This document shows, piece by piece, positions 1 to 64,000 of a stretch of 64,000 bases of DNA. Origin of the DNA: a plasmid. The DNA lies in sequence record NZ_CP067423.1; one strand, written 5' to 3'. The notes under the pieces were generated by a model. It saw only the letters and a list, made by a program, of their open reading frames with translations. It was not told where the DNA came from and ran no database searches. Numbering within the stretch: the stretch's first letter is position 1; each line of letters starts with the position of its first letter. The position numbers and the translations under genes were made by a program.

Positions 1-652
1 GCAGGCGGACCGGATGGTTTTCGCCGACAATGCAGAAGCGGGCGAACTGCAGCAGATCGTCATATTTGGCGGTACGGGTTCCGCCGCGTTCCTCGGTCTC
101 CTGTGTAACCATGCGGCGGATCGAGACGACGTTTCCCATATATTGCTCGAACTCGCGGATCGAACGCCGGAAGTGATCGAGCGCGCGATCGGCAAAGGTG
201 GTCGCGCGGGACTCATCGTCGGAATAGACATATTTGACGAGGCCGGACTTGCGCTTCTCCGGTTCGCGATAGGTCAGGATGATGGCGTGCTGGCTCTCAT
301 AGTGCCCGTCCGCCGCCTCAAAACGCTTGCGCCGTTCCTCATCGATCAGCGCACTTACCTTGTCGGGGAAATGGCAGTTGTCCCGGGCCGGATAGGCCGT
401 CGCCGGCACGCGCACGGCCTCGACCTGGATCATCCAGCCCGATCCGAGCCGGGCGAGAATGGCATTGATCTGGCGGCTGACCTCGTTGCGCTCGAAATCG
501 GTCGAGCTTTCGTTATCCGGACCGGCGAAATACCAGCCGGCCATCAGGCTCCCGTCCTTGAGCAAGAGCGTGCCGTTATCGATCAGGGCCGCATAGGGCA
601 GCAGGTCGGAGAAGGACGGGCCGGAATGACGAAATCGCTTGAGTGCAACCAT
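1..652 (-). CDS. trbE: conjugal transfer ATPase TrbE (VirB4 family), N-terminal ~217 codons; gene runs off window start
   Basis: Reverse complement from ATG at 652 reads MVALKRFRHSGPSFSDLLPYAALIDNGTLLLKDGSLMAGWYFAGPDNESSTDFERNEVSRQINAILARLGSGWMIQVEAVR, a canonical TrbE N-terminus. It starts 1-2 bp after the trbD stop. Absent from the ORF track because no stop lies in the window. Confidence 0.85.
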   Translation of the reverse strand, partial: MVALKRFRHSGPSFSDLLPYAALIDNGTLLLKDGSLMAGWYFAGPDNESSTDFERNEVSRQINAILARLGSGWMIQVEAVRVPATAYPARDNCHFPDKVSALIDEERRKRFEAADGHYESQHAIILTYREPEKRKSGLVKYVYSDDESRATTFADRALDHFRRSIREFEQYMGNVVSIRRMVTQETEERGGTRTAKYDDLLQFARFCIVGENHPVRL

Positions 653-655
653 AAG

Positions 656-955
656 TCAGAACGTCCGCCAGGGCGTGGAGGTCGGCCGGTAGTAGGGGCG
701 GTATCTGATGTGGCGCAGGTAGACGCGGCGCATCAGGGGATCGGCTTTCGCCATCATGCGCAGTAGCCCGACAACCACGATCCAGATGACCGTGCCGAGC
801 AGCGCCGATACGGTCGTCAGGATGACGAAGACGAGAATGACCGCGGCGAGCCCGGTCAGAAGCACGAGCTCACGGTCAGCCCCAAAGAGCAGCGTCGGAC
901 GCGAAAGGGCACGGTGTATCCGCGCCGTCGCCAGCCGGCTTTCCCTTTCAGCCAT
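656..955 (-). CDS. trbD: conjugal transfer protein TrbD (VirB3-like), ~99 aa
   Basis: Internal ATG of the 656..1096 ORF gives [46 protein letters not shown], a TrbD-like membrane protein. It sits between trbC and trbE as in Ti/IncP trb operons. Confidence 0.85.
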
Positions 956-1319
956 GCGGGGCAACCACCGGCTCTTGTTCGTGCGCCTCCAGCGGGACGC
1001 CGATGGACGAACCGCTGGAGCCGAACAGGCCGACGATTTGCGTTGCACCGAGCAGGATGCCGGCGACGAGTACGATGTAGCAGAGCCTCCGCGCAAAATC
1101 GTTCAACTCGCCGCCGAAGATCAACATGCCGCCGGCAATGGCGACCGCGGCGAGCGCGATAGCGCCAGCGACCGGGCCGGTGATGGATTCCTGAATCTGT
1201 TCCAGAGGCCCTTCCCAGGGCAGGCCCCCTCCCCCGCCGCTGGCGAGCGCCGGTTCGATCATGACGAGCGATGCGGCCGCGAGGCCGAGCAGGAGCGTGA
1301 AAGCCTTCTTAGACGACAT
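948..1319 (-). CDS. trbC: TrbC pilin precursor (VirB2-like)
   Basis: 123-aa product with a signal peptide ending ALASGGGGG, two hydrophobic segments and a PWEGPL motif typical of TrbC/VirB2. It lies between trbB and trbD. Confidence 0.85.
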
Positions 1320-2292
1320 GAAGATTTCTTCCCTGGATGGATTCGGATTTCGACGCGCCGACCGGCGAGGTGAGGTATCGCCCGTCGCGAAAGCCTTCGA
1401 CCTTCAGGATCTCGCGAACGGTTCGCCCGCCGGGCGCGCGCTCGATCGAGACGATCAGGTCGACCGCCTCTCCGATGACTTCCGGCATAGGCTGGGAGCT
1501 GACTTCGGCAACGAGCTGTTCAAGACGGGTAAGAGCGGCGCCGGCCGAGTTCGAGTGAACCGTCGCGATGCCGCCCGGATGGCCGGTGTTCCATGCCTTC
1601 AAGAGAGTGAGGGCAGCGCCGTCGCGAACCTCGCCCACGATGATGCGATCCGGACGCAGCCGCATCGTCGACTTCAATAGACGGCCCATATCGACCGTGT
1701 CTGTGGTGTGCAGGATCACATGATTTTCCGCCGCGCACTGGATCTCGGCAGTGTCTTCCAGGATCACCAGCCGGTGCTCCGGCGTCGTCTCGACCAGCTC
1801 CGCCAGGATTGCATTGGTGAGCGTGGTCTTGCCCGTTCCAGTGCCTCCCGACACTACGATATTGAGCCGGTTCACGATCGAATCGCGGATCACATCAACC
1901 TGCTCGGGCGTCATGATGCCGTCGGCGACATACTGATCGAGGCGGATCAGCATCGACGCGCGCTTGCGGATCGTGAACATCGGCGCAGGCGCGGCCGGTG
2001 GCAAAATCCCCTCAAAGCGATGTCCGCCAAGGGGCAATTCCCCGGAAATAATCGGTCGGTCCTGGTCGACTTCGGTCTTGAGGGCGTGGGCGACTTTGCC
2101 GATGACGGTCTCGGCGTCATGGGAGGCCATCCGCCCCGCCGCCGCTATCCCCTGCCCTACCCGCTCGATAAATAGATTGCCGTCGGGGTTGAGCATGACC
2201 TCCACAACGTCGGGGTCATGGAGCGCTGTCGTGACCGTGGCGCCAAGTGCGTCCTGCAGACCGAGGATCAGCCGTCGTTTCGACTCGCTCAT
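1309..2292 (-). CDS. trbB: conjugal transfer ATPase TrbB (VirB11/GspE family)
   Basis: Walker [13 protein letters not shown] plus VirB11-type motifs. The likely true start is [17 protein letters not shown] (ATG at 2292); the ORF track extends it 68 codons upstream. It starts 28 bp downstream of traI. Confidence 0.9.
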
Positions 2293-2320
2293 GAACCGCC
2301 CTCCTGCCCGGCTGCTTTGG

Positions 2321-2950
2321 TCAGGCCGCGGCTTCCACAGCGGCCGGGAAGAGGGAGACGTAGCTCGACGGCCGCACCAGCTCGAGACTGGGTTCGTCGG
2401 CAGATAAGAGGCCCGCGACAGCAATGGTATTGCCAATAGGATGTGGAGACCCGAGCCGCTCCAGTGGCCACTTCGCTCGGCTGAGAATGCGCTCAAACCG
2501 AACGTCCGTCACCGTGACGATCCGGTCGTACCCATTGGCCATCGACCATTCAATGATGCCGGCGAACAAGGTATGCGTGGCGTCGCGCAGTCCGCTCGCG
2601 GAGACGATTTCGCTGCGTTCGGTGTCGATGCAAAAGCGCGAGCTCTCGACGACGCGGCTCGATTGGGGCATGCGAGCAGCGCCCGCCAGAAACGGAAATA
2701 TCTGACCGAGCATCGTCGGTCCGGTGGACGAAAGGAGGCGGGCGCAACCGATCACGTGACCATCGTTGCCGACGAGCACGAGATAGGTCGGATCGAGCCG
2801 GTCGTACTCGTCCTTTTCCTGGTTGTGCTCTACGTGGACGTCCCAGTCTAACCTGTGTTTGAAGACCCTTGCGCGCAGTTCGTGCATGCGCTCGAGCAGA
2901 CGTTGCTCACTACTTGTAGCCCTCGTACGGCAAATGGCGACGACGCGCAT
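2321..2950 (-). CDS. traI: acyl-homoserine-lactone synthase (LuxI family, TraI-like)
   Basis: 209-aa product aligns along its length with Ti-plasmid TraI (RLDWDV, SRFC, FAGIIEWSMANGY, RFERIL). It is the first gene of the traI-trbBCDE operon. Confidence 0.9.
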   Translation of the reverse strand: MRVVAICRTRATSSEQRLLERMHELRARVFKHRLDWDVHVEHNQEKDEYDRLDPTYLVLVGNDGHVIGCARLLSSTGPTMLGQIFPFLAGAARMPQSSRVVESSRFCIDTERSEIVSASGLRDATHTLFAGIIEWSMANGYDRIVTVTDVRFERILSRAKWPLERLGSPHPIGNTIAVAGLLSADEPSLELVRPSSYVSLFPAAVEAAA

Positions 2951-3012
2951 GACCCAATCCTTAACCCATTGAATTGCGGTCTCTTGAATCCCGTACGGCC
3001 GCGCACCACCAG

Positions 3013-3028
3013 CTGTGAAAAGTCACAG
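3013..3028. promoter_or_regulatory. tra/lux-box-like dyad CTGTGA-aaag-TCACAG upstream of traI
   Basis: 16-bp dyad (6-bp arms, 4-bp spacer) 63-78 bp upstream of the traI start codon, in the traI / luxR-homologue divergent spacer. TGTG..CACA resembles the tra box. Confidence 0.4.
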
Positions 3029-3103
3029 GGGATCGACAGTCGTCGCCGTGATAGACAGGGGGGAGTGCCGAGGGGCCGTTGCCGCATTTATGGCTGAATT
3101 GCG

Positions 3104-3865
3104 ATGCAACGCGAAATTGCGACTACCCGAATTGAGGACAAAAACACCCGGAGAGGATCGTTGCCGAGCAAAGCCTTCGACCAGTTGCGAGACGCACTAG
3201 AAACGGCCCATGGGATGGCGCCTGTCAAAGCCGCGGTGAAGGAGTTCGCCGGCCAATTGGGGTTTGACTGGTTCGCCTATCTCTCGGTTTGTGGGCCGGA
3301 GATCGACACGTTTTCGACGTACCCGCGCGCATGGCAAGGCCACTATATCAACAAGAAATACGCGAGCATCGATCCCGTCGTGCAGGAAGCCCGCCGTTCT
3401 GAACGCTGCTTTGCGTGGTCCGAACGCGACATTGCACGGGCATTATCGCCGGATCAGGTGCGCTTCCTCGGAGAAGCCGGGGATCATGGTATCGCATCGG
3501 GGATATCTGTGCCCGTGTCGGCCGGGTTCGGCCGGACTGTGTTATTCACGCTTGCGTCGTCGAACCGGTGTGACAATTGCCTGGTAGAATGCCCCTTCCT
3601 TGCCGCTTCGATTGCATCGCACGTGGATGTCTATGCGCGGCGCTGGATGCTCGAGCCAATGCCTGCTGTCACCGTCAAGTTAAGCCCTAGAGAGAGGCTC
3701 TGCCTGAGCTGGATGGCAAAAGGCAAGCGCATGTCCGAAATCGCGCAAATCGTCGGGACGAAAGTCCGGACGGTCGAGTATCACCTGCAAAATGCTCGGC
3801 GGAAGCTCGATGCCACCAACGTCACCCACGCCGTCGCGCTTGCAGTGCGTCAACAGTTGATCTGA
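3104..3865 (+). CDS. traR: LuxR-family AHL-responsive transcriptional activator (TraR-like)
   Basis: Autoinducer-binding region aligns with TraR (FAGQLGFDWFAYLSV, YINKKYASIDPVVQEARR) and there is a C-terminal LuxR HTH (SPRERLCLSWMAKGKRMSEIAQIVGTKVRTVEYHLQNARRKL). The start is uncertain; alignment suggests a non-ATG start near 3160. Confidence 0.8.
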   Translation: MQREIATTRIEDKNTRRGSLPSKAFDQLRDALETAHGMAPVKAAVKEFAGQLGFDWFAYLSVCGPEIDTFSTYPRAWQGHYINKKYASIDPVVQEARRSERCFAWSERDIARALSPDQVRFLGEAGDHGIASGISVPVSAGFGRTVLFTLASSNRCDNCLVECPFLAASIASHVDVYARRWMLEPMPAVTVKLSPRERLCLSWMAKGKRMSEIAQIVGTKVRTVEYHLQNARRKLDATNVTHAVALAVRQQLI

Positions 3866-4117
3866 TCCAGGCCGGTCGCGGGAGGGCCTTTCCGCCTCTA
3901 CTTCGTGTTGTGCTTGCCGGCGGCAAAAGAGTCATCCGCGATGGCGCCGTCGCCCCCTACCCTGCCCGGCTGTTTTGAGGCTTATTCGGCTTCGCGTCCT
4001 GATCGGCGGCCGATATCGGCAGGGAGATCGGCAACTAATATCGGCAATTGTGCTGACTTATTGCGTCCAATGCCTTACATTGCAATCCGTTGAGGCACCA
4101 TTGAGATCGGCAAAAGA

Positions 4118-5347
4118 ATGCTTGAAACCCCTGCCCGCATCGAGCCGCTGTTTTTTGACGACGCGGTGCCGACCGTTCTGGCCGATCTTGCGATCGAGCT
4201 GCAGAAGGCCGCCGATGAACTCGGCCGAGGCCTGCATCCGGAGTCGGCTGACGAATTGGCCGATCTCGTACGAGTCATGAATTCTTACTATTCGAATTTG
4301 ATCGAAGGCCACAACACACGACCTCGAGATATCGAGAGCGCCCTGGCCGGCGCCGAGATAGATCCCGAACGTCGTCCCCTCGCCCTCGAGGCGAAGGCCC
4401 ATGTCGAAGTTCAGAGGATGATTGACGGCTTCGGGTTGCGCGGCGAGCTGCCGAGCCCGACTTCGATCGATTTCATTCGGTGGGTTCATCGCGCCTTCTA
4501 CGACGAGATGCCCGAGGAATTCCGGTTCATCGACAAACCTGATGGCGCCAAGGCCGAGATCCTACCCGGCGAGTTCCGGACGTCCGCGGAACATGATGTC
4601 GCTGTCGGGCGCCATCAGCCGCCATCTTCTGACAGGGTGATAGCTTTCATGGAGTATTTCCAGAAGCGGTTCGCCATGGCCGAAAAGCAGGCCAGCCTGC
4701 GGATCATCGCGATTGCGTCAGCTCATCACCGCCTCAACTACATTCACCCGTTTCCAGACGGCAACGGCCGCGTCAGTCGCTTGATGTCTCACGCCATGGC
4801 GCTCAAGGCCGGTATTGGAGGCAACGGCCTGTGGTCGATATCTCGTGGCCTCGCTCGTGGCCTGAAAGATCGTGGCGAATACAAGCGCATGATGGATCAC
4901 GCCGACAGTCCCAGACAAGGCGATCGTGATGGACGAGGAAATCTTTCGGAATCGGCACTCAAGGATTTCGTCGAATGGTTCCTTACAGTCGCGCTCGACC
5001 AGGTGCGGTTCTCGACCGCAATGTTCGACCTCGGGCGGCTCGATGCTCGCTACCGCGCCCTAATAAAAGATGTCGTCGACGATAAACGAGCACCTGATCT
5101 GGTGGCGGCCGTGTTGCGGCACGGCAGGTTGCCCCGTGGTGAAGCCAATTTCGTGCTGAAAACATCCGAGCGCACGGCACGGAGCACGCTGTCGGATCTT
5201 GTCGAGCGCGGTTTTCTGAAATCTGAAACTCCGAAGGCACCGGTACGTATTGCCTTCCCCCTCGATTTCAGGGAACGGCTGTTTCCGAATCTCTTCACCG
5301 ATGTCGAACCCAATGTCCCGGAACCGCCTTCACTGTCTTTCAGATGA
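4118..5347 (+). CDS. Fic/DOC-family protein (putative AMPylator) with C-terminal winged-helix-like extension
   Basis: Carries the Fic motif HPFPDGNGRVSR (HPFx[D/E]GNGR) within a 409-aa product. Confidence 0.85.
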   Translation: MLETPARIEPLFFDDAVPTVLADLAIELQKAADELGRGLHPESADELADLVRVMNSYYSNLIEGHNTRPRDIESALAGAEIDPERRPLALEAKAHVEVQRMIDGFGLRGELPSPTSIDFIRWVHRAFYDEMPEEFRFIDKPDGAKAEILPGEFRTSAEHDVAVGRHQPPSSDRVIAFMEYFQKRFAMAEKQASLRIIAIASAHHRLNYIHPFPDGNGRVSRLMSHAMALKAGIGGNGLWSISRGLARGLKDRGEYKRMMDHADSPRQGDRDGRGNLSESALKDFVEWFLTVALDQVRFSTAMFDLGRLDARYRALIKDVVDDKRAPDLVAAVLRHGRLPRGEANFVLKTSERTARSTLSDLVERGFLKSETPKAPVRIAFPLDFRERLFPNLFTDVEPNVPEPPSLSFR

Positions 5348-5507
5348 GTGGAATTTCAGGAGTGACAACCGGAATGACTCCGGCCGTCCCCGCTCAGAGA
5401 GTAGAACACTGCCTTCGGTCAGCCGAATATCGACAATGCCGGTCCTATGCTGCTGTGCAAGCCCGTTGTAGCCGCGGCAACAATTGCCGTGATTATGGGC
5501 CCCTGGA

Positions 5508-5768
5508 CTAGAATGTGACCTTGGCAGTGACGGGCGTGTAGCCCCGTCCGACCCTACGGGCGAGCCAGGCCTCGAGCGCTTCGCCGGCTTCAGCGGCCGA
5601 CGCATAGAGGTCAAGGCGTTGTCGGCCGAGCGAGCCGATCCGCCCCCACGCGCGCATAAGCGCCGCATCACCGTACAGTGACGGTTCTATCGCGAGTACA
5701 TAAAACCGCGCAACGTTGCGAGCGCAATCGCGGCGTTGAAGGACAACTTGAAGCTTCGGCTCGACCAT
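5508..5768 (-). CDS. WGR-domain protein (86 aa)
   Basis: WGRIG motif with surrounding small all-domain architecture typical of stand-alone WGR proteins on plasmids. Confidence 0.65.
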   Translation of the reverse strand: MVEPKLQVVLQRRDCARNVARFYVLAIEPSLYGDAALMRAWGRIGSLGRQRLDLYASAAEAGEALEAWLARRVGRGYTPVTAKVTF

Positions 5769-6329
5769 GTCTGATTGTCATCGACTTCCGGTACCCACGT
5801 CCAATTCATTGGCTGAATCGTTTGGGCGTGAGGGATTCACGTCGGTGATAATTGCCTCTCTGACGGGAAAGACGATCGACCGGAGGGTTGTCTAGTTGCT
5901 TCCGTTTCCCGTCGGCCCATGGACTTGTGGCAGCCTGACAAACACGCGTTGGGCAATTTTGAGCCACCACGCTGGGCGCTGCATAGCCGGCTAAGAGTCA
6001 TCTGTTCATGGGTGAAGGTGAGTCGCCCCAAAGGAGCGGCGGTCACGCCCACTCACTCGGTTTGACGCCATCCACCACTGTGAAACTTCTCAGGGTGCTG
6101 CATGGACCGAGCCAGCGGCATGTGGCATTGAAGGTTCTCGCGGATTGACCAACCGCGGAGAAACTAAGCGATTGAAAAATCGATGGAAAATGTACGCGCC
6201 GACGCCGCGATTCCGGACTGTGAGGCTCCGCTGAGTGATCTTGTTGGCGTGGACCTGGGCATGTCGTTAAGGTTTCGTTAACCTAAAATCCCTTGCCAGA
6301 GAACGGGAATCGCTCATACTGGCGCCAGA

Positions 6330-7571
6330 TTGGCCGAAAGGTCGAATATGGCGCTATTTTCTCGTTTGGGGGACAAAGCGGAGATGGCATTTCTCCCAAG
6401 TTTTGAGTTTGACGACAAGATCCTTGCCCAGGGGGCCGAGATCTCGCGCAAGCTCGACCAATTGCGCGTCGAGAAGTTTCCGACCGAGGGGCAGAAGACC
6501 CTTCGGCGGTTCTCGATGGCCGAGGTCGCCCACTATCTTGGTATCAGTCCGAACAATCTGAAGCGCCTCCATCTTGAAAAGAAAGGTCCTGAGCCTTTCG
6601 TCGGTGCCGGCGGACGGCGCTTTTACGCGGCCGAGCAGATGACCGAGCTTCGGGACTATCTCGACAAGCACGGGCGATCGGATTCCAAGAAGTATGTGCC
6701 CTACCGCAAACCTGGCGAGAAGCTGCAGGTCATTGCGGTCGTCAACTTCAAGGGTGGATCGGGAAAGACCACCACCACGGCGCACCTCGCGCAGCATTTG
6801 GCGCTCACCGGTCACCGGGTCCTGACGGTGGATCTCGATCCGCAGGCTTCGCTTTCAGCCCTCCATGGCTTCCAGCCGGAGCTCGACAAGAACCCCTCGC
6901 TCTACGACGCGATCCGGTACGACAACCCCGCCCCGGCCGAAGATGTCATCCGCAAGACGAACTTCCCCTTGCTCGATATCATCCCGGCGAACCTGGAGCT
7001 GCAGGAATATGAGTACGAGACTCCGCTTGCCATGCAGTCTCCGTCTCAGGAAGGAAAGCGGTTCTTCACGAGGGTCGCCCGGGCGTTGGATTCGGTCAGT
7101 GAGCGCTACGACGTCGTGGTCGTCGATTGCCCTCCACAGCTCGGCTATCTGACGCTGTCGGCACTGTCGGCCGCCACCTCGGTTCTGATTACCGTCCACC
7201 CGCAGATGCTGGATCTGATGTCTATGAGTCAGTTTCTGCTGATGCTGGGCAATATCATGAAGTCCATCAAGAATGCTGGCGCGAAGGTCCAGCTGGACTG
7301 GCTGCGCTATCTCATCACCCGATACGAGCCCACGGACATTCCCCAGGCACAGATGGTCGGCTTCATGCAGTCGATGCTTGCCGAGGAAATTCTGAAAAGC
7401 CCAATGCTCAAATCCACGGCGATTTCTGACGCCGGCCTCACCAAGCAGACGCTCTATGAGGTCGAGCGATCGAACTTCAATCGCGATACCTATGATCGGG
7501 CGATCGACAGCATGGATGCCGTGAACTTCGAGATTCAGGGACTGATCCACCAGGCATGGGGGCGGTTGTGA
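6330..7571 (+). CDS. repA: RepA, ParA-family partitioning ATPase of the repABC cassette
   Basis: Deviant Walker A VVNFKGGSGKTTTTAHLA and a long N-terminal extension typical of repABC RepA. First gene of repA-repB-repC in the same orientation. Confidence 0.9.
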   Translation: MAERSNMALFSRLGDKAEMAFLPSFEFDDKILAQGAEISRKLDQLRVEKFPTEGQKTLRRFSMAEVAHYLGISPNNLKRLHLEKKGPEPFVGAGGRRFYAAEQMTELRDYLDKHGRSDSKKYVPYRKPGEKLQVIAVVNFKGGSGKTTTTAHLAQHLALTGHRVLTVDLDPQASLSALHGFQPELDKNPSLYDAIRYDNPAPAEDVIRKTNFPLLDIIPANLELQEYEYETPLAMQSPSQEGKRFFTRVARALDSVSERYDVVVVDCPPQLGYLTLSALSAATSVLITVHPQMLDLMSMSQFLLMLGNIMKSIKNAGAKVQLDWLRYLITRYEPTDIPQAQMVGFMQSMLAEEILKSPMLKSTAISDAGLTKQTLYEVERSNFNRDTYDRAIDSMDAVNFEIQGLIHQAWGRL

Positions 7572-7572
7572 T

Positions 7573-7588
7573 GTTGACTGCCGTCAAA
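7573..7588. promoter_or_regulatory. candidate parS-like centromere dyad (TTGACtgccGTCAA) in the repA-repB spacer
   Basis: Imperfect dyad GTTGACTGCCGTCAAAAC loosely matches the repABC parS consensus GTTNNCNGCNGNNAAC. Some repABC plasmids place parS between repA and repB. Confidence 0.3.
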
Positions 7589-7646
7589 ACCACCAAAAAA
7601 ACCCACGGTTTCAAGCGCATAAGCCGCTTAAGGGGGTGCTAGTCAA

Positions 7647-8657
7647 ATGGCGCGGAAAAATCCCTTTGCCAGCATCATGGACAACGGCGACGCTCCCGCC
7701 GAGCGCCCGGTCGCGCAAGACTACACCTTCAAGGGGGCATCACGCTCGCTCATAAGCTCGATCGACGAAATGGCGGCTCAGGCAGGCAAGCTGCTCGAGG
7801 GCGAGACGATAATCGAGGTTAACCCCGACCTGGTGGACCAATCTTTCGCCAACGACCGGCTCAACGTCGATCAGGAAGATTACGAGGCCGACTACGCTCA
7901 GGTGTTGGAGTCGATCCGTGGTTCCGGCCAGAACTCCCCGGCGCTCCTTCGCCCTCACCCGCAGCGGCCCGGCCGCTACATGCTGGTCTTCGGTCGCCTC
8001 CGCTGGCGCGCCGCAAAAGAGCTTGGTCTCAAGCTTCGCGCTGTCATCAAGGATATCTCCGAGCGCGATCATGTGATCGCCCAGGGACAGGAAAACAACG
8101 CGCGAGCGAACACGTCCTTCATCGAGAAAGCACTGTTTGCCGCCGACATCGTTGAGCGGAAATTCGACGAGGACAACGCCACAGCCCTCGCCGCAATCGG
8201 TGTCGATCGGCCGACGCTTTCAAAGATGCTCTCTGTCGCCTCGATGCCCAAGGAACTTCTCGAGGCGATCGGCCGCGCGAAGGCTGTCGGTCGTGATCGC
8301 TGGTATGAGCTCAAGCTCCTCCTCGACAAGCCGGGCAATCTCGACACTGCCCTGGCTCTGGCATTGAGTTCCGATTGGCATGGGATGCCAAGCGAAGCGC
8401 GGTTCGATGCGGTCGTCACGAAGCTGAAGGCATCCAAGCCGCGCCGCCGTGCCGCGCAGGCGCCATCCAAACGCAACTGGGCGCCGTCTGATGGGCGTAT
8501 CGCCGCGGAGATGGTGGCCAGTGGCAAGAAATTCACCATCGCCCTCAAGGCGAAGGGAACCGACGCAGCAGCGTTCGGTGACTACCTCTCGGAAAATCTC
8601 AGCGAGTTGTATGAGGCTTTCCGTCGGGAAAAACGAGCAACCACGAACGGAGATTGA
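7647..8657 (+). CDS. repB: RepB, ParB-family partitioning protein
   Basis: 336-aa product with ParB-like central region, between repA and repC. Confidence 0.9.
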   Translation: MARKNPFASIMDNGDAPAERPVAQDYTFKGASRSLISSIDEMAAQAGKLLEGETIIEVNPDLVDQSFANDRLNVDQEDYEADYAQVLESIRGSGQNSPALLRPHPQRPGRYMLVFGRLRWRAAKELGLKLRAVIKDISERDHVIAQGQENNARANTSFIEKALFAADIVERKFDEDNATALAAIGVDRPTLSKMLSVASMPKELLEAIGRAKAVGRDRWYELKLLLDKPGNLDTALALALSSDWHGMPSEARFDAVVTKLKASKPRRRAAQAPSKRNWAPSDGRIAAEMVASGKKFTIALKAKGTDAAAFGDYLSENLSELYEAFRREKRATTNGD

Positions 8658-8664
8658 GCGCAAA

Positions 8665-8745
8665 AGAAAAAGGCCCCCGAAACGGCAATTCCGGAAGACC
8701 TTCTCTTTAAGTTTGGCGACTGAGAGAATCCCACTTCCGCGAATC
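8665..8745 (-). ncRNA. predicted counter-transcribed antisense RNA (ctRNA) of repABC in the repB-repC spacer
   Basis: 166-bp repB-repC spacer. On the minus strand a GC hairpin (cggaattgccgtttcgggggcc) is followed by a T-run (tttttctttt), giving a rho-independent terminator pointing toward repB, as expected for the repABC ctRNA. Confidence 0.45.
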
Positions 8746-8823
8746 ATAGTCAAGACCATTCAGGTCGGTTTGAGCGCCGATTCGGCGAGCAGGTTTCTTT
8801 TGCCTAGCAATAGGTGAAGGACA

Positions 8824-10140
8824 ATGCAGACGCATACCCCAACGACGCCCTTTGGGCGGCGAACGATGTCACTTGGCATGATGGCAAGCCAGGCTGTGGC
8901 AAAATCGGCACCGGCTGGCGCCCAGGTCCAGAAATGGAAAGTGTTCCAGACGATCCGGGAAGCGCGCGAGCTGATCGGCGCTACGGACCGCGCACTCGCC
9001 ATTCTCAACGCGCTGCTCTCGTTTCATCCGGAAACGGAGCTCACAGGCGACGGCGAACTGATCGTCTGGCCGTCCAACGAGCAACTCATGGCCCGTGCGA
9101 ACGGAATGCCGGCGACGACGCTACGGCGCCACCTGGCCGTCCTGGTCGACTGCGGGCTGATCATCCGCAGAGATAGTCCGAACGGCAAGCGCTTCGCCCG
9201 CAAGGGCAGGGGAGGTCAAGTCGAACAGGCCTACGGGTTCGACCTGGCGCCGATCGTTGCCCGGGCCGGGGAATTCAAGGAGCTGGCGGACACCGTCCGG
9301 GCCGAGAAGAACGCCCTTCGGATCGCCAAGGAGCGTCTCACGCTCCTGCGCCGCGATATCGTCAAGCTCATCGAGACTGGCATCGAGGAGAACGTTCCGG
9401 GCAATTGGGGCAGGGTCTACCAGACCTATCAGGCCATCGTCTGCCGCTTGCCGCGCTCAGCGCCGAGGCAACTCATCGAGGATATCTGCTGCGATCTTCA
9501 CGGCCTCTACACGGAGATCCTCGAGGTATTGGAATCATTTGCAAAAACACAGAATCCGGACGCCAATGAGTCCCATTCTGGTCGCCACATACAGAATTCA
9601 AACCCAGACTCCATATTTGAATCTGAAGACCGCTCTCGAAATAAGAATGAAGCGGGCGGCAGCGCCGCGGAAACCGACAACGTACGGAGCTTGCCGAAGC
9701 GAGAATTGCCTTTGGGCATTGTGCTGGACGCCTGCCCCAACCTGCGAGAATTGACGCAAGGCGGGGAAATCCGTCACTGGCGCGACTTTCTGGCCGCGGC
9801 GGAACTGGCCCGGCCGATGCTGGCAATCAGTCCCAGCGCGTGGCGGGACGCCTGCGAGGTCATGGGCGAACAGCACGCGGCGATCACCCTTGCCGCGATC
9901 TACCAGCGATCAGACCAGATCAACAGCGCCGGCGGCTATCTGCGCAGCCTGACCGACAAGGCAAGGGACGGCAAATTCTCGACCTGGCCAATGATCATGG
10001 CACTGCTGCGCGCCAAGCTGGACGCCGACAAATCGGCGGAGAAAACCGGCCACGAACCGCGAAGCGGCGGTGAAAGCGGGGAAGGGCGGCTCGAAGTCTC
10101 GGAAGCCCTTCTGCGGTCGCTGAACAAGCCCAGATCGTGA
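8824..10140 (+). CDS. repC: RepC replication initiator
   Basis: 438-aa product beginning MQTHTPTTPFGRR, in canonical position after repB. Confidence 0.9.
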   Translation: MQTHTPTTPFGRRTMSLGMMASQAVAKSAPAGAQVQKWKVFQTIREARELIGATDRALAILNALLSFHPETELTGDGELIVWPSNEQLMARANGMPATTLRRHLAVLVDCGLIIRRDSPNGKRFARKGRGGQVEQAYGFDLAPIVARAGEFKELADTVRAEKNALRIAKERLTLLRRDIVKLIETGIEENVPGNWGRVYQTYQAIVCRLPRSAPRQLIEDICCDLHGLYTEILEVLESFAKTQNPDANESHSGRHIQNSNPDSIFESEDRSRNKNEAGGSAAETDNVRSLPKRELPLGIVLDACPNLRELTQGGEIRHWRDFLAAAELARPMLAISPSAWRDACEVMGEQHAAITLAAIYQRSDQINSAGGYLRSLTDKARDGKFSTWPMIMALLRAKLDADKSAEKTGHEPRSGGESGEGRLEVSEALLRSLNKPRS

Positions 10141-10384
10141 TGATTGATAGATTTGAATTCCGCGGGCGGCAACTCGGTCAGTCTCTGTCGTCGTCGATCA
10201 GACCGTCAAAAGTTTCGAGCAGTGCATCGATGATCGATTGGCCAAGGGCATTTGCAGCTTCGCCCATCCGGGCATCGTCTCCGCACCGCGCCGCAGAAGC
10301 GAGCTCCGAACCCTGCTCGGTCAGGATCGACTTGGTTCGCTCGATGGCCCATTGGGCGAAATCGTCGCGGCTGTTGACGGACGT

Positions 10385-11490
10385 TGGTGCAGAAATCAGG
10401 ATGGGGCCGGATTACCCCCTTTCCCGCGGCGGTCAGGCGATCCGGCGGGACACCGGCATGCCGAGGCCGGTCATGATGTTGATGACCTTACATCCGGCGG
10501 TTGCCTCGACCTTCTGGGCAGGCAGACTCCGACCCCGCAGGCTGCGGCCAATCAGGGCCTTGTACCGAAACACCGCCACTTCGACCAAGGATCTTTTCCC
10601 GTAGCCGACGGCCCGCTGCCATCCCAGCCGACCACGCTCCTCGATCAGCTGGATGTGGCGGTCGCGCTGGGTCGGCTCGGTGTCCGCCGCGGCGCTCGGC
10701 ACCGCGGTCGAGCGGGGCGGGATGACCACGGCGGCGTCGGGAGTGTGCCCGGCGACGGAGCGGTAGACCGGCTCCCCATCGTATGCGCCGTCGGCGAACA
10801 CCGCGGAGATCGGGCGGTCGATCTGATCGAGCAGCGGGCCGACCCGCGACGCGTCGCCCTCGTCCATGGTGGTCAGCTCCGAGGCGAGGATCTCGCCGCT
10901 GTCGGGATCGATCGCCAAGTGGAGCTTGCGCCAGGTCCGTCGCGGCTTGCCGCCGTGTTTCTCGTGCAGCCACTCGCCGGCCCCGAACACCTTCAGGCCG
11001 GTGCTGTCGATCACCACGGTCACCGATCCGTTCGCCCGTTTCAGCGCCGCCGCGATCCCCAGGTCGACGCCGCGGCGCGAGAAGGTCGTATGGTCCGGGA
11101 CCGGCAGCTCCAGGCCGAGCAGCCCCATGACCGACTTCAGCATGCCTTCGGTCTGACGCCATGGACGACCAAAGGCCAGGCGCAACATCAGCCCGGCCTC
11201 GATGGCGATGTCCGAATAGCTTCGCGGCCGGCCGCGTTTGCCTGACCGGGCCGGTGTCCAGGCCGCGAGCGCCTCGGGCGTCACCCAGACCGTCAGGCTG
11301 CCCCGTCGCTGAAGTGCGGCATCATACTCGGCCCAGTTGTCAATCTTGTAGCGCGCCTTCGGGATCTTGTGGCGGCGGGGTTCGTTCGCCTTGTAGGGCA
11401 TGCAAATCTCGAGGGGCGACAGGCGGGCGGCCCCTATACGCGACCTGACTCCCGGACGCCAGCTCGATCACCATTTTCGCACCAATGTCC
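10385..11490 (-). mobile_element. IS5-family (IS903-group) insertion sequence, ~1.1 kb
   Basis: Imperfect terminal inverted repeats GGACGTTGGTGCAGAAAT (10385-) and GGACATTGGTGCGAAAAT (reverse complement of ..11490) flank a single transposase ORF. No 9-bp target duplication was found. Confidence 0.7.
10433..11401 (-). CDS. DDE transposase, IS5 family (IS903-like)
   Basis: N-terminus MPYKANEPRRHKIPKARYKIDNWAEYDAALQRRGSLTVWVTPEALAAW parallels the IS903 transposase (RYRISNWSEYN..LINRGSLTFW). 322 aa in one frame. Confidence 0.85.
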   Translation of the reverse strand: MPYKANEPRRHKIPKARYKIDNWAEYDAALQRRGSLTVWVTPEALAAWTPARSGKRGRPRSYSDIAIEAGLMLRLAFGRPWRQTEGMLKSVMGLLGLELPVPDHTTFSRRGVDLGIAAALKRANGSVTVVIDSTGLKVFGAGEWLHEKHGGKPRRTWRKLHLAIDPDSGEILASELTTMDEGDASRVGPLLDQIDRPISAVFADGAYDGEPVYRSVAGHTPDAAVVIPPRSTAVPSAAADTEPTQRDRHIQLIEERGRLGWQRAVGYGKRSLVEVAVFRYKALIGRSLRGRSLPAQKVEATAGCKVINIMTGLGMPVSRRIA

Positions 11491-12283
11491 CGCCCAGGCG
11501 CTCCTTGCCGCCGCTCGAGGTCTGGCGCGGCACCAGGCCGAGCCAGGCCGCCAGATGGCGACCGGACTCGAAGACCGTGGCGTCGCCGACCGTCGCCGTC
11601 AGCGCCGTCGCGGTGATCGGGCCGATGCCGGGAACCGTCATCAGCCGCTGACACGCCTCGTCCGCCTTCGCCTGCTCAGCCAGCCGGGCGTCGAGGTCCT
11701 CGACCCGGCGTTCGGTGTCGCGCAGCTGGTCGACAAGACTCTGAAGAATGCTTCGCGCCAGAGCGGGAACCCGGGTGTCCTCCAGGTCGGCCACCACGGC
11801 GGTCAGCTGCGCGACCTTGCCGGCGCCCTCGGGGGCGATGATGCCGAACTCGGCGAGATGGGCGCGCAGCGCGTTGATCAGCTGGGTCTTCTGGGCGACC
11901 AGCGTCTCGCGCACCCGGTGGATCGCCAGCGTGCTCTGCTGCTCCTCGGTCTTGACCGCAACAAAGCGCATGCTCGGTCGCTGCATCGCCTCGCAGATCG
12001 CTTCCGCGTCGGCCCGGTCGTTCTTCTGGCGCTTCACGTAGGGCTTGACGTACTGCGGCGCCATCAGCCGCACCGTGTGGCCGAGCCGGGTAAGTTCCCG
12101 TGCCCAAAAATGCGACCCGGCACACGCCTCCATTCCAACCACGCACGGCGTCAGGTTGGCGAAAAACGCCAGCACCGCGTCTCGCCGCAGACGCTTCGTC
12201 ACCACCACCTTGCCCTGAACGTCGATGCCATGAACCTGAAACACCGACTTCGCCAGATCGAGACCGATGAATGCCGCGGACAT
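11468..12283 (-). pseudogene. IS110-family transposase gene, 3'-truncated where it abuts the IS5 element
   Basis: DEDD N-domain and HhH region (MTVPGIGPITATAL) are present. The reading frame leaves IS110-like sequence after ...SSGGKERLGG and runs into the IS5 terminal repeat (TLVRKW*). About 60-75 C-terminal residues are missing. Confidence 0.7.
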
Positions 12284-12394
12284 CGCACACTCTCCGGGAT
12301 GAAAGGGACCTATCCGTTACGTGGCACTGACGTGCCAGATGCGGGAGGCCGTCCACCTCATCACTCCAAGGTGAACCGGTAACATTATTTCAGC

Positions 12395-13027
12395 TCAGTT
12401 GGAAGCGTGCTCACGCTCTTCTACCACGCGTTTCTCGTCTTCTGTTCCGTTAAGAGCTTCAAGCGCTCGATCGATATCCTCCAAGCGTTTTAGCAGTTTG
12501 ATGCGCTCCAGCTTAAGCTGATGACGTTGTGCTTCTAAATCAATAGGCTGCGGAGCACGGACGCGTCGTTTGAATTGCAGAATATCCTCTCGCCGCATCT
12601 CTGGCTGTATTATGCCTTCTTTCAGCGCTTGAACACGTTCCTCTGAAGTTAGAGTCGTAATTTGGTAACACGTCTCCGAAGCATTGGGCAGTAAGTTTAA
12701 CGGCAGTTCTTCAGCTTCGATAAACCGAGCTACACTCATCAGCTTATTAGCGGACTGGTGGCTAAATGGCAGGTCGGATGCTACCATCGCCATAAACTCG
12801 CCGTGCTGCAGCCTGTCCTTCGCGGCAAGTAGGTAGCGCCCGATGAGTAGAAAGCTTTCTTGACTTTCCGTCCAAGCACGTCGAATTTCCGCAGCAAATT
12901 CCTCGCGTGCGAGGAGTTTAGCTGGATCGCGTGGAGGTGTGAGACGTGGTGCCAGTATGCCAATTGGGGCGAGGATCTCTCCGGCGTCCTCAGTCGTCAT
13001 GATACGCGGCGTTTGTTTCCTAGCCAT
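12395..13027 (-). CDS. hypothetical protein, possible partition partner (ParB role) of the adjacent small ParA
   Basis: 210-aa ORF overlapping the parA stop by 8 bp in the same operon, with a C-terminal coiled-coil region. Assignment is by position only. Confidence 0.4.
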   Translation of the reverse strand: MARKQTPRIMTTEDAGEILAPIGILAPRLTPPRDPAKLLAREEFAAEIRRAWTESQESFLLIGRYLLAAKDRLQHGEFMAMVASDLPFSHQSANKLMSVARFIEAEELPLNLLPNASETCYQITTLTSEERVQALKEGIIQPEMRREDILQFKRRVRAPQPIDLEAQRHQLKLERIKLLKRLEDIDRALEALNGTEDEKRVVEEREHASN

Positions 13028-13652
13028 GGATCATAGCCTCTACCGCCTGGGCCAACTCGGCGAAATCGTTGCGAACTGCAGCATCGTCCAATGGCATCCC
13101 GAAGAACGAGTAGTTCTGATAAGCTGCGCGAAGCGGCACCTCAGCGCTGAGCAACGGCACTTTGAACGCAGCAAGTTGCTCGCGAGCGAACCCTGCGGCT
13201 TGAGTTCGCTTATTAACCTGCATCAGCACAGCAGCCGCTGGGATCATGATATTAGGCTTATATCGTTGTGCCTGCCGTTCTGCGGTGGTGACATGCTGAT
13301 ACGTCCGTGCTGCTTCGATAGCATCTTTCTGGTCAGGTCGGGCTGGAATTAGAACGGCGCTTGCTACCCCGATAGCGTAGACTAGTCCGCGCGCTAGTGC
13401 TCCGGCGACGTCAATAACAACCACCTCAGAACGCTGTTCAGCCTCAGACGCAGCATCGACGAGGTCATCTTCGTCTACGACAGTCCATGGAATGGGTGAT
13501 TTCGCTCCCTTGAGCCACTGACTCAAGTTGCGATTGGGATCGACATCCAGAACCTCTACGGATTTTCCCGTTCGGTGCCAATGATCTGCCAGACACAGTG
13601 TCAGAGTGGTTTTTCCTGGGCCACCCTTGGTGGAAGCAACCGTAATGATCAT
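13020..13652 (-). CDS. parA: small ParA/Soj-family partition ATPase (type Ib)
   Basis: N-terminal MIITVASTKGGPGKTT deviant Walker A in a 210-aa product. It diverges from the iteron origin region. Confidence 0.85.
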   Translation of the reverse strand: MIITVASTKGGPGKTTLTLCLADHWHRTGKSVEVLDVDPNRNLSQWLKGAKSPIPWTVVDEDDLVDAASEAEQRSEVVVIDVAGALARGLVYAIGVASAVLIPARPDQKDAIEAARTYQHVTTAERQAQRYKPNIMIPAAAVLMQVNKRTQAAGFAREQLAAFKVPLLSAEVPLRAAYQNYSFFGMPLDDAAVRNDFAELAQAVEAMIHG

Positions 13653-13769
13653 GTCCTAAACTTCCGCGCCTGATTCCTATGCCACCCTGCGTCTCTCACC
13701 ATTGAGTGTCAAGCGTTGGGAGCTGATAAGAACGATGATAGTTATCTAGTTCAGCGGTTAAACGGCTAC

Positions 13770-14190
13770 GCCGTTACGGAGCCGAATCAATTTTCAAAAT
13801 CAATATCTTATACCTAATTGCGTGGATCAAATGACGAAGGCTTGTGGAGCAAACGACGAGTCTCTGTGGATGTCATGCCTAATTGATGTGGATCAAATGA
13901 CGAGTTGAGGTGAGCGTCGCGACATCCTCCTTTCTAACGTGGATCAAATGACGACATCGCGACTGTGGATAAGTGGCTAGTCTGGATTGGAATGTGGATC
14001 AAATGACGAGGAGCGTGGGTCTGCTGACGAGAAACGTGGATGTAATGACGAGCCACCTTGGTGTGGGCAGCCTCCGAAGACCCGACAAACCCAAAAAGTT
14101 CGTCATTTGATCCACATCGTTACGTTTATCCGTGCCGCTTGGGAGGGCTAGAGGCATGATGGTAGATGTTGGAGACAGTTATCGTCATTA
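13770..14190. repeat. iteron-type replication origin (oriV): AT-rich tract, 16-bp iterons GTGGATCAAATGACGA on a 21-22-bp period, two inverted copies near the rep start
   Basis: Exact direct copies at 13822, 13888, 13939 and 13994. Variants at 13844, 13866 and 14036. Inverted copies at ~14100 and ~14172. AT-rich aatcaattttcaaaatcaatatc at 13775-13815. Confidence 0.8.
13964..13972 (-). promoter_or_regulatory. perfect DnaA box (TTATCCACA on minus strand) inside the iteron array
   Basis: Plus strand reads tgtggataa, an exact reverse complement of the DnaA box consensus. Confidence 0.5.
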
Positions 14191-14211
14191 CGTCCACATC
14201 ATTGGTGCCCC

Positions 14212-15144
14212 ATGCAGCCTGACCAGCTTGCCCTTCAGCTAGACAGCCCACTTATGGGCAAGGCAAAGAATGATCGCAATTTGATGGTTTACGCGTGGTT
14301 CGGCTTGAACCGTGAAAAGCAAACTGAGCTTCCGATCTACGACGATGGAAAAGTTCGCATCGAAGTTACCGGTACGAAGCATGGGATCGCTAATATCTGG
14401 GATGCTGAGCTGCTTATTTATCTAGCTTCGATCATTCAGGAACGTATCAACCTTGGTGTAGTACCTGAGCCATTGGTGAGTTTCGCTGCACATGATTTCT
14501 TCCGTATCACTGAGACGAAGCCGGGCGGCAGTTCCTATGACCGGCTTGAGGAAGCCTTGGCACGATTGCGAGGCACGCTGATCCGCACCAACATCGAGAC
14601 GGGAGGCGAAGGAGAGTCGGAAGGTTTCGGTTGGATCGACAGCTATAAGATCCAGTACCGTCGCGGCCGCGATGGCGAGAAGATCATGAAGGCCGTACAA
14701 GTCAGGATTTGCGATTGGCTATTCCGTGCCATCGTTAAGGATCGGCGCATGCTGACCTATGATCCACGATACTTCAAGTTAGCGCCGCTTGAGAAGCGGC
14801 TCTATGAAATCGCCCGAGCGCACTGCGGCAACCAAAATGGTTTTAAGATCAACCTGCTGAAGCTTCACCGCCGGATCGGTACGGCGATGGAGCCACGGTT
14901 CTTTAAGGCGCAACTGGTAAAGATGGCAAAGCGGAAAAACCCGCTACCCGAGTATGGCTTTATGCTGGTCGACCCACGCGTCAAGTTGTCGGTGGATAAA
15001 AAAGCGTTGCCGCCACCCGGCCGCACTCCGCTCAAATCATGGATGGTGTTTTTTTTCAGAACTGATCGCCTCTCGAGTATGCCTCCGTTTGCTACAGCGC
15101 CAGAGGTTGAGGACGACTTCCCTGTATCGGAACTGCCAAGCTAA
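14212..15144 (+). CDS. plasmid replication initiator protein (RPA / replication initiator protein A family-like)
   Basis: 310-aa ORF immediately downstream of the iterons. The motif GIANIWDAELLIYLASII resembles the conserved IWDADxLIW motif of alpha-proteobacterial iteron Rep proteins. Divergent from parA. Confidence 0.7.
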   Translation: MQPDQLALQLDSPLMGKAKNDRNLMVYAWFGLNREKQTELPIYDDGKVRIEVTGTKHGIANIWDAELLIYLASIIQERINLGVVPEPLVSFAAHDFFRITETKPGGSSYDRLEEALARLRGTLIRTNIETGGEGESEGFGWIDSYKIQYRRGRDGEKIMKAVQVRICDWLFRAIVKDRRMLTYDPRYFKLAPLEKRLYEIARAHCGNQNGFKINLLKLHRRIGTAMEPRFFKAQLVKMAKRKNPLPEYGFMLVDPRVKLSVDKKALPPPGRTPLKSWMVFFFRTDRLSSMPPFATAPEVEDDFPVSELPS

Positions 15145-15789
15145 TCGTGAGGGTGTACGGGAACGGTAATCAGCCGTATTCTGTATTACCAAATGTTTAC
15201 GCTGCTGAATCTTGAACAAACTAGCAACACGATCTGCCCCGCACTCGTGGTGTTTATACCGTAACAGGCATCACTGAGTATTCTCGTCGTCAGAAACACA
15301 ACTGATGCCAAAAGTCGGTCGGCTGAGGCCGCCAACGAGCGGCCGACCAGTTTCGTGACGTCGGACGTCAAGTAGCTTCGCAGGGACCCATCTGCAGCTC
15401 GGCTTCCGCTAGCTGGGGAATTGGCGATTTGCTCCGGGCGAAGATGGGTGGAAGCTGCTTGACGCCCACAGGCAGAAGACCCTCAAGCCCGTGTTCGCGT
15501 TCTCTGGGCAGACGCCTTGAATTTTTCTGGTTTTCGCGCCTTGTACCGGGCAGATTCCGGGCGTGTGTCTAGGAATTTTCCGGGCGTGCTGCGGCCTCGA
15601 TAACACTCAGAACGAGTTTGGGCGTTGATACGCCGAGCTTTTTCAGCAGCTTGGCCAGCTCCGAGCCGATCCGGGTGCGCTGAACAATAGCCCGGCTTTC
15701 CGTCCGATAGCGCACCGCCTTCAGGCAGTCGAGCGCATGGGCGATGCGCGCCCACGGCAGCGCGCAGCGGATCTCGGCGGCCTGCTGCA

Positions 15790-16260
15790 TCTGCAAGGCC
15801 AACACACAGCTTCACGTGCGCCTCGATCCGCCGCGCCGTCCAGTGGAACATCGGCCGCACTTCATGCTCGCTCTGCTTCATGCGGCGGAAGCAGGACTCA
15901 ATGATCCAAGCGCCTTTGTATCCCAGGGCTACGTTCTCGGACGACAGCGTATCGTCGTTGGTGATCACCACGAACTTGTCGCCGAACTTCTCAGCCGTCT
16001 TCACCTTGCCCGTATTCAGCTTTGGCCGTCTGCGTCAGTTGGTGCCGAGATAGCGGCCGTACCGGCGCGAGGCTATCAGCCGGCAGGCTGCCTTGGGGTG
16101 ATCGACATCCCACTCGTCGAGCAGCGTGATGACCACCTCGAGTTCGGCCAGGACCTGCTCGTGGTGCTGACGCTGGCTTTCGGCCTCTCGCGGGTTCATG
16201 CACAGCACGTAGCGCCGGCGCCGCTCGCCCTCCCGACGCGTTCGTGAGCTGAGCCGCCAT
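15790..16260 (-). pseudogene. fragmented DDE transposase (IS4/IS1634-like) remnants
   Basis: Minus-strand frames give ...RYVLCMNPREAESQRQHHEQVLAELE... and ...VVITNDDTLSSENVALGYKGAWIIESCFRRMKQ...FHWTARRIEAHVKLC (C-terminal Y..IE..FR..K region) in different frames. No intact ORF. Confidence 0.5.
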
Positions 16261-16290
16261 CATGCGGCGATCGGCTCGTCAGCGGTCGAG

Positions 16291-16758
16291 GTCAACAGGG
16301 TTCGTGGGGACCCGCGCGCACAAGCGCAGCGCGGAGCGTGGGCGGAACCCCGTTGACCCCCACGGCTCTGATATCCTAATAGCTCCCTGGTTTGATCCTT
16401 AAACCAGGGATGCCCTCCCGGCGAGGGATCCTAAAATCTCACTTCCTCATAACCGAATAACGGAAGCAGGTTGATCAGGGTAGACCGCCAGCCTCGTGGT
16501 TGGGGAAAGCGGGCCGTGTTAGGTGGGTTCGTCGACCTGACCGCAAGCCAGGATACCCCGCTCCACGTCACCTTGTCAGCCCGACGGCGTTCCTTTCTCA
16601 GGACTTTGACTGGAGCAAAGACAGTGCCCTCGTCAGGCCGGCATCTCCTCCGGTTGCTGGTGGCAGCCGGAGGGAAGCCAGGAGAATATTTGGTGGGACG
16701 GGGTCAACAGGATTCCGCCCACGCTCCGCTCTGCGCTTGTGCGCGCGGATTCCCGTGA
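16291..16758. repeat. ~470-bp element bounded by ~55-bp near-identical inverted repeats, hairpin-rich interior
   Basis: 16304-16360 (GGGGACCCGCGCGCACAAGCGCAGCGCGGAGCGTGGGCGGAACCCCGTTGACCCC) is ~90% identical to the reverse complement of 16703-16758. The left copy is itself palindromic. The interior has several stable stem-loops. Confidence 0.5.
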
Positions 16759-17061
16759 ACCTTAGCGCAAACAGTAGACGTCAGGCATGTTAGTACTGAT
16801 TAGCGATCGATGGTGATGTTGCTCAAGAGTCACACTAGCTGGGGCGAGGTCCATGCTGCATCTGATGATCATCGGAATTGCCGTGCTCGGCATGATCTGG
16901 AATGTGGACCTGGGCGCCCGGCCCTATGTCGACGTGGCAATGTGGCTTCTGTTCGCCGGGCTGATGTTTCACCTGGGTGACCGGTTCAACACCTGGCTGG
17001 ACCACTGGGCGGTCCGGCCCAGGTGGCGCCGGAACCGCCGCCGCGCAGCTGGACGGCCGGA

Positions 17062-17421
17062 TCACTCCGGCGCGTCGATCCCTCTCCTGGACAAGTAGTC
17101 CCGCAAGGAGCGCAGGAAGAACACGGACTGATGTACCCGGGCACGGCCGCACGCCTCCGCCATGGCAGCGGCCACCTCGGGGGTCAGTCGGATGTGGCGG
17201 GTCCGGATCTTGCGGCCGGGGATGGTGGCAACGAAGATGATCTCCTCGTCACTATCCAGCCGCTCGACCATTGCGCTGACAGCTTCGTCGTAGATGGCCC
17301 GCAGCGGCTGGCACCGCTGCTTCGCATAGGCACGCACGACATTCATCAATTCGTCCGACAACCCCGTCACGCTGGTCTCGGTCGTCGGGTAGGCAGGTCG
17401 TGGCACCGTCGCAATTTCCAT
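17062..17421 (-). CDS. hypothetical protein, last gene of the T4SS-2 operon (possible ribbon-helix-helix type regulator)
   Basis: 119 aa from MEIATVPRP; C-terminal KIRTRHIRLTPEVAAAMAEAC resembles RHH/CopG-like segments. Starts 8 bp after the trbI-like stop. Confidence 0.4.
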   Translation of the reverse strand: MEIATVPRPAYPTTETSVTGLSDELMNVVRAYAKQRCQPLRAIYDEAVSAMVERLDSDEEIIFVATIPGRKIRTRHIRLTPEVAAAMAEACGRARVHQSVFFLRSLRDYLSRRGIDAPE

Positions 17422-17428
17422 TGATTTG

Positions 17429-18562
17429 TTACGTCTCCGGAAAAGGAATATCACTATTTATCTGAATTCGATAGATAGCGCCGGATCTCATCGTCAGTAC
17501 CGGCGGTCTCATTAATTCCCGGTTAACGTATTCACCGCCGACGCCTCGGATGCCCTGAGTGCCGACATTTACCGCGACACCGGCCGGCCCCTCGATCAAT
17601 CCACCCAAGGCGCCGACGAACGACAGCGCTCCCTCGATCAGGATGCCGGTGGCGATGCCGCTCCAGGGGTAGTCGCTCTCCGCCTCGACGCCGCTGGCGC
17701 CGTCCTGGCCGAGCGCCGGCGAACATGCCATCGGCATGATTCCACCCCCCAGCAGGTCGACCCGGGTGGCACACATCTGGACCCTCAGGTCGCCTCGGCT
17801 GACGCCGGTGGCGTTCAGCTCGGTCATGACGGTGCTGCCGGCGGGGATGGCCAGGCACTCCTCGACCTGACCGTTGCCCAGGAAAATCCGTCCAAAGGCG
17901 TCCTCGATGATGATGCCGCGCACCTGGCCGGGCAACTCGGTGCGAACCGGGTTCGGGTTCTGGATCACCAACTCCTCGCCCGCCTTCAGGATGCAGCCGG
18001 TCAGTTCGGGCTGCAGGCTGTGCGGGTGATAAAGGCCCTGGCCACTGCGACCACCGCCCCGAGTGTAGAAGTCAGACTTGGCGTTGCCGCCCTCGCCACC
18101 TGTCCCGGCTGCCACAGGTGTCGCTGCGACATCTCCGCTCCCCTGGGCCATGCTGCTACCGCCCAACAGCGGGTTCATCACGGCGCCCATGTGCTTGTTG
18201 TCGAACGCCAGAACCGACACCTTGAAGTTCCTGACCGGCTGCTTGCGTGGCACTTCGCTTCTCCGCTCCTGCCGGTGTCCGGGAGGCGGCGCTTGCTCGC
18301 CTGTTTCCGGTGGCGGTGTCTCGGCAACTTGCGGCCTGGGTTCGGGCGCCCGCGCGCTGATGGCCGCCGGCTCTAGACCCTTGGGCTCCTCGCGTTCCGA
18401 CTCGGTCGTGATCCCGGCCACGCCGTAGAGCATGGCGAGGACCGCAACGACGGAGGTTCCACCCAACAGCAGGGTCCGCTTGTTGAAGCGCCCGCTGTAT
18501 TCGCGGACAGGCTCCTCGATGCCATCCTCTCCGGGATGACGCTCCTTGTCGTAGCTTCTCAT
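17429..18562 (-). CDS. trbI: T4SS-2 VirB10/TrbI-like protein
   Basis: N-terminal TM (LLLGGTSVVAVLAMLYGVAG), Pro-rich linker (PEPRPQVAETPPPETGEQAPPP), and a C-terminal Gly-rich beta-barrel region. Position follows the trbG-like gene. Confidence 0.75.
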   Translation of the reverse strand: MRSYDKERHPGEDGIEEPVREYSGRFNKRTLLLGGTSVVAVLAMLYGVAGITTESEREEPKGLEPAAISARAPEPRPQVAETPPPETGEQAPPPGHRQERRSEVPRKQPVRNFKVSVLAFDNKHMGAVMNPLLGGSSMAQGSGDVAATPVAAGTGGEGGNAKSDFYTRGGGRSGQGLYHPHSLQPELTGCILKAGEELVIQNPNPVRTELPGQVRGIIIEDAFGRIFLGNGQVEECLAIPAGSTVMTELNATGVSRGDLRVQMCATRVDLLGGGIMPMACSPALGQDGASGVEAESDYPWSGIATGILIEGALSFVGALGGLIEGPAGVAVNVGTQGIRGVGGEYVNRELMRPPVLTMRSGAIYRIQINSDIPFPET

Positions 18563-19563
18563 CGTTCTCTCCGAACGGTCATGACGAGGTCACCGCGCAC
18601 GAACCGGACCTCTCCGGGCAGGCCGCGGATGACGTAGTGGCGAGAGGTGGGGTCGATCCAGAATGAGGGAGCCGATCCCCTGGGCAGGAACGGGACCGGC
18701 CGGCTGGATAGCCGGGCGGGCGGCAGGATGTAGGTATTGACGCCATCGTTGTAGGCCGACCACTCGCCGGGCAGGAATTCTGCAGGGCCGTGATAGACGT
18801 ACCGGGTATCCGAGACGGCGGTCGCGTCAGGCCTATGCACCGTAGCGGCTGTCACCCTCGGTTGATCGGACCCGTAGGTATGCTGGACGACCGGATGATA
18901 TGCTGCGTGGCACTTGCGGGGAGCGGCGTCCTCGGCCGGCTTACAGGACGGAACTACGAGATCGTAGAGGTACACCCTGCTGCCGGTAGCGATGGACAGC
19001 GATGTCCGCTCACCCTGTTTGTAGGCCTTGACGGTGACGATCAACCGGGCGCTGGCGGACTTCCTGTTGTTGGCCCGTTCCCGTTTGGCTCGCATGGACG
19101 TACCGTCGACGCCCCCGGCGGTCACCTCAACCATGAACCACTGCGGGTTTCCCAAGATAGCCTCCGGCGTGGCCTCGCCCGGCTCCAAGTAGAAGAGGGT
19201 CACATCGCTGTCGGTTTCCCCGTCGGCAGATGGGCCGTCCATGATAACCTGCTGTCGGACACCGTTCTGGAACGGGCAGGTCATGATTGATCCCTCGAAG
19301 CTGCAGTCCAGGGCGGTGCGCCGGGACCTCTTGACCATGGCCGCAGTCTTGGCGGCTGGCGACGTGAACTTCTTTTCCGGTTTGGCGGGCCCGGTCGCCA
19401 CACCACCAAAAGGCACGGGCACCTGCAGCGTGCCCGGCCCGGGAGGCTGAACCTCCTGGGCCTGGAGGTAGTCGTAAGTCAGTGACGGAGCATCACCCGA
19501 TGGACCGCCTGCGCAGCCCGCCAACACCACCCCCGCAACCGACATCAGCAGAAACTTACACAT
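18559..19563 (-). CDS. trbG: T4SS-2 VirB9/TrbG-like lipoprotein
   Basis: Lipoprotein signal MCKFLLMSVAGVVLAGC in a 334-aa product. Sits between the trbF-like and trbI-like genes and overlaps the trbI-like start by 4 bp. Confidence 0.7.
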   Translation of the reverse strand: MCKFLLMSVAGVVLAGCAGGPSGDAPSLTYDYLQAQEVQPPGPGTLQVPVPFGGVATGPAKPEKKFTSPAAKTAAMVKRSRRTALDCSFEGSIMTCPFQNGVRQQVIMDGPSADGETDSDVTLFYLEPGEATPEAILGNPQWFMVEVTAGGVDGTSMRAKRERANNRKSASARLIVTVKAYKQGERTSLSIATGSRVYLYDLVVPSCKPAEDAAPRKCHAAYHPVVQHTYGSDQPRVTAATVHRPDATAVSDTRYVYHGPAEFLPGEWSAYNDGVNTYILPPARLSSRPVPFLPRGSAPSFWIDPTSRHYVIRGLPGEVRFVRGDLVMTVRRER

Positions 19564-19628
19564 TTCCAGCCGTCCTCAATCGCGATTTATGGGCTGTATT
19601 ATATCCCATAAACAACCTCAGTTGAGCC

Positions 19629-20321
19629 TCACTCGGTGCCCAGGATTTCATAGTCGGTGATCAGGATGCCCATCGGGTTACAGTCCCGGATCTCGGCCGA
19701 GACGTTGGGGAACCGCTGCACCCGGAACTCCGCCGACTTCGGCACCACGGTCCTGCGCATGCCGTCGTCGAACGTCTCCGACCAAGCCGCGCTGATCCAC
19801 ATGCCCTCGGTGTTGCTGCGCTCGCCAGGGCGGCGCCCCACCCGCACATCTTTCTCCGACAGGATGCGCTTCTGGCCGCGGCGCACCATCTCGACGCCGG
19901 CAGATCGTTCGAACGACCGGTTGGCCTTGGTCGCGGCCGGGCCGGTGACGGAGCAGTACAGGGTGTCAATCATCTCCTGCACCTGGGCCGAGGAGTCGAT
20001 CCGACGCAGCCTGTAGACCAGGCGCTTGACCTCGGCGCGGGCCGCTGCCTCGAACTCATCAGCCTTCAGGTCGCCGGCCCTGATCACCTTGAGGGACGTG
20101 AAGTCGCTGTCGAGCAGAGCGGCGAACACTTCCGGCGGCGCCGCCGCGATCTGTTCGCGCTTGTAGACCTGAAAGCCGTTCAGCCCCAGGCTTGCCGCCA
20201 GGGCGAGGACCAGGGCGCGCAAGGCGCCCCGCTGCTGCTGGGCGAGCCATCCCGGGCGGAACGGCTTGGTTTGCTCGACGGTCGGCTCTGGCTGGGTGCG
20301 GCGCATGCGGATCTTGTCAAA
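19629..20321 (-). CDS. trbF: T4SS-2 VirB8/TrbF-like protein
   Basis: True start MFDKIRMRR (ATG at 20321; upstream ORF-track extension is Arg/His-rich junk). Short cytoplasmic N-terminus, one TM (ALRALVLALAASLGLNGF), then a periplasmic domain. Position after the trbL-like gene. Confidence 0.6.
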   Translation of the reverse strand, partial: FDKIRMRRTQPEPTVEQTKPFRPGWLAQQQRGALRALVLALAASLGLNGFQVYKREQIAAAPPEVFAALLDSDFTSLKVIRAGDLKADEFEAAARAEVKRLVYRLRRIDSSAQVQEMIDTLYCSVTGPAATKANRSFERSAGVEMVRRGQKRILSEKDVRVGRRPGERSNTEGMWISAAWSETFDDGMRRTVVPKSAEFRVQRFPNVSAEIRDCNPMGILITDYEILGTE

Positions 20322-20326
20322 CATTC

Positions 20327-21367
20327 TTATACTCTCCTGGATTGGCCGGCTGCGGCCTTGGCGACGCGGGACCAGTACTGGCTCTGAGCTGCGGCCGATG
20401 CCGTCGTCCTGGCGCCGCTGGCCACCCGTTGGGCGCCCTGGCCGATGCCGCGCCAGGTGCTCGTCATGTGCGTGACCTCGCGCTGCGCCAGGGAGCGCCC
20501 GCGCTCGACCATCGCCCCGGTGCCAGTGACGGACCTTGCGACGTTGCCGATGCCCCGGGTGATGGCCTGGGATGACAGCTGCGGCACGGCACTGATGATG
20601 CCGGCGGAAAGCGTTCGGGACTGCCAGGCCAGCCACGCGATGAACACGGCGAGCAGCACCGCCGGGATGATGTCGTCGAAGACCGGCGTTGGCGGCAGGT
20701 CCATCAGCTCGAATGCCCGCGAACCGATGCCGGCGACCATGGCGATGATGACCAGCTTGACCAGGTTGTTCAGCCAACCCTGGATCGCGCCCTCGGCCAT
20801 GTTCTTCGTGAACGGCGTCACGGCCATCGGCGTGAACAGCAGCATGAACAGGCCGTTGGTCTTATAGCCGATCGCCGTGGTCGCCATCTCGAACACCAGG
20901 AAGGCGAATGCCACGTAGATGAACAACGCCGCCAATTCCAGCATAAGCCTGTCGTCCAGGGTTTTGCCGCATTCGATCCACCCGGAGCACAGGGCCTGCT
21001 TCGTGGCCAGGATCTTGTCGGCCTGACCATCGCCGATGCCCCAGAGGGCGGATGGTGTGAACAGGTCCGCGGTCGCGCCATCGGCACCGACGATCCCGCC
21101 ACCGAGTGCCAGCGCGAAGTTGCCGGCAGCGTCGACGATTTCCTTGGCCGACCAGGCGATGGCCAGGAACAGCCAGAAGATCACGAACATCCCGATCAGG
21201 TCGCCGATGATGTTGTCCATGGCACCGGCCAGCCAGGCGAAGGCCAGCCGGGTGACGGCCCATCCGAACGCCAGGGCGAAGGTCGCCAGCACCACCGGCA
21301 TGATCAGCTCGAAGCCGGCGTCCAGGATGCCTAGGACCATGAAGAAAACTTCATCGACGACGCTCAT
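20327..21367 (-). CDS. trbL: T4SS-2 VirB6/TrbL-like polytopic membrane protein
   Basis: True start MSVVDEVFFMVLGILDAG (ATG at 21367). Five or more hydrophobic helices and a Gly/Ala/Gln-rich C-terminal tail as in TrbL. Confidence 0.75.
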   Translation of the reverse strand: MSVVDEVFFMVLGILDAGFELIMPVVLATFALAFGWAVTRLAFAWLAGAMDNIIGDLIGMFVIFWLFLAIAWSAKEIVDAAGNFALALGGGIVGADGATADLFTPSALWGIGDGQADKILATKQALCSGWIECGKTLDDRLMLELAALFIYVAFAFLVFEMATTAIGYKTNGLFMLLFTPMAVTPFTKNMAEGAIQGWLNNLVKLVIIAMVAGIGSRAFELMDLPPTPVFDDIIPAVLLAVFIAWLAWQSRTLSAGIISAVPQLSSQAITRGIGNVARSVTGTGAMVERGRSLAQREVTHMTSTWRGIGQGAQRVASGARTTASAAAQSQYWSRVAKAAAGQSRRV

Positions 21368-21591
21368 GGCGGATGCTTCTGGGTCAGGGTTTTCGGGTCC
21401 ACCTTGCGCTGGCCGCATTCGGGACAGTCGCCGAGGCCGCGGTACAGCCGATCGATCTTCTCCTGCGCCTGCTGTTCCTGGCGCCTGATTTCTTCCTGCA
21501 TGATCCGTAGCTCCTCGGCCGCAGGGTCGGGGTGCGGGGCGGGGCACAGCACGGTCAGGCCGATGCCGAGCAGGATTGCGCAGATGTCCAT
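21364..21591 (-). CDS. small secreted/lipoprotein-like protein in the trbK (entry-exclusion) slot
   Basis: 75 aa with signal-like MDICAILLGIGLTVLC followed by a charged coiled segment. Sits between the trbJ-like and trbL-like genes with overlapping stop/start. Confidence 0.4.
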   Translation of the reverse strand: MDICAILLGIGLTVLCPAPHPDPAAEELRIMQEEIRRQEQQAQEKIDRLYRGLGDCPECGQRKVDPKTLTQKHPP

Positions 21592-21600
21592 GTCGTCACC

Positions 21601-23544
21601 TCACTGGAAAAGAGCGCGACCGGTAGGAGTGCGGGGCTCAAGGGATCCCGGCCCATAGAGGCGCCGGACCTTCTGGTCCGCGATGATCTCCTGGACGCGC
21701 TGCTCCTCGGTCGTCCGGAGCATCGCCGTCGCCATCGCCGCATCACCGGCCTGCCTGGCGGCATCAACAGCGATCTGGGTGCGCAGCATCTGGGTCTGCG
21801 CCTGGATAGCCTGAGTCTGGCCGACTGCTCCCTGACTCAGCCCCAGGACCTCGTCAGACATGTCGAGAGCAGCATCGATGCTGGCCTGGGCCGCTGCCTG
21901 GGTGCGGGCAGCCTCGCGCGTGGCGTCGCTGGTCCTGGTGCGGACCTCGTCCATGTGCAGTCCGGCATCCTCGAAGGTCCAGCTTTCGGGCATGCCCTCC
22001 TGGTAGCGTTCCTGCATCACACCATCAGCATCGACTCCATAGAGATCGGGATCAATGCTGCCCAGCTGACGCCGGGCTGCCTCTTCGACGGTCGAGGCAC
22101 CGGCTGCGGCACTGGCACCAAGCCTCTGCGTCATCTTTCGCTGTTCGGCGAGCTGGCGCTGCTGGGCGGCGAGTTGCTTGCCCAGGCACAGGTTGCCGGC
22201 AATCGCGGTCATCTGCTGGGCGATCTGCGCCGTCAGCGTCGCCCGACCGCCCGAGAAAATCCCGCTGACCACCGATGCGGCGCCGCCGATCATCGCGCCG
22301 CCGATGTTGCACTTCACGGTCTCGACAGCGCTGTCGACGTAGTCCTCGATCGGCTGCAGCACGGTATCGACGGCGTCGCCGATGGTGTTGTTGACCGCGC
22401 TGGTCACCTGGCCAGTGGCCCGGTTGATGATCCGGTTGCCCTCACGCACGATGATGCCGCCGGAGACCAGGTCGTTCAGCCGGCGCACAGCACCGGCCTC
22501 GCCCCGTTCCACCGCCCGCCAGAACTGGTCGTCCGTGTTGTAGAAGTTGTCCGCCAAGCCGTCGACGTTGCGTTCAAACTGGCTATCCGTGCTGCCGTCC
22601 CAGGCCGAGGCTCCGGTGCCGCCGGCCACCCGGTTGTTTTCGATGGTGTTGTTCCGGCTGGTGATCGAGCCCGGCATATGGCTGTTCTGGCCGTTGCTGA
22701 TACCACCGCTGATGTTGTTGCCCTCGATGCGGTTGTTCTCGGCCGAGACCACCCGCACGTCGCCCCGGATGTCGTTGCCGGTGACGACGCTGTTCTCCGC
22801 CTCGTTATCCTGGAACTCGTCGGGGAACTGGTCCATCCGATTCAGCCGGCTGTTACCGTAGCCACCGACCGACACCGCCGTGTCGGCATCAATGTCGATG
22901 GTGTTGTTCACCAGCTGCACGCCGTCGCTGCCGGCCTTCCAGGTGATGCCTGCGAATCCGGCCTTGCCTTTGATCGTATTCCCTTCGTATCGGACGTTCC
23001 TGACCGAGACGTTGTCGATGGCCTCCTGGCGCCAGTGGCCGTCGATCGTATTGCCGGCCACCAGGACGGACTGCTGGTCGGTCGGGCTCATGTTGAACAG
23101 TTTGAAGCCGTCCTGCCCTTCGCCGGTAATCAGGTTGTTGGTGACCTTGAGGTTACCGATGTTCCCGTAAGACCCCCACAGCTTGAAGCCGCCGACGTCA
23201 CCGCCGCTTGGTGCGTCGGCGATCACGTGGAAACCGTCGATCTCCACGTTGGTGATGCGGTTGGCCTGCACGGCGGCCTGGTTGCGGCTGCCCCGGATCA
23301 CCGCGGCACCTTTGCCGTCGACAGAGAAGATTCGAATGGGTGCGCCCGGATCGCCGTGCAGGTTGCTCAGGTCCAGGCTGCCGTTATAGGTGCCGCTGTA
23401 GACGGCGACGGTGTCGCCCGCCCTGGCCGAACGGATCTTGGCCTCCAGGTTGTCTCCCGGCCTGACCTCGATCGTGGCAGCCAGCGCCGGTGTGCCGAGC
23501 ACCGTTCCCGCAAGCAACATCCCCGCGAAAACTCCTCGCCACAT
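21601..23544 (-). CDS. 647-aa secreted fusion protein: N-terminal right-handed parallel beta-helix (PbH1-type repeats) + C-terminal TrbJ/VirB5-like helical domain
   Basis: Start MWRGVFAGMLLAGTVLGTPALA (signal peptide). Repeated NNxI/GNxI turns (VTNNLITGEG, VAGNTIDGH, YEGNTIKGK, LVNNTIDID, IEGNNISGG, SRNNTIENNRVAGG). C-terminal ~270 aa are Q/A-rich helical. Occupies the trbJ slot between trbE and trbK/trbL. Confidence 0.7.
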   Translation of the reverse strand: MWRGVFAGMLLAGTVLGTPALAATIEVRPGDNLEAKIRSARAGDTVAVYSGTYNGSLDLSNLHGDPGAPIRIFSVDGKGAAVIRGSRNQAAVQANRITNVEIDGFHVIADAPSGGDVGGFKLWGSYGNIGNLKVTNNLITGEGQDGFKLFNMSPTDQQSVLVAGNTIDGHWRQEAIDNVSVRNVRYEGNTIKGKAGFAGITWKAGSDGVQLVNNTIDIDADTAVSVGGYGNSRLNRMDQFPDEFQDNEAENSVVTGNDIRGDVRVVSAENNRIEGNNISGGISNGQNSHMPGSITSRNNTIENNRVAGGTGASAWDGSTDSQFERNVDGLADNFYNTDDQFWRAVERGEAGAVRRLNDLVSGGIIVREGNRIINRATGQVTSAVNNTIGDAVDTVLQPIEDYVDSAVETVKCNIGGAMIGGAASVVSGIFSGGRATLTAQIAQQMTAIAGNLCLGKQLAAQQRQLAEQRKMTQRLGASAAAGASTVEEAARRQLGSIDPDLYGVDADGVMQERYQEGMPESWTFEDAGLHMDEVRTRTSDATREAARTQAAAQASIDAALDMSDEVLGLSQGAVGQTQAIQAQTQMLRTQIAVDAARQAGDAAMATAMLRTTEEQRVQEIIADQKVRRLYGPGSLEPRTPTGRALFQ

Positions 23545-23825
23545 CACACCTCTCCTTTGTGCCGTATACAGGATATGAGAGATCCCATAATTGCCCGCCC
23601 CGCATAGCCCACCGCGATCAGCGCTCCACCGAGGCTCACCAGCAGCGTCAATGACCGCCACGGCTGGGGCAGGTCGGCGGTTAACCACCTGACCAGCGGC
23701 ACCCCTTCGGTCAGGATCAGGACCCCGATGCCGAGAAGGGCCAGGGAGCCGGCGACGCCGATGGCCAACCCGGGAAGCAGGTAAACCATGGACCGTTTCA
23801 GGATCTCGGCGGGATACCCGTTCAT
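23544..23825 (-). CDS. small two-TM membrane protein of unknown function between trbE-like and trbJ-like genes
   Basis: 93 aa with two hydrophobic helices (LLPGLAIGVAGSLALLGIGVLIL; LTLLVSLGGALIAVGYAG), translationally coupled on both sides. Confidence 0.4.
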   Translation of the reverse strand: MNGYPAEILKRSMVYLLPGLAIGVAGSLALLGIGVLILTEGVPLVRWLTADLPQPWRSLTLLVSLGGALIAVGYAGRAIMGSLISCIRHKGEV

Positions 23826-26275
23826 TCTGCGGCCCTCAGTATGGTTTCGGGTTCATCGCCCAGGAGCGGACCGACGTCGACGCCGTGCTCTGCCATCCAA
23901 CTGGTCAGGAAGTCGCCGCCCCGGCGCTCGACCTGGCGGGCGTGCTGGTAATGGTGATCGTCGGTCTGGAGCACCATGGCCGAGGCGATCGGGGAGCCGA
24001 GGTCGAAGGTCACCACCGCTTTCCCGACGCCGGGCCGGTGGACGAAGTATTCACCGGCCTGCGCCATGCCAGCGATCACCTCGGCATCGTGCTGGCTCAG
24101 TTTCAGCTCTCCCAGGACCTGCAGACCCTCGGTGGTGGTCACCGCGGTGTCCTGCACGTAGATTTGGGTCGGGCACGAATTGAGGATGATGTGCGAGATG
24201 TCCGACCTGGACAGGTCGAGGACCGACTGGGTGGCGAAGACAACCTGGGTCTTGAGCTTGCGGTATGTCCGGAGACCCCAGCCAAGCCCCTTCACGAACC
24301 CGCCCGCGACATAGGCACTGGCCTCGTCGAGCTGGAGCATCAGCGGCCGGCGCGAGCTGGACAGCCGCATGATGTGCCGCCACAGGTAGGAGATCAGGGC
24401 CGGCGCCGCCACGGCCTCGTCGTCGTCCGTGATGGCTGAAAGTTCAAAGTTGATCCAGTCGGCCTCGTAACTGCGATTGTCAACGGCATCGAAGATGTAG
24501 CCGAGCGGACCGTCGTGAGTGTAGATCCGCATCGCCTTGGCCGCGTCCTCCGACGGCACGTTCAGGCAGAACGTTGTCATGGTCCGGTCGTCCGGTGGCA
24601 TCCGCGCCATGATCCGGAGCGCAGCGTCGACTGCCTGGGAGATGTCGGAGTTGTCGGCCGCGGCGCCGATCTGCTGGCGGATGCGCGCCAGCGTCCAGGA
24701 ATGCGCCCAGGCTCTGTCGGTAGGCTTGTCGATCTGGCGGTAAGGCTGCACGCCGCAACCCTGCTCGCCGATGTTGAAGGTCACCCCACCAACCAGCTTG
24801 GCCGCGACATAGCCGGAGCGGCCGGACTCGACCCGCATGACACGACCACCGGGGACGGCGGTGATGTGCCCGAGGCCCAGGGCATTGAGACCTGATGTTT
24901 TGCCGCCGCCCGTGCCGCCGCACAGGAAGCAGTGCCGGGTGGCCCCGTCGATGTGCAGCGACAACGCGAACCGGCTGGTCGAGCTGGTCCGGCCATGGAG
25001 GAGGATCGGACTCTTGGTTGACCCTAGATCTCCGGCCCAGGCCTTGGTCAGCGGCGCGGTGACCGCGGCGGCCAGCAGGTTGACGCCGGGTCGCACGAAG
25101 TCGACGTCGGTCTTGCCGGGGATCGCCCCCAGGACGCAGTCGTGAGTCGTCAGGTCGTTGATCTCGACCCCGAACCCGTGGTCGAGCAGGAATTCCTCAA
25201 TCTTGCCGGCCTGCGTCTTCGCCTCGCCCCGGTCCTCGTGGTAGACCAGGACGTTGTCCGTGGTCTGGCACCGGAGCACGCCGCCCCGCTGCAACTCCAG
25301 CAGCATGGCGTCGGTTTCCTCCAGGGTGACGGTCGCAGCCTTGTTGTTCAGCGGGCTCAACGCATCCTTCTGGAACTGGCGCATCACCTGGAGCAGCATG
25401 CTTTCCTGGGTCAGCGCCGCCTTGCGGACCAGCCACTCCAGCTCACGCACGGACTCGGCCTTGGACTGGGTCCGGATACGCTTAACCCGACGGATGCGGT
25501 AGCCCAGCTCGGACAGGCCGTTGAACGTGTCGTTACCGAAGTCCAGGGCGCCGGCTTCTATGCTCCGCGGATAGGTGTTGATCTGGACGGACCGCACGTT
25601 GAGGCGGTTGTGCTCATGACCCAGCCACAGCGGGCGACCGCCGGTCAGGGGGCTGTCGATCAGCTGCGGCGCCAGGAACTCGTAAGGATCGATCGAGATC
25701 GGCCTGTCGTTGACGGAGATGGTCGACCGCAGGTACGTGGCTAGGTCATCGCCTTCCAGAACCTCCGCCCCCACGAAGCGCAGGAGTGCGGCCATCCGGT
25801 CCACCGACCGGACGTAGTCGTCGAACATCGGGCCGTAATCGCCCCGGGTCTCGCCCGGCTCCGGCAACAGCAGGGCATTACGCAGCCTCACCGCCAGCCC
25901 GGCCGGTGGATTGTGCCGTACGGAAACATAATGCCGGCTGCCGAAGTGAGTGCCGTCGCCATGCACCGCGGTCCGGTCGATACCGTAGAGGCGGGCCGCT
26001 CGGTTCTCCGTCGTCTGAACCTGGATACCAGGGAGCGGACCACGCCGCTCCTCGACCCAGATCCACTTTCCACCGCCCAGGGTCTGCAAGGCCACCGCGA
26101 ACCGGGCAGCATGGCGCAAACGCTGCTCATCGCTGGCCGTGGACAGGTCCGGTGGTGCCAGTGCCATGGCCATCAGCCAGCCGAACTGGCTGCACGCCAC
26201 GACGCGCGGCCGACCCGCATGCGGCAGCATGGTCAGCCAGGGCACCTCGTCGCGCAGGTAACGCTTCCTTGTCAT
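23822..26275 (-). CDS. trbE: T4SS-2 VirB4/TrbE-like ATPase
   Basis: Walker A CGGTGGGKTSGL and Walker B-like MLQLDEASAY in an ~817-aa product starting MTRKRYLRDEVPW. Follows the trbD-like gene with 1-bp overlap. Confidence 0.9.
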   Translation of the reverse strand: MTRKRYLRDEVPWLTMLPHAGRPRVVACSQFGWLMAMALAPPDLSTASDEQRLRHAARFAVALQTLGGGKWIWVEERRGPLPGIQVQTTENRAARLYGIDRTAVHGDGTHFGSRHYVSVRHNPPAGLAVRLRNALLLPEPGETRGDYGPMFDDYVRSVDRMAALLRFVGAEVLEGDDLATYLRSTISVNDRPISIDPYEFLAPQLIDSPLTGGRPLWLGHEHNRLNVRSVQINTYPRSIEAGALDFGNDTFNGLSELGYRIRRVKRIRTQSKAESVRELEWLVRKAALTQESMLLQVMRQFQKDALSPLNNKAATVTLEETDAMLLELQRGGVLRCQTTDNVLVYHEDRGEAKTQAGKIEEFLLDHGFGVEINDLTTHDCVLGAIPGKTDVDFVRPGVNLLAAAVTAPLTKAWAGDLGSTKSPILLHGRTSSTSRFALSLHIDGATRHCFLCGGTGGGKTSGLNALGLGHITAVPGGRVMRVESGRSGYVAAKLVGGVTFNIGEQGCGVQPYRQIDKPTDRAWAHSWTLARIRQQIGAAADNSDISQAVDAALRIMARMPPDDRTMTTFCLNVPSEDAAKAMRIYTHDGPLGYIFDAVDNRSYEADWINFELSAITDDDEAVAAPALISYLWRHIMRLSSSRRPLMLQLDEASAYVAGGFVKGLGWGLRTYRKLKTQVVFATQSVLDLSRSDISHIILNSCPTQIYVQDTAVTTTEGLQVLGELKLSQHDAEVIAGMAQAGEYFVHRPGVGKAVVTFDLGSPIASAMVLQTDDHHYQHARQVERRGGDFLTSWMAEHGVDVGPLLGDEPETILRAAE

Positions 26276-26276
26276 G

Positions 26277-26582
26277 TCAGGTCTCCAAGTCAGTGCGACG
26301 GCGCAGAGCGCGCACGGCAAAGCGCAAGAGGTTTTCCTGATAGAAGGGATTGTCCTTGGCCAGCATGACGCCGCCGTACCACATCGCGCCCGTGCCCAGG
26401 CACAGCACGACGATCACGGAGATGATGTTCCGGCCGCTGGGGGTGACGGCATACATCGTGAAAACCGTCCCGCAGATCCACCACAGGGCGATTACCAGGA
26501 CCGTCGAGAGTCGGCAGCTCCCCGGCATGTAAGGATGCTGTCCACTCCGTCGGATCTCGATGCCGTAATCCAGCGACGCCAT
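26277..26582 (-). CDS. trbD: T4SS-2 VirB3/TrbD-like protein
   Basis: 101 aa with two TMs (LSTVLVIALWWICGTVFTMYAV; IISVIVVLCLGTGAMWYGGVML), between the pilin and trbE-like genes. Confidence 0.65.
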   Translation of the reverse strand: MASLDYGIEIRRSGQHPYMPGSCRLSTVLVIALWWICGTVFTMYAVTPSGRNIISVIVVLCLGTGAMWYGGVMLAKDNPFYQENLLRFAVRALRRRTDLET

Positions 26583-26884
26583 CAGGCCCCGCCGAGGCCC
26601 AGGACGTATTCGGCCAGCAGCGGCACGCCACCGATGAAGGCGCCGATCGCGGCACCGACGATGGCCTTGCCGATGCCGCGGCCGGGATCTCCGACCATGG
26701 CACCGAGCAGGGCGCCGATGATGGCCAGGCCGACAATCATCAACCCGACGTTCTGGATCATGAAGTCCCAGATGTCCTGGGTGAACGTCTCGATGCCGTT
26801 GGCAGGGATCTGCGCCAGGGCAGGGCCGGCGAAAGCAGTCAGGCCCAGGACGATGGCGGCGGAAAGGGACTGGTTCGTCTTCAT
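26582..26884 (-). CDS. trbC: T4SS-2 VirB2/TrbC-like pilin precursor
   Basis: 100 aa: signal peptide MKTNQSLSAAIVLGLTAFAGPALA, then two hydrophobic segments with Gly-rich packing (GLMIVGLAIIGALLGAMVG...AIVGAAIGAFIGGV). Confidence 0.7.
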   Translation of the reverse strand: MKTNQSLSAAIVLGLTAFAGPALAQIPANGIETFTQDIWDFMIQNVGLMIVGLAIIGALLGAMVGDPGRGIGKAIVGAAIGAFIGGVPLLAEYVLGLGGA

Positions 26885-27960
26885 TGGATCAACTCCGAAG
26901 AAGAATTGCCGGATATATTATAGCCTGTATTGAGTTGATGGGGGACATCAACACGGGTCAGTCTGTAACCTGTGGTTTCATCGCAGCCACCGGGCCGGAA
27001 CACCCCGACGATGTCGCGGCCACCACCCGCCCGGCGCCTAATCCAAATGATGCGCTGCAGGGTCTTCATCAGCACGCGACGCTGCGGCACCGGGTCGATG
27101 CCGGCCTGCGCCACCATCTGCTCGATGCGGTCAAAGAAATCGGCCGGGTTGCTTGCGTGCAATGTCACCAACCCGCCGGTATGGCCGGTGTACTGGGCCA
27201 TGATGAAAACCCAGAGCACGCCATCGCGGGCTTCGCCGAGGATGATGCGGTCAGGCCGGCAGCGCAGCGCATCCTTCAGAAGATCCGCCATGTCCAGGCC
27301 GATGCTGGACAGGCGCAGCACGTCGGCCACGCACGGAAACTGCATCTCCGGCGTATCCTCCAGCGTGACCAGACGATCCGGCTGCACCGCCGGATGATTG
27401 GCCATGCTGGTCAGGAGACTGGTCTTGCCGCTGCCGGTCTCGCCGAACACCGCGACTGTCAGCTTGTTCGCCAAGGCCGCGGCGATGCAGTCCATGGTCG
27501 GCAGGCCCTGGCCGATCGTGTCGGTCTCCTCTTGGGCGAAGTGGACCTCGCGACCCGCGATCGGCGCCACGCCGTCGGCGACGTAGTCCCCAAAAGACCG
27601 GATGGTCCTGGGCAGGAAGCGGAGAACCACATAAGGGCCACCCACGGCTCGGGGCGGGATGCCGCCCTGGAACCGGATCTGCCCGGGAAGATCGGCGGCG
27701 AAGCTCAACCGTCCCCTGCCCTCGGCCACGATGCCGGCGAAGCGCGCGGCCAGGGTCACGATCTGCTGGCGCCGGTCAGCATCAAACTGGGTCTCAAGCC
27801 GGCGCTTGCCGACGGAGCCATAGACGAAGGCTCGACCATCCGGGTTGATGGCGATGTCCTCGGTACCGGCCTGCGCTGCCAGGGTCTGGATTTCGGCGCC
27901 CAGAGCATTGTTCAGCAGGCGTTCGGCCTCGCCCCGCTCACGATCGGAAAGCGGGATCAT
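26881..27960 (-). CDS. trbB: T4SS-2 VirB11/TrbB-like ATPase
   Basis: Walker A VFGETGSGKTSLL, then RIILGEARDG and VTLHASN motifs, in a 359-aa product. Confidence 0.9.
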   Translation of the reverse strand: MIPLSDRERGEAERLLNNALGAEIQTLAAQAGTEDIAINPDGRAFVYGSVGKRRLETQFDADRRQQIVTLAARFAGIVAEGRGRLSFAADLPGQIRFQGGIPPRAVGGPYVVLRFLPRTIRSFGDYVADGVAPIAGREVHFAQEETDTIGQGLPTMDCIAAALANKLTVAVFGETGSGKTSLLTSMANHPAVQPDRLVTLEDTPEMQFPCVADVLRLSSIGLDMADLLKDALRCRPDRIILGEARDGVLWVFIMAQYTGHTGGLVTLHASNPADFFDRIEQMVAQAGIDPVPQRRVLMKTLQRIIWIRRRAGGGRDIVGVFRPGGCDETTGYRLTRVDVPHQLNTGYNISGNSSSELIQ

Positions 27961-28373
27961 TTTGCCGCCTCCATTTTCTGGACGAGATCCTGCACCTGGC
28001 GCACGTGATCGGCCTGGGTGACGGGATGCTGCTCCGGCGGCAGGTAGCGCAGCCGTGTCTCGAAGTTGGCGATTGCCAGCAGGGTGCGGATCTGGTGAGC
28101 CATGCGGTCGATCTGTCCGCGCATCTCGACCAGGGTGGCGGCGACCGCGTCCGACTGATCGGCAGCCGCGTCAACCTTGCCCATGGCGATGTTGATGCAC
28201 TGCTCGACGATGGCGTTGCGCGACCACTTGCCTTGCATCTGCGCCTCGATCCAGGCGTCCTGCTCCTCGGCGAACAGCACCTCCCGGGCCTTCCGGCCGA
28301 CGTAGCGGTTGCCCCTCGGGCGTCGTGCCCGGCGCTCTGCCGCCGTCGCGAGTACATTCGTGTCCATCATCAC
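27957..28373 (-). CDS. hypothetical 138-aa protein between T4CP and trbB-like genes (possible relaxosome/transfer accessory)
   Basis: Protein-like composition (MMMDTNVLATAAERRARRPRGNRYVGRKAREVLFAEEQDAWIEAQ...). Tightly packed: the stop overlaps the trbB start, and the start is 2 bp after the T4CP stop. Confidence 0.45.
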   Translation of the reverse strand: MMMDTNVLATAAERRARRPRGNRYVGRKAREVLFAEEQDAWIEAQMQGKWSRNAIVEQCINIAMGKVDAAADQSDAVAATLVEMRGQIDRMAHQIRTLLAIANFETRLRYLPPEQHPVTQADHVRQVQDLVQKMEAAK

Positions 28374-28374
28374 C

Positions 28375-30235
28375 TCACATCATCAGCGGAACATCGTCGG
28401 CCGGTATCGGGGTTGGTGTCTGGATGGGCTCGGGCACGGGGTCTGGTTTTGCCGCCGGCTTCACCGGCACCTTGGCCTTGAACCTCTTGTTCTTCTTCTC
28501 CTCGGCCTTCCCGGGCTCAGGTGCTGGACCCCGTACCGACGGTTCCTCGAAGCAAATGGCGTCCCACAGGTTTCGGGCACCCACCTCGAGCGGCAGATCC
28601 AGGAAGGCACCCTTGTCGTCGCGCACCGGCAGGAACTCGACGTCTAGCGGTAACCAGGACCTTGGCGCTGGGTTGACCAGCGAGCGCCAGCTGCTCAGCG
28701 GCGGCCGGCTGACTTTGATCGGCTTGGTGTAGCCGCAGACCAGGACGTCGTCCTCCGACAGCCGCAACACCGCCTCGGTCGGCAGGATCGGCTTGCGCAC
28801 CCGGGACCGTGTCAGCCCGGCGCCCCGGCGCTCGCCGCCGGCGCCGTAACTGGCGTTGTCGGACTCTGCGGTGACCTCGACGAAACCGATCGCCTTCGAC
28901 AGCTTCTCGGCCTCGCCGCTGTCGAACGGGCGCAGGGCGACCAGCCGGCTATTGTTGAAGATCAGCGACTTCTCGCCGTAGATCACCGCCAGAACGCCGT
29001 CGGACTGGGCGCCCAGCATGGCCCGGCAGTGGTAGGAGCGCATGTCGGCCATGGCGCCCTCGATGGCGTCGACCTTGCCGAACCGGTTGAACTCGTCAAG
29101 CGCGAAAAGCATGCAGTGACGCTTCCACCGGGCACCGATCCTGTCCTGGTGCCCCATGATCGCGTTCAGGATCTGTGACGTCATCATGCGGACCAGCGGC
29201 GCCAGCCTGGCCGAGTGCTCCGGCGGCAGATGCAGGTTCAGCAGCACCGGGTTCGGCCCGCACATCAGGTCTTCCGGCGAGAACTCGCACGACGATGTTG
29301 CAGAGTCGACGCACGGGTCGGCGTAGACGTTCAGATAGCTATCTATCGTTGCCAGGATGCTACCGACGTAGCGTTCGTTGTTGTTCTGCCAGATCTTCCG
29401 GGCCGCACTGGCGATCTCCTCGCGGAGGATCGGGTTCGGGTGCTGCTGGCGCATCATCCGGTCGCCGCCCTCCCGGCCGGTGGCGTGGAAGCGCCGCAAG
29501 CCGCCCAGGTTCCGTTCCTTCGGGTCGCCGAAGTTGGCCAGGAACATCATCTCGGCCGTGGCGAGCGCCTTGGCGTTCTCGTCCCAGATCGGCTCTTTTG
29601 CCTGGCTCGTGTCGGTATGCGGGAGCAGGGCAGCGAGGTTCTGGAACCCGGCGATCTGATCCACTCCAGTTCCGACGCGGGCCATGGGATTGTACCTGAC
29701 GCTGTCCGGCAGGGTCGGCGCGAACAGCAGGTTATGCCGCCACCGGCTGGAACCCTGGAGCAGCAGCCAAAAGTCACCCTTGCGGTCATGCACGATGGCG
29801 CTGCCCCGCCAGGTCCGCATCAGCGTCGGCAGGAAGAACGAGGCGGTCTTGCCCGACCCTGTCGGACCGGTAACCCGAACATGCATCTGGTGCCGGTCAA
29901 TCAGCAGGCGCCCGTCTGCCGTCGCTCCGACGGTGATCCCGCCAGGGTCGGCTATCACCGGCCGGTTCTCGAAATCCATCTCGAGATTCCCCTCTTCATC
30001 GGTTTGATCAGCCCGAACTGCACCAGGTCGGCCTCGGTTGCCCAGGCCGCCTCGACCTGGTCCTCCGTGCCCCGCATTCGCGGATTGAGCAGCCGGCTGG
30101 TGATCCGGGTGGCGGCGATCTTCACGACCACGACGAGACCGACCATGCCGACCAGCAGCCCCAGCCCGGCCGGAACGAACCACCATTCATGCTGGGCGAC
30201 CTGCGCCCAGACCCACCATTCGCGGATCACTCCAG
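28375..30235 (-). CDS. VirD4/TraG-family type IV coupling protein, interrupted by a frameshift near 30005 (possible pseudogene or sequencing error)
   Basis: N-terminal part (GTG ~30235, frame A: TM helix WWFVPAGLGLLVGMVGLVVVV, then AAWATEADLVQFGLIK like the GSARWA motif) stops at 29955. Frame B continues GNLEMDFENRPVIADPGG...Walker A VTGPTGSGKTAS...to 28375. Confidence 0.75.
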
Positions 30236-30850
30236 CCCTCCCTCTCGGCCGTGCGACCGCCCGGCCTGGCGGACCGGCACGCCGGTGTTCGGGTCCAGCC
30301 CCATCTGCTGCCGGCGCTCCTGGACCGCCTTGCACTTCGCGTCCGGGTCGACTCCGCGCTCTGCCCGGTATCCCAGATGCTGGGTCGCAACCTCCCTCGC
30401 CCTGGCCCGGAGGCCATGCGAGACGTACCCACTCGACAGGCGTAAATTCCTGTCTTCCACCCTGGCCCGCATCACCACGTGAGTGTGCGGATGGTCGGTG
30501 TCCCAGTGCTGGACGGCCATCCATTCGAGCTTCACGCCGCGCCGCTGTTCGTCCTCGGTCAGCAGATCCTTTTCCACCTTGCCCATGACCTCGCGGGTGT
30601 AGGCCTCCAGGTCGAGCCGGTGTCCTTCCTCCGGGGAGAGGATGAATTTGTAGTACCTGTTGTCCTCGCCCCAGCCATGGACCTGGGCAAACATCTCATC
30701 CCGGGTCGCCGGATTGCCGTCTTGGTCGATCCCCTTCAGTTCGCCCTCGCGGGTGATGTACCTGATGTTGTCCCGAAGCGACCGTTTGAACGCGGGCTGC
30801 CCGTTGTGCGCCGCCCGGTACTTCACCTTGACCATGACCCGCTGCGCGAA
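30227..30850 (-). CDS. VirD2-like (MOBP-type) relaxase domain protein, ~205 aa
   Basis: Motif I region QRVMVKVKYRAAH...IRYITREGELKG resembles the VirD2 and RP4 TraI N-termini. Motif III HWDTDHPHTHVV (HxDxDxxHxH). Stop TGA overlaps the GTG start of the T4CP (GTGA). The ORF-track extension to 31084 looks non-homologous. Confidence 0.65.
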   Translation of the reverse strand, partial: FAQRVMVKVKYRAAHNGQPAFKRSLRDNIRYITREGELKGIDQDGNPATRDEMFAQVHGWGEDNRYYKFILSPEEGHRLDLEAYTREVMGKVEKDLLTEDEQRRGVKLEWMAVQHWDTDHPHTHVVMRARVEDRNLRLSSGYVSHGLRARAREVATQHLGYRAERGVDPDAKCKAVQERRQQMGLDPNTGVPVRQAGRSHGREGGLE

Positions 30851-31141
30851 CCGCCCAGGCTTGACGGTCCACCGACCGCGCACCGTGACGCCCGTCGCCG
30901 GCATCGGCACCCGGCGCACCGCCTGGGCCTCTGGCGTCTTGTGATGGCGCACAGGTCGTAGTTGCAGCCCGGCCGGGCGGCCCAGCGTCACCGGAGCTCG
31001 CATCAGCGGCGCCTCGGCAACCGGCGCCGCCTCCTCGATCCGATCCCGTCCATTCACTCCCTCCCCGAGAATGATATACATCATATCCCAATTTCACGGC
31101 AGAACGAAGCCCGGTACAGACCGGAGCACGACCCGGAACAT

Positions 31142-31177
31142 CTCCGGATGTCCGGAGCAGCAGATCCGGCGCAGGAT
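31142..31177 (-). promoter_or_regulatory. candidate oriT nick region: IR ctccggaTGtccggag followed by ATCCTGC core on minus strand
   Basis: Minus strand reads cgcaATCCTGCgcc, matching the MOBP/IncP/T-border nick core ATCCTG|C. An adjacent 7-bp-arm inverted repeat lies at 31142-31157. Located ~90 bp upstream of the relaxase ORF. Confidence 0.3.
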
Positions 31178-32226
31178 TGCGTAGAAGATCAAAGGTTTAT
31201 CATGGCTCCCGTAGGGAGTTATCTTGCACCCCCGCTTCGCACCCCTGATCCGGCGTTGCCCGGTCCCCTTTCGACCAGAGGGCCTAAAGATGTCACAGGG
31301 CGCCTATGGCTGTGCGATCGGTAATCCAGGGCCGGAAGAGCTGTCTCGTCGCAGGAAGCGCCCTCCACTGCGAGAGGGGCCACTGAGCTCCCGACGCCGA
31401 ACTCATGGACAATTATGAGTAGCGGGAAACTTCCGTCAGAATGGCTGAGGTCCCGCGTGTCGGATTTGCCGGAGCGATGATGTACGCTGCGGCCGCTGTG
31501 GCTGTCCGGCGTTTTACGATTTGGAGAGAGTTGCTCGACGTCGCTTGCAGGAGAACTTGCCGGCGTTTCTCTGGAGCACCTTGCGGATTTAACATTACCA
31601 GCAGTCGATACTGAGTATAATTAACATTACCGCATTGTGCTGAACTCTCACATCTATAGGCAGGGTCATTCACATCAGCATGTCTATCGATATCACTGGG
31701 GCAGATTGCCAGCCGACGGACCCTGTTCAAGCTTCAGCCATACTATGTAGCGTGGTATGTAGAAAAGGCTCGAAGTTGGGATTGTTGGGCCGGTGAATCC
31801 GTAGAGCTTACAGCTCGGAGGCCTTGCATGTGTTGATTGATGTAATCGACCTTGCCCATCTGATGATGCCGGTCCTGCGTCAGATGAACAGCACCGACAG
31901 GCAGAAAGCTGCCGACGACAAGGATCATAATCCTGATTACGCTGAACAGGCATGGTTTTGGGTGGGGCCGATACTCGTCAGTTTCAGCAAGCCAACCACG
32001 TTTGTTACCTGTGTTGCCCGGTTAGCTGGACGCGCCCTCGGCGAACGGGCGGGTGAAGCCGACGCCTCTCGCAGGCGGACCAGTACTGCGCCGGACAACA
32101 CGGCCCGCGCGGTAGCGGGTTGTGAATATAGAGGGCAGGCAGGACGCTGACGGATGATCCGGATCCGGGCAGACATGCGCCTCAAACCGGGTCAAACCGG
32201 GACGGGAGCAGTTCCGGTTGAGAGGA

Positions 32227-33213
32227 TCAGTGCGCTGTCGGTCTGCCGAAGACGGCATCGACACTGTCGGCCTCAAGCACCGCATCGATCCAGGTATCCA
32301 GCTGGTCCGCATCAGCCGCCAATAACCGGGCACGGTAAAGCTCCGGAACACCGTGGAAGCGTCGCTCGAGCAGCCGGAGCAGGGTCTCGGCTTTGCCCTC
32401 GATGCGTCCCTGTTTGCGTTCCTGCGCCATGACCGACATCACCGCCTCCCTCTGCTCATCCGGCGCCCGGGCCAGCGCCCCCTCGATCGCCCGCCGGTCG
32501 ACCGCATCGTACGCCCAGTTGATATATATGAACGCACTGACCAGGATTCCGCTACCCAGCAGATCGTCGACCGCCGCCAGCACCGCCGCCCCCTGCCCGT
32601 CGGGCCGATGGCTGTACTTCAGCACCCGCAGCCCGCCGCGCGCCACCCGCTGGTCGGACAGCCGCTCGTCCGGCACCCGTCCGAGGTCGAGCAGGGCGTA
32701 GCGGAAGTCTGGCAGATAGAGCCGCAATGCCGGACATGCTGCCACCGTCTCGCCGAACGACAGCGGCACGGTCCACTCCCGGGCACCATGGTAGATCACC
32801 AGCGGCACGATCGGCGGGCGCTCGCTGCCGGCCACCCCGCCCTGCTCCAGCCGTTGCCGGTCCAGCCGGCGCCAGATCTCGGCCAGGTAGCCCAGCAGCT
32901 GGACCCCGACCTCCGGGTCCGGCGCGCTCTTGTGCTCCAGCAGCACGTAGATGTAGAGCTCGCCGCCGTCCAGGGTCCGAGCCCGGTAGAGCCGGTCGGC
33001 CTGGCTGTGGCGCAGGTGGGCCGCGACGAAGTGGGCATCGAGCAGCTCCGGCGCCTCCGGCGCCAGCAGTGCCGCCACCTCGGCCGGCAGGTGTTCGCGC
33101 AGCACGGCCGCGGCCACGCCGGGCTCGTCCATCAGCGCCCGGAAGAAGGCATCGTGGGTGACCGGGAGATTGGGCACGGACGGGCGGCTCCTGAGTGTCG
33201 GAGGTCGGATCAT
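32227..33213 (-). CDS. Rpn-family recombination-promoting nuclease / PD-(D/E)XK putative transposase
   Basis: True start MIRPPTLRSRPSVPNLPVTHDAFFRALM (ATG 33213); YIYVLLEHKSAPD core and C-terminal ETLLRLLERRFHGVPE helix typical of the Rpn/YhgA-like family. Upstream ORF-track extension is GC junk. Confidence 0.75.
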   Translation of the reverse strand: MIRPPTLRSRPSVPNLPVTHDAFFRALMDEPGVAAAVLREHLPAEVAALLAPEAPELLDAHFVAAHLRHSQADRLYRARTLDGGELYIYVLLEHKSAPDPEVGVQLLGYLAEIWRRLDRQRLEQGGVAGSERPPIVPLVIYHGAREWTVPLSFGETVAACPALRLYLPDFRYALLDLGRVPDERLSDQRVARGGLRVLKYSHRPDGQGAAVLAAVDDLLGSGILVSAFIYINWAYDAVDRRAIEGALARAPDEQREAVMSVMAQERKQGRIEGKAETLLRLLERRFHGVPELYRARLLAADADQLDTWIDAVLEADSVDAVFGRPTAH

Positions 33214-33759
33214 GCCGCGCCGGCACCAGCCACGCCAGCCGGATTTCTCACCGGTCCCACAGTGCCGGTGAGGCATCATGGACCTGACCCTCGTTCCCGT
33301 ACCCGCTTCGTGGCTCTTTCCACAGACACGTGATATGCCTTCGGTTCGGAGCGTACCTCTTTCAATTTCATGCGTAGACGACGAGGGTGTGAGTGACGCC
33401 ACCTGATCAGCACCGATCAAGATCCCGGAACAGGTTCCCGGCTGGCCGCAAGCCATCCCAACACGGCGGCGGTCGTACGGGCGGCGGCGGCAGTGCCCTG
33501 GCGAAGCACGCCCGCTACCTGGAGCTTGCCCAGCTGGCCAGGACCGCCGGCGACGAGGTCGCGGCGCAGCATAACCTTCAGCATGCCGAGCACTGGTACC
33601 GCACGGCGATGGCCGACCGGCGAACCGGGAGCGATGCCCCGGCGGCGGTCGATGGCGGGATCCTTGCCGACTGAGGCGCGGCCGGAGCGCTGCCGGCGCA
33701 AGACCGGCCCAAGGGCGCGGACCCCGCTTCTTTCTCACAAACCCTGTGGGCCTTCTGAC

Positions 33760-34170
33760 ATGACACCGGGCGGACAGGACGGGCGGGACGTGCAGGGACC
33801 GGAGACGGCCGACTGGCGTGCCGGATCCTACAATATCATCACCGCCGCCGGCCGGCTCGAAGTCGAGGGCATCGTGCGGTCGCCGTTCGGCATCGACGAG
33901 CGCGCCGACGGCGAGCCTGGATCCCGGAGCTGGGCGGTGACCCACCTGCCCTCCGGGCTGGCCATAGTCACCCGGATCCGGGCGTGGGCGGTGGCGCTGG
34001 CGTTCACGGACCGGATCGCCGGGCTGGCCGACTGGACCGCCCGGGATATCGCCGCCACGCCCGAGCTGAGGGAGCAGGTCCGCATCGCCCTGGACCGGAC
34101 CTATGACGATTTCCAGGCGGGCCGCCTGTCCGCCGATCCGGACAACAGGCCGAAGACTTCCGCTTCCTGA
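33760..34170 (+). CDS. hypothetical protein (~137 aa)
   Basis: Protein-like segment MTPGGQDGRDVQGPETADWRAGSYNIITAAGRLEVEGIVRSPFGIDERADG... inside a longer junk-prefixed ORF. No recognisable motifs. Confidence 0.3.
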   Translation: MTPGGQDGRDVQGPETADWRAGSYNIITAAGRLEVEGIVRSPFGIDERADGEPGSRSWAVTHLPSGLAIVTRIRAWAVALAFTDRIAGLADWTARDIAATPELREQVRIALDRTYDDFQAGRLSADPDNRPKTSAS

Positions 34171-34379
34171 TGCCGTCGGGTCGCCCGGATCCCCCGCCCG
34201 GCGCACGCTCCATTCCGGGGCGCCGGCTGTGGCGAGTGTAGCCCGGGTGCAACCCCACCCGTGAATTCGCATCATGGATGCGGGCCGGCGAGCGCGTTTG
34301 CCTTGTCACCCGGCCGAGCCAGTGGCAAGGGGAAAGGACCTGCCGATGGGGGCAGCCTATTCGAGGGGGATTTGCAGTC

Positions 34380-34658
34380 ATGAACCAGGCGGAACTGATC
34401 GCCGCCGTCGCGGAGCGCGCCGGCCTGACCAAGGCGGATGCCGGAAAAGCCGTCGAGGCGCTGGTCGCCACGGTCACCGACGCGCTGAAGCGGGGCGACG
34501 AGGTGCGCATCGCCGGTTTCGGCAGCTTCGCGATCTCCGAGCGCGCGGAGCGCCAGGGCCGCAATCCCCAGACCGGCGCGCAGATCACCATCGCGGCGTC
34601 CCGGGCCGCCAGGTTCACCGCCGGCAAGGCGGTCAAGGACGCGCTCAACGGCGGCTGA
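34380..34658 (+). CDS. HU/IHF-family nucleoid-associated DNA-binding protein
   Basis: 92 aa from MNQAELIAAVAERAGLTKADAGKAVEALVATVTDALKRGDEVRIAGFGSFAISERAERQGRNPQTGAQITI, a classic HU fold signature (GFGxF, RNPxTG). Confidence 0.85.
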   Translation: MNQAELIAAVAERAGLTKADAGKAVEALVATVTDALKRGDEVRIAGFGSFAISERAERQGRNPQTGAQITIAASRAARFTAGKAVKDALNGG

Positions 34659-34775
34659 CCGGGCGGGCACAGCCCCTCCGGAGCAGCCGGGGATAGGGTA
34701 AGGATCTCCATGGATCGTGTCCAGGCCCGCGCCGAGTACTGGCAGGCGTCGTCCGGCACTACCATCGCGGGACCG

Positions 34776-35789
34776 TCACGTCAGCGGGGCCGCGGCCCCG
34801 CTGACCGATGCCGTCTCCTTGTTGAAGTCGAGGATGACGTCATAGCCTTGGTCGACATCGACGCGGTGGGCGAACTGGAAGTCGTCGCGGCCGTATCCTC
34901 CAGTCATGGTCTGGTTGCCCACCCAGCCCTCCAGGTAGTCATGCCCGTCGCCGCCCCGGACGGTCATGTTGCCGCTCGCGGAGACGTAGGCGGAATTGGC
35001 GCCCGAGACGATGTTCAATTCCTCGAAGCCCCACACGCTGGACCACCAGTAGCCGCTGGGCTCAACATGATCTCCCACGACGCCGAGGCTGCCGCCCCAC
35101 TGGCTGGAGTTGCTGGTTGCGCTCAGGTAGATCTGTCCTGCCTGATCCTGGCCGAACGCGCCGCGGACATCGACATTCAGGATGTCGCGCCCGGCGCCGC
35201 CGTCCAGGATGCCGGTGCTGGGAGGCTCCACGGCGTCCTGCGCAGTCCAGGAGATGGCGGTGAAGTTGAAAGTGTCGTTGCCGACCCCGCCCTGGGCGTC
35301 GTCCAGGCCGTCCACATAGAGGGTATCATTGCCGTCCCCGCCACGCAGCCGGTCGGCTCCTAAGTCACCGCGTAGCAGATCGTTGCCGATGCCGCCGTCC
35401 AGATAGTCGTTACCGTCGCCGCCCCACAGATCATCGTCATTGGCGCCGCCGAACAGGGCATCCACACCCTTGTCACCGCGCAGGCGGTCATTGCCGTTGT
35501 CCCCGTAGAGACCGTCGGCGCCGTCGCCGCCGACGATGTAGTCAGCGCCGTTACCGCCGCGCAGGGTGTCGTCTCCCGCTTCGCCCCACAGGGCGTCGAT
35601 CCCATCACCGCCCGTGAGGGTGTCGTTCCCGGTGCCGCCGTACAGTCCGTCGTCTCCGGTTCCGCCGTCCAGGATGTCATTGCCGCCTTGGCCGCGCAGG
35701 GTGTCGTTGCCCCCATTGCCCTTTGCGTTGTCGGCACTAGAGGTGCCGCTCCACGTGTTAGCGGCAGAAGTGCCATTGTAAGTTGCCAT
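34776..35789 (-). CDS. RTX-type calcium-binding repeat protein (hemolysin-type GGxGxDxL nonapeptides), likely T1SS substrate
   Basis: More than 15 tandem GGxGNDxLx / GGDGNDTL repeats across a 337-aa product, with an acidic Gly/Asp-rich composition. An AT-rich promoter region lies upstream (35800-36260). Confidence 0.85.
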
Positions 35790-36264
35790 TGAACTAAATC
35801 CTGCCCTTGGTGATCTGTTATTAGATGTGAGTACAGATTTATACCACCTGAAGTATAAGTTAACAGAATCAATGAGATAGTATCGAAAGAGATACTGTTG
35901 CGTGGTAACATAAGCACGAAGGACAACAATACAGAAATAGTGATAAATTTTACGCGCATTATTTCGCTAAAGGGCGATATCGATTGTCGGTTGAATTAGC
36001 AGCCACGATCCGAAGTATTCTATTATTTTCAATGCATTGTATTTTCCGAGCTTTTGCTGTATGAAACCGGCCGTTTTCCGATAGGCTGTTCAGAGGCTCA
36101 CTTGATCGATTTTGGACTAGAGACCGCTACGGCGTTATCCTCAAGCACAGTGCCCTACGGCGCGCACCCCGCCATGCGCTTCCTCCACCATACTGAGCTG
36201 CACTTTCTAAGTTTCACATAATAAAACCGTAAAAATAGGCCATATACCTGCACGGAGGCTGTTC

Positions 36265-37428
36265 ATGCACCTGGGGCACCTGTTCCTTCTAGGTTCCATT
36301 GTTCTCGCTCCTGTCCCGGCACTCGCCGTCCCAAACTACACCATCACCGATCTCGGCACGCTCCCCGGCGGTAGAGGCAGCGGCGGTTTCGATATCAACA
36401 ATAACGGCCAGGTGACAGGGACCAGCGGGACCTCTACGGGCCCCCGTGCGTTCCTGTGGGACTCGGAGACCGGCATGCGGGACCTCGGGTCACTTGCCGG
36501 AAACGGCGGCGTCAGCCAAGCCTTTGGCATCAACGACAACGGGCAAGTCACAGGGTTCAGCACCAACGCAGACGATAGCCAACGTGCGTTCCTGTGGGAC
36601 AGTGCCACCGGCATGCGGGACCTCGGTACAGGCGGCGGCGGCGAGAATGAGATAAGCGATGGTGCCGACATCAACAACAGCGGCCAGGTGACAGGAGCCA
36701 GCAACTTCGGCCCGAGCATCGTCAATGCGTTCGTGTGGGACCCGGAAACCGGCATGCGGAGCATCGGCGCGTTAAGCGAGGAGTTTCCCGGCATCAGCAT
36801 CGGCTCCGGCATCAACGACAGCGGCCAAGTGACGGGAAGCAGCACCATTGGGGAAACCGGCAACCATGCGTTCCTATGGGACCCGCTGACCGGTATGCAG
36901 GATCTTGGCACGCTCGCGGGACCGACTGGCCGGGCGAACAGCTTCGGCGATGATATCAACGATAGAGGCCAGGTGACGGGAGGCAGCGGCACCGGTGTAG
37001 GCGTCTTCAATGCGTTCCTGTGGGACCCAACCACCGGCATGCAGGACTTAGGCGCCCTCGCCGAAGGGGTCTTCAACGCCGGCCGGGGCATCAACAACAG
37101 CGGCCAGGTGACGGGACAAAGCACTACTGCGGACAGCGTCGACCGTGCTTTCCTGTGGGATGGCACGGGCTTGGTCGACCTGAACGACCTGATCCCTCCG
37201 GGATCGGGATGGACCCTCCAGAGTGGAGAAGGGATCAACGACGCCGGGCAGATCACTGGTTTCGGCATCAATCCCAGTGGCCAAGGCCGTGCCTTCCTGC
37301 TGACGCCGGTCACGGTCGCGGAGGTCCCGGAACCGGGAACGCTGGTACTGATCGCCGTCGGAGGCATTGGATTGGGCTTGGCGCGGCATCGTAGGCGCCA
37401 ATACGATTATCGCACGATCCAAAGGTGA
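36265..37428 (+). CDS. PEP-CTERM sorting-domain protein with HAF-family extracellular repeats
   Basis: Signal peptide MHLGHLFLLGSIVLAPVPALA. Six or more ~47-aa repeats (INNSGQVTG...RAFLWD..TGMRDLG). C-terminal VPEPGTLVLIAVGGIGLGLARHRRRQ is a PEP-CTERM motif with TM and Arg cluster. Confidence 0.8.
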   Translation: MHLGHLFLLGSIVLAPVPALAVPNYTITDLGTLPGGRGSGGFDINNNGQVTGTSGTSTGPRAFLWDSETGMRDLGSLAGNGGVSQAFGINDNGQVTGFSTNADDSQRAFLWDSATGMRDLGTGGGGENEISDGADINNSGQVTGASNFGPSIVNAFVWDPETGMRSIGALSEEFPGISIGSGINDSGQVTGSSTIGETGNHAFLWDPLTGMQDLGTLAGPTGRANSFGDDINDRGQVTGGSGTGVGVFNAFLWDPTTGMQDLGALAEGVFNAGRGINNSGQVTGQSTTADSVDRAFLWDGTGLVDLNDLIPPGSGWTLQSGEGINDAGQITGFGINPSGQGRAFLLTPVTVAEVPEPGTLVLIAVGGIGLGLARHRRRQYDYRTIQR

Positions 37429-37534
37429 CACAGCCTGTCCGAAACCCACCATTTTCCAACAGATGGGGAAGAACCTCTCCGGCGCCGGAAGACTTCTGAA
37501 CCGACCGGCGCCGGTTACGCTGCTCGATACACGA

Positions 37535-38062
37535 TCAGCTCAAGCCGGACCGCGACTCTGCATCAAGGCGGGCAAGGCTTTCACCCAGCACGAGAAGGCT
37601 GACACCCAGGAGCGCCACATCCTTGATCAGGAACTGGCCGGTGGCGTTAAGCCACGGAAAGCCGCCCAGGGGGCCTTCCCAGATCGGCAACGCCAACATG
37701 GTGGAGACGGTGACGGCAAAGGTCAGTGTGCCGAGTGCCCCGGCAACGACACCCGCGCGCGCCGACCAGGGCGAGGCAGTGAACAGCGCCGCGGTGACGA
37801 GTTCGACGACGCCGAGCAGGTACGCCGCGCCCGCCTCGCCGAAGACGGGGTAGAGCCAGGCAAGCCAGGGTGTCCCGCCGATGAGCGGCTTGAGCGCGTC
37901 GATCTCGACCTGGGTGAACTTCAGGATGCCGATCAGGAAGAGCGGCAGGACGACACCGGCGAGGGCCACGCCCCGGCCGGTGACCGTGAGGCGGCTGGGC
38001 AGTTCCGTCCGAGAGAGAAAGGCGGCCACGCCAGCGGCGGAGTAAGCGGGATTGTTCGACAT
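37535..38062 (-). CDS. DUF417-like inner-membrane protein
   Basis: 175 aa with four hydrophobic helices. Pattern (GGTPWLAWLYPVFGEAGAAYLLGVVELV) resembles YkgB/DUF417 family proteins. Confidence 0.5.
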   Translation of the reverse strand: MSNNPAYSAAGVAAFLSRTELPSRLTVTGRGVALAGVVLPLFLIGILKFTQVEIDALKPLIGGTPWLAWLYPVFGEAGAAYLLGVVELVTAALFTASPWSARAGVVAGALGTLTFAVTVSTMLALPIWEGPLGGFPWLNATGQFLIKDVALLGVSLLVLGESLARLDAESRSGLS

Positions 38063-38064
38063 AG

Positions 38065-39254
38065 TGTCCCGTTTCAGAAGTTTCTAATCACATTTGGTCT
38101 GAACATTGATGGTTCGGCGGCAGAACCGTTCGATACAGGCAAGAATGTCGTCGGCGGACTTTGTCCACCGAAAGGGCTTGGGATCAGCATTACGGTCGTC
38201 GATGTAGGCGGTGATCGCCGCCTCCAAGGCCTCGGTTGAGCGGTGCACGCCGCGCCGGATCTGCTGGTCGGTGAGGAGCCCGAAGAAGCGCTCGACCTGA
38301 TTGATCCAGGATGCCGAGGTCGGAGTGAAATGGACATGCCAGCGCGGCCGCTTGGCGAACCAGTCGCGGATCAGCTTGGTCTTGTGGGAGGAGGCGTTGT
38401 CCATCACGACGTGGATGTCCAGGTCGGCCGGCACGTTACGCTCGACCTCGTCCAGGAACTTGCGGAACTCCGCTGCCCGATGACGCGGCATGCACCGGCC
38501 AATCACTGTCCCTGCTTTCACGTCCAGCGCGGCGAACAAGGACGTGGTGCCGTGGCGTTCGTAGTCGTGAGTGCGCCGCTCGATCTGCCCTGGGCGCAGA
38601 GGAAGCAGTGGCTGGGTTCGGTCAAGGGCCTGGATCTGCGTCTTTTCATCCACGCACAGCACCAGCGCACGCTCCGGCGGGGCCAAGTAAAGGCCGACGA
38701 TGTCTCTGACCTTTTCGACGAACAGCGGGTCGGTAGAGAGCTTGAAGGTCTCGCTGCGGTGGGGTTGCAGGGAGAAAGCCCGCCAGATGCGATGCACGCT
38801 GGAGGCCGACAGGCCGGAAGCCCTGGCCAGCGAGCGCGTGCTCCAGTGAGTGGCGGTGGGCGGCAGTGCCTCCAAGGTCGTCGTCACCACCTCGGCGACC
38901 TTGTTGTCGCCGATCTTCCGCGGCGCGCCCGGACGGGGTTCCTCCGCCAAGCCGTCCAGCCGCCGCTCGGCAAAACGCTTGCGCCATGTCGCCACCGTCA
39001 GGCGGGTGATGTTGAGCCGGTCGGCAATGGCAACGTTGCTCAGACCCTCCGCCGAAAGCAGAACAATCTGCGCCCGTATCGCATCCGCCCGGGCGGTCTT
39101 CCGGCGGCGCGCCCGCGCCTCCAGTTCGTTCCGCTCTGCCTCGTTCAGGTTAATGTGAACCGCGGCTCCCCAGGCCATGCCAACCTCCCAAATCCGGTAT
39201 TGGGAAAGTGAATCACGGCACCAGAATCATGTATAGTTATTTCTGAAGCGGGAC
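38065..39254 (-). mobile_element. IS630-family insertion sequence (1190 bp) flanked by TA target duplication
   Basis: Terminal IRs GTGTCCCGTTTCAGAA (38065-) and TTCTGAAGCGGGACAA (-39254). TA at 38063-38064 and 39255-39256. Single intact transposase. Confidence 0.8.
38084..39178 (-). CDS. IS630-family transposase (intact, 364 aa)
   Basis: N-terminal HTH (LSAEGLSNVAIADRLNITRLTVATWRKRF) and DDE domain (VLCVDEKTQIQAL...VVMDNASSHKT...FTPTSASWINQVERFF). Confidence 0.9.
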   Translation of the reverse strand: MAWGAAVHINLNEAERNELEARARRRKTARADAIRAQIVLLSAEGLSNVAIADRLNITRLTVATWRKRFAERRLDGLAEEPRPGAPRKIGDNKVAEVVTTTLEALPPTATHWSTRSLARASGLSASSVHRIWRAFSLQPHRSETFKLSTDPLFVEKVRDIVGLYLAPPERALVLCVDEKTQIQALDRTQPLLPLRPGQIERRTHDYERHGTTSLFAALDVKAGTVIGRCMPRHRAAEFRKFLDEVERNVPADLDIHVVMDNASSHKTKLIRDWFAKRPRWHVHFTPTSASWINQVERFFGLLTDQQIRRGVHRSTEALEAAITAYIDDRNADPKPFRWTKSADDILACIERFCRRTINVQTKCD

Positions 39255-39342
39255 AATAGGTCCCTCCATGCATTTATATGCGTGAAGCATATAACAGGAA
39301 TGGGGGATTGATGTCTATGCGTTGCGCATATAATTTTGACGC

Positions 39343-39864
39343 ATGACCAATGACAGAACTGCCAACATCGTCGGTGCACTCGCCCTGGCCGTCGTCGACA
39401 CCCTGCTCCGCGAAGCCCAGGCCGCGGCGCCGGAGCCGGGACCCGCCGCGGCCGCCATATCGCTGCTTGCCCACGATCCGGGCATGTCGATCGACCGGCT
39501 GCGGCGCGCACTCGGTCTGTCGCATCCCGGTGCGGTTCGTCTGGTCGACCGCCTGGTGGCGGATGGGGCCGTGGTCCGGGAAGTCTCTGATCGCGACCGT
39601 CGTGCCGTCGCACTTCACTTGACCGAAGCGGGCCGAAGGACCTGCGCGAACATTCGGGGCGCGCGGCTGCACAGCCTCACGAAGGTGCTCGATTTGCTTG
39701 ATGCGGACGAACGCGCCACTCTGGGCATGCTGACCGAGAAGCTGCTGCGCGGACTCGTTGGGACCGAGGACCAGGCCTACTCGGTCTGCCGGCTCTGCGA
39801 CGAGAGCGTGTGCGCGGACTGCCCCGCCGCCAGCGCATTGGGGCCCCCCAACGCGATCGGCTGA
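39343..39864 (+). CDS. MarR-family transcriptional regulator
   Basis: 173 aa; winged HTH segment MSIDRLRRALGLSHPGAVRLVDRLVADGAVVREVSDRDRRAVALHLTEAGR typical of MarR. Confidence 0.8.
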   Translation: MTNDRTANIVGALALAVVDTLLREAQAAAPEPGPAAAAISLLAHDPGMSIDRLRRALGLSHPGAVRLVDRLVADGAVVREVSDRDRRAVALHLTEAGRRTCANIRGARLHSLTKVLDLLDADERATLGMLTEKLLRGLVGTEDQAYSVCRLCDESVCADCPAASALGPPNAIG

Positions 39865-40303
39865 AATTTCCGGGGCGAGATCTTTTCTCTACCCTCTGCG
39901 AGAACCTGTTCTGTCCCGGCGACTGTTGGACAGGTGGTGAGTCGTCTCTATCGCTCGCGGTCAGTGTCGCTCAGATCCATCGCGGCGATTTCCATGCCTA
40001 CCCCCAGTTCCCGGAGCTGCGTGGACACGTGCAGGAGCAGAGCGGGGTGGCCGCCGGTCTCGGCGAGGCCGACCATGGCCAGGATTTCGTTGAGGACATA
40101 GGGAATGAGACGCGTCTCCATCCGTAGACAACAGGCGCGAAGCACCTTGTTTCCCGCGCTTCTGATCACTGGCGTTTCCCGCGCCTTTCGCGAGCGCCGC
40201 GAGTTCGGACCGGGTGGACAACGCTGCATGCCGGGCCAGGCTTGTGGGAGCTGGTCTGGTGCCAGATCCGGATCTGGGATGTCGGCGTGAACCGGCTCCC
40301 CAA

Positions 40304-41578
40304 TCAGGGTTCGTCAGGTGCTGGTCCGTCGGCTCCATCACCGGGCGGGAACGGCTTCTCGCCCCGGGCGATGCGGTCGAGCAGGCGGCGTACCCCGCGG
40401 GTCCGCTCGTCGGCCGCCGCGACCAGCCGGTCCAGGGCGTCGAAGTCGAAGCTCACCGGCGCCAGCCGCGCGGGTTCGACCGGATCCGCGTCCGGCCGCA
40501 CCGCGACTTCCGCGGGGTCGGTCGCCAGTTCCGCGAACGGCGGGGTCAGCACCCGCCTGGGCCGGCCCCGCGGTCCGCCCCGGGCCCGGCGCCGGGCGGC
40601 GGTGGTCTCGGCGCGGATCGGCAGCAGGCGCTTGAGGCCGTAGAGCCGGCGTGCGCCCCGCCCGGCCCGGCCGGTCACCTCGGCGGCGACCTCGAGCCCG
40701 ACCAGCGCGTCCAGCATCCGCGACGCGCCCTCGACCGAGCAGCCCAGCGCGTCGGCCAGGGCCGAGACGCTGAGCAGCGGCGAGGCGGCCAGCAGGTCGA
40801 CCGCCGCCGGCAGCCGGGAGTTGGACCGGCCGCCGGCGCGCCGGTCGACCCGGTTGCGGGCCTCGCGCCACTCCCGCTCCATCGTCAGCAGCAGGTCACG
40901 GCCGTCGGCGGCCTCGCGCAGGACCGCCTCGAGGAAGCGCACCGTGAACCCGTCGGGATCGGCGGCACCCGCCCGCAGCGCGTCGCCCCCGGTGACGGCG
41001 GCCAGCAGGTGGATGGTGGTCCCGCGCTCACGCAGGTACAGCGGCACGGCGGCGCGGATTGCCGGCCGGCTGCCCTGCCCGGCCAGCCACTCCAGCATGC
41101 CCAGCGCGGCGGCGACCAGGGCCGGCCGGTCGCGGCCGCTGGCGCGCAGGCTGTCCAGGGCGGCGTCGCGCAGGGCCGCCTGCCCGGCATCGGGCGCCGC
41201 CAGCCACCCCCGCAGGCCGACCGCGTGGTTCAGCCCGGTGATCTCCCGGCCGCGGTCGATCGGCGGCGCGGCGGGATCGGTCCGGAGCGGCAGGCCGTGC
41301 AGGTGGGCGGCCAGGCGGTAGGGATCGACCTTGTGGCCGTCCGCCCCGGCGTGGCGACACGCGGCGTCGAGGCCGCTCCAGACGGCCCAGGCCGGCCGCA
41401 GCGGGGTGTCGGCCAGGGCGGCGTCTAGGCGGCCGACGGCGGTGGCGGCGGCTTCGAGCGCCCCGGCGACCGGGCCCGCGACGAACAGTTCGGCCATTCC
41501 TGCTCTCTCCTCATCGACCGGGATCCGGCACGGCTCCGGGAATCGGGCAGCGTCCTTGTATAAGAACTTCCTTGTCAT
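40304..41578 (-). CDS. hypothetical protein, DUF1612-like N-domain with C-terminal winged-helix region
   Basis: Start chosen at MTRKFLYKD. Segment WAVWSGLDAACRHAGADGHKVDPYRLAAHLHGLPLRTDP resembles DUF1612 proteins common on rhizobial plasmids. Arg-rich C-terminus. Start uncertain (alternatives at 41674 and 41497). Confidence 0.45.
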   Translation of the reverse strand: MTRKFLYKDAARFPEPCRIPVDEERAGMAELFVAGPVAGALEAAATAVGRLDAALADTPLRPAWAVWSGLDAACRHAGADGHKVDPYRLAAHLHGLPLRTDPAAPPIDRGREITGLNHAVGLRGWLAAPDAGQAALRDAALDSLRASGRDRPALVAAALGMLEWLAGQGSRPAIRAAVPLYLRERGTTIHLLAAVTGGDALRAGAADPDGFTVRFLEAVLREAADGRDLLLTMEREWREARNRVDRRAGGRSNSRLPAAVDLLAASPLLSVSALADALGCSVEGASRMLDALVGLEVAAEVTGRAGRGARRLYGLKRLLPIRAETTAARRRARGGPRGRPRRVLTPPFAELATDPAEVAVRPDADPVEPARLAPVSFDFDALDRLVAAADERTRGVRRLLDRIARGEKPFPPGDGADGPAPDEP

Positions 41579-41645
41579 ATCAATTGAGTAGACAAGAAAT
41601 TCTACCGTAACCGCATTTAACTTGATAGTCCGCTGATTTCCGTCT

Positions 41646-41696
41646 GCCACGTCGTCATGTCCGATAATGTTCAATTATCGGACATGACGACGTGGC
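41646..41696. promoter_or_regulatory. perfect 23-bp-arm inverted repeat (GCCACGTCGTCATGTCCGATAAT-gttca-ATTATCGGACATGACGACGTGGC), probable operator upstream of the DUF1612-like gene
   Basis: Exact 51-bp palindrome with a 5-nt centre and no downstream T-run, so operator-like rather than a terminator. Lies 70-120 bp upstream of the preferred start of the 40304..41578 gene. Confidence 0.5.
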
Positions 41697-42430
41697 GGCC
41701 AATGTCGTTGTCGGTCAGTTCGTGAGAAAAGCCGGATTCTGCGCGGTTGGGCACCCTGTCAGGCCCTGTTTTGCAGACCGGATCATGCTAAATGTTTTGA
41801 GCCGTTCATGCGAAAAGCCCGCCACCCGGACGCGGGGCATCACCGCACGCTGTTGAAAAACAAGCCTTTTTCCAAAAAGGAAGCTTGAGGACGTAGCCCG
41901 TCCAGGGACCTGACTGTTGCCCGACATCCCGCCGCATCATGACGCCGAAACGCCCTCGCGGTTCATCTCGTCCCGATCGGCCAGTCCCCACCGGCAGCAG
42001 GGGCACACCGGGCATCACCACCGCCGTGACGCTTAGGTATTTCACCAAACGGCCATTTGTTGGCAGCTGCGAGTTTGGTAAAATGGTTGAAGACGCCGCC
42101 TGCGGCTCTGACCTACAGTGTCGCTGCTGGGCGGTTCAGTGGATTCGGCCTGTTTCCTGCACTTTATTGGCTAAACCCAGCCGATTTGCGGGGTGGATCG
42201 CTGGAACTGCTGGACGGTTCCGTACAGCGCTCGCTGGCCCGTTTCGCCGCCGGTCTCCGCTCACGTCATCCTCTCTTCCCCATCAGAAGCCGTGCGTGCC
42301 CGCATCGTCAGAACGTCCCCCTGCACGCGGGGTGTAAAGAAAGTGGCGTGTAACGAAACGACCGTTTCCTTCCGTGTTCCTGAACTTTACAAAGGGGGTG
42401 GACGACACTCTTACGGCTTGGGGAAACACT

Positions 42431-43387
42431 ATGGCGCTCATCGGCTATGCCCGCGTTTCGACCGACGAGCAGACCACTGCCGCCCAAATGGACGCGCTGC
42501 GCGCCGCCGGCTGCACGGAAGTCTTCGAGGAGAAGGCTTCCGGCGCCTCCCGCGCCCGGCCGGAGCTGGCGCGAGCCCTAGCCCGTATTGGTCGCGGCGA
42601 CACGCTGGTTATCTGGAAGCTGGACCGGCTTGGCCGCTCCCTGTCGCACCTGCTGGAGGTGATCGAGGATCTGCGCGACCGCGGCTCTCACTTCCGCTGC
42701 CTGACCAGCCCGATCGATACCGCCAGCCCGCACGGGACGCTGGTGCTCCAGATGCTGGGCGCCGTAGCGGAGTACGAGCGCTCGCTCATCCGCGAGCGGA
42801 CACGGGCCGGGCTTAAGGCGGCCAAGGCGCGGGGCAGGGTCGGGGGTAACCCCAAGCTCAAACGGGGCGACAATGCAGCGGCGCGGCGTCTGGCCGACCG
42901 GCAGCGGCAGCTGTATCTGCTGGACTTGACCCGCACGGCCGAGGAGTGGTTGCCCACCGTACGGCGGCTGCGGCCGGTGCGCTCCTGGGCAGCGGTGACT
43001 CGTGCCGTGAACGCCAAGCTGCCGCCCGCCCGCCACTGGACGGTCGAGCGCCTGCGCCGCGCCGTGCGCACCTTCGTCGCGGAAGGACTGGCGGAGCGGA
43101 TGCTGTTGGACAAGGTGCCGTCGGTCCGCGGCGACGATCGGCTTATGGTGCTGGTCGCCGGCATCGCCCGGGCGAATCCGAAGCTGTCGCTGCGCGCCAT
43201 TGGGGCCCAGTTGGAGGCGATGCGCGAGACCACGCCGCGGGGTGGCCGCACCTGGGCGGCTGGGTCGGTCAAAAGCCTGCTGGATCGCGCCCGTGCTCAA
43301 GGGTTGCTGGCCGTAAGGAGACGCGCAGGAATAATTAAGACATATTGGTGTGATGTTTCCGGTGTAGGCTATGATCTTCGCTGGTGA
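42431..43387 (+). CDS. serine recombinase (resolvase/invertase family) with long C-terminal extension
   Basis: Start MALIGYARVSTDEQ (catalytic Ser motif), GDTLVIWKLDRLGRS, HTH after residue ~140, then ~130 extra residues. Paralogous to the recombinase at 48297..49067. Confidence 0.85.
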   Translation: MALIGYARVSTDEQTTAAQMDALRAAGCTEVFEEKASGASRARPELARALARIGRGDTLVIWKLDRLGRSLSHLLEVIEDLRDRGSHFRCLTSPIDTASPHGTLVLQMLGAVAEYERSLIRERTRAGLKAAKARGRVGGNPKLKRGDNAAARRLADRQRQLYLLDLTRTAEEWLPTVRRLRPVRSWAAVTRAVNAKLPPARHWTVERLRRAVRTFVAEGLAERMLLDKVPSVRGDDRLMVLVAGIARANPKLSLRAIGAQLEAMRETTPRGGRTWAAGSVKSLLDRARAQGLLAVRRRAGIIKTYWCDVSGVGYDLRW

Positions 43388-44616
43388 TTGCCATATCGGG
43401 CGGCATGATTGATGAGCATGCGATACGAGAGCGGTACGAGGCGATCCGGGACCAGTTGGACGAGCGTGGACGACGCCTGTTTGCGGCGGCTGAGGCAAGG
43501 TCTGCGGGACGCGGTGGGGTGGTGGCCGTGTCGCGGGCAACCGGTCTGGCGCGCGGCACCGTCGAGCGGGGGCTGAAGGATCTTGACCAGCCAGCGCCGC
43601 CCGGCGGGCGTGTCCGCCGGGCCGGGAGCGGGCGGCGGCGCCTGACAGCCAAGGATCCAACGCTGCTGGAGGACCTGCGTCGCCTGGTCGAGCCGGTCAC
43701 GCTCGGAGACCCGATGAGACCGCTGCTGTGGGTCTCCAAGAGCCACGTCAAGCTGGCCAAAGCACTGCAGAAGATGGGTCACGCGGTCAGCCCGAATACG
43801 GTGCGCAAGCTGTTGCACCAGCTCGGCTATGGCCGCCGGGCCAATCGCAAGGCCAATGATGGACGCCAGCATGCCGACCGTGACGCTCAGTTCGAGCACA
43901 TCAATGCCCGGGTCCTGGCCTTTCAGGCCGAGGATCAGCCGGTGATCTCGGTCGACACCAAGAAGAAGGAGCTGGTCGGTAACTACACCAACAAGGGCAC
44001 CGAGTACCGCCCCGAAGGCCAGCCACGGCGGACCGAAGTTCATGACTTCGAGAACAAGGACCTCGGCAAGGTCGTGCCCTACGGCGTCTACGATCTGGCC
44101 GACAACAGCGGCTGGGTCAGCCTCGGCGTGACCAGCGACACCGCCGAGTTCGCGGTCAACGCCATCCGCTCCTGGTTCGACAACAAAGGTCGCGACCTCT
44201 ATCCCGCGGCCTCCCGGCTGATGATCACGGCCGACTGCGGCGGCTCCAATGGAGCTCGCGTGCGGCTGTGGAAGCGTGAGCTTCAGGACCTGGCCGACCA
44301 GACCGGGCTGACGATCTCGGTGTGCCACTTCCCGCCCGGAACCTCGAAGTGGAACAGGATCGAGCATCGCCTTTTCTGCCATATCACGCAAAACTGGCGT
44401 GGCCATCCCTTGACCAGCCGCCTGGCCGTGATCGAACTGATCGCCGCTACCACCACAACGACCGGCCTGACGGTCGAGTGCGAACTGGACACCAACACTT
44501 ACCAGAAGGGTGTCAAGGTCACCGCCGCTGAAATGGCCACCCTCAACATTGAGCGCGACGGCTTTCATCCGGAATGGAACTACACCATCGCGCCGCGCCA
44601 CATACCTCATAACTGA
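43384..44616 (+). CDS. ISAzo13-family transposase
   Basis: 410-aa product with features typical of ISAzo13-like elements (N-terminal HTH region, central DDE, FPPGTSKWNRIEHRLFCHITQNWRGHPL). Start overlaps the recombinase stop (ATGA-type). Confidence 0.75.
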   Translation: MIAISGGMIDEHAIRERYEAIRDQLDERGRRLFAAAEARSAGRGGVVAVSRATGLARGTVERGLKDLDQPAPPGGRVRRAGSGRRRLTAKDPTLLEDLRRLVEPVTLGDPMRPLLWVSKSHVKLAKALQKMGHAVSPNTVRKLLHQLGYGRRANRKANDGRQHADRDAQFEHINARVLAFQAEDQPVISVDTKKKELVGNYTNKGTEYRPEGQPRRTEVHDFENKDLGKVVPYGVYDLADNSGWVSLGVTSDTAEFAVNAIRSWFDNKGRDLYPAASRLMITADCGGSNGARVRLWKRELQDLADQTGLTISVCHFPPGTSKWNRIEHRLFCHITQNWRGHPLTSRLAVIELIAATTTTTGLTVECELDTNTYQKGVKVTAAEMATLNIERDGFHPEWNYTIAPRHIPHN

Positions 44617-44621
44617 TCCAG

Positions 44622-45593
44622 TTATTTATGCGCGTCTCCTAAGTCCGCCCCCGGTGTCAGCATCAGAGCCATCGGACCTTCCATCCAATCCGTGACGAGC
44701 GATTGCGCATAATCGATGGCAAGCGCCGCGACCAACATCACTTGCACCTTATGGGCATGGCTCAGGAACTCATAGGGAAGTTCCCGCACGGCTCCCCAGG
44801 GCTGGCGGAACCCGGCCTCGGTCCAGAGATCGGCAACCCGGTTTCCCAACGCCGAGGTGTCCTGGGCGAAGCGGCACACCTCCTCCAGGGCGGCGCGCAG
44901 CAGCCGGACCCAGGTTCCGCCCTCGATCATGGTATGCGTCAAGGCGACGGAGCCGCGCGTGACCGCCTCCAGGGTCAAGGTGTCCAGCCGCACAAGCGAG
45001 GCGTCGGGGCGGCCCCGGGCGATTGCCGGCGCGGTCGGCATCCAGCCGCGCCCCGGCCAGACAAGGACCCGGCGCAGGAAGGTGCCATGCCGGGGGCAGG
45101 TGAGCATCCAGGGGAGATCCCAGATGAACCGCCGATAGGGGAGCGGATCCTCTTCGAGGCACCCGACGCAGCCCCATTGACCGATCCATTGCGTGTCGAT
45201 CCAGGGCGCAGTCTCCTTGCGCGCACCCGGCCGCCCGAGCCTTGTCAGCAGCCCGAACCGGTCGATGCAGTGTGCAAGATTGGCTTGCGGAAAGGCGAAA
45301 CCGTCCAGCAGTACCGGCACCAGCGACACCGGCGTCATGGCTCGGATCGTCTCAAACGAATAGCCTGTTTTGTCCGACAACCATGCCAGATCATCTGCCT
45401 GTGGCGCGGCACCGGCGAGCGGCCACCCACCGGTCAGACGGTGGTGACGTCCGAGAAGCTCCACAATCACCAAGCCATAGACGCTGGCCATGCGCTGCAG
45501 CCAACTCGTCAGGATCTCTCCTGGCAGAGGCGGCGGAACGACCGGCCAGGGACCAGGTGCGTCGCGGTCCTCGGCCGGATCTGCCTTCACGAT
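44622..45593 (-). CDS. tniQ: TniQ-family transposition protein (Tn402/Tn5053-type module)
   Basis: Begins PGEILTSWLQRMASVYGLV (TniQ N-domain); probable GTG start just after the tniB stop. The ORF-track extension to 45830 overlaps tniB and is Arg-rich junk. Confidence 0.65.
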   Translation of the reverse strand: MVKADPAEDRDAPGPWPVVPPPLPGEILTSWLQRMASVYGLVIVELLGRHHRLTGGWPLAGAAPQADDLAWLSDKTGYSFETIRAMTPVSLVPVLLDGFAFPQANLAHCIDRFGLLTRLGRPGARKETAPWIDTQWIGQWGCVGCLEEDPLPYRRFIWDLPWMLTCPRHGTFLRRVLVWPGRGWMPTAPAIARGRPDASLVRLDTLTLEAVTRGSVALTHTMIEGGTWVRLLRAALEEVCRFAQDTSALGNRVADLWTEAGFRQPWGAVRELPYEFLSHAHKVQVMLVAALAIDYAQSLVTDWMEGPMALMLTPGADLGDAHK

Positions 45594-46462
45594 GGCGCCG
45601 GAGCCTGGCAATGCTGCAGGACATCCGCGGCGGTGATGCGCTCCTCGCCGGAGCGGATTGCGTGGATGCCCAGCTCCGCCAAGGTGCCGAACACAGTGGC
45701 GGCGACGCCGTCGCCGTGGGTGGCCAGCGCCTTGACCGCGCGCACGGTCATCACCGAGGGGCGGCGCAGGGGCAGCCACCGCAGCACGCTGCCAACCAAC
45801 GTGTCGAACTCCGGTCCTGGGTCCCAGCACGGCAGCTCGACCGAGCGGAACCGGCGCGCCAGCTGGCGGTCATGGAACAGCGCCTCGCGGGCATCGCGCG
45901 TGCCGAACAAGGCCAGTGGGACTTGAAGCGTATTGGAGAGATGCCGGATCACGGCCAGCATCGTCCGCTGCTGCCGCACCGAGCCCAGCAGCATGTTATG
46001 CGCCTCGTCCACCAGGATCTGCCGGACGCCGATCATGCGGTAAAGCTGGATCACCCGGTCTGCCAGGCGTGGAACCGGCGATCTGGTCGCGGCCGGCGGC
46101 GTCCCGATCGCAGCCAACAGGGCCTCGTAGAACCAGCGCACGTCGCAGACCGGGGGCATCTCCACAGCGACGACCGGTGTCCGGCGGATGCCGGCCGCCA
46201 GGTCGGCCACGATAGGATGCTGCCGCAGATGCCGGTGCAGGATCGTGGTCTTGCCTTGGCCGGGGTCTCCCCAGACCAGCAGGTTAGGGGCAGCGACGGC
46301 TCCGGCCCCGGCCAGTTGCTCCTCCATGAGATCAAGCACCTGCCGACAGCGTGGGTATTCCATGAACCACCGCCGTCGCATCCACGCAATCCGCTCAACG
46401 TCCGGAAGCCGGGCCGTATCGTGTGCCTCCGGCGTCAGATGCCCGTAGCCATCAGCCATCGC
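45587..46462 (-). CDS. tniB: TniB AAA+ ATPase (transposition regulator)
   Basis: Start MADGYGHLTPEAHD; Walker A VWGDPGQGKTTIL; ILVDEAHNML Walker B. Sits between tniA and tniQ. Confidence 0.85.
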   Translation of the reverse strand, partial: AMADGYGHLTPEAHDTARLPDVERIAWMRRRWFMEYPRCRQVLDLMEEQLAGAGAVAAPNLLVWGDPGQGKTTILHRHLRQHPIVADLAAGIRRTPVVAVEMPPVCDVRWFYEALLAAIGTPPAATRSPVPRLADRVIQLYRMIGVRQILVDEAHNMLLGSVRQQRTMLAVIRHLSNTLQVPLALFGTRDAREALFHDRQLARRFRSVELPCWDPGPEFDTLVGSVLRWLPLRRPSVMTVRAVKALATHGDGVAATVFGTLAELGIHAIRSGEERITAADVLQHCQAPAPS

Positions 46463-48104
46463 CAGAATCCGCCTCGTAGTACGGCAGCAGGAGCGGTGCA
46501 TCCTCATCCACATCGGCGTCCGGCGCGGAGCACCCGATGGCAGGGAACAGCAGATCGCGCATCGGCCGCGCACCACTGCGAGCGAGTGCCAGTCTCGCTT
46601 TCCGACTGCGGCCGCGCGCTTCCTCCAGCGTTTTGCGCCGGGCGAGGATCATGTCGAACACCATCCCCTCATCCACGCCGGCACGGCCCTGCCGCCGCAA
46701 GACGCGGACCGCGGCGCGGTGCTCCCACAGCGAAATGGCGGGACGGCGCAGATTGCGGTACGCGACTTGAAGATAGCCGCCGGCTGCCCCGCGGACATGC
46801 ACCTGGGCCAGGTTGGCCGGGTCATAGTGCACCATGACCTTTCGGCGGTCGTGCAGCAGCGGCAGCAGGGCGTCATGCCAGTAGCGGATTCCAAACATGT
46901 GGATGCCGTCGCGCTGCACCGTCCGCTCCTGCCAGGGCAGGAAGTCGTAATGGAACTCCCGCAGGTCGGGCGGCAAGCGCGGGGTCGCGCCGGCAGTCAG
47001 TTCCCGCCATCGGGCGATTGGTGCCGTGGCGATCGCGCTGTGGAAGCTGGCGTTGTGTTCGAGAATGATGCTCGCCACCATCCACTCGATCTCGGTGATG
47101 GTGAGGCAGGCGTTGCCCTCGGCGTCGTAGGCGCCGCGCTCCTGGATATTGGAGAAGGTCGAGCCGTCCAGGAGGTGCAGCTCCTGCGAGAGATGGCCGA
47201 GACGCCGCTCGACATGGCCGCCGAAGTGCGGCCGCCGCACCGGCCTGTGCCGAACGGCGATACCGTAATCCTCGCAGGCACGGGTAAAGGCGCGCGAGTG
47301 GAATTCCTTGCCGTTGTCGACATGGATGGTCTCGGGCAGGCCGCAGACCGGCCAAGCAGCTGGCAGCTTCCGGTCCTCCAGCCACGCTCCCTTGTCCATG
47401 ACGGCGTGCAGCAGGCAACAGGCGACACTTGTGGCCGAGGGAGGATCGAAGGTGAGATGGAAGCCTGCATACATCCGCGAGCAGACGTCGATGGCGAGCG
47501 TGATGAAGGGGCGCCCGATAGGCTCCAGCGTCTCCGGCTCGACGGCGATAACGTCGGCCGGCGTGTGGTCGACCTGCAGCAATTCCAGCGGCCGCTCCGC
47601 CCGACAGGCGCCCAGCACCGGATCAAAGGCGTCGGCGGCTGCTTTGGGGCCGTGCCGCCGCCGTGTGCTCTCGCGGCGGCTGATGCTCGCCAGGCGCTTG
47701 GTGACGGTCTCTCGGTCGGGAGCGGGGAGCGCGGCGGCGTGGCAGCGCGCCTGGATGTCGCGGGTGAGCTTGGCCTTGCTTGGGCGCAGTTGCTGCAGAT
47801 AGTTGTTCTGGATTTCGTCGGCGACGATCGCTTCGACCTGCGGGTCAAGATGTCGGCCGCCTGGGCTTGGACCCGGACGACGGGGCAGGAGTGACCGCGT
47901 CCGCGGATCCGCCCTGTAGACACGCAGCAGGCGATACAGGTAGCCGAGGCTGATCGCCAATTCCTCAGCCGCGGCGGACGCCAGCTCGATGCTCGGGCCG
48001 GACCTTTCGGCCTGTTGGATGAGACGCCGCAGGACAGCTTCCCGTGCTCGCGCCACCGCCCAGTGGTCGTCATCGGCTTGGTCCGGGGCGGGCGGGTGCT
48101 TCAC
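46452..48104 (-). CDS. tniA: TniA DDE transposase (Mu/Tn7-like, Tn402/Tn5053 family)
   Basis: 550 aa with an rve-type integrase core (LELLQVDHTPADV...TLAIDVCSRMYAGF...IHVDNGKEFHS) and N-terminal HTH. Confidence 0.85.
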   Translation of the reverse strand: MKHPPAPDQADDDHWAVARAREAVLRRLIQQAERSGPSIELASAAAEELAISLGYLYRLLRVYRADPRTRSLLPRRPGPSPGGRHLDPQVEAIVADEIQNNYLQQLRPSKAKLTRDIQARCHAAALPAPDRETVTKRLASISRRESTRRRHGPKAAADAFDPVLGACRAERPLELLQVDHTPADVIAVEPETLEPIGRPFITLAIDVCSRMYAGFHLTFDPPSATSVACCLLHAVMDKGAWLEDRKLPAAWPVCGLPETIHVDNGKEFHSRAFTRACEDYGIAVRHRPVRRPHFGGHVERRLGHLSQELHLLDGSTFSNIQERGAYDAEGNACLTITEIEWMVASIILEHNASFHSAIATAPIARWRELTAGATPRLPPDLREFHYDFLPWQERTVQRDGIHMFGIRYWHDALLPLLHDRRKVMVHYDPANLAQVHVRGAAGGYLQVAYRNLRRPAISLWEHRAAVRVLRRQGRAGVDEGMVFDMILARRKTLEEARGRSRKARLALARSGARPMRDLLFPAIGCSAPDADVDEDAPLLLPYYEADSGDG

Positions 48105-48296
48105 GTCGTCTCACCGGATCTGTCCAGCAGGAGTGAACAGATCCATCCCACGGTTCCACCGAACCGCCCAGCAGGGCATTGTGTGTAAGCCTTGGGAGCC
48201 CTCAGCTCCTGTTGAACTCAACTATCCAGCAGTGACAGCCGTGGAGCCGTGCTGCGGCCGGAACCCAGGGCGAAACAGTACAAAGGAGCAGGGATC

Positions 48297-49067
48297 ATGG
48301 CCATCGTCGGGTATGCGCGCGTCTCCACCGAGGACCAGTCGACCGAGGCGCAGATCCTCGACCTCAGAAAGTTCGGCTGTACCGAGATCTTCCGGGAAAA
48401 CGCCTCGGGTGCTGACCGCGAGCGCCCGCAGCTAAAGGCCGTCCTGAGCCGGGTCAGGAAGGGCGATACCCTGGTCGTCGTGCGCATCGACCGCCTGGCC
48501 CGCTCGCTTGCCCATCTGCTGGACGTCATCGACACCCTGGAGCGCAGGGACGTGGCCTTCAAGTCACTGGGCGACCCGATCGACACCGGCAGCCCGCAGG
48601 GCAAGTTCACCCTGCAGATCCTCGGCGCGGTGGCGGAGTTCGAACGCTCCCTGATCCGCGAGCGCACCAAGGCCGGCGTGCGGGCCGCCAAGGCGATCGG
48701 CAAGAAACCGGGTAACCCCGGCCTGATTGCCAAAGACCCGCTCTCCCGGCGCCGCGTCGCCCGGGCTCGGGATGATCGCCTGACCGAGCGGGTCATCGCC
48801 GGCGCCGACGAGTTCCTTCCCATTGTGCAACGTCTTCGGCCCGGCCACCCCTGGGACCGTGTCGTGGATGTCCTCAACACGGCGGTGAAGAAGCGCCCCG
48901 GCGACAATCCGGCGCCGTGGACGCGCGATGCGCTGATCCGCGCGGTGCGCCGTCTGGTCGCCGACGGCCTGGCCGATCCCGGCGTGCTGAAAGCCGCCCC
49001 GCGCCGCTCCAGAAAGGGGTTTTGTCAGATCTCAGGGCAGCTTGCCGAGAGCGCTTGCAGCGGATAG
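48297..49067 (+). CDS. serine recombinase/resolvase (TniR-like), 3' end replaced by IS6 sequence
   Basis: Start MAIVGYARVSTEDQ. Paralogue of 42431..43387 including the extended C-domain (FLPIVQRLRPG...W..V..LN). The last ~17 codons (GFCQISGQLAESACSG*) derive from the IS6 copy whose left end is at 49015. Confidence 0.8.
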   Translation: MAIVGYARVSTEDQSTEAQILDLRKFGCTEIFRENASGADRERPQLKAVLSRVRKGDTLVVVRIDRLARSLAHLLDVIDTLERRDVAFKSLGDPIDTGSPQGKFTLQILGAVAEFERSLIRERTKAGVRAAKAIGKKPGNPGLIAKDPLSRRRVARARDDRLTERVIAGADEFLPIVQRLRPGHPWDRVVDVLNTAVKKRPGDNPAPWTRDALIRAVRRLVADGLADPGVLKAAPRRSRKGFCQISGQLAESACSG

Positions 49068-49985
49068 GTTCCCGAGCCCATTTTGAGAGATCAAGAGAGC
49101 CGCCATGGACTGCCCGCACTGCCGCTCGTCGGCGACTACGGAGCGGGAGGGGCGAACGGTTCATGGCTTCCGGCGGTTTCGGTGCCGGGATTGTGGGCGG
49201 CGGTTCAACGAGCGGACCGGCACGGCGCTGAACCGGGTCCAGGTCCCGACGGACATCGTGTTTCTCGTGGTCTTCTGGAGATTGCGCTACAAGCTGAGCC
49301 TGCGTGATCTGGCGGAGATGTTCCTGATCCGGGGCATCGTGTTCACCCACGAGGCGGTGCGAGATTGGGAAGCCAAACTGGCGCCACTGCTCAGTGAGGG
49401 CCTACGTAAGCGGCGGGCTGGCAAAGCCGGCCGCTGCTGGCACGTCGACGAGACGTATCTCAAAGTCGCCGGCAAATGGTGCTATCTCTACCGGGCGATC
49501 GATCGCGACGGTAACCTGGTCGACGTCTACCTCAGCAAAAGCCGCGACATGGCAGCGGCCAAGGCTTTCCTTCGTTCCGCCAGGTCGGTCACCCAGGTCG
49601 AGCCCGAGCAGGTCACAACCGACGGCCATACCAGCTACCCTAAGGCCATAACCGACGAACTCGGCACGGACGTCGATCACCGCACCAGTCAGTACAAAAA
49701 CAACGTGATCGAGCAGAATCACCGGAGCATAAAAGCACGCTATCGACCGATGCGCGGCTTCAAGAATTTTGATGCGGCTCATCGCTTCTGCCGCGCCTTC
49801 GACGAGGTCCACAACTTCCTGCGATCGGCCAGCTACATCAACCAGAACGTCTCCCTCGCCCGCCGCCGGACCATCCACGTGCAGCGGGTGGCCGCGTTGC
49901 GGGATCTGATCTCCGTCGCATAATACAGCTTCTGGTAGTCAGACGCTTGTTCAATGCTCAACTTGCCCCGAAAGCTGACAGATCC
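49015..49985 (+). mobile_element. IS6-family insertion sequence, copy 1 (~970 bp)
   Basis: Sequence identical to 57698..58666. Imperfect terminal IRs GGGTTTTGTCAG... and ...CTGACAGATCC. Single transposase ORF. Confidence 0.85.
49105..49923 (+). CDS. IS6-family transposase (272 aa), copy 1
   Basis: N-terminal zinc-finger MDCPHCRSSATTEREGRTVHGFRRFRCRDCGRRFNERTG and a DDE core (WHVDETYLKV...YRAIDRDGN...SYPKAI). Identical to the ORF at 57786..58604. Confidence 0.9.
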   Translation: MDCPHCRSSATTEREGRTVHGFRRFRCRDCGRRFNERTGTALNRVQVPTDIVFLVVFWRLRYKLSLRDLAEMFLIRGIVFTHEAVRDWEAKLAPLLSEGLRKRRAGKAGRCWHVDETYLKVAGKWCYLYRAIDRDGNLVDVYLSKSRDMAAAKAFLRSARSVTQVEPEQVTTDGHTSYPKAITDELGTDVDHRTSQYKNNVIEQNHRSIKARYRPMRGFKNFDAAHRFCRAFDEVHNFLRSASYINQNVSLARRRTIHVQRVAALRDLISVA

Positions 49986-50165
49986 GCCAGCGGCGCAGAC
50001 CGGCGATCTCCATGGCGCGCAGCCCGGCCTTGACCGAAAGCAAGACCACGACCTTGTCGCGGTGCGGGTAGCGCCGGCGCTCATCGCACCAGCGCAGCAT
50101 GGCCGCGACCGCGGTGTCGGTCAGGATCTTCGCCTGCTTGCCCGCCATGTGACAGCATTCCCAAG

Positions 50166-53100
50166 TCAAACCACGCCCGTATGATCACCGGACCCGCTCC
50201 TGCCGTCAAGGGGGCGAAGTCTTTGGAATCGCACGTTTTTCCGCATGTGCGCTTTTTCCGCAACTCGACACCTAAAAGTACCTATTTGCCGAGTGGCGGT
50301 TTTGATTTCGGCCACCAGCCGCTCAGCCGTACGCCGCGACGTGGCGATATGAGGCACCTGTTCGGCCAGGAACGCAGCCGACAGCGGCAGCACTCCCCAT
50401 TCGTTCCTGGCATGGGCGATCAGCCGTTCGACGGCGGTTCCGCCGTCCAGCAGCTCGTTCAGGGTCAGCAGGGTATCGACCTCAATGCCCGGCAGCGGCA
50501 GGTTGCTCAGGATGAACACCTCGCGGTCGGCACGGCCATGGATCAGGCGCAGTCGATCGAGGGCCTGGGCCATGCCGCGCTCGCGTTTGGCTTCGGTGCA
50601 GACCTGCACACGATGGTCGTCGTGCTCGTACACCCCCACCGGCACCGCCGGGCCGTGGCGCATGCGGTGACAGCGGGTTACCCTCCGGTACCGGCCAGTC
50701 AGGTTCAGAGGGATAGGGTCATCACAGTGTATCGCGCGGGCCTGCTGTTCGGCGGCACTCGCCGACATTTCCTCGCGGCCCAGCAGCACCACGGCATCGT
50801 AGTGCTTCCACGCGTCGATGCCCAGGATGGCGCCGTAGTGTGTCCAGGTGGCGCCGCCGAACTCGACCGACACCGGGATCTTGCCGGACCCTTCACCGGT
50901 AAATGCGGTACGTACCGGCTTGTTGGTCACCACCAGCACCTTCCCGCCTTTGGCCTTGCGTGAAATCCAGGCCAGGATGCGGGCGCGAAGGGCCTGGGTG
51001 TGCTCGACCTGCCGGTCAGTCGGCGTGCTGAACACCGCCTCCGGAGCGATGTAGGATTTCGCCAGCGTGGCGTTCCTGATCTGGGTAACCCGACCCAGGC
51101 GCCGTGCCATGATCTCGCGTCCGGCCAGATTGGAGCCGAACAGGATGCGGTTGGTGGCGAGGTCGGCGTCGGCATCGATAATCAGGAGCGGAATGCCCTT
51201 CGGCACGGCCTTGGGCGCTGAGTGGCGATGCAGGTGGAGGTCACCGTCGCGGTAGCTGACGCCGTGGGCGATGTCGCGCGGGTGGCGCAGCTCGCGGGCG
51301 AGCTGGCGAACGATGCGGCCGACGATTTTGCCCTGGTGAAGTTTAAGCTTTTCCGTAACTTCCTCGATGGCCTTGTCCGACATAGCCGGAGAAATATCCG
51401 GCCCGATATCGGTTGGCTCGGCCCAGCGTGCCAGGGTGTCGAGCTGCTTCCTGTTGAGTTTTGCGTCCCGGATCGCAGCCAGCATGGGGGCACCGCTGGT
51501 AATAGCAACCAGCAGGCGGGCACCCAGCGCGGCGGCATCGTCCTGTTCGTTGGTCAGGGCTGCGCTCTGGTAGGTTGCCGGTTCGGCCAGAAGGGCGGCG
51601 CCAACCGTTGCCGAGGTCAGCAGCGTCCGGGTCGAATCCTCGTCGATAACGGCCAGATCTGCGGCCGGAAATCCGAGCGGCTTGCCCAGGGTAAGGTGGT
51701 CATGGACGAACAGGTGCAGGCCGGCACCCTGGTTCAGATAGTTGTTGATGTACTCGCACCCCTTGAAGTGGGGGCACATGGTGTCGCCGCGCATGCACAG
51801 GGCTGAGAACACGGAGGGCACTTTGCCGGCCAGCTTGCGGGCGGTCCGATGCCGGACGCAGGGCGCATTGCCGATTTCCGCTTCGTGGTCGCGGCCACGG
51901 TGGAGCACGACCAGTGGCGCTGGCCAGACATCCCTGGTCAGGTCCTTCATGGCGCTTTCGAAGCCGCGCGCCAGGGCAACGGTTGGAAAGAAGCCGTGAA
52001 ACTGGCGGTTCCAGAGCTTCGGGTGGCGCAGGTAGGCTTCCCGCACGCCTGACGATTTGCCGAGACCAGCAGCGGCGGCAAGCTGGAGCCGGGGCGGGCG
52101 CTTCAGGTCGATGCCGGGATAAGTGCGGGCAACGGCCCGATCGATGGTGCGCCTGGCATCCCGCTTGTCACGGGCGGACATGCCATCGGTAATGAAGGCA
52201 TCGCACTGATCCCTGGTATAGTCGCAAGCCTCCAGCCAGCGTTCGGCCTGTGTCATCCAGTCTTCCAGCAGGATCTGGAGTTCGGCGTACGCGGTGGTGG
52301 CATCCACCGTCGTTGCCGGCCAGTGCGGCACCGGTTTGGGGGAGGTATCGGTGTTGGTCGACTTATCGGGGGTGGGGCTGCTGGGCGGCAGCACCGGCAC
52401 GGCGCCGTCCAGCATGGCGCGCACGGCATCGAGGCCCTGGGTGCGCAACAGGTCGTTGGCGTCCTTTACGTCGGCGGGTGGACGGGCGATCCAGACGTTA
52501 CAGCCGGCAGCGGCCAGCACCTTGCACGTTTCGGCAAGAGACTTCGCGGCCCTGCTGTCCGGGGAATCGTTCTGGGCGGCAATGACGATGCGGCGCTCTG
52601 CCGGTACCGAGTCGACCAGGCGCTTCAAGCCACCGAAGGCAACGCCAACCATGGCGTCGGGTCGGGCGGCATACAAAGTGATGCCATCCTCCGGACCTTC
52701 GCCGCAGATCACGTCACCGTCGCCATCGGACAGCCAACCGATGGCATGGTTGAGGCTGAGGGAGCCAGCTGACAGCTTGGCGACACCATCGCGCTTGTCG
52801 CCATCGGCCTTGAGGCGAACAGCCTGGAAGCCGTGAACCTTGCCGGTCAGATCGGTTGCCGATATTAGAAGCGCGGGTGCGGTGGTGTAGGAATCCGGCT
52901 TTGCCTTATGGCCGGAGTGGAAGCGAATGCGGCCGGTACGCTCGAGAGTATCAACTACATCGGCCGGAATGCCACGGAACTTCACCAGATAGGTTTCGGC
53001 AAGGGTGCCGGTGATGCTCCTGGCAGCAGCCCACTGCTGGCTGGCGAAGATGGACGGATCAGCTTCGTGCTGGGTCGGCTTCGCCTTGCGCTGGGCGATC

Positions 53101-53420
53101 ACCGGAAATTGGACACGCTCTTTCAGGGCATGTTCCAGGGCGTCGATGAATCCCATGCCGGTTTGATGCTGGATCAGGGCGATCATGTCGCCCTTGGTGC
53201 CAGCCTCCCAGTCAACCCAGGTGCCGGCATGCTTGCTGGCGAAGTTGACCTTCAGGCTTCCTTTGGCACCGAATCGGGCGTGGGTGCTGGTAATGCTGGT
53301 CGGCTTGCCGTGGTACTCGGCGGCGATTTCAAGGGCACGGTCGGCAATGCGGCGGCGTTGTTCGTCAGTTACGCGCGCAGGATCGCCTTCCGCCCTGATC
53401 GAGCGGTTGGGGTATCCCAT
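50166..53420 (-). CDS. large Toprim-domain protein, putative plasmid/conjugative DNA primase (~1084 aa)
   Basis: N-terminal primase-like segment (GSLKVNFASKHAGTWVDWEAGTKGDMIALIQHQTG). Toprim region (RIVIAAQNDSPDSRAAKSLAETCKVLAAAGCNVWIARPPADVKDANDLL). Start chosen at MGYPNRS (ATG 53420), 14 bp after the upstream gene. Confidence 0.65.
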   Translation of the reverse strand: MGYPNRSIRAEGDPARVTDEQRRRIADRALEIAAEYHGKPTSITSTHARFGAKGSLKVNFASKHAGTWVDWEAGTKGDMIALIQHQTGMGFIDALEHALKERVQFPVIAQRKAKPTQHEADPSIFASQQWAAARSITGTLAETYLVKFRGIPADVVDTLERTGRIRFHSGHKAKPDSYTTAPALLISATDLTGKVHGFQAVRLKADGDKRDGVAKLSAGSLSLNHAIGWLSDGDGDVICGEGPEDGITLYAARPDAMVGVAFGGLKRLVDSVPAERRIVIAAQNDSPDSRAAKSLAETCKVLAAAGCNVWIARPPADVKDANDLLRTQGLDAVRAMLDGAVPVLPPSSPTPDKSTNTDTSPKPVPHWPATTVDATTAYAELQILLEDWMTQAERWLEACDYTRDQCDAFITDGMSARDKRDARRTIDRAVARTYPGIDLKRPPRLQLAAAAGLGKSSGVREAYLRHPKLWNRQFHGFFPTVALARGFESAMKDLTRDVWPAPLVVLHRGRDHEAEIGNAPCVRHRTARKLAGKVPSVFSALCMRGDTMCPHFKGCEYINNYLNQGAGLHLFVHDHLTLGKPLGFPAADLAVIDEDSTRTLLTSATVGAALLAEPATYQSAALTNEQDDAAALGARLLVAITSGAPMLAAIRDAKLNRKQLDTLARWAEPTDIGPDISPAMSDKAIEEVTEKLKLHQGKIVGRIVRQLARELRHPRDIAHGVSYRDGDLHLHRHSAPKAVPKGIPLLIIDADADLATNRILFGSNLAGREIMARRLGRVTQIRNATLAKSYIAPEAVFSTPTDRQVEHTQALRARILAWISRKAKGGKVLVVTNKPVRTAFTGEGSGKIPVSVEFGGATWTHYGAILGIDAWKHYDAVVLLGREEMSASAAEQQARAIHCDDPIPLNLTGRYRRVTRCHRMRHGPAVPVGVYEHDDHRVQVCTEAKRERGMAQALDRLRLIHGRADREVFILSNLPLPGIEVDTLLTLNELLDGGTAVERLIAHARNEWGVLPLSAAFLAEQVPHIATSRRTAERLVAEIKTATRQIGTFRCRVAEKAHMRKNVRFQRLRPLDGRSGSGDHTGVV

Positions 53421-53433
53421 GTCAGATTCCGCG

Positions 53434-53745
53434 TCACTGTGCGGAGACGATGAGACGTACCTGTCCGGTGATGCCGGCCGTGCGTTCTGCGCCACGGGCA
53501 GCTTTGCGCCAGTCGATATAGCCCAGTTCGACTAGCAGATTATACACCCGGAAGATCGCGGCCTTGGTCACGCCAAGCCGGCGCGACAGGTAATCCGGAT
53601 CGGTGACAATCTGGCCGTCATCTGCGGGGTGGATAGCACCGGTTTCGTCGGCGTGATGGCTCATCACGCCAATGGCATGGAGAGCGGTGGCGGATGTGAT
53701 TCGCGGATCGATCATTGCGCGCAAGGCGACGTTGGCAACAGCCAT
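53434..53745 (-). CDS. small winged-helix DNA-binding protein (~104 aa), likely autoregulator upstream of the primase-like gene
   Basis: From MAVANVALRAMIDPRITSATALHAIGVMSHHADETG...YLSRRLGVTKAAIFRVYNLLVELGYIDWRK (HTH). The ORF-track N-terminal extension is non-protein-like and would span the operator palindromes. Confidence 0.45.
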   Translation of the reverse strand: MAVANVALRAMIDPRITSATALHAIGVMSHHADETGAIHPADDGQIVTDPDYLSRRLGVTKAAIFRVYNLLVELGYIDWRKAARGAERTAGITGQVRLIVSAQ

Positions 53746-53810
53746 CGGGATGGATCTCCCTTGGTCAGCCAGATAGCCGCTTGCATCAACCACGTCGCGT
53801 CGTCCATGAT

Positions 53811-53865
53811 TCGACTCGAAATTCGAGTCGACCTTGAAATTGGACACTATAACGATTATAGTGTC
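53811..53865. promoter_or_regulatory. two adjacent perfect palindromes (TCGACTCGAA-a-TTCGAGTCGA and GACACTATAA-cga-TTATAGTGTC), probable operators
   Basis: 10-bp perfect arms each, 11 bp apart, 66-120 bp upstream of the wHTH gene start on the minus strand. Confidence 0.45.
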
Positions 53866-54288
53866 TGGAGACGCTGGCTGAGGCATTCGGTCCTTAGCTG
53901 ACGGAGTAGCAAAGTCCATTGATCCTGGGCGCTGAAACCATGGGATCGATGGCGGCGAAAAATGACTGAGGGCGGCACTGTGTGGTAGCGGTGTCGCCCT
54001 TAGTCGTGTCAAGTATGTTACTCTCTGGCTGGTTGCGGGACAACACCTTTTTTTCACTACATCATTTAGACCGTGAAAAAGCCCACGCGATAGATTGGGT
54101 AGGGATCGGCCTCCTGTGACAGGAGCGACGCATTAAATTGGCTTATCGGATATGAGGAGCCGCTTCATGCATCGCCTCTGCTTTCACAGTGCCGATGCAA
54201 ACATGTGGAGTGACCTTCCGGTTCTTCTTTTGAATAGTTGCTCCACGGAGAACCGACGGACCCTGCGGAGGCTGACGGAATTCGAAGC

Positions 54289-56499
54289 TCAGGTTGCGTG
54301 TTCCCGCTGAGCCACCGGACCAGCGGCCTCGAGGTCTTCCGGCAGGTAGTGCGCGAGCCGGCTGATCTGCTCGGCGGTGACGGCGCGGGAGAACAGCCAG
54401 CCCTGGAGGTGATCGCAGCCGGCCCGGCGCATCAGCTCGGCCTGCCTTTCGGTCTCGACGCCTTCGGCCACGACCTGCATGTCGAGGGCGCGGGCGACGG
54501 CGACGCTGGCCTGCACCAGCGCCTGGGCGGTGGCGCTGTCGACGGCATCGACGATCATCGAGCGGTCGAGCTTCAGCTTGTCGAAGCGGAACTGGCGCAA
54601 AAACCCGATGCTGGCGTAGCCGGTGCCGAAATCGTCGAGCGCCACCGTGACGCCGAGCCGCTTCAGCTGGTCCAGCACCCGCTCCGCGACATCGGGCGAA
54701 CCGACCAGGTAGGTTTCCGTGATCTCCAGCTCCAAACGCGCTGGCGGGAAGCCGGTCTCGGCCAGGATGCCGGCCAGCGAAGCGGGGAAACCAGGATTGC
54801 GCAGCTGCGCCGCCGAAACGTTGACAGCTACCTTCAGATCCGGCCAGGTCAGCGCCTCGGCGCAGGCGCGCTGGAGGACAAACAGGCCGAGCGCGTCGAT
54901 CAGCCCGCTCTCCTCGGCGATCGGCACGAACTCGGCCGGACTGACCACGCCCAGCACCGGGCTGGTCCAGCGCAGCAGCGCCTCGACGCTCGACACCGCC
55001 CGGTCGCGCGCCCGCACCAGCGGCTGATAGACCACTGTCAGGCCCTGATCGGTCAGCAGGCTGGCCCGCAGCTCGGTCTCAATCCGGTGAGCCTTCTGCC
55101 GGGCCTGGTCAAGTGCGGCGTCGAAGACGCACAGGCGCATCCTGCCGGCGTGCTTGGCGGCGTACATCGCGACGTCGGCCCGGCGGATCAGCTCCTCCGT
55201 GCTCAGCTCGCCGCGCCGGCGGTCGGCGAAACCGATGCTGGCGCCGATCAGAACGGTGCGCTCGCCCAGATGGAAGGGAGCGGCGAGACGATCGAGCAGG
55301 AGGGCGGCCACCGCCCGGGCGCGTGCCGGCGCCTCGCCGCCGGTGAAGACCAGGGCGAACTCGTCGCCGCCCAGCCGGGCGATGAACCCGGCCGGCCCGG
55401 CGAGCTCGCGCAGCAGGCGGGCCACCGCCAGGATCAGCTCGTCGCCGACGCCGTGGCCGTAGCAGTCGTTGACGCCCTTGAAGCCATCGAGATCGAGCAG
55501 CAGCAGCACGGTCGCGTCTTTGGCCTGGTCGAGCTCGACGAGCAGGGAGCGTCGGTTAGGCAGGCCGCTGAGCCCGTCGACCAGGGCCTGCCGGGCCAGC
55601 GAGACGAGCGAGCCCAGCCCCTGTGCGGCAACAAACCACAGCAGACCGGCGGTGATCGTGAGCGCGCCGAGCACCGACGGCAGGGCCGTGCGCAGCGCCT
55701 CGAGGCCGGGCTCGGCGCGCCGCCACGACAGCGTCCCGATCGCCTCCCCGAGGCTGTCCCGCAGGGTCAGGGCGCTGCGATCCGAAGCCGGAGGACCGGG
55801 CCTGAGATCCTCGACCAGCAGCGTGTTCGCCATTTCGTCGAGCATCGGCTGGGACAGCTGCTGGGAGAACACCAGCCGGTGCGGGTGATCGCCGGCAATC
55901 CGCTGCGCCAGGGCCGGCGAGGTTGGAACGATGTTGGCGATGCCGATGATGGCCGGTCCGGCATCGGTCCGGACCAGGCCGCCGACCGGCTCGGTACCCC
56001 GGGGATCGAGGGTGGCGAGCAGCGCATCGAGAGCGGGGCCGTAGAGCGACGCCGCCGACTGCATTGTCGGCTGTCCTCCGGCAAAACCGCTGATCGTGGC
56101 ATCCCCGGCATTGAGGATGAACATGCTGTCGTAGTTGTGGCCCTCGCCGGTCAGGATGCCCCAGGTGCGTTCGACGAAGTCGAGGTCCAGCGGCCCGTAG
56201 ATGGCCCGCACCGCGTCATCCCAGTAGCCGTTGTCGCCGGCCTGGGCGGCGATGCGCCGGAAGGTCAGCTCGAGGCTTGCACCGACGGCCTGCACCGCCC
56301 GCTCCTGATCGATCCGGTTGGCTTCCCGCGCCGTGTGGATCAGGCTGTAGGCCAGCACCGCAGCGAACAGCAGAAACAGGACCAGCGGCGGCAGCAGAAC
56401 GCGTCGCCGTTCCGCACCCAGTACTATGGATCGAGAAAAGGCCGGCCTCGAAGCGCACAGGCCATCCCGGGAGCGTTTGTTCTGGTGAAGGCGCATCAT
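54289..56499 (-). CDS. membrane-anchored sensor GGDEF-EAL protein (diguanylate cyclase/phosphodiesterase)
   Basis: Two TMs flanking a periplasmic domain. GGDEF (RLGGDEFALVF), EAL (EALLRW), and downstream DDFGTGYASIGFL and QGWLFSRA motifs. Confidence 0.9.
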   Translation of the reverse strand: MMRLHQNKRSRDGLCASRPAFSRSIVLGAERRRVLLPPLVLFLLFAAVLAYSLIHTAREANRIDQERAVQAVGASLELTFRRIAAQAGDNGYWDDAVRAIYGPLDLDFVERTWGILTGEGHNYDSMFILNAGDATISGFAGGQPTMQSAASLYGPALDALLATLDPRGTEPVGGLVRTDAGPAIIGIANIVPTSPALAQRIAGDHPHRLVFSQQLSQPMLDEMANTLLVEDLRPGPPASDRSALTLRDSLGEAIGTLSWRRAEPGLEALRTALPSVLGALTITAGLLWFVAAQGLGSLVSLARQALVDGLSGLPNRRSLLVELDQAKDATVLLLLDLDGFKGVNDCYGHGVGDELILAVARLLRELAGPAGFIARLGGDEFALVFTGGEAPARARAVAALLLDRLAAPFHLGERTVLIGASIGFADRRRGELSTEELIRRADVAMYAAKHAGRMRLCVFDAALDQARQKAHRIETELRASLLTDQGLTVVYQPLVRARDRAVSSVEALLRWTSPVLGVVSPAEFVPIAEESGLIDALGLFVLQRACAEALTWPDLKVAVNVSAAQLRNPGFPASLAGILAETGFPPARLELEITETYLVGSPDVAERVLDQLKRLGVTVALDDFGTGYASIGFLRQFRFDKLKLDRSMIVDAVDSATAQALVQASVAVARALDMQVVAEGVETERQAELMRRAGCDHLQGWLFSRAVTAEQISRLAHYLPEDLEAAGPVAQREHAT

Positions 56500-56786
56500 T
56501 TACTCAGCTATATTTTTTGAAGGCAGTTATGTTTATGGTGGAGAAAGGGAGCGATCTCGGCTTCAGCGGCAGTGTTGACATCAGGGCCTGCAAGTCATCC
56601 TGAACTCCAGTCCCGGCGCACTTTCCATGAATACTGATAAAGATAGATTTATGGACGATTAAGGCATCCGTGCGTGGTGTATGACGCACGGGCTATGGCG
56701 GAAACTGGGTGATGAGGAGATGAGGGAGGCGGCGTATCGAGATAGGTGCTTGAAGCCTGCCTGAACCTCCAGAGGGGCGATACGCC

Positions 56787-57060
56787 ATGAACGAGGATAG
56801 CAGCATTGTCCGGTTTCGCCAGCCCGACACAATCGACGATCTCCTGACGGCCTTCACCCTCTATGAACACATCTCCCATGCATGGACAAAGGAGCCACAA
56901 CGGTTCAACCTCAATCCGCTCCACCAAATGCCGGGATTAAACATCTAGCTTTGAAAGGTCGCCGGTTCGAAACCTGGACCGAGATCGAGCAGGCCGTTGA
57001 ACGCGCCACCGCCTACTGGAATGAGCACAAGCATTCCTCCATCTGGAGACGCTGACGGCA
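56787..57060 (+). pseudogene. transposase remnant (IS630-like C-terminal fragment)
   Basis: Frames give ...RRFETWTEIEQAVERATAYWNEHKHSSIW (resembles the IS630 transposase C-terminus in this window, AITAYIDDRNADPKPFRW). No intact ORF. Confidence 0.35.
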
Positions 57061-57697
57061 CCACCGCCAAGCCCGCCGTCTCGGTGTTGCCACCTTCCCA
57101 GCAATCTCACTGATTGAGCGGATGTACCACTAAGGCACCCACATCTTAATTTTTAGAAATCAGGCGTCTATTGGGGTTACGGAACTTTAATGATGATCAG
57201 GAGGTAAAAGAAACGGCATTCATGAGATAAATATCGGCAGGACTTAAATACATCGTTATTACAGCTTGTGACAAATTTTCTTGAAGTTGAGCAAATCAAA
57301 CAATCAATGTGCTGCCTCATCTCTAATCATACGATATGATCATGATGGAAAAATCGTATAAGCTTTACAATAGATGAAACTAAAACAAAAAATAATGCTG
57401 AAAAATATCTTATCTTTTATGTAAATTACTTGCCTATCTGCCGTGATTGTTCGTTTTATAGATCGACAACTTTTGAGAGGTGGCGAGCATGGATGAGGTT
57501 CATCCCCGAATTCGGTCGCTTGTTGAACTGTGGCAGCTGAGGTGCGGGCCGGACGACATCCCTTGGCGCAGTGACCTCAGCGTTTTCGCGCTGAAGCCGT
57601 GGCTGGGCTGCCTGACCATCTTTGAGGAAATCGAGAAGGGCAGCGATTATCTCGTTCGCCTCGATGGTCAGGGCGTTGTCGAATTGACCGGCGCCGA

Positions 57698-58666
57698 GGG
57701 TTTTGTCAGATCTCAGGGCAGCTTGCCGAGAGCGCTTGCAGCGGATAGGTTCCCGAGCCCATTTTGAGAGATCAAGAGAGCCGCCATGGACTGCCCGCAC
57801 TGCCGCTCGTCGGCGACTACGGAGCGGGAGGGGCGAACGGTTCATGGCTTCCGGCGGTTTCGGTGCCGGGATTGTGGGCGGCGGTTCAACGAGCGGACCG
57901 GCACGGCGCTGAACCGGGTCCAGGTCCCGACGGACATCGTGTTTCTCGTGGTCTTCTGGAGATTGCGCTACAAGCTGAGCCTGCGTGATCTGGCGGAGAT
58001 GTTCCTGATCCGGGGCATCGTGTTCACCCACGAGGCGGTGCGAGATTGGGAAGCCAAACTGGCGCCACTGCTCAGTGAGGGCCTACGTAAGCGGCGGGCT
58101 GGCAAAGCCGGCCGCTGCTGGCACGTCGACGAGACGTATCTCAAAGTCGCCGGCAAATGGTGCTATCTCTACCGGGCGATCGATCGCGACGGTAACCTGG
58201 TCGACGTCTACCTCAGCAAAAGCCGCGACATGGCAGCGGCCAAGGCTTTCCTTCGTTCCGCCAGGTCGGTCACCCAGGTCGAGCCCGAGCAGGTCACAAC
58301 CGACGGCCATACCAGCTACCCTAAGGCCATAACCGACGAACTCGGCACGGACGTCGATCACCGCACCAGTCAGTACAAAAACAACGTGATCGAGCAGAAT
58401 CACCGGAGCATAAAAGCACGCTATCGACCGATGCGCGGCTTCAAGAATTTTGATGCGGCTCATCGCTTCTGCCGCGCCTTCGACGAGGTCCACAACTTCC
58501 TGCGATCGGCCAGCTACATCAACCAGAACGTCTCCCTCGCCCGCCGCCGGACCATCCACGTGCAGCGGGTGGCCGCGTTGCGGGATCTGATCTCCGTCGC
58601 ATAATACAGCTTCTGGTAGTCAGACGCTTGTTCAATGCTCAACTTGCCCCGAAAGCTGACAGATCC
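57698..58666 (+). mobile_element. IS6-family insertion sequence, copy 2
   Basis: Identical to copy 1 (49015..49985). Left junction fuses to a truncated ORF (57489-57697). Right junction truncates virB8. Confidence 0.85.
57786..58604 (+). CDS. IS6-family transposase, copy 2
   Basis: Protein identical to 49105..49923. Confidence 0.9.
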   Translation: MDCPHCRSSATTEREGRTVHGFRRFRCRDCGRRFNERTGTALNRVQVPTDIVFLVVFWRLRYKLSLRDLAEMFLIRGIVFTHEAVRDWEAKLAPLLSEGLRKRRAGKAGRCWHVDETYLKVAGKWCYLYRAIDRDGNLVDVYLSKSRDMAAAKAFLRSARSVTQVEPEQVTTDGHTSYPKAITDELGTDVDHRTSQYKNNVIEQNHRSIKARYRPMRGFKNFDAAHRFCRAFDEVHNFLRSASYINQNVSLARRRTIHVQRVAALRDLISVA

Positions 58667-59083
58667 CGCGAGAGCTGGTCGGCTGGGAACGCCGGATGGG
58701 CTTGGACGATGGTCTCGGCCTTGTCGGCGCCACGCGTCCGCGAGAGCTTCCAGAACTGGTATCGCGCCGACAATCCGCAAAGCCCGGCGCAGATCTACAA
58801 GGATATGACGGTCGAGACAAATTTCGTCCGATGGGAGCCGATCTGCCCGGTCGAGAAAGCCTGCATCGCCGACGGCCCTCCCGCCTATCGCGTCTGGTTC
58901 GACCGGGTCGAGACGCTGCCGGACGGCAAGCCGATGCCACCGGTTCGCTATGCCGCGACAGTCGCGATCAAGCGGAACGTCGAACTTCCACAGGACAGGA
59001 TCTGGCAGCGCTGGACCTTCAACGCCCCGCAGATCCAGGTCATCGAGTACGCAGGCGCCCAGCGCGAAGGAGTCAGCAGGTGA
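58667..59083 (+). pseudogene. virB8: 3' fragment of a virB8-like gene truncated by IS6 copy 2
   Basis: Reading frame without an own start encodes a VirB8 C-terminal periplasmic domain (...SFQNWYRADNPQSPAQIYKDMTVETNFVRWEPI...YRVWFDRVE...). Its TGA overlaps the virB9 ATG. The ORF-track start MFNAQ lies inside IS sequence. Confidence 0.6.
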
Positions 59084-60102
59084 TGAACAAAGCACCCCGG
59101 ATCGGCTCGATGGCAGCCGTGGCACTGGCACTGATGTCCTCGGCCGCCACCGCCGCCGAAGTGCCGCAGCCGTGCGGGCCCGATCCGCGTGAGCGCTGCA
59201 TCGCCTACGATCCGAGCCAGATCATCAGCCTGTTCCTGGTGCCCGGCGCCACGACCACTCTTCAGTTGCCTGACAATGAAGTCGTCTACAGCGTCGGCAC
59301 ATCGGATAACGAGATCATCAGCGGCAGGCCGCCGGTCGAACGGGTCGCCACCGGCCAGTCCGCCACCGCCGACGACAATCTTCAGATTCATATGCCGGGC
59401 TCCGACGCCAACCCGTCAAAGTTCCTGATGGTCAAGGCGCTGCGCCACCTCGAGCCGCAGCCGTTCACCGTCATCGGCGTGTGGACGAACCCGGTCACCG
59501 GCAAGCAGGACCATCGTCGCCATTCCTTCGAACTCAGCACCATCCCCGGCGGTCCGCAGACGCCTGACACCTTCTTCTCCGTCGTCTTCTCCGACCCCGT
59601 CGCTGCGAAGATCCTCAAGGAAGCCGAGCGGAAGGAGCGCCAGAAGCTCTGGCAGGAAAAGCAGGAGAAGCTCCAGGCACAGGCCGTGGCCGACCGGCTG
59701 ACGCAGGTTCAGCAGTCCGTCCTCGCCCACAACGTAGCCTATGACGGCCAGGGCACCGACGCCGACCGCATCGCCCTGGCGCCGACGGCGCCGGTCGGGC
59801 TGGATGCGATGTGGGACGATGGCCAGCGCACGTATCTGCGCTATCCCGGAAACCGCCCCGTGCCCCTGGCCTACCAGGTCATGCCCGATAGTTCGGAATC
59901 CGTTATCGGTCAGAGCACCGTGGTCGACTCAGCGACCAAGGGCAGCCTGCTGATCATCCACGGCGTCGTGCCGATGCTCCGGCTGCGCGACGGCAACTCC
60001 GTGCTCTGCATCACGAACAACGCCTATGACCCGGTGGGACACCGGACCGGAACCGGTACTGTCGACCCCGGCGTCTTGCGCCAAGTCAGGAGTGGGTCGT
60101 AA
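59083..60102 (+). CDS. virB9: T4SS-3 VirB9-like protein
   Basis: True start MNKAPRIGSMAAVALALMSSAATA (signal peptide); beta-rich domains with a central charged coiled segment. Positioned between virB8 and virB10 with overlapping stop/start codons. Confidence 0.7.
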   Translation: MNKAPRIGSMAAVALALMSSAATAAEVPQPCGPDPRERCIAYDPSQIISLFLVPGATTTLQLPDNEVVYSVGTSDNEIISGRPPVERVATGQSATADDNLQIHMPGSDANPSKFLMVKALRHLEPQPFTVIGVWTNPVTGKQDHRRHSFELSTIPGGPQTPDTFFSVVFSDPVAAKILKEAERKERQKLWQEKQEKLQAQAVADRLTQVQQSVLAHNVAYDGQGTDADRIALAPTAPVGLDAMWDDGQRTYLRYPGNRPVPLAYQVMPDSSESVIGQSTVVDSATKGSLLIIHGVVPMLRLRDGNSVLCITNNAYDPVGHRTGTGTVDPGVLRQVRSGS

Positions 60103-61217
60103 TGCTCGGGAACACCATCACTCCGCAGACCGACGCCACGACGTCGCAGATCGCCGGACCCAGGGAGAGCAGGAAGAAGAAACTCGGCAAGGCGCTGCTC
60201 GGCACCATCACCATCATCGCCGCCGGCTGGTTCATCCTGACCGACAGCCCGCCGCCGCCGGTCGAAGCCGACCGCAGCACCGTCGCCCGCAACGGTGAGA
60301 TCGGCAGCGCCTTCGCGCCGATCCCGCCATCAGCTCCATCGGCAACGCCGACCACCACGAAGCCGCCCCTGCCGCCGGCAAGGCCGACAGGCACGGGCAT
60401 GCCGAGCGTGCCCACCATCCTGGCTCGACCTGTCGTTCGGCCGCCGATCTCGGCACTGCAGACGAGTGGAGGACTCAAGACCGCCGCCGCGAATCCCACT
60501 GCACCGACGTCGTCTACCGCAGGCGGCGTCGAAAGCATCTCCGCCATGAACGGCGGCGGCGGTAGTGATCGGCTGGACGAAGGCCTCGAGGCAGGACGCG
60601 ACGGCGGTACGGTTTCCGCAACGATGCTGCCGGACCGCAACCTGTTCATGACAATGGGGACGCCGATCCCCTGCATTCTGGAGCAGCCGATCAACACGCA
60701 GGTTCCCGGCCCCTTCCGGTGCAAGGTTCGCGGACCGGTCTACAGCACGTCCGGCGCGGTGCCGCTGCTGGACGATGGCACCTGGGCGTTCGGGCGCGTC
60801 GCTCAGCACCTGGAGCGCGGGATGGATCGCGCGTTCGCCGTGGTCACCCGGCTGGAGACACCGCAGGGCTGTCTGATCAAGTTGCGGGCCTCACTGGGCG
60901 ACCAGCTTGGAACCCCCGGCATCGACGGTGAGGTCGACACCCACTTCTTCGAGCGGTTCCGCGGCGTCGCCATGATCGCCCTGCTCGATGCCGCCGGTCA
61001 GGCCGCCGCGATCGGCGCGTCTAACGCCATTGGCGCCGACAGCGGCATCTCGTTCAACCAGTTCCAGAGCGGCAGCAAGAACCTCGCCCAGGGCAGCTAC
61101 GGCGACGACATCGACATCCCCCCGACTCTCCGCCGGGCCCAGGCGGCGCAGGTGCTGATCATGGCGATGGACGACATCGACATGCGGCCGTGCTTCTCGC
61201 TGACGATGGCCCGCTAA
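60102..61217 (+). CDS. virB10: T4SS-3 VirB10-like protein
   Basis: N-terminal TM (LLGTITIIAAGWFIL), Pro-rich linker (PPPPVEA...TTTKPPLPPARP), C-terminal barrel domain. Start TAATG overlaps the virB9 stop. Confidence 0.8.
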   Translation: MLGNTITPQTDATTSQIAGPRESRKKKLGKALLGTITIIAAGWFILTDSPPPPVEADRSTVARNGEIGSAFAPIPPSAPSATPTTTKPPLPPARPTGTGMPSVPTILARPVVRPPISALQTSGGLKTAAANPTAPTSSTAGGVESISAMNGGGGSDRLDEGLEAGRDGGTVSATMLPDRNLFMTMGTPIPCILEQPINTQVPGPFRCKVRGPVYSTSGAVPLLDDGTWAFGRVAQHLERGMDRAFAVVTRLETPQGCLIKLRASLGDQLGTPGIDGEVDTHFFERFRGVAMIALLDAAGQAAAIGASNAIGADSGISFNQFQSGSKNLAQGSYGDDIDIPPTLRRAQAAQVLIMAMDDIDMRPCFSLTMAR

Positions 61218-61240
61218 CCCGATCACCAAAGGACACGGAC

Positions 61241-62278
61241 ATGAACCACCAACACGCGGCCCTTCCCCTGCTCGACTTCGCCCTCACACCGTTCGCCGAG
61301 TTCATGGCCGACGACATGGTCGAGGACATCATCATGAATCGGCCCAATGAAGTGTTCGTCCGGCGCGGGGCGACGACCACGCGCCACGAGGTCGCGGTTG
61401 ACTTCGTCGATCAGCAGGGTATCGCCATCCTGGCCGCCGCCATCAAGGGCCAGAACGTGGGCAAGGCGACGCCGCTGCTGTCCTGTGATCTGCCCGGCGG
61501 TACCCGCCTGCAGGCCGTGCTGCCGCCCTGCGTCAACGACGGCACCGTGGCGCTGGCCATCAGGCGGGCGAAGAAGACGTCACCGACGCTCGACCAGCTC
61601 GCCGCCGGCGGTATCTTCTCCGGTGTCGAGCCGCTGCGGGATGGCCTCTCCCGCGACACGGAAGCCCTGGTCGCCCTCTACCACGAGGCATGCCGCGCCA
61701 CCGGGCCCGATGAACGCCATCACGCCTGGACCGCCTTCCTGCGTGCCACCATGAAAGCCCGCATGACGCATGTCCTGTGCGGCGAGGTCGGGTCCGGCAA
61801 GACCTTCTTCGGCATGGGGCTGGCCAACGAGATCCCGCTGGACGACCGGCTGGTCACGGTTCAGGACAGCGACGAATGGAGCGCCCTACCCCACCGGAAC
61901 CGTACCGATCTGTTCTACAGCAAAGGCGGTCAGGGAGCCGCCAACGTCACACCGAATGATCTGGTTGAGGCATCGCTGCGGCTGGCCATGCGGTGGTTGC
62001 TGCTCCAGGAGCTGCGCGGCGCTGAAGCCTTCTCGTTCCTGCGGGCCCGCCGCTCCGGACATCCCGGCCTGACCACCTGCCACGCCTCCAGCACGCGCGA
62101 GGTCTTCCCAACGCTGGCGCTGATGGTCAAGCAGGCACCGGCCGCCTCCAGCGTCGAGCTGCCCGACATCGAGGCGTCACTGAAGAGCCTGATCGACGTC
62201 GTGGTTCACTTCCACCGGCCCGAGGGACGCTTCGCCGTTTCCGAAGTATGGTTCCGGTATGCGGAGGCCGCAGCATGA
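61241..62278 (+). CDS. virB11: T4SS-3 VirB11-like ATPase
   Basis: Start MNHQHAALPLLDF; Walker A LCGEVGSGKTFF; LLQELRGAEA and TTCHASS motifs. Stop overlaps the virD4 ATG. Confidence 0.9.
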   Translation: MNHQHAALPLLDFALTPFAEFMADDMVEDIIMNRPNEVFVRRGATTTRHEVAVDFVDQQGIAILAAAIKGQNVGKATPLLSCDLPGGTRLQAVLPPCVNDGTVALAIRRAKKTSPTLDQLAAGGIFSGVEPLRDGLSRDTEALVALYHEACRATGPDERHHAWTAFLRATMKARMTHVLCGEVGSGKTFFGMGLANEIPLDDRLVTVQDSDEWSALPHRNRTDLFYSKGGQGAANVTPNDLVEASLRLAMRWLLLQELRGAEAFSFLRARRSGHPGLTTCHASSTREVFPTLALMVKQAPAASSVELPDIEASLKSLIDVVVHFHRPEGRFAVSEVWFRYAEAAA

Positions 62279-64000
62279 GAAGGCTGAAACTGGTTCTGTC
62301 CCCCGTCATCGCCCTGGCGGGCTTCACCTTCACCGCCTCCACTGTCACCCTCTTCGGCCTTGGCACGATCCGGCAAGCCGGTATTCCCACCGCCGAATGG
62401 TGGGGCTATCTCTTCGCCACCATGCCGGACGCCTACACTCAGTCATGGGTCAACGAATGGCTGCTCTACGGAGCCGCCGCAGGCCTTATCACCGCCTGCT
62501 TGGCCGTCTACCGTATCCTGGGCGAAGACGGTGTTCCTCTCGGTCGTGACGGCCGCGCCCTGTTCGGCTCCGCGAAATACGCAACGCCGCGGCAGGGCAG
62601 GAAATCGGGGCTGATCTACTCATTCCGCCCCCGGCCCGATTGCATCCTGCTCGGCCGCACCGCCGGGGTCCTGGGGATGGGCAAACGTTACGTCTGCCTT
62701 CCCGGTCCGGAGCACGCCCTGCTCTATGCCAGGACCGGCAGCGGCAAGGGCGTCGCCTACGTTGTCCCGAATTGCTTCAACTACGCCGACAGCTTGGTCG
62801 TGCTCGACATCAAGCGGGAAAACTACACGAGAACGGCGGCGCATCGGGAGAACACCCTCGGCCAGGACGTCTTCCTGTTCTCGCCCCTGGCCGAAAACGG
62901 CGCCACCCACTGCTGGAATCCGGTCGGTGGGATCGATGAGTCACAGCCGGATTACCTGTCCAGGATCCAGCGCCGGGCCTTCAACCTGTTTCCCGAAGTC
63001 GGCACGGCCAGCAGGAACAAGTTCTGGCAGGACAGCGCGCGGACCGCATGGACCGGCATCGCGACCCTGATCTGCGAGACGCCGGGAATGGACCTGACCC
63101 CGGCCTCGATCTTCCGCTTCTTCACCCGCGGCGACAGCGTCGAGACGATCGCCCGCATGGTCGAGGAGCGCCGGGCCACGGACCGGCCCTACACCCAGGA
63201 CTGCGTCAACCTGCTGTCCGATTATCTACGCGGCAACGAGGACATGGTTCAGGGCATCCGCAAGCAGGTCACCAGCACCATGGGGATCTGGTTCAATCCG
63301 AAGGTCGTGGCGGCAACATCCCGTAGCGACTTCGACCTGCGCGACCTGCGCCGGCGCAAGATGACCATTTATATCGGCGTCATGCCATCCGACTTGGAGC
63401 AACTGGGCTTCCTGCTGCGCCTGTTCTTCCTCCAGCTCTTCGACGCCTGCATGGACTCCCACCCGGATCACGACAGCACCATCACCCACCGGTGCCACGT
63501 CCTGATGGACGAGTTGACCGCCCTCCCCCCGATGCGACCGATCGCCAGGGCCAACGGCTTCGCGCGGGGCTTCGGGCTGCACTTCAGCTTCGTCGTCCAG
63601 ACCAAGACCGATCTGAGAGACGAATACAAGGAAGACGGACTGGCGTCACTATTGGGGAACCTCGGCGCGGAAATCGTCTTCGGCACCAATGACGAACTGC
63701 TGACGAAGGAGGTCAGCGAGCGCACCGGGTACGGCACCGTCGAGAACATCAGCCGGTCGGCGCCGCGCTTCTTCGGGTGGTTCCGTGCCAGGGAGCAGAA
63801 CGAAAACACCGGTCAGGCGAAGCGCGCGCTCATCCTCCCCCAGGAGGTCAACGAGCTTCCCGACGACGAGCAGATCATGTTCCGCAGGGGGGCGCCCGCG
63901 TTCCGCCTCAAGCGGAACTGCTGGTACACCGATGCCAACTTCATGAATCTGGAGCAGACGCCGGTCGAGCCGCCGGCCGTGGCCTGCACACTCGACCGCG
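62275..64000 (+). CDS. virD4: T4SS-3 VirD4-family coupling protein, 5' ~575 codons (runs off window end)
   Basis: Translation from ATG 62275: two N-terminal TMs, GSAKYATPRQ (GSARWA-like), Walker A ARTGSGKGV, VLDIKREN, HVLMDELTAL Walker B. No stop before 64000, so absent from the ORF track. Confidence 0.85.
   Translation, partial: MRRLKLVLSPVIALAGFTFTASTVTLFGLGTIRQAGIPTAEWWGYLFATMPDAYTQSWVNEWLLYGAAAGLITACLAVYRILGEDGVPLGRDGRALFGSAKYATPRQGRKSGLIYSFRPRPDCILLGRTAGVLGMGKRYVCLPGPEHALLYARTGSGKGVAYVVPNCFNYADSLVVLDIKRENYTRTAAHRENTLGQDVFLFSPLAENGATHCWNPVGGIDESQPDYLSRIQRRAFNLFPEVGTASRNKFWQDSARTAWTGIATLICETPGMDLTPASIFRFFTRGDSVETIARMVEERRATDRPYTQDCVNLLSDYLRGNEDMVQGIRKQVTSTMGIWFNPKVVAATSRSDFDLRDLRRRKMTIYIGVMPSDLEQLGFLLRLFFLQLFDACMDSHPDHDSTITHRCHVLMDELTALPPMRPIARANGFARGFGLHFSFVVQTKTDLRDEYKEDGLASLLGNLGAEIVFGTNDELLTKEVSERTGYGTVENISRSAPRFFGWFRAREQNENTGQAKRALILPQEVNELPDDEQIMFRRGAPAFRLKRNCWYTDANFMNLEQTPVEPPAVACTLDR

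Follow-up and report, generated by a model that had tools for sequence, protein, structure and literature searches.

Type Ib partition systems, e.g., those of TP228 (ParF-ParG), pTAR and pB171, consist of a small ParA and a small centromere-binding protein, and in the replicons initiated by RepE, pi and RepA a half-iteron palindrome is located upstream of rep. All large secondary replicons of Azospirillum are reported to be iteron plasmids, most groups having RepA boxes oriented against the main cluster, and for some Azospirillum replicons the partner of ParA could not be identified (bioRxiv 10.64898/2026.09.14.751567). Among the plasmids linked to the phylogeny of winged-helix (WH) initiators, about 15% carry several WH initiators (bioRxiv 10.1101/2024.09.03.610885).

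The locus described here is part of a 64-kb stretch of plasmid DNA (64,000 nucleotides), which was analyzed as a whole and is referred to as the window. Positions 12369-15482 most probably represent a complete iteron replicon of the theta type that is maintained by selection and brings along a partition cassette. It is the sole replicon seen in a Skermanella-type (Azospirillaceae) conjugative backbone and would have become a neighbor of repABC via an IS5 fusion. The replication and partition module is intact but ordinary, a textbook iteron replicon, with the following parts:

12395-13027, minus strand: partner gene, 210 aa, matching DUF3102 (Pfam)
13020-13652, minus strand: parA, 210 aa, small Walker-type partition ATPase
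13653-13739, minus strand: upstream region of parA, the presumed promoter/operator
13740-14211, plus strand: candidate origin (oriV) between parA and rep
14212-15144, plus strand: rep, 310 aa, RPA-family (PF10134) winged-helix iteron initiator
15145-15482, plus strand: low-GC tail of the module (GC 0.55) with a terminator-like hairpin at 15163-15177

A preliminary description had outlined a module of parA with partner, oriV and rep at 12395-15144, and every feature it named is present there. The small ParA and the 210-aa partner, said to diverge from an origin region, form an operon transcribed away from rep across a 559-bp intergenic region containing the candidate origin. The proposed iteron type was borne out as well by an array of 16-nt repeats, which had not been listed. 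The terminator call at 15163-15177 is based on the hairpin and a T-run directly after it, and the tail 15145-15482 is kept in all related contigs. The order partner-parA-ori-rep is retained in the contigs L017, L019, and L023, and parA-ori-rep in L020, which stops within parA. In PLSDB, neither a DNA match to the module nor a Rep protein of more than 60% identity could be found.

Initiator and origin region

The HMM search agreed with the earlier proposal of an RPA-family-like initiator: Rep, which includes the previously quoted sequence GIANIWDAELLIYLASII, matches PF10134 (RPA) with 186.7 bits (cut-off 27, E 6.3e-55) over model positions 1-226 of 228. Its predicted fold is a tandem winged-helix (WH1-WH2), as in RPA-family initiators, and the model matches the initiators RctB and R6K pi; no sequence similarity to any PDB chain was detectable. 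Rep is 92% identical to a protein of Skermanella aerolata, 80-81% identical to the Rep proteins of L020 and L023, and 42-57% identical to plasmid proteins of Roseomonas, Indioceanicola, Azospirillum, and Skermanella. The identical protein is encoded on 11 independent contigs. In comparison to L017, the 309 codons show only 16 amino-acid changes, as opposed to 113 synonymous third-position changes; due to this large excess of synonymous changes, rep is considered to be under purifying selection. A sigma-70 consensus promoter was called neither for rep nor for parA.

Within oriV, the following elements were annotated:

within 13743-13782: conserved palindromic block GTTAAACGGCTACGCCGTTACG
13783-13821: AT stretch (74% AT), candidate unwinding element
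13822, 13844, 13866, 13888, 13939, 13994, 14015, and 14036 (starts): direct iterons, 16-nt cores
13964-13972: perfect DnaA box TGTGGATAA, the reverse complement of TTATCCACA
14100-14115 and 14182-14197: inverted iterons, directly upstream of rep

The iteron is the 16-nt sequence GTGGATCAAATGACGA, present in eight direct and two inverted copies. The direct copies follow each other at start-to-start distances of 22, 22, 22, 51, 55, 21, and 21 nt, which gives a 21-22-nt register within the clusters. Allowing at most three mismatches, eight matches to GTGGATCAAATGACGA fall within 13822-14197 (376 bp), and two further degenerate copies lie in register. In the whole window, 10 matches were counted, compared to 0.45 expected by chance, and none of 100 shuffles reached 10.

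The iterons of S. aerolata have the same number, order and spacing (22, 44, 51, 55, 21, and 21 nt, with the inverted pair 82 nt apart). Conservation amounts to 87% in the iteron columns, compared to 57% in the spacers (Fisher p = 7e-11). All relatives have retained the DnaA box, which carries a single mismatch in L019. In L020 and L023, every iteron copy, the inverted ones included, reads GTGGACGAAAGGGCGA at the same positions. This concerted change of all copies in more distant relatives indicates that the iterons co-evolve with the initiator as a specificity pair. Rep and GTGGATCAAATGACGA are a new pair of this kind, common to S. aerolata, and hence a likely incompatibility group; the main use of the module lies in annotation.

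Judged by this anatomy and the paradigms of R6K, RK2, pPS10, and F, Rep monomers would bind the eight direct iterons in their 21-22-bp register and host DnaA would bind the box at 13964-13972, and the AT stretch at 13783-13821 could melt so that the helicase is loaded. Occupation of both reverse iterons, at most 112 bp from the rep start codon, by Rep may repress rep and take part in controlling the copy number. Segregation of the plasmid copies would then be the task of the small ParA and its DUF3102 partner.

The junction with repABC

The surroundings of the module are composed as follows:

6330-10140, plus strand: repA-repB-repC of an Aminobacter-type plasmid, RepC matching PF03428 and PF11800
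10379-11490, minus strand: IS5-family insertion sequence, transposase at 10433-11401 (PF13737 and PF01609)
11491-12368, minus strand: truncated IS110-family element (PF01548 and PF02371)
15483-16298, minus strand: IS1634-family (IS4-related) transposase remnant, found by tblastn
16299-16761, no strand: MITE-like element bounded by imperfect inverted repeats of 89 nt, the arms 78% complementary
17429-31084, minus strand: cluster with a virB-type T4SS, coupling protein and relaxase (Pfam)

All mobile elements noted before, IS110 and IS5 on one side and IS4-like debris plus an inverted-repeat-flanked element on the other, were found, and the debris could be assigned to the IS1634 family. This remnant shows 52-58% identity to IS1634-family transposases of Acidiphilium (tblastn) and has frameshifts and indels relative to L002, L003, L004, and L007. 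The contigs L005 and L006 break within the left arm of the MITE-like element. On the left, the IS110 element is 90-92% identical to copies in Skermanella and is cut by IS5 at the C-terminal end of its transposase. Only 26 bp separate it from the downstream end of the partner gene. The junction between IS110 and the module also exists in the metagenome contig L005, whereas L003 and L004 differ to the left of 12369.

The terminal inverted repeats of IS5, GGACGTTGGTGCAGAAAT and GGACATTGGTGCGAAAAT, agree in 15 of 18 positions. Its flanks contain no direct repeat, i.e., no target-site duplication. The repABC system, which had been reported to adjoin the module, lies about 2 kb to the left of it and is 100% identical to the segment annotated as repA/repB/repC in the Aminobacter plasmid pMDW3. 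Over the repABC/trb backbone, the 100% identity to Aminobacter plasmids is confined to 1-10380; that to pMDW3 ends at 10380, at most 2 bp from the left IS5 terminus at 10379. The following 53.6 kb (10381-64000) have only patchy DNA matches, to plasmids of Skermanella and Azospirillum, and no match to Aminobacter plasmids anywhere. Two complete replication systems of different type, repABC (6330-10140) and RPA (12369-15482), are located on one contiguous sequence. The boundary between them coincides exactly with an IS terminus and has flanks from different molecules.

Since IS5 has Aminobacter DNA on one side and the truncated IS110 on the other, without a target duplication, the arrangement is most simply explained if two plasmids fused via copies of IS5, and a two-replicon molecule of this origin is plausible from the sequence. 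The cointegrate origin suggested earlier therefore fits the structure of the junction, but this junction was encountered in no other dataset. The junction 40-mer is absent from the JGI metagenome contigs, and for the exact RepC, all 10 locations listed continue into pMDW3-type genes and none into IS5. A second copy of the junction IS5 is not present in the 64-kb window according to self-BLAST, the far end of the molecule being outside of it.

Alternatively, the adjacency of repABC and RPA could have arisen during assembly, if one sample contained two plasmids with the same IS5 and the assembly switched between them; the module would then simply serve a free plasmid of Skermanella type as its replicon. 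Two separate insertions would likewise leave no target-site duplication around the joined IS5, and the absence of the junction from other datasets, the order-level difference in taxonomic affinity between the two sides and the 100% identity of the left part to known stand-alone plasmids point in the same direction. However, as both junctions are exactly at IS termini, the Aminobacter-type plasmid must truly carry IS5 even in this case, and the only relatives found of the junction IS5 adjoin Skermanella-like replicons (related copies lie beside related replicons in L018, L020, and L023), so that the two gene pools have already met. Furthermore, long reads readily bridge a repeat of 1.1 kb. An assembly artefact is a possibility to be taken seriously, but a somewhat doubtful one. 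If the IS5 junction is real, a repABC replicon of Hyphomicrobiales type, an RPA replicon of Rhodospirillales type and several conjugation systems are combined on one molecule, which would widen the host range and make incompatibility typing harder.

ParA and its DUF3102 partner

The CbiA/ParA domains cover the whole ParA protein, which has a deviant Walker A motif (KGGPGKT, residues 9-15) and no N-terminal DNA-binding domain. Pfam matches were obtained for CbiA, AAA_31, VirC1, ParA, and MipZ. By far the best NCBIfam family is NF041546 (ParA_partition) with E 4.9e-32 and 111 bits, which is below the equivalog cut-off of 180 bits. The parA and partner genes overlap by 8 nt, and the pair is also found in L003-L007, L017, L019, L023, L026, and L027 and as an operon in Azospirillum megaplasmids. 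The ParA of A. lipoferum 4B p2, likewise encoded ahead of a DUF3102 gene, is 73% identical. The 87-bp region upstream of parA contains only short conserved motifs, TTGACA (reverse complement of TGTCAA within 13709-13715) and the conserved CCACCCTGCG, which are kept among the parA-bearing relatives; compared to the par-less S. aerolata locus, its identity is 40% and thus about random.

For the partner, the structural model predicts a disordered basic N-terminal tail (residues 1-30 predicted disordered), a helical core (residues 41-157) and a long C-terminal helix, which is a probable coiled coil. The model is all-helical without any beta strand and does not correspond to a ribbon-helix-helix protein of the ParG/omega type. 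Its best structural matches are the HTH DNA-binding domains of KorB and ParB, a weak resemblance; Foldseek gave no significant match. In all 20 family members and even at E <=5, Pfam searches returned DUF3102 only and not the N-terminal CTPase domain of ParB (PF02195); neither Pfam nor PDB gave a sequence match of the partner to ParB or KorB. No convincing repeat family that could serve as a centromere was detected in 12360-13830.

The DUF3102 protein is a candidate centromere-binding protein. Following the model, it would bind a putative centromere via its KorB/ParB-like helical domain, dimerize through the C-terminal helix and stimulate ParA through the basic N-terminal tail. The constant pairing of ParA with DUF3102 makes it a testable candidate for the partner missing on some Azospirillum replicons. 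Only tentatively, it can be proposed that DUF3102 is an unrecognized class of centromere-binding partners for small (type Ib-like) ParA proteins, with a KorB/ParB-type HTH core lacking the CTPase domain, a basic N-terminal tail that activates ParA and a coiled coil for dimerization, and at the same time that the window represents a true inter-order plasmid fusion, of a repABC/trb plasmid from Hyphomicrobiales with an RPA/virB plasmid from Rhodospirillales. In that event, DUF3102 proteins could be the "missing ParB" for replicons in Azospirillaceae and Acetobacteraceae, and the fused molecule would be a two-replicon, multi-T4SS shuttle between orders.

A role apart from partition is unlikely, be it a VirC1-like one, in which the ATPase recruits the relaxosome and the partner is an accessory DNA-binding protein, or that of a KorB-like pair of transcriptional regulators. 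ParA does match VirC1 (PF07015) above the cut-off (36.8 bits) while remaining below that of ParA_partition, a T4SS and relaxase cluster is nearby, and KorB is a global repressor, too. But the E-value for ParA_partition (5e-32) is far lower than that for VirC1 (5e-10), the pair stays beside oriV and rep in relatives down to 47% ParA identity, and it also occurs in Azospirillum megaplasmids away from any T4SS.

Backbone, base composition and known systems

The cluster at 17429-31084 encodes VirB10, B9, B6, B4, B2, B11, VirD4, and a MobA/VirD2-like relaxase. An independent metagenome contig, L002, shares about 96% identity with the module and its right flank and about 99% with 17090-17660; this flank comprises the IS1634 debris, the inverted-repeat-flanked element and the start of the virB/virD4/relaxase cluster (to ~17660). 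Due to this common right flank and the occurrence of the same replicon type in S. aerolata, the module is assigned to a second backbone rather than regarded as a 3-kb insert. No other initiator was found among the large ORFs scanned in the Skermanella-type backbone, and the module is therefore the sole visible replicon of a second plasmid backbone of at least 53.6 kb; as just 53.6 kb are visible, a further replicon may exist beyond the window.

The higher AT content noted earlier in comparison to a backbone of ~65% GC is clearly reflected in the numbers: the G + C content is 52.2% in 12369-15144, 64.8% in 15145-64000, and 60.1% in 1-10380. The module is a sharply bounded low-GC island within the Skermanella-type backbone. 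Its genes have a GC3 of 0.49-0.61, whereas values of 0.75-0.78 were calculated for neighboring genes and 0.72-0.85 for the relatives. AT-ward changes outnumber GC-ward changes by 86:16 in rep, 65:15 in parA, and 51:11 in the partner gene, compared to 34:35 in a control pair, and the proteins are still 92-95% identical to their high-GC relatives. The low G + C content is thus real and due to a strong AT-directed synonymous shift, specific to the lineage of the module. Drifted codons together with conserved proteins point to a past stay in a host of lower G + C content, which would imply that this stay predates the split of the two sequenced lineages with the same right flank. The AT-drift of the three genes would be a well-resolved case in which a minimal replicon passed between hosts differing in G + C content and returned.

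That the module is a decaying relic, i.e., a disused second replicon rather than an active origin, is very improbable. IS debris does lie all around the module, IS110 has taken the place of the native left flank, and with only 26 bp left downstream of the partner gene, any centromere located there may be gone. Nevertheless, all three ORFs are full length, Rep is identical on the 11 contigs, synonymous changes are in strong excess over non-synonymous ones, the iterons and the DnaA box are all intact and conserved, and the Skermanella-type backbone has no other visible replicon. That a small foreign replicon was inserted by way of IS elements into a repABC plasmid which resumes on its far side, in line with the capture claimed originally, is very unlikely despite the foreign composition, the IS elements on both sides and repABC 2.2 kb to the left, since the replicon type is native to Skermanella, Aminobacter identity stops at IS5 and does not resume in the Skermanella-like 10381-64000 (excluding pMDW3-type DNA near the module for 49 kb), and the right flank up to the T4SS start recurs in L002 and the left IS110 junction in L005, both contigs being too short to show repABC.

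The complete, selectively maintained iteron replicon favored here was compared to winged-helix initiators of known structure, namely R6K pi (2NRA), RctB domains 2-3 of V. cholerae (5UBF), pPS10 RepA (1HKQ), and F RepE (2Z9O). Rep lacks the extra domains of RctB, and in contrast to RepE, pi and RepA, two full reverse iterons 82 bp apart instead of a half-iteron palindrome lie upstream of rep. The partition cassette resembles type Ib systems (TP228 ParF-ParG, pTAR, pB171) in its ~210-aa ParA with deviant Walker A motif and without N-terminal DNA-binding domain, in that the next gene overlaps parA and encodes a small partner whose N-terminal tail is flexible, and in its position next to the origin. 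It differs in the partner, which is an all-helical DUF3102 protein in the model and not a ribbon-helix-helix protein, and in that centromere repeats were not found in 12360-13830. Compared to ParB and KorB, the centromere-binding CTPases of type Ia, the DUF3102 partner has no CTPase domain and a predicted long C-terminal helix in place of their dimerization domains.

As in multi-replicon or cointegrate plasmids, e.g., IncF, two unrelated replication systems and several T4SS gene sets are joined at an IS. Unlike in these, the halves belong by affinity to two orders of alphaproteobacteria, one to the Hyphomicrobiales (Aminobacter) and the other to the Rhodospirillales (Skermanella), and only one junction is visible, in this sequence alone. 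With the RPA iteron replicons of Rhodospirillales plasmids and chromids, the module shares a single initiator gene after a cluster of direct repeats, reverse "remote" boxes and DnaA boxes, and as in the Azospirillum RepA replicons, the par genes are independent of rep. It is distinguished from the latter by an iteron sequence specific to its sub-lineage and a DUF3102 protein instead of a canonical ParB, and from the Azospirillum megaplasmids and chromids by its form as a compact 3.1-kb low-GC island beside a T4SS on a conjugative-type backbone.

Genes and origin of the replicon

The genes for a ParA, its partner and a Rep named in the preliminary description were recovered in the ORF list and the Pfam scan. 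The intergenic region between parA and rep comprises 559 bp and holds a repeat family that had not been spelled out there.

Features of the module
12395-13027, minus strand: partner gene, 210 aa; sole Pfam match DUF3102 (PF11300, E 1e-6)
13020-13652, minus strand: Walker-type ParA, 210 aa; Pfam CbiA, AAA_31, VirC1, ParA and MipZ
13743-13782 (core 13756-13778): conserved block AGTTAT..GTTAAACGGCTACGCCGTTACGG, left edge of oriV
13783-13821: stretch of 74% AT, directly left of the iterons
13822, 13844, 13866, 13888, 13939, 13994, 14015 and 14036 (starts): eight direct iterons, 21-22-nt register within clusters
13964-13972: perfect DnaA box TGTGGATAA, complement of TTATCCACA, between the iteron clusters
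14100-14115 and 14182-14197: two reverse-oriented iterons, matches to the GTGGATCAAATGACGA family
14212-15144, plus strand: Rep, 310 aa; Pfam RPA (PF10134), whole model covered

According to the ORF list, parA and the partner gene overlap by 8 nt. KGGPGKT is located close to the N-terminus of ParA, for which the nearest NCBIfam entry is 'ParA family partition ATPase' with 111 bits, below the equivalog cut-off of 180 bits; no NCBIfam family was found for Rep or for the partner. The HMM check of Rep revealed similarity to an initiator family, RPA, at 186.7 bits, and many Rep homologues have weak Pfam matches to Rep_3 and TrfA. RPA is listed among the winged-helix initiator domains in a preprint (bioRxiv 10.1101/2024.09.03.610885). 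A PDB sequence search with Rep and the partner resulted only in spurious matches to coiled-coil and designed proteins.

The 16-mer GTGGATCAAATGACGA has eight matches (at most three mismatches) within 13822-14197. In the whole window 10 matches were detected; the chance expectation is 0.45, and this count was not attained in any shuffle. The eight direct iterons include two further degenerate copies that are in register, and the second reverse-oriented iteron ends 15 nt 5′ of the rep start codon. The block at the left edge of oriV includes the palindrome AACGGC-TAC-GCCGTT and is kept in all relatives, also in those without par genes. The palindromic block GTTAAACGGCTACGCCGTTACG was considered as parS and rejected, because it is equally conserved in the par-less relatives; for this reason it was assigned to oriV. 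By eye, it does not fit the CtrA pattern TTAA-N7-TTAAC. Between the iterons, at 13915-13922, another palindromic motif, GTCGCGAC, is also conserved. A sigma-70 promoter scan of 12300-15500 gave no sites; a conserved TTGACA is present upstream of parA.

In a scan of one genome per species, one close relative was found (Skermanella aerolata KACC 11604, contig54). Its Rep and that of the window share 92% identity at the protein level but only 77% at the DNA level. Upstream of its rep, the same repeat occurs with equal start-to-start spacings (22, 44, 51, 55, 21, 21), and the reverse pair is kept as well, 82 nt apart. In the alignment, 87% of the iteron columns are identical versus 57% of the other origin columns (Fisher p = 7e-11), and the DnaA box is invariant. 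In two metagenome loci with a Rep identity of 80-81% (L020 and L023), every copy, including the reverse-oriented ones, reads GTGGACGAAAGGGCGA at the same positions. The iteron sites have changed in concert with the initiator, as expected of initiator-binding sites. This comparative evidence, from the spacing and column conservation in S. aerolata to the concerted change in the metagenome relatives, supports a real origin. The earlier functional call was correct. Every testable feature of an RPA-type iteron replicon is present, and the module is a well-formed replicon of a known kind.

Base composition

The AT-richness noted previously was reproduced: the module (12369-15144) has a G + C content of 52.2%, compared to 64.8% for the other non-Aminobacter DNA and 60.1% for the part identical to Aminobacter plasmids. 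The low-GC stretch is sharply bounded, on the left at 12369 and on the right at about 15480. GC3 of the module genes is 0.49-0.61 versus 0.75-0.78 in the neighbouring genes. The usual AT-richness of origins was rejected as an explanation, since the same three genes have a GC3 of 0.72-0.85 in close relatives.

The direction of the drift was counted against metagenome locus L017, using third-position differences at codons with identical amino acids. Differences with A/T in the window and G/C in L017 outnumber the reverse by 86:16 in rep, 65:15 in parA and 51:11 in the partner gene, compared to 34:35 in a control pair of relatives. Only 16 of 309 Rep residues differ between the window and L017, alongside 113 synonymous third-position changes. 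Few residue changes combined with A/T-biased synonymous ones indicate purifying selection during a drift towards A/T, of which a period in a lower-GC host is the simplest reading. In a megablast of the module against PLSDB, only 65 bp of the IS110 end matched, so that PLSDB offers no near-identical plasmid or donor.

Plasmid backbone and the IS5 junction

Over 1-10380, the window matches three Aminobacter plasmids, pMDW3 and relatives, at 100% identity; these bear trb genes, traI/traR-like genes and repABC. For 10381-64000 no match to these plasmids was obtained; this part has patchy matches to Skermanella and Azospirillum plasmids, is rich in IS elements and also bears some genes of a second virB set. 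The ORFs scanned in it include no further replication initiator. The IS5 is followed on its right by an IS110 remnant, which shares 90-92% identity with Skermanella copies, and then by the module.

Features of the backbone
10379-11490: IS5-family element; 18-nt terminal repeats matching at 15 positions
16299-16761: MITE-like element; 89-nt imperfect inverted arms, 78% complementary, 285 nt apart
17429-31084: full virB-type T4SS set (virB2-B11/virD4) with coupling protein and relaxase

Altogether, the 64-kb window contains three conjugation gene sets, at 1-2500 (trb), 17429-31084 (virB/virD4/relaxase) and 58696-62278, the last with virB9/B10/B11 running towards the window end. At 49017-49985 and 57698-58666 there are 969-bp direct repeats, 100% identical, each with a 272-aa IS6-family transposase (PF13610). 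The 8.7-kb segment between them encodes a 1109-aa Toprim/DUF7146 (primase-like) protein and a CHASE4-GGDEF-EAL protein, and the whole looks like a composite transposon. A 682-aa protein (32227-34275) has a YhgA/Rpn-like Transposase_31 domain (PF04754) only in its C-terminal half (373-559) and a DUF4351 tail; its N-terminal extension of about 370 residues has no Pfam match.

The exact Rep protein was found on 11 short metagenome contigs. L005 has the same IS110-module junction as the window, and the right flanks of L005 and L006 are identical to it as far as the contigs extend. Both end inside the left arm of the MITE-like element, and a multi-copy state of this element in the two samples is suggested. 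A second lineage carries the module at about 4% divergence (L002, L003, L004 and L007). Of these, L002 reaches the first T4SS genes beyond the IS1634 debris and the MITE-like element, with about 99% identity up to about 17660; to the left of 12369, L003 and L004 carry other DNA. The reading of the short contigs (3.7-5 kb) as small circular plasmids was rejected, since they end in repeats after running into IS110, the IS1634 debris, the MITE-like element or T4SS genes. From flanks and contigs, the module is thus the replicon resident on a conjugative backbone of Skermanella type. Its acquisition as a low-GC island came before the two lineages split and is unconnected with repABC. Its description as captured inside a repABC plasmid is therefore not supported, given the missing Aminobacter match in 10381-64000 and the right flank common to independent contigs.

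The identity with pMDW3 stops within 2 bp of the left IS5 terminus, and no target duplication flanks the element. The junction (window 10137-10380 versus pMDW3 49840-50055) takes away the first 13 nt of a gene for a 71-aa hypothetical protein, which comes after repC in all other copies of the plasmid that were examined. Different molecules on the two IS sides without a target duplication are the expected product of a plasmid fusion via IS copies, and a real fusion is rated as slightly more likely than not; a cointegrate is thus plausible. An assembler mis-join between two molecules both bearing the IS5 would give the same picture and is judged less likely than not. Both junctions lie exactly at IS termini, so this IS5 must truly have entered the Aminobacter-type plasmid, which slightly favours a genuine association.

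Related IS5 copies are located directly beside related RPA replicons in L018, L020 and L023; identity to the junction IS5 is 72-73% over 0.5-1 kb in L018 and L020 and 97% over the terminal 99 nt in L023. This IS appears to travel with this plasmid pool. The junction 40-mer had no match in JGI metagenome contigs, and an exact-protein look-up of the IS5 transposase gave no record. The exact RepC has a wide distribution, with 70 blocks of the collection listing it, and is followed by pMDW3-type genes at all of the 10 places listed. The source molecule and the junction were thus not corroborated by these searches.

Partition cassette and proposed mechanism

The order partner-parA-ori-rep is kept in three metagenome loci, with the following protein identities to the window.

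Identity of Rep, ParA and partner
L017: 95, 94 and 77%
L019: 85, 84 and 69%
L023: 81, 47 and 41%

L020 keeps parA-ori-rep (Rep 80%, ParA 48%) and ends inside parA, before any partner gene. In relatives without this parA (S. aerolata, L018 and L021), homology to the window begins exactly at 13740, which defines the par cassette (12369-13739) and the ori-rep unit (13740-15144) as separable sub-modules.

An overlapping parA-DUF3102 operon also occurs on Azospirillum megaplasmids. The pair of A. lipoferum 4B p2 shows 73% identity to the window in ParA and 48% in the DUF3102 protein, and lies 1.4 kb from a canonical ParA/ParB operon. Further pairs were found in A. thermophilum, A. oryzae, TSH58 and other metagenome contigs; the Azospirillum records with a small parA followed by a DUF3102 gene are NC_016586 (746628-747843), NZ_CP029357 (12576-13906), NZ_CP054618 and NZ_CP022369. 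Some Azospirillum replicons have been described with a parA candidate and no identifiable parB (bioRxiv 10.64898/2026.09.14.751567), and these pairs may be such cases. In L027 (JGI 3300048855, contig Ga0496065_005426, 16 kb), whose partner is 77% identical to that of the window, the pair adjoins a complete type I-E CRISPR-Cas locus (cas3, cse1, cse2, cas7, cas5, cas6e, cas1, cas2).

In the structure model of the partner (pLDDT 80.8), the N-terminal tail is basic and disordered, residues 41-157 form a helical core, and a helix of 45 residues makes up the C-terminus. Foldseek revealed no significant match (Spo0J was one of the top matches, the best E being 0.8) and sequence-profile searches no match; its identity as a KorB/ParB-like HTH centromere-binding protein without a CTPase domain is therefore kept as a well-motivated inference and not as a result. 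Judged by their titles, none of the three papers that mention DUF3102 in the library searched concerns plasmid partition. The search for centromere repeats yielded only two-copy families at chance level. Among the candidates, TTCCTGGGCCACCCT (two copies) was rejected because one of the two is simply the part of parA that encodes the Walker-A motif. Only 26 bp separate the partner stop codon from IS110.

The classical iteron model is the mechanism with the best support. Anatomy, conservation and co-variation are observed, and the biochemical steps are taken from the R6K, RK2, pPS10 and F paradigms. In this model, Rep monomers bound to the direct repeats would act with DnaA to open the adjacent AT-rich stretch. 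Rep at the two reverse sites near the rep start would repress rep and help to set the copy number, over-replication would be limited by iteron-mediated pairing, and the copies would be segregated by ParA and the DUF3102 partner. These predicted steps also draw on the Azospirillum survey (bioRxiv 10.64898/2026.09.14.751567).

Three points are worth pursuing: the DUF3102 partner, the compositional signature of host switching, which is unusually clean, and whether the inter-order fusion of two replicons is real. Compared to known partition systems, the module resembles type Ib in ParA size and operon layout, whereas the fold of its partner differs; from ParB, the partner is set apart by the absence of the defining CTPase domain.

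Follow-up and report, generated by a model that had tools for sequence, protein, structure and literature searches.

A probable iteron-type replication origin next to a PF10134 initiator gene on plasmid NZ_CP067423.1 and its conservation in nine related loci

General features of the locus

The locus lies in a stretch of 64,000 nucleotides of plasmid DNA (sequence record NZ_CP067423.1), which was analysed as a whole and is called the window below. It comprises the rep gene, the region 5' of it with numerous copies of a 16-bp repeat, and two genes oriented divergently from rep, parA and a gene for a DUF3102 protein, likely the partner of ParA (Table 1). The rep start at 14212 given in the earlier note on this DNA was confirmed as the start of an ORF. 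Its product reaches 186.7 bits against the PF10134 profile ('Replication initiator protein A'), well above the Pfam gathering threshold, for which the cut-off is 27. A scan against NCBIfam assigned the protein to no family, and a comparison of its sequence with the PDB returned only spurious matches to designed repeat proteins. The AF2 model of Rep (ColabFold), built on 106 homologues, has a pLDDT of 85 and a pTM of 0.83 and contains two successive winged-helix-like modules. The only significant matches to this model found by Foldseek in the PDB are domains 2-3 of RctB (E = 3e-11, TM about 0.6) and the Pi-iteron complex (E = 7e-4). Many Rep homologues also carry weak precomputed matches to the Rep_3 (PF01051) and TrfA (PF07042) profiles. 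Since the predicted fold matches RctB and Pi, and given these weak profile matches, Rep is, judging by its model, a member of the double winged-helix class of iteron-binding initiators.

Table 1. Features of the putative replication origin and its neighbourhood (positions in the window)
Feature	Position	Strand	Remarks
DUF3102 protein gene, 3' of parA	12395..13027	-	syntenic in L006, L008, L012
parA (partition ATPase), divergent from rep	13020..13652	-	syntenic in L006, L008, L009, L012
Conserved left-edge block GTTAT..GTTC..GTTAAACGGCTACGCCGTTACGG	13741..13779		39 bp; left limit of homology among the 10 loci
AT-rich tract, probable DNA-unwinding element	13780..13821		local GC 0.38; invariant GAATC at 13784-13788
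IHF-consensus match AATCAATATCTTA (consensus WATCAANNNNTTR)	13798..13810	+	only match in the window
Iteron 1	13822..13837	+	exact; position kept in relatives
Iteron 2	13844..13859	+	2 mismatches; position kept in relatives
Iteron 3	13866..13881	+	degenerate, 11/16 bases (5 mismatches); 22-bp register; position kept in all relatives
Iteron 4	13888..13903	+	exact; position kept in relatives
Remnant of 20-bp palindrome	13910..13929		in phase with iterons 1-4; GTGAGCGTCGCGACATCCTC in the window, degenerate
Iteron 5	13939..13954	+	exact; solitary
DnaA box TTATCCACA	13964..13972	-	opposite to rep; only perfect one in 64 kb
Iteron 6	13994..14009	+	exact
Iteron 7	14015..14030	+	degenerate GTGGGTCTGCTGACGA, 4 mismatches
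Iteron 8	14036..14051	+	2 mismatches
Inverted iteron IR1	14100..14115	-	exact
Conserved blocks TCCGTGCCGC (14129-14138) and GGCATGAT (14153-14160)	14129..14160	+	between IR1 and IR2; candidate rep promoter elements
Inverted iteron IR2	14182..14197	-	TCGTCATTACGTCCAC, 3 mismatches; 15 bp 5' of the rep ATG
rep, 310-aa replication initiator, Pfam RPA (PF10134)	14212..15144	+	E = 6e-55

The repeat array

The sites related to GTGGATCAAATGACGA number eight in direct and two in inverted orientation, all of them within 376 bp (13822-14197). Five are exact (four direct and one inverted), and the remaining five are degenerate. The pattern search and the repeat finders placed the four exact direct copies on the + strand at 13822, 13888, 13939 and 13994, the same positions at which they had been seen before. 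As for the degenerate direct copies that the earlier note listed, those at 13844 and 14036 each have two mismatches to GTGGATCAAATGACGA; the one at 13866 is present, in phase and kept in position in relatives, but it is weak. The list was also incomplete, the copy GTGGGTCTGCTGACGA at 14015-14030 having been overlooked. When up to three mismatches to GTGGATCAAATGACGA are allowed, the window contains 10 matches against 0.45 expected, and at least 10 were obtained in none of 100 shuffles; eight of these 10 matches lie between 13822 and 14197. A search with the degenerate consensus GTGGRYSWAANGRCGA, in which at most one mismatch was allowed, gives nine matches in the window, for an expected number of 0.18.

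The start-to-start spacings of the direct copies are 22, 22, 22, 51, 55, 21 and 21 bp, and TRF recognises two separate arrays, one with a period of 22 bp and 4.1 copies (13822-13912) and the other with a period of 21 bp and 2.8 copies (13994-14052). For this reason, the 21-22-bp register proposed for the array is restricted to two sub-arrays and does not extend across the whole of it, being broken by the gaps of 51 and 55 bp. The repeat-finder and phasing analysis suggested in the earlier note thus confirmed the repeats and limited their phasing. One solitary iteron and the DnaA box lie between the two tandem arrays. A common helical face for all sites was not established: the best value of R, 0.83, was obtained at 10.6 bp per turn, and the fit was poor at 10.4 or 11.0. 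The eight direct copies, in two tandem arrays and one solitary site, end 160 bp 5' of rep.

Relatives and conservation of the layout

A DNA search of PLSDB with the module and the intergenic region, in near and distant modes, gave no match except for 65 bases; these adjoin an IS110-family transposase gene and are similar to Skermanella plasmids. The closest plasmid Reps in PLSDB are those of Roseomonas, Pseudoroseomonas, Indioceanicola and Azospirillum, with 42-57% identity. Two sets of relatives were used for comparison. The distant set (L001-L004) consists of plasmids of Roseomonas marmotae and Pseudoroseomonas cervicalis and two plasmids of Indioceanicola profundi, with Reps 54-57% identical to that of the window. 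The close set comprises Skermanella aerolata KACC 11604 (Rep identity 92%) and eight metagenome contigs, with Reps 80-95% identical. The upstream regions of the window and of these nine relatives (570 bp, about six lineages) were combined in a 10-locus alignment.

All 10 repeat positions, eight direct and two inverted, are kept in all 10 loci together with their spacing. The direct array contains no more than one gap column, and the stretch from IR1 to IR2 one or two. Taken over its full length, the upstream region shares only 58-78% identity with that of the window, and the spacers drift. The mean column conservation is 0.89 at the repeat positions versus 0.72 in the rest of the region, and 56% versus 21% of the columns are invariant (Mann-Whitney p = 4e-16). 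Among the 10 loci, the site has the consensus GTGG-R-Y-S-W-A-A-N-G-R-CGA; its ends are invariant and its centre varies. The GATC of the window's iteron is not conserved in relatives. Each of the four distant relatives has its own direct repeats of 16-18 bp in a 22-bp register directly 5' of rep, with inverted copies near the rep start, and all these repeats end in ACGA(G).

AT-rich tract and other conserved blocks

The AT-rich stretch noted previously in front of the array is borne out by its local GC content, which drops to 0.38, and by its low duplex stability: of all 30-mers in the 64-kb window, only one is less stable than that at 13790-13819. All 10 loci share the high AT content of the tract, of which the part at about 13785-13820 is the probable DNA-unwinding element. 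The IHF consensus was matched at least once in 37 of 100 shuffles of the window; the core of the match within the tract, A.CA.....TTA, is invariant in all 10 loci.

Further conserved blocks were noted on both sides of the first sub-array. The left-edge block at 13741-13779 contains the palindrome AACGGC-TAC-GCCGTT, unique in the window, and is retained where the partition module differs; GGCTACGCCGTTACG is exact in eight of the nine close relatives. A hairpin formed by this palindrome in single-stranded DNA was considered and discarded, its folding energy being ordinary (z = -0.75). At 13910-13929, where the window has only a remnant, the relatives carry GTGGACGTCGCGACATCCAC, that is, two inverted left halves of the iteron around GTCGCGAC. 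This central element, located at 13916-13923, is invariant across the loci. The GANTC sites at 13784 and 13858 are also invariant across relatives; an enrichment of such CcrM sites is not convincing, with two of them in 470 bp versus 1.7 per kb overall. The block at 13741-13779, GTCGCGAC and the motif GAGTCT are strongly conserved, yet they have no role in the oriV model set out below.

Inverted copies and the region 5' of rep

Two inverted copies of the repeat near the rep start had been reported earlier. The first, exact one (14100-14115) was found as described; the second is located at 14182-14197 and not at 14172-14187, where it had been placed 10 bp too far to the left. Both copies are kept in all 10 loci. 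They are 82 bp apart, and in L009, L011 and L012 IR2 directly abuts the rep ATG. They represent two full-length sites flanking the region 5' of rep and do not form a palindromic operator. By analogy, the location of IR1 and IR2 would plausibly suit repression of rep by its own product as well as a role in handcuffing. The arrangement had been described as the classic one for autorepression. What agrees with this is the conservation of inverted copies near rep; what does not is the lack of a half-site palindrome such as pPS10, F and pSC101 have, which is why autorepression is only plausible here, and the fact that no promoter was located. A scan for sigma-70 promoters and terminators in 13600-14300 found nothing, and no convincing promoter emerged when -35 and -10 elements were fitted by hand to the conserved blocks that lie between IR1 and IR2. 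A search of 13400-14500 against Rfam at a permissive threshold likewise revealed no known antisense or regulatory RNA. Translation of a leader peptide or of an extended Rep from the conserved ATG at 14156 was considered and rejected: the frame of this ATG relative to rep differs among the loci, and the Shine-Dalgarno-like GGAGG is not conserved.

Co-variation of the repeats and Rep

The right half of the site reads ATGACGA in the group to which the window belongs, AGGGCGA in L009 and L012, and ACGGCGA in L011. In these three loci, seven of the 10 positions, among them the two inverted copies, show the change; the remaining three positions have a degenerate right half, which is likewise unlike that of the window group. 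The Reps of the same three loci are 70-71% identical to the window's Rep over the N-terminal 170 aa and 89-96% identical, both to it and to the Rep of L007, over the C-terminal 140 aa. All 24 group-specific substitutions are located in residues 1-168; they fall, among other places, in two helices (93-100 and 106-121) and in the beta-hairpin (142-166) of the first winged-helix module. The divergent N-terminal half is common to L009/L012 and L011, with 93% identity. Iterons would be expected to change in step with their initiator, and most of the sites appear to do so here. Repeats and initiator co-vary among the close as well as the distant relatives, as is characteristic of replicon-specific recognition.

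Each site appears to be bipartite, and the comparison hints at a division in which the right half of the iteron (A-N-G-R-CGA) is read by the N-terminal winged-helix domain and the left half (GTGGA) by the C-terminal one. This assignment of domains to half-sites probably hangs on a single recombination event. A broader proposal can be built on it, in which a natural swap of a Rep domain, iteron reading in two parts, re-assorted incompatibility, a site for WH2 only and a host factor acting at the 39-bp block are combined; it is doubtful that all of this holds together, and we put it forward as a tentative idea. If it were true, PF10134 initiators would read iterons in two parts, WH1 recognising A-N-G-R-CGA and WH2 recognising GTGGA, and recombination inside rep could re-assort incompatibility specificity. 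The invariant palindrome GTGGAC-GTCGCGAC-ATCCAC would then be a site for a WH2-only dimer within the origin, and the 39-bp left-edge block would bind a host factor.

Proposed origin of replication

We consider the region 13741-14211 to be the oriV of an iteron-controlled theta replicon whose initiator is the PF10134 Rep (14212-15144), with a probability of about 0.9. The description of the region as an oriV in the earlier note is supported by the adjoining PF10134 initiator gene, the layout kept in nine relatives, the co-variation of the repeats with Rep and the same architecture in the distant relatives. We infer the binding of Rep to the iterons, the firing of the origin, the site of melting and autorepression from the anatomy of the region and from what is established for the iteron plasmids pSC101, pPS10, F, R6K and RK2. 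By this analogy, Rep monomers would bind the eight direct 16-bp sites, that is, the four-copy array with 22-bp spacing, the solitary copy and the three-copy array with 21-bp spacing, and host DnaA would occupy its box at 13964-13972 inside the array. An IHF-like protein may bend the DNA at 13798-13810. The Rep-DnaA complex together with the bend would open the AT-rich tract at about 13785-13820, where the host helicase would be loaded. At IR1 and IR2, between the array and the rep start, Rep would limit its own expression; these two sites may also pair with other sets of iterons (handcuffing) and so limit the copy number.

The origin is apparently an ordinary iteron oriV of a known type; what is new is the iteron sequence and the Skermanella-type lineage, which is absent from PLSDB. 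The analysis annotates the origin and the incompatibility determinants for a lineage of Skermanella-type plasmids with no PLSDB match at the DNA level, and it leaves the knowledge of plasmid replication unchanged. The comparative hint that half-sites are read by separate Rep domains and the conserved blocks with no assigned factor go slightly beyond the textbook. The segment 13741-15144, about 1.4 kb, is a candidate for a minimal replicon and a possible vector backbone for Rhodospirillales.

Plasmid context

The window also contains T4SS genes and a complete repABC operon (6330-10140), 4 kb upstream of the origin module. Its first 10380 bases, the repABC segment, are 100.0% identical to Aminobacter plasmids, for example pMDW3. 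At 10380 this identity ends abruptly, an IS5-family transposase gene (10433-11401) following some 50 bp further on, and the rest of the window has only patchy similarity to Skermanella plasmids. No terminal inverted repeats of the IS were found at this junction. It may reflect either a real cointegrate or an assembly chimera, and which of the two applies matters for the question of whether the plasmid actually replicates from the iteron origin. If the junction is real, the molecule is an inter-order cointegrate of an Aminobacter repABC replicon and a Skermanella-type iteron replicon.

Alternatively, the region could be an oriV by descent that came in by IS-mediated cointegration and is now a silent passenger, replication being driven by repABC. 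The presence of a complete repABC operon fits such a history, as do the flanking of the parA-oriV-rep module by IS5-family and IS110-family transposase genes and the GC content of the module, about 0.54 versus about 0.65 in the surroundings. However, the module shows no sign of decay, because five repeats (four direct and one inverted) are exact and the DnaA box is perfect; the rep ORF is also of full length and 92-95% identical to relatives. Moreover, the repABC segment, with its 100.0% identity to Aminobacter plasmids, may not belong to the same natural molecule. We therefore regard a silent origin as improbable.

The DnaA box

The perfect DnaA box on the minus strand reported in the earlier note was recovered by the pattern search and is unique in the window. 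The match alone is weak evidence, since 10 of 100 shuffles of the window contain at least one perfect box. The box is identical in nine of the 10 loci, and the tenth, L008, has TTATACACA, which still fits TTWTNCACA. Two of the four distant relatives (L001 and L002) also have minus-strand DnaA boxes in their arrays.

The presumed box might instead be a half-iteron, GTGGAT plus its flank, to which Rep binds through one domain. The sequence TGTGGATAA indeed opens with the GTGGAT of the iteron, and three iterons read TGATCCACA, which is one mismatch away from a DnaA box. The alignment makes such a reading of the motif quite improbable. Each of the 10 loci has TAA after GTGGAT, whereas the iterons vary freely at positions 6-8; since the box is kept while these positions change, it appears to be under its own constraint. 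The box remains TGTGGATAA in L009, L011 and L012, although the iterons there are GTGGACGAA or GTGGATGAA, and the sole variant, that of L008, has its change at the one degenerate position of TTWTNCACA. The boxes of L001 and L002 occur despite iterons that are unrelated in sequence. DnaA boxes are also present in Azospirillum oriVs, according to a preprint (bioRxiv 10.64898/2026.09.14.751567). A genuine DnaA box within the oriV is thus the preferred reading.

Repeats and the partition module

Another conceivable owner of the repeats is the parA-DUF3102 module, for which they would serve as a centromere or operator bound by a partition adaptor instead of Rep. The array does sit between parA and rep, type Ib partition loci often carry repeat arrays 5' of parA, and in L009 and L012 ParA and the DUF3102 protein diverge (47% and 40% identity) alongside the change of the repeats. 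Against this, L007 and L010 keep the ATGACGA-type repeats, their spacing and the inverted copies, although the neighbouring parA is unrelated (29% identity) and has another orientation. The same probably applies to L005 and L013, whose upstream sequence aligns with that of L007 and L010; L005 has an IS256-type transposase upstream, with repeats and spacing kept. In L001-L004, the arrays lie directly 5' of rep with no adjacent divergent parA. The inverted copies lie close to where rep begins and about 450-540 bp away from parA, and the change of the repeats tracks the N-terminal half of Rep. The repeats do not track par in preference to rep; as far as the compared sequences indicate, they follow rep, and an assignment to the partition module is very unlikely.

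Finally, one could suppose in general terms that the repeats came together by chance, or that they descend from a satellite-like or CRISPR-like array which is unrelated to replication and has decayed. This is effectively refuted by the shuffles, none of which reached the observed repeat count, and by the 10-locus alignment, in which the positions are kept and most copies co-change; there is no Rfam match either.

Comparison with known iteron systems

The plasmids pSC101, pPS10, F (ori2), R6K (gamma ori) and RK2 have tandem Rep-binding repeats at a distance of about two helical turns and a double winged-helix Rep. Their origins also contain a DnaA box, an IHF-type site, an AT-rich unwinding element and iteron-related inverted sequences near the rep start. 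These classical iteron plasmids are reportedly the subject of a review by Konieczny et al. from 2014. The window shares with them the two-turn tandem repeats, a Rep predicted to be of the double winged-helix type, the DnaA box, the IHF-type match and the AT-rich tract, and the order of its elements (AT-rich tract with the IHF match, iterons, inverted repeats, rep) resembles that of pSC101 and pPS10. Several differences can be noted. The Rep of the window belongs to PF10134, whereas those of the classical plasmids belong to Rep_3 or TrfA. The DnaA box lies inside the iteron array, while in the classical plasmids it is located beyond the AT-rich tract. Instead of a half-site palindrome there are two separate full-length inverted copies, and the split of the iterons into groups of four, one and three is unlike that of the classical plasmids.

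In the fold search, RctB of Vibrio cholerae chromosome 2 resembled the Rep model most closely, and both systems are of the iteron type with a DnaA box. RctB is a much larger multi-domain protein; the matched fragment, residues 155-483, is already longer than Rep with its 310 aa, which aligns only with domains 2-3. The ori2 of V. cholerae contains Dam-methylated 11/12-mers and, in addition, 39-mers. The repeat finder detected no second class of long repeats, and the lack of conservation of GATC in the iterons also sets the origin apart from the RctB/ori2 type.

Close parallels come from Azospirillum. In the preprint (bioRxiv 10.64898/2026.09.14.751567), candidate RepA proteins of Azospirillum replicons are recognised by the PF10134 and TrfA profiles. 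The oriV is located 5' of repA; it contains a cluster of three or more iterons, each 14-18 nt long, and further iterons are scattered. A single DnaA box points in the direction opposite to repA, and remote RepA boxes are inverted. The same text cites an A. brasilense plasmid (Vande Broek et al. 2000) as an iteron replicon of the PF10134 (RPA/RepA) type. The window's initiator belongs to this family, and its origin has the features named in the preprint, with 16-nt sites, a box on the minus strand and two inverted copies. The divergent parA-DUF3102 module and the lineage-specific 39-bp block of the window are not described in the preprint (bioRxiv 10.64898/2026.09.14.751567). Unlike the PF10134 replicons of Azospirillum and other Rhodospirillales, the window has a different iteron sequence and a Rep of a Skermanella-like lineage, at most 57% identical to any Rep in PLSDB.

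Rep mosaics and iteron sequences

The Rep initiators of L009, L011, and L012, which form one branch of the ten related loci, share about 70% identity with the window Rep over the N-terminal 170 aa and 89–96% over the C-terminal 140 aa. By sequence comparison, these Reps are mosaics. Every group-specific substitution lies within residues 1–168, and this N-terminal divergence is accompanied by changes in the iterons of the same three loci, where the right half alone is altered. As a side observation, the rep gene of L011, a metagenomic relative, has an in-frame stop at about codon 150, which can be explained either by a pseudogene or by a sequencing error.

A different element involves the iteron left halves. 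At the positions matching 13910–13929 of the window, the relatives carry the 20-bp palindrome GTGGACGTCGCGACATCCAC, in which two inverted left halves flank the invariant GTCGCGAC. It shares the phase of iterons 1–4 and is possibly a site for a Rep dimer. Both palindrome arms are degenerate in the window itself (GTGAGC...ATCCTC).

Other elements of the origin

The left limit of the conserved rep module is marked by a 39-bp block containing a palindrome of its own (see the table below); the more distant relatives with about 56% Rep identity lack this block. Two GANTC motifs can also be noted, GANTC being the CcrM methylation site in alphaproteobacteria. Despite their invariance across the ten loci, the number of GANTC motifs shows no enrichment. 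The only invariant spacer in these loci is GAGTCT, separating iterons 2 and 3.

Three iterons contain TGATCCACA on one strand (13887–13895, 13993–14001, and 14108–14116), one mismatch away from the DnaA box consensus; therefore, four of the nine DnaA-box matches in the window (at most one mismatch) fall within this origin. Since this likeness is not conserved in the relatives, the resemblance of the iterons to a DnaA box is, judging by the sequences compared, probably incidental.

Features of the window discussed in this section
Feature	Position	Details
Aminobacter-identical segment	1–10380	trbB, Fic, repABC
Complete repABC replication and partition operon	6330–10140	RepA/ParA-type ATPase, RepB, RepC
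IS5-family transposase gene	10433–11401	
Conserved 39-bp block	13741–13779	palindrome AACGGC-TAC-GCCGTT; near-invariant in ten related loci
GANTC motif GAATC	13784–13788	invariant in ten loci
GANTC motif GAGTC	13858–13862	invariant in ten loci
Type IV secretion/conjugation genes, two sets	17429–30186 and 58696–62278	

Plasmid context

The iteron replicon and the complete repABC operon are 4 kb apart, and the window therefore contains two replication modules, with transposase genes of the IS5 and IS110 families between them. Segment 1–10380 shows 100.0% identity to the Aminobacter sp. plasmids pMDW3, NyZ550, and SR38; this identity breaks off sharply about 50 bp ahead of the IS5-family transposase gene, and beyond the break only patchy similarity (72–93%) to Skermanella plasmids was observed. 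The junction at about 10380–10433 represents either an inter-order cointegrate or a chimera of assembly or concatenation.

The two sets of type IV secretion/conjugation genes indicate the context of a conjugative plasmid. One set encodes a coupling protein and a VirB11-like ATPase along with proteins resembling TrbI/VirB10 and CagX/VirB9; another CagX-like gene is located close to 58.7 kb.

Follow-up and report, generated by a model that had tools for sequence, protein, structure and literature searches.

What is the palindrome-rich block of about 470 bp at positions 16291–16758 of the plasmid sequence NZ_CP067423.1, and what might it do for its replicon? In the window analyzed here, meaning the whole stretch of 64,000 nucleotides, the block has an IS1634-family transposase fragment on one side and, on the other, a T4SS operon facing it with its VirB10/TrbI end; the first-pass annotation had placed it between transposase debris and the end of that operon. 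That annotation took the block for one element bounded by inverted repeats and offered three identities: a MITE-like element, an intergenic mosaic element, or a cis-acting site or non-coding RNA for the replicon or transfer system. Our analysis instead identified two facing copies (A, plus strand; B, minus strand) of one conserved four-hairpin non-coding module with a length of ~190–250 nt. The block is not a single unit with terminal repeats; the "repeats" are the internal hairpin P2 of the inverted copies A and B. The third of the proposed identities is the nearest to our results.

Composite architecture of the locus

The inverted repeat itself was recovered by repeat search, with arms at 16299–16387 and 16673–16761 (89 nt, 78% complementary), and its core of ~55 nt, for which ~90% identity had been claimed, aligned at ~89%. 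This core is not a chance match: a 35-mer taken from it has two occurrences in the window, one perfect and one with a single mismatch, as compared with none in 100 shuffles.

Copy A is complete (16251–16433, plus strand; nhmmer E = 4.5e-36, profile positions 9–226), and its fold scored z = −3.5 as DNA and −4.1 as RNA. It comprises, all on the plus strand, P1 (16253–16268; GCCGC-catcat-GCGGC), P2 (16290–16358), in which a 14-bp outer stem encloses a structured 41-nt interior, the single-stranded linker J2/3 (16359–16381; CCCAC...GATATCCTaat, with TATCCT at 16372–16377), P3 (16382–16413; GCTCCCTGGTTTGA...TTAAACCAGGGA(T)GC), and P4 (16416–16428; TCCC-GGCGA-GGGA). The self-complementarity noticed earlier in the left arm corresponds to the outer stem of P2, where GGTCAACAGGGTTC (16290–16303) pairs with GAACCCCGTTGACC (16345–16358). 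Two of the previously named stem-loops were likewise located here, CCCTGGTTT...AAACCAGGG within 16382–16413 and CCCTCccggcGAGGG at 16413–16427. The left limit at 16291 was misplaced, and conserved sequence already begins at ~16214–16251. Blastn and alignment delineated a subfamily-specific 5' extension (…CCCGACGCGTTCGTGAG…; 16214–16250, plus strand), which also occurs in pTT6-4 and in pSR-1 and pSM-1, where it forms the outer flank of B-type copies, and the left flank matched L001 and L002 on the opposite strand with 83–85% identity over 41 nt (blastn).

Copy B (16621–16761, minus strand; nhmmer E = 9e-14, supported by alignments) is 5'-truncated and consists of P4' (~16626–16639), P3' (16640–16679), the linker (16680–16701), and the interior and 3' arm of P2 (16702–16761). 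The third named stem-loop, CCTCCGG...CCGGAGG, lies within the 16640–16679 segment. The right arm of the repeat is thus present as claimed, but it is cut at 16761/16762 and the 5' half of its stem is gone; copy B has neither P1 nor the 5' arm of P2, and therefore P2 is unable to form. The copy B subtype is also present in pTT6-4, in the same orientation as the T4SS operon there.

The convergent copies A and B are separated by a central spacer of 187 nt (16434–16620), which was ~70% conserved, and only with the equivalent composite of pSR-1 and pSM-1 (blastn). Its fold was no better than that of shuffles (z = +0.6). The hairpin-rich core of the first description accordingly exists as P3 and P4 of the two copies, but the true center is not structured. 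The absence of a convincing ORF from the interior was borne out: no ORF conservation was found there, and a conserved ORF was rejected because the homologous copies in pSR-1 and pSM-1 carry a 10-nt indel at this site.

A third copy, C (15321–15488, plus strand), retains P1, P2, and the linker and lacks P3 and P4 (profile positions 4–171 of 228, E = 1e-29; nhmmer, profile built from 25 modules). It lies ~0.9 kb upstream of the A/B pair and 177 nt downstream of a gene for an RPA-type replication initiator (14212–15144; RPA domain), and its DNA fold scored z = −2.1. Copy C ends where the IS1634-family transposase fragment starts (15489–16213, minus strand; ends approximate). This fragment, which splits copies C and A and is not a member of the module family, is frameshifted and comprises only the middle and C-terminal part of the transposase. 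Its ORF at 15483–16004 matched NCBIfam NF033559 (E = 7e-19, profile positions 353–417 of 483), and a Pfam search of the fragment returned zero matches. Copy A adjoins the fragment, which lies on the opposite strand.

Structure and distribution of the module family

The family analysis, based on an nhmmer profile and block alignment, revealed that the module starts with P1 and P2 and continues through a conserved unpaired linker (CCCACA...A-Y-C-C-T-N3-GGC) into P3 and P4. The A-Y-C-C-T motif of the linker was always located exactly 3 nt ahead of the GGC at the base of P3 (alignment and block table), and it was seen too in copies recovered independently of the search pattern.

The module structure is under selection. 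In the alignment, 92.9% of cells were paired as compared with 66.4% in shuffles, none of 500 shuffles being as high; the covariation score was 0.68 versus 0.18 in the comparison, and shifting the helix partners lowered pairing to 39–53%. With RNAalifold, 17 of 32 and 18 of 43 pairs showed compensatory substitutions. For helix 1, the P2 outer stem, 92.3% of cells were paired, and both sides had changed in 11 of the 16 pairs. P1 covaried across the family (for example GGCCGCC, GGCATCC, GCGGCC, and GGCCATC). The stems of P3, a helix that was structure-fitted in the pairing test, varied widely among copies with complementarity kept. The closing pair of P4 appeared as T-A, G-C, or C-G, and independent copies showed TCCT...AGGA.

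Folding is also strand-specific, and the folding strand is the one read from P1 to P4. Counted within helices only (P2-outer and P3), the ratio of G·T to A·C mismatches was 18:3 on this strand and 8:9 on the opposite strand. Whole-module sense/antisense MFE and whole-fold G·U counts were dropped, being confounded by C-rich linkers and spurious long-range pairs. The G·T/G·U bias marks the strand only, and the same signal is expected of ssDNA or RNA. Inspection by eye showed no consistent long-range complementarity between the P1–P2 spacer and the linker and no match to a sigma-54 or ECF promoter in the linker, and the alignments showed no conserved promoter-like sequence upstream of P1.

Approximately 30 diverged copies (~65–80% identical to one another) were recovered from Skermanella plasmids (pSR-1, pSR-5, pSR-7, pSM-1, pTT6-4, and pTT6-5) and soil-metagenome contigs, so that the copy count proposed at the outset yielded a multi-copy module conserved across plasmids and not a single-copy decayed IS terminus. 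Among 72,556 PLSDB plasmids, only Skermanella records carried the module. Its backbones were unrelated, including RPA and repABC with a T4SS (the window), ParA/ParG, Rep_1 rolling-circle, and GPA-Rep/TraA replicons, and ranged from circular plasmids of 3–10 kb to large conjugative plasmids. Each long contig carried one copy or one pair, with no arrays. Inverted pairs occurred in the window, in pSR-1/pSM-1, and in the contig L041, and two inverted copies were located on either side of a 20-kb T4SS cluster in pTT6-4; single modules and P2-only versions were also found alone. Complete copies were co-stranded within each replicon (copies A and C of the window, plus; the two complete copies of pTT6-4, minus; copy A and L055 in pSM-1, plus), an observation covering three replicons only.

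The Rfam search suggested by the first-pass annotation matched no family, either with the window or with module copies: cmscan of the whole window at the gathering threshold gave zero matches, and a search of 14–19 kb and six metagenomic members at E < 1 gave chance hairpins only (PyrR210 and miRNA-precursor). Genome contigs scanned with the hairpin pattern GTCAACAGNNTTY...GAANNCYGTTGAC yielded 14 unrelated loci (Paenibacillus and others), none from Skermanella, and a scan of viral contigs gave zero matches. A literature search with the motif sequences and the Skermanella plasmids returned nothing relevant. By these searches, the module family appears not to have been described before and seems so far to be known only from plasmids of Skermanella-like soil bacteria and from soil metagenomes; its host range looks narrow.

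Candidate functions of the module

To our knowledge, the conversion of ssDNA to duplex DNA is well characterized for a few Firmicute plasmids, F, and filamentous phages and almost unexplored in Alphaproteobacteria. Judging from the sequence comparisons, the module most likely helps convert single-stranded plasmid DNA to double-stranded DNA, and our leading, still tentative, candidate is a putative strand-specific single-strand initiation site (sso/ssi) of a type not known before. Such a module would act while its strand is single-stranded, during rolling-circle replication, post-conjugative entry, or at an opened origin, and the folded module would be the site where a host enzyme begins the RNA primer for the complementary strand. 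A pair of oppositely oriented copies would allow priming of both strands, in the manner of ssiA and ssiB in the RSF1010 oriV.

The module has the structured non-coding region that sso/ssi sites share, with four helices, the pairing and strand bias described above, and a DNA fold of z = −3.5. Orientation-specific activity defines an sso, its function rests on structure more than on sequence, and several stem-loops are common (PMC4595007). Elements of this kind are found on conjugative elements too (PMC4595007). Unrelated backbones combined with a narrow host range are the signature expected of host-dependent, exchangeable sso cassettes.

Small plasmids provided further positional information. 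The circular Rep_1 rolling-circle plasmid L034 (4,257 bp; 55-nt terminal overlap) contains a full module that follows the stop codon of a MobV-like gene and precedes the region upstream of rep, in the same orientation as rep. This location between mob and rep is the usual one for a single-strand origin and corresponds to that of ssoA in pMV158. Two related circular Rep_1 plasmids, L056 and L060, possess a rep-oriented P2-like hairpin ~250 nt upstream of rep (weak nhmmer matches, E = 2e-4 and 3e-5, respectively), and a P2-like hairpin was recognized in L057 by eye only. In this small sample, the module (L034) or the P2-like hairpin (L056 and L060) thus lies upstream of rep on the rep-sense, presumably displaced, strand. 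T-runs directly 5' of P2 were present in L060 and L056, with a terminator-like hairpin in L060 only (by eye), and because of these T-runs P2 seems not to be needed as a terminator of the upstream gene.

Other observations fit an sso/ssi site less readily. The circular plasmid L038 carries the module on the strand opposite to its GPA-type rep and traA, an orientation that fits only if a particular strand is assumed to be transferred. The upstream ORF ending within 0–30 nt and the GC hairpin with a pyrimidine- or T-rich tract suit a transcribed 3'-UTR or terminator equally. The motifs of ssoA are RS_B and CS-6 (TAGCGT/A); both were absent from the full module alignment, and TAGCG(A/G) was confined to L056, L057, and L060, next to their P2-only hairpins.

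A more specific form of the initiation-site reading, which we consider possible and rather doubtful, is a mimic of a fork junction. Here the module would represent a new class of ssDNA promoter or priming site common to the unrelated plasmids of one clade of soil bacteria. Speculatively, the base of P2 would give a double-stranded TTGAC as a −35-like element, the linker would give a pre-melted −10-like A-Y-C-C-T fixed 3 nt ahead of P3, and the 3' arm of P3 would act as the template, as in ssoA, F Frpo, and the minus-strand origin of f1/M13. Frpo/ssi elements act as promoters in folded ssDNA (PMC11541004). The −35/−10 resemblance is weak, with a spacer of 13–15 nt and only the A and T of the "−10" invariant, and the TTGAY of the metagenomic copies was imposed by the search pattern. 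If true, the mimic would serve complementary-strand synthesis, and possibly early expression, after conjugation or rolling-circle replication.

Because covariation and G·U bias suit RNA as well as ssDNA, the module could alternatively be a structured RNA, which we judge rather unlikely: the 3' end of the upstream gene's transcript, or an sRNA derived from that gene, with P3, P4, and a pyrimidine-rich tail as terminator or stabilizer and with a site for binding, or an anti-Shine-Dalgarno site, in the linker or the CUUUCUUCCUU tail. At most loci, the folding strand is that of the upstream ORF, which often stops 0–30 nt before P1 (in pSR-7, P1 begins immediately after the stop codon of an HNH endonuclease gene), and the downstream gene is usually convergent. 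Most metagenomic copies continue from the short GC hairpin P4 into CTTTCTTCCTT-like tracts, and copy A folds well as RNA (z = −4.1). However, P4 is just 4–5 bp long, and the window copy has no T-tract and was not predicted as a terminator; neither a conserved promoter nor an Rfam family was found. The upstream gene is divergent or missing at several copies (copy A of the window, with its opposite-strand IS fragment, and those of L020 and L054). Moreover, small rolling-circle plasmids have solitary P2-only versions ahead of rep, immediately preceded by T-runs, and inverted pairs on such varied backbones have no evident reason in an sRNA.

Mobility would account for the spread among plasmids and for the inverted pairs, and a non-autonomous mobile or recombination element (MITE-, REP/REPIN-, or attC-like), whose hairpins are recognized by a transposase, HUH enzyme, or recombinase, is an improbable third option. 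The module is multi-copy, in many unrelated contexts, typically between convergent genes, and its inverted arrangements recur in the window, pSR-1/pSM-1, L041, and around the T4SS cluster of pTT6-4. IS elements are frequent nearby, and its neighbors are cassette-like (GNAT and pentapeptide proteins; by eye, a YoeB-like toxin and XRE-like HTH proteins). The 3' arm of P2 reads CTTGAY, and Rep_1 and IS91-type HUH enzymes cut at CTTG-like sites. On the other hand, the conserved ends have no IS-like termini, and no terminal sequence shared with any IS was found; no transposase or integrase recurs near the copies, the module and the IS1634 fragment have no sequence in common, and neither arrays nor an empty-site/filled-site pair was seen. 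A target-site duplication is not definable owing to the fuzzy 3' boundary and the truncation of copy B. The MITE proposal of the first-pass annotation also finds little support in the copies themselves: plasmid and metagenome copies are ~65–80% identical where many near-identical copies would be expected, and no terminal inverted repeats matching an IS or transposase end were found. This divergence, together with the compensatory stem changes, argues for long-term structural selection and not for recent bursts. Integron attC sites consist of R''/R' cores (RYYYAAC...GTTRRRY) in co-oriented cassette arrays with a nearby integrase. The module departs from this pattern, since the P2 base reads AAG...CTT instead of AAC...GTT in most copies, and each contig has one copy or pair, with convergent downstream genes and no integrase.

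An oriT, with P2 or P3 as the inverted repeat and a nick site in the linker or after P3, is very improbable. The copy in the window adjoins a T4SS operon, those of pTT6-4 flank a T4SS cluster, and relaxase-less plasmids could employ the module in trans. Nick-site parallels exist between the RP4/T-DNA-border ATCCTG and A-Y-C-C-T, the linker reading ATATCCTG in pSR-1 and TATCCT in the window and pTT6-5, and between the RSF1010 sequence GCGCCCTCCC and TGCC-TCCCC. However, ATCCTG lacks conservation at its G, and GCGCCCT is missing. OriTs are relaxase-specific, yet the module co-occurs with RlxS/MOBP-like (window), MobV-like (L034), or MobA/MobL-TraA (L038) relaxases, or with none, and the resemblance to nick sequences is confined to a partial match at AYCCT. 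In the window, 13 kb separate the module, at the distal end of the operon, from the relaxase gene, and three copies within 1.5 kb would be unusual for an oriT.

Non-functional debris, either a decayed IS terminus or a chance palindrome, has a negligible probability: despite the adjoining IS1634 fragment and the truncation of copies B and C, the module is a conserved, structure-selected family with intact copies in many replicons, is widespread without the IS1634 fragment, and is therefore not a decayed single-copy IS terminus. A MITE, an oriT, and a decayed IS end are all poorly supported as identities of the module.

With its clear covariation, its invariant motifs in unpaired segments, and a folding strand that is defined, the module family is a directly testable candidate conversion site. 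As an sso/ssi, it would be the first such family defined by covariation in Alphaproteobacteria; as an RNA, it would be a new plasmid-borne structured RNA of ~200 nt absent from Rfam. Either reading would account for a recurring unannotated intergenic block of Skermanella plasmids, and the locus illustrates that what looks like "MITE-like inverted repeats" may consist of a functional hairpin module present as a pair.

Relationship to known systems

The module resembles MITEs, RIME, ERIC, and REP/REPIN elements in its small size, palindromic non-coding sequence, multiple copies, and intergenic location, which is often between convergent genes; like them, it is sometimes found as inverted pairs. 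Unlike MITEs and mosaic repeats, its copies are old and diverged, with compensatory changes, and no IS-matching terminal inverted repeats were found.

In RSF1010, ssiA and ssiB are hairpins of ~40 nt read by the plasmid-encoded RepB' primase. Copies A and B resemble this oriV arrangement in that oppositely stranded hairpins are spaced by no more than a few hundred bp, near an initiator gene, a proximity paralleled by copy C beside the RPA gene. They differ from it in that no RepB'-like primase was identified beside the module, no sequence similarity was found, and copy B of the window is truncated.

The possible likeness to F Frpo/ssi and the f1/M13 minus-strand origin is a folded single strand that would offer promoter-like elements to the host RNA polymerase (PMC11541004). 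In the module, TTGAC is part of a stem duplex, and a "−10-like" pentamer of the form A...T is found at a constant 3 nt from the next helix. In Frpo, both hexamers belong to one long imperfect hairpin with a normal spacer, whereas in the module the "−10" would be unpaired and the spacer is only 13–15 nt. Unlike Frpo, the module is not located ahead of leading-region genes, its downstream gene is usually convergent, and BLAST showed no similarity.

In sequence, the module resembles none of ssoA, ssoT, ssoU, ssoW, and Frpo. Its hosts are Alphaproteobacteria (Azospirillaceae) and not Firmicutes, and, in contrast to known sso elements, it has four helices, an unpaired CCCACA...AYCCT linker, and inverted pairs on large theta-type plasmids. 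Nevertheless, like ssoA (pMV158/pLS1/pE194), ssoT (pBAA1/pTA1060), and ICEBs1 sso1, it is non-coding, ~150–300 nt long, and composed of several stem-loops on one strand (PMC4595007). Like these elements, it is conserved in structure and not in sequence and is shared by unrelated replicons within a restricted range of hosts. Conjugative plasmids carry it too, and in L034 it lies between mob and the rep upstream region in the orientation of rep, as an sso would.

Module copies and genes in the window

The 470-bp element at 16291-16758, which the first-pass annotation had taken as a single unit, consists of two copies of a smaller non-coding module, the second of which, on the opposite strand, forms the right arm. 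What had been observed in the sequence was confirmed. Inverted-repeat search recovered the repeats, put at ~55 bp, as arms of 89 nt (16299-16387 / 16673-16761), and the ~90% identity assigned to them held over the ~55-nt core (~89%); the 89-nt arms were 78% complementary. A 35-mer of the core occurred twice in the window (0 and 1 mismatches) and in none of 100 shuffles. The left arm is self-complementary, GGTCAACAGGGTTC (16290-16303) pairing with GAACCCCGTTGACC (16345-16358), and all three stem-loops named previously were found. Rfam gave no family match at the gathering threshold across the entire window, and none in 14-19 kb at E < 1. The earlier interpretation was partly right: a cis-acting structured element is retained, and a MITE is not.

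The whole element has homologues in pSR-1 and pSM-1 (~74% identity), whereas pTT6-5 and pSR-7 hold its left half only, adjoining parA/parG-type partition genes in both. The order within this half is fixed: the small hairpin P1 comes first, then P2, which is long and has a structured interior within an outer stem of 13-15 bp, then a linker, a second long hairpin (P3), and a short GC hairpin (P4). Stem sequences vary among copies while complementarity is kept, the P2 outer stem reading GGTCAACAGGGTTC, GCATCAAGCGGCTTC or GTCAAGCGTTCC. The right-arm subtype occurs alone in pTT6-4, where its orientation matches that of the T4SS operon, just as in the window.

With an nhmmer profile built on 25 modules, three copies were located in the window: copy A (16251-16433, +; E = 4.5e-36), copy B (about 16621-16761, −; E = 9e-14), and copy C (15321-15488, +; E = 1e-29), which comprises P1, P2, and the linker, P3 and P4 being lost where an IS1634 fragment starts. 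Copy C follows the RPA replication initiator gene at a distance of 177 nt, and the AT-rich stretch between them (15145-15320) could be the origin. The 187-nt centre between copies A and B was matched only in the same composite of pSR-1 and pSM-1 and folded no better than shuffles (z = +0.6). On its minus strand, CTGACA-18 nt-TATCCT (16550-16579), directed at copy A and kept in pSR-1 and pSM-1 (CTGACA...CATCCT), is the sole sigma-70-like site in 15.1-17.1 kb; one such hit is no more than chance (0.4 expected).

Genes assigned by Pfam and NCBIfam included ParA (13020-13652, −), the RPA-type initiator (14212-15144, +), the IS1634-family transposase fragment (~15489-16213, −; NF033559, E = 7e-19), VirB10/TrbI, the last large gene of the T4SS operon (17429-18562, −), VirB9 (18559-19563, −), a VirB4-like protein (23822-26320, −), VirB11 (26881-27960, −), a coupling protein (28375-30186, −), and a short RlxS-like relaxase (30227-31084, −). 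The relaxase ORF heads the operon; with just 285 aa, aligned to model positions 71-243 of RlxS (654 aa), it is a short or truncated relaxase. The 1.1 kb upstream of it (31085-32226) contains a possible nick-like motif, CGCAATCCTGCGCC. A 682-aa ORF (32227-34275, −) has a YhgA/Rpn-like putative transposase domain confined to its C-terminal half, and a 1109-aa ORF (50166-53495, −) with DUF7146 and Toprim domains may be a plasmid primase, which would make it relevant to the priming of transferred DNA. The nearest sequenced relatives of the element-bearing part are Skermanella plasmids. Positions 1-10380, whose genes include repABC, Fic, and trbB, match three Aminobacter plasmids (NZ_CP114192.1, NZ_CP060200.1, and NZ_CP062114.1) at 100.0% identity, and the sequence to the right is Skermanella-like (87-98%); such an abrupt change points to plasmid mosaicism or to a chimeric assembly.

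Covariation and the folding strand

RNAalifold on two MAFFT alignments recovered P1, P2 (as three nested helices), and P4, with compensatory changes in 17/32 and 18/43 pairs. We also aligned 25 distinct copies block by block, cutting the P2 and P4 blocks at sequence anchors, unfitted, and reading the P3 arms from the fold of each individual sequence. With P3 thus structure-fitted, standard pairs filled 92.9% of 966 cells against 66.4 ± 1.1% in shuffles (0/500), the covariation score was 0.68 against 0.18, and pairing fell to 39-53% when the 3' partners were shifted by 1-3 columns. By itself, the unfitted outer helix of P2 was 92.3% paired, both sides having changed in 11 of its 16 pairs. The closing pair of P4 covaries (T-A, G-C, C-G), and copies found without the search pattern have TCCT-GGCGA-AGGA as P4. 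P3, closed by GGC/GCC, has stems of 10-20 bp (dG −14 to −41 kcal/mol) whose sequences are quite different among copies. The unpaired linker is conserved as CCCACA, 5-9 variable nt, and A-Y-C-C-T, followed by exactly 3 nt to the P3 base.

Counted only in P3 and the outer stem of P2, G·T wobbles and A·C mismatches numbered 18 and 3 on the P1-to-P4 strand, compared with 8 and 9 on the complementary strand, and the sense-strand P2 outer stem was the more stable in 21/25 copies. These counts indicate that one strand is under selection to fold, which fits RNA and single-stranded DNA alike. Copy A folded better than shuffles as DNA (z = −3.5) and as RNA (z = −4.1). One-strand selection excludes an antisense RNA, and likewise a protein-binding repeat that is purely double-stranded.

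Distribution and genomic context

A degenerate pattern drawn from the linker, P3, and P4 retrieved 32 metagenomic contigs, ~25 of them true members and the others chance matches in coding sequence. The profile detected three copies in pTT6-4, one in pSR-5, and one additional copy in pSM-1. In PLSDB (72,556 plasmids), matches were confined to Skermanella records, even with typical metagenomic members as queries. A literature search found no paper containing the module motifs, and the family appears to be undescribed.

In pTT6-4, two inverted copies (L020 25180-25374, −; L003 4997-5190, +) flank the entire 20-kb T4SS cluster with their P1 ends pointing towards it, and a third (L021 23445-23630) is convergent with parA and a small gene. 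In contig L041, a full module (297-512, +) has a partial inverted copy (168-235, −) ~60 nt away, head-to-head with it and made up of P1, the spacer, and the beginning of P2; the geometry differs from that of the tail-to-tail pair in the window. The module-bearing 35-71-kb Skermanella plasmids pTT6-5 (L018), pSR-7 (L019), pSR-5 (L054), and pTT6-4 (L021) share an unusual set of genes (HNH endonuclease, RTX-type calcium-binding protein, HGGxSTG-domain proteins, and ParA/ParG) and were classed as non-mobilizable by MOB-suite.

Genes beside the module are very diverse: a GNAT acetyltransferase, HNH endonuclease, pentapeptide protein, rhomboid, HIRAN protein, DUF3102, ParG, and RTX protein by Pfam or record annotation and, recognised only by eye in translations, a YoeB-like toxin and XRE-like HTH proteins. 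The ORF upstream usually runs in the direction of the module and stops 0-30 nt before P1, and the gene downstream is usually convergent. No promoter-like conserved sequence was seen upstream of P1, and no terminator was called at the window copy.

Two module-bearing metagenomic contigs are complete small circular plasmids by 55-nt terminal overlaps. L034 (4,257 bp) has genes for a rolling-circle initiator of the Rep_1 type and for a MobV-like relaxase, and its module sits between the mob stop and the upstream region of rep, all three on one strand. In L038 (9,756 bp), the genes for a GPA-type Rep and a MobA/MobL-TraA relaxase share a strand, and the module is on the opposite one. Homologues of the L034 Rep (36-41% identity) occur on other circular contigs of 3-4 kb. 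A co-oriented P2-like hairpin lies ~250 nt upstream of rep in L056 and L060 (weak nhmmer hits, E = 2e-4 and 3e-5), and another upstream of rep in L057 by eye only; circular L059, with such a Rep homologue, had no P2-like hairpin. T-runs immediately precede the hairpin in L060 and L056, with a terminator-like hairpin there, by eye, in L060 only. In L056, L057, and L060 the P2-like hairpin stands alone, enclosed by an extra outer stem with TAGCG(A/G), reminiscent of the CS-6 motif of ssoA, TAGCGT. A possible Rep nick site, GTCTTGCCAG, follows 60-110 nt past the hairpin in L056 and L060; in L034, GTCTTGTCGG occurs at about the same spacing, and no clear equivalent was seen in L057.

Candidate functions of the module

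We tentatively regard a single-strand origin or initiation site (sso/ssi) as the best fit, because the module is strand-specific, structure-selected, and non-coding, is common to unrelated replicons of one narrow host group, and on a conjugative plasmid also lies next to a T4SS and a replication initiator gene. Such origins are defined by orientation-specific activity, depend on structure more than on sequence, often comprise several stem-loops, and are also found in conjugative elements (PMC4595007). A structured RNA is a less likely but serious alternative, as the upstream ORF and pyrimidine tail match a transcribed 3'-UTR element equally well; the opposite orientation of module and rep in L038 also weighs against an sso/ssi. 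A mobile or recombination element seems unlikely; no recurrent recombinase or transposase was found among the neighbours. An oriT is quite improbable, as plasmids with three different relaxase types, or with no relaxase, carry one and the same module, which in the window lies 13 kb from the relaxase gene. Debris is scarcely credible, and the remaining probability is reserved for other functions.

For an sso/ssi, a concrete though speculative mechanism would be promoter mimicry, Frpo/ssi elements being folded ssDNA promoters (PMC11541004). TTGAC in the duplex base of P2 would serve as −35, the unpaired A-Y-C-C-T (A and T invariant, 3 nt to P3 fixed) as a pre-melted −10, and the 3' arm of P3 as template. 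Its weak points are the short −35/−10 spacer (13-15 nt) and the TTGAY of metagenomic copies, which was a condition of the search pattern. Inverted copies would provide one module for each strand, as ssiA and ssiB of RSF1010 serve both strands. The position of the module on the rolling-circle plasmid, which likewise favours an sso/ssi, is that of ssoA in the gene order of pMV158.
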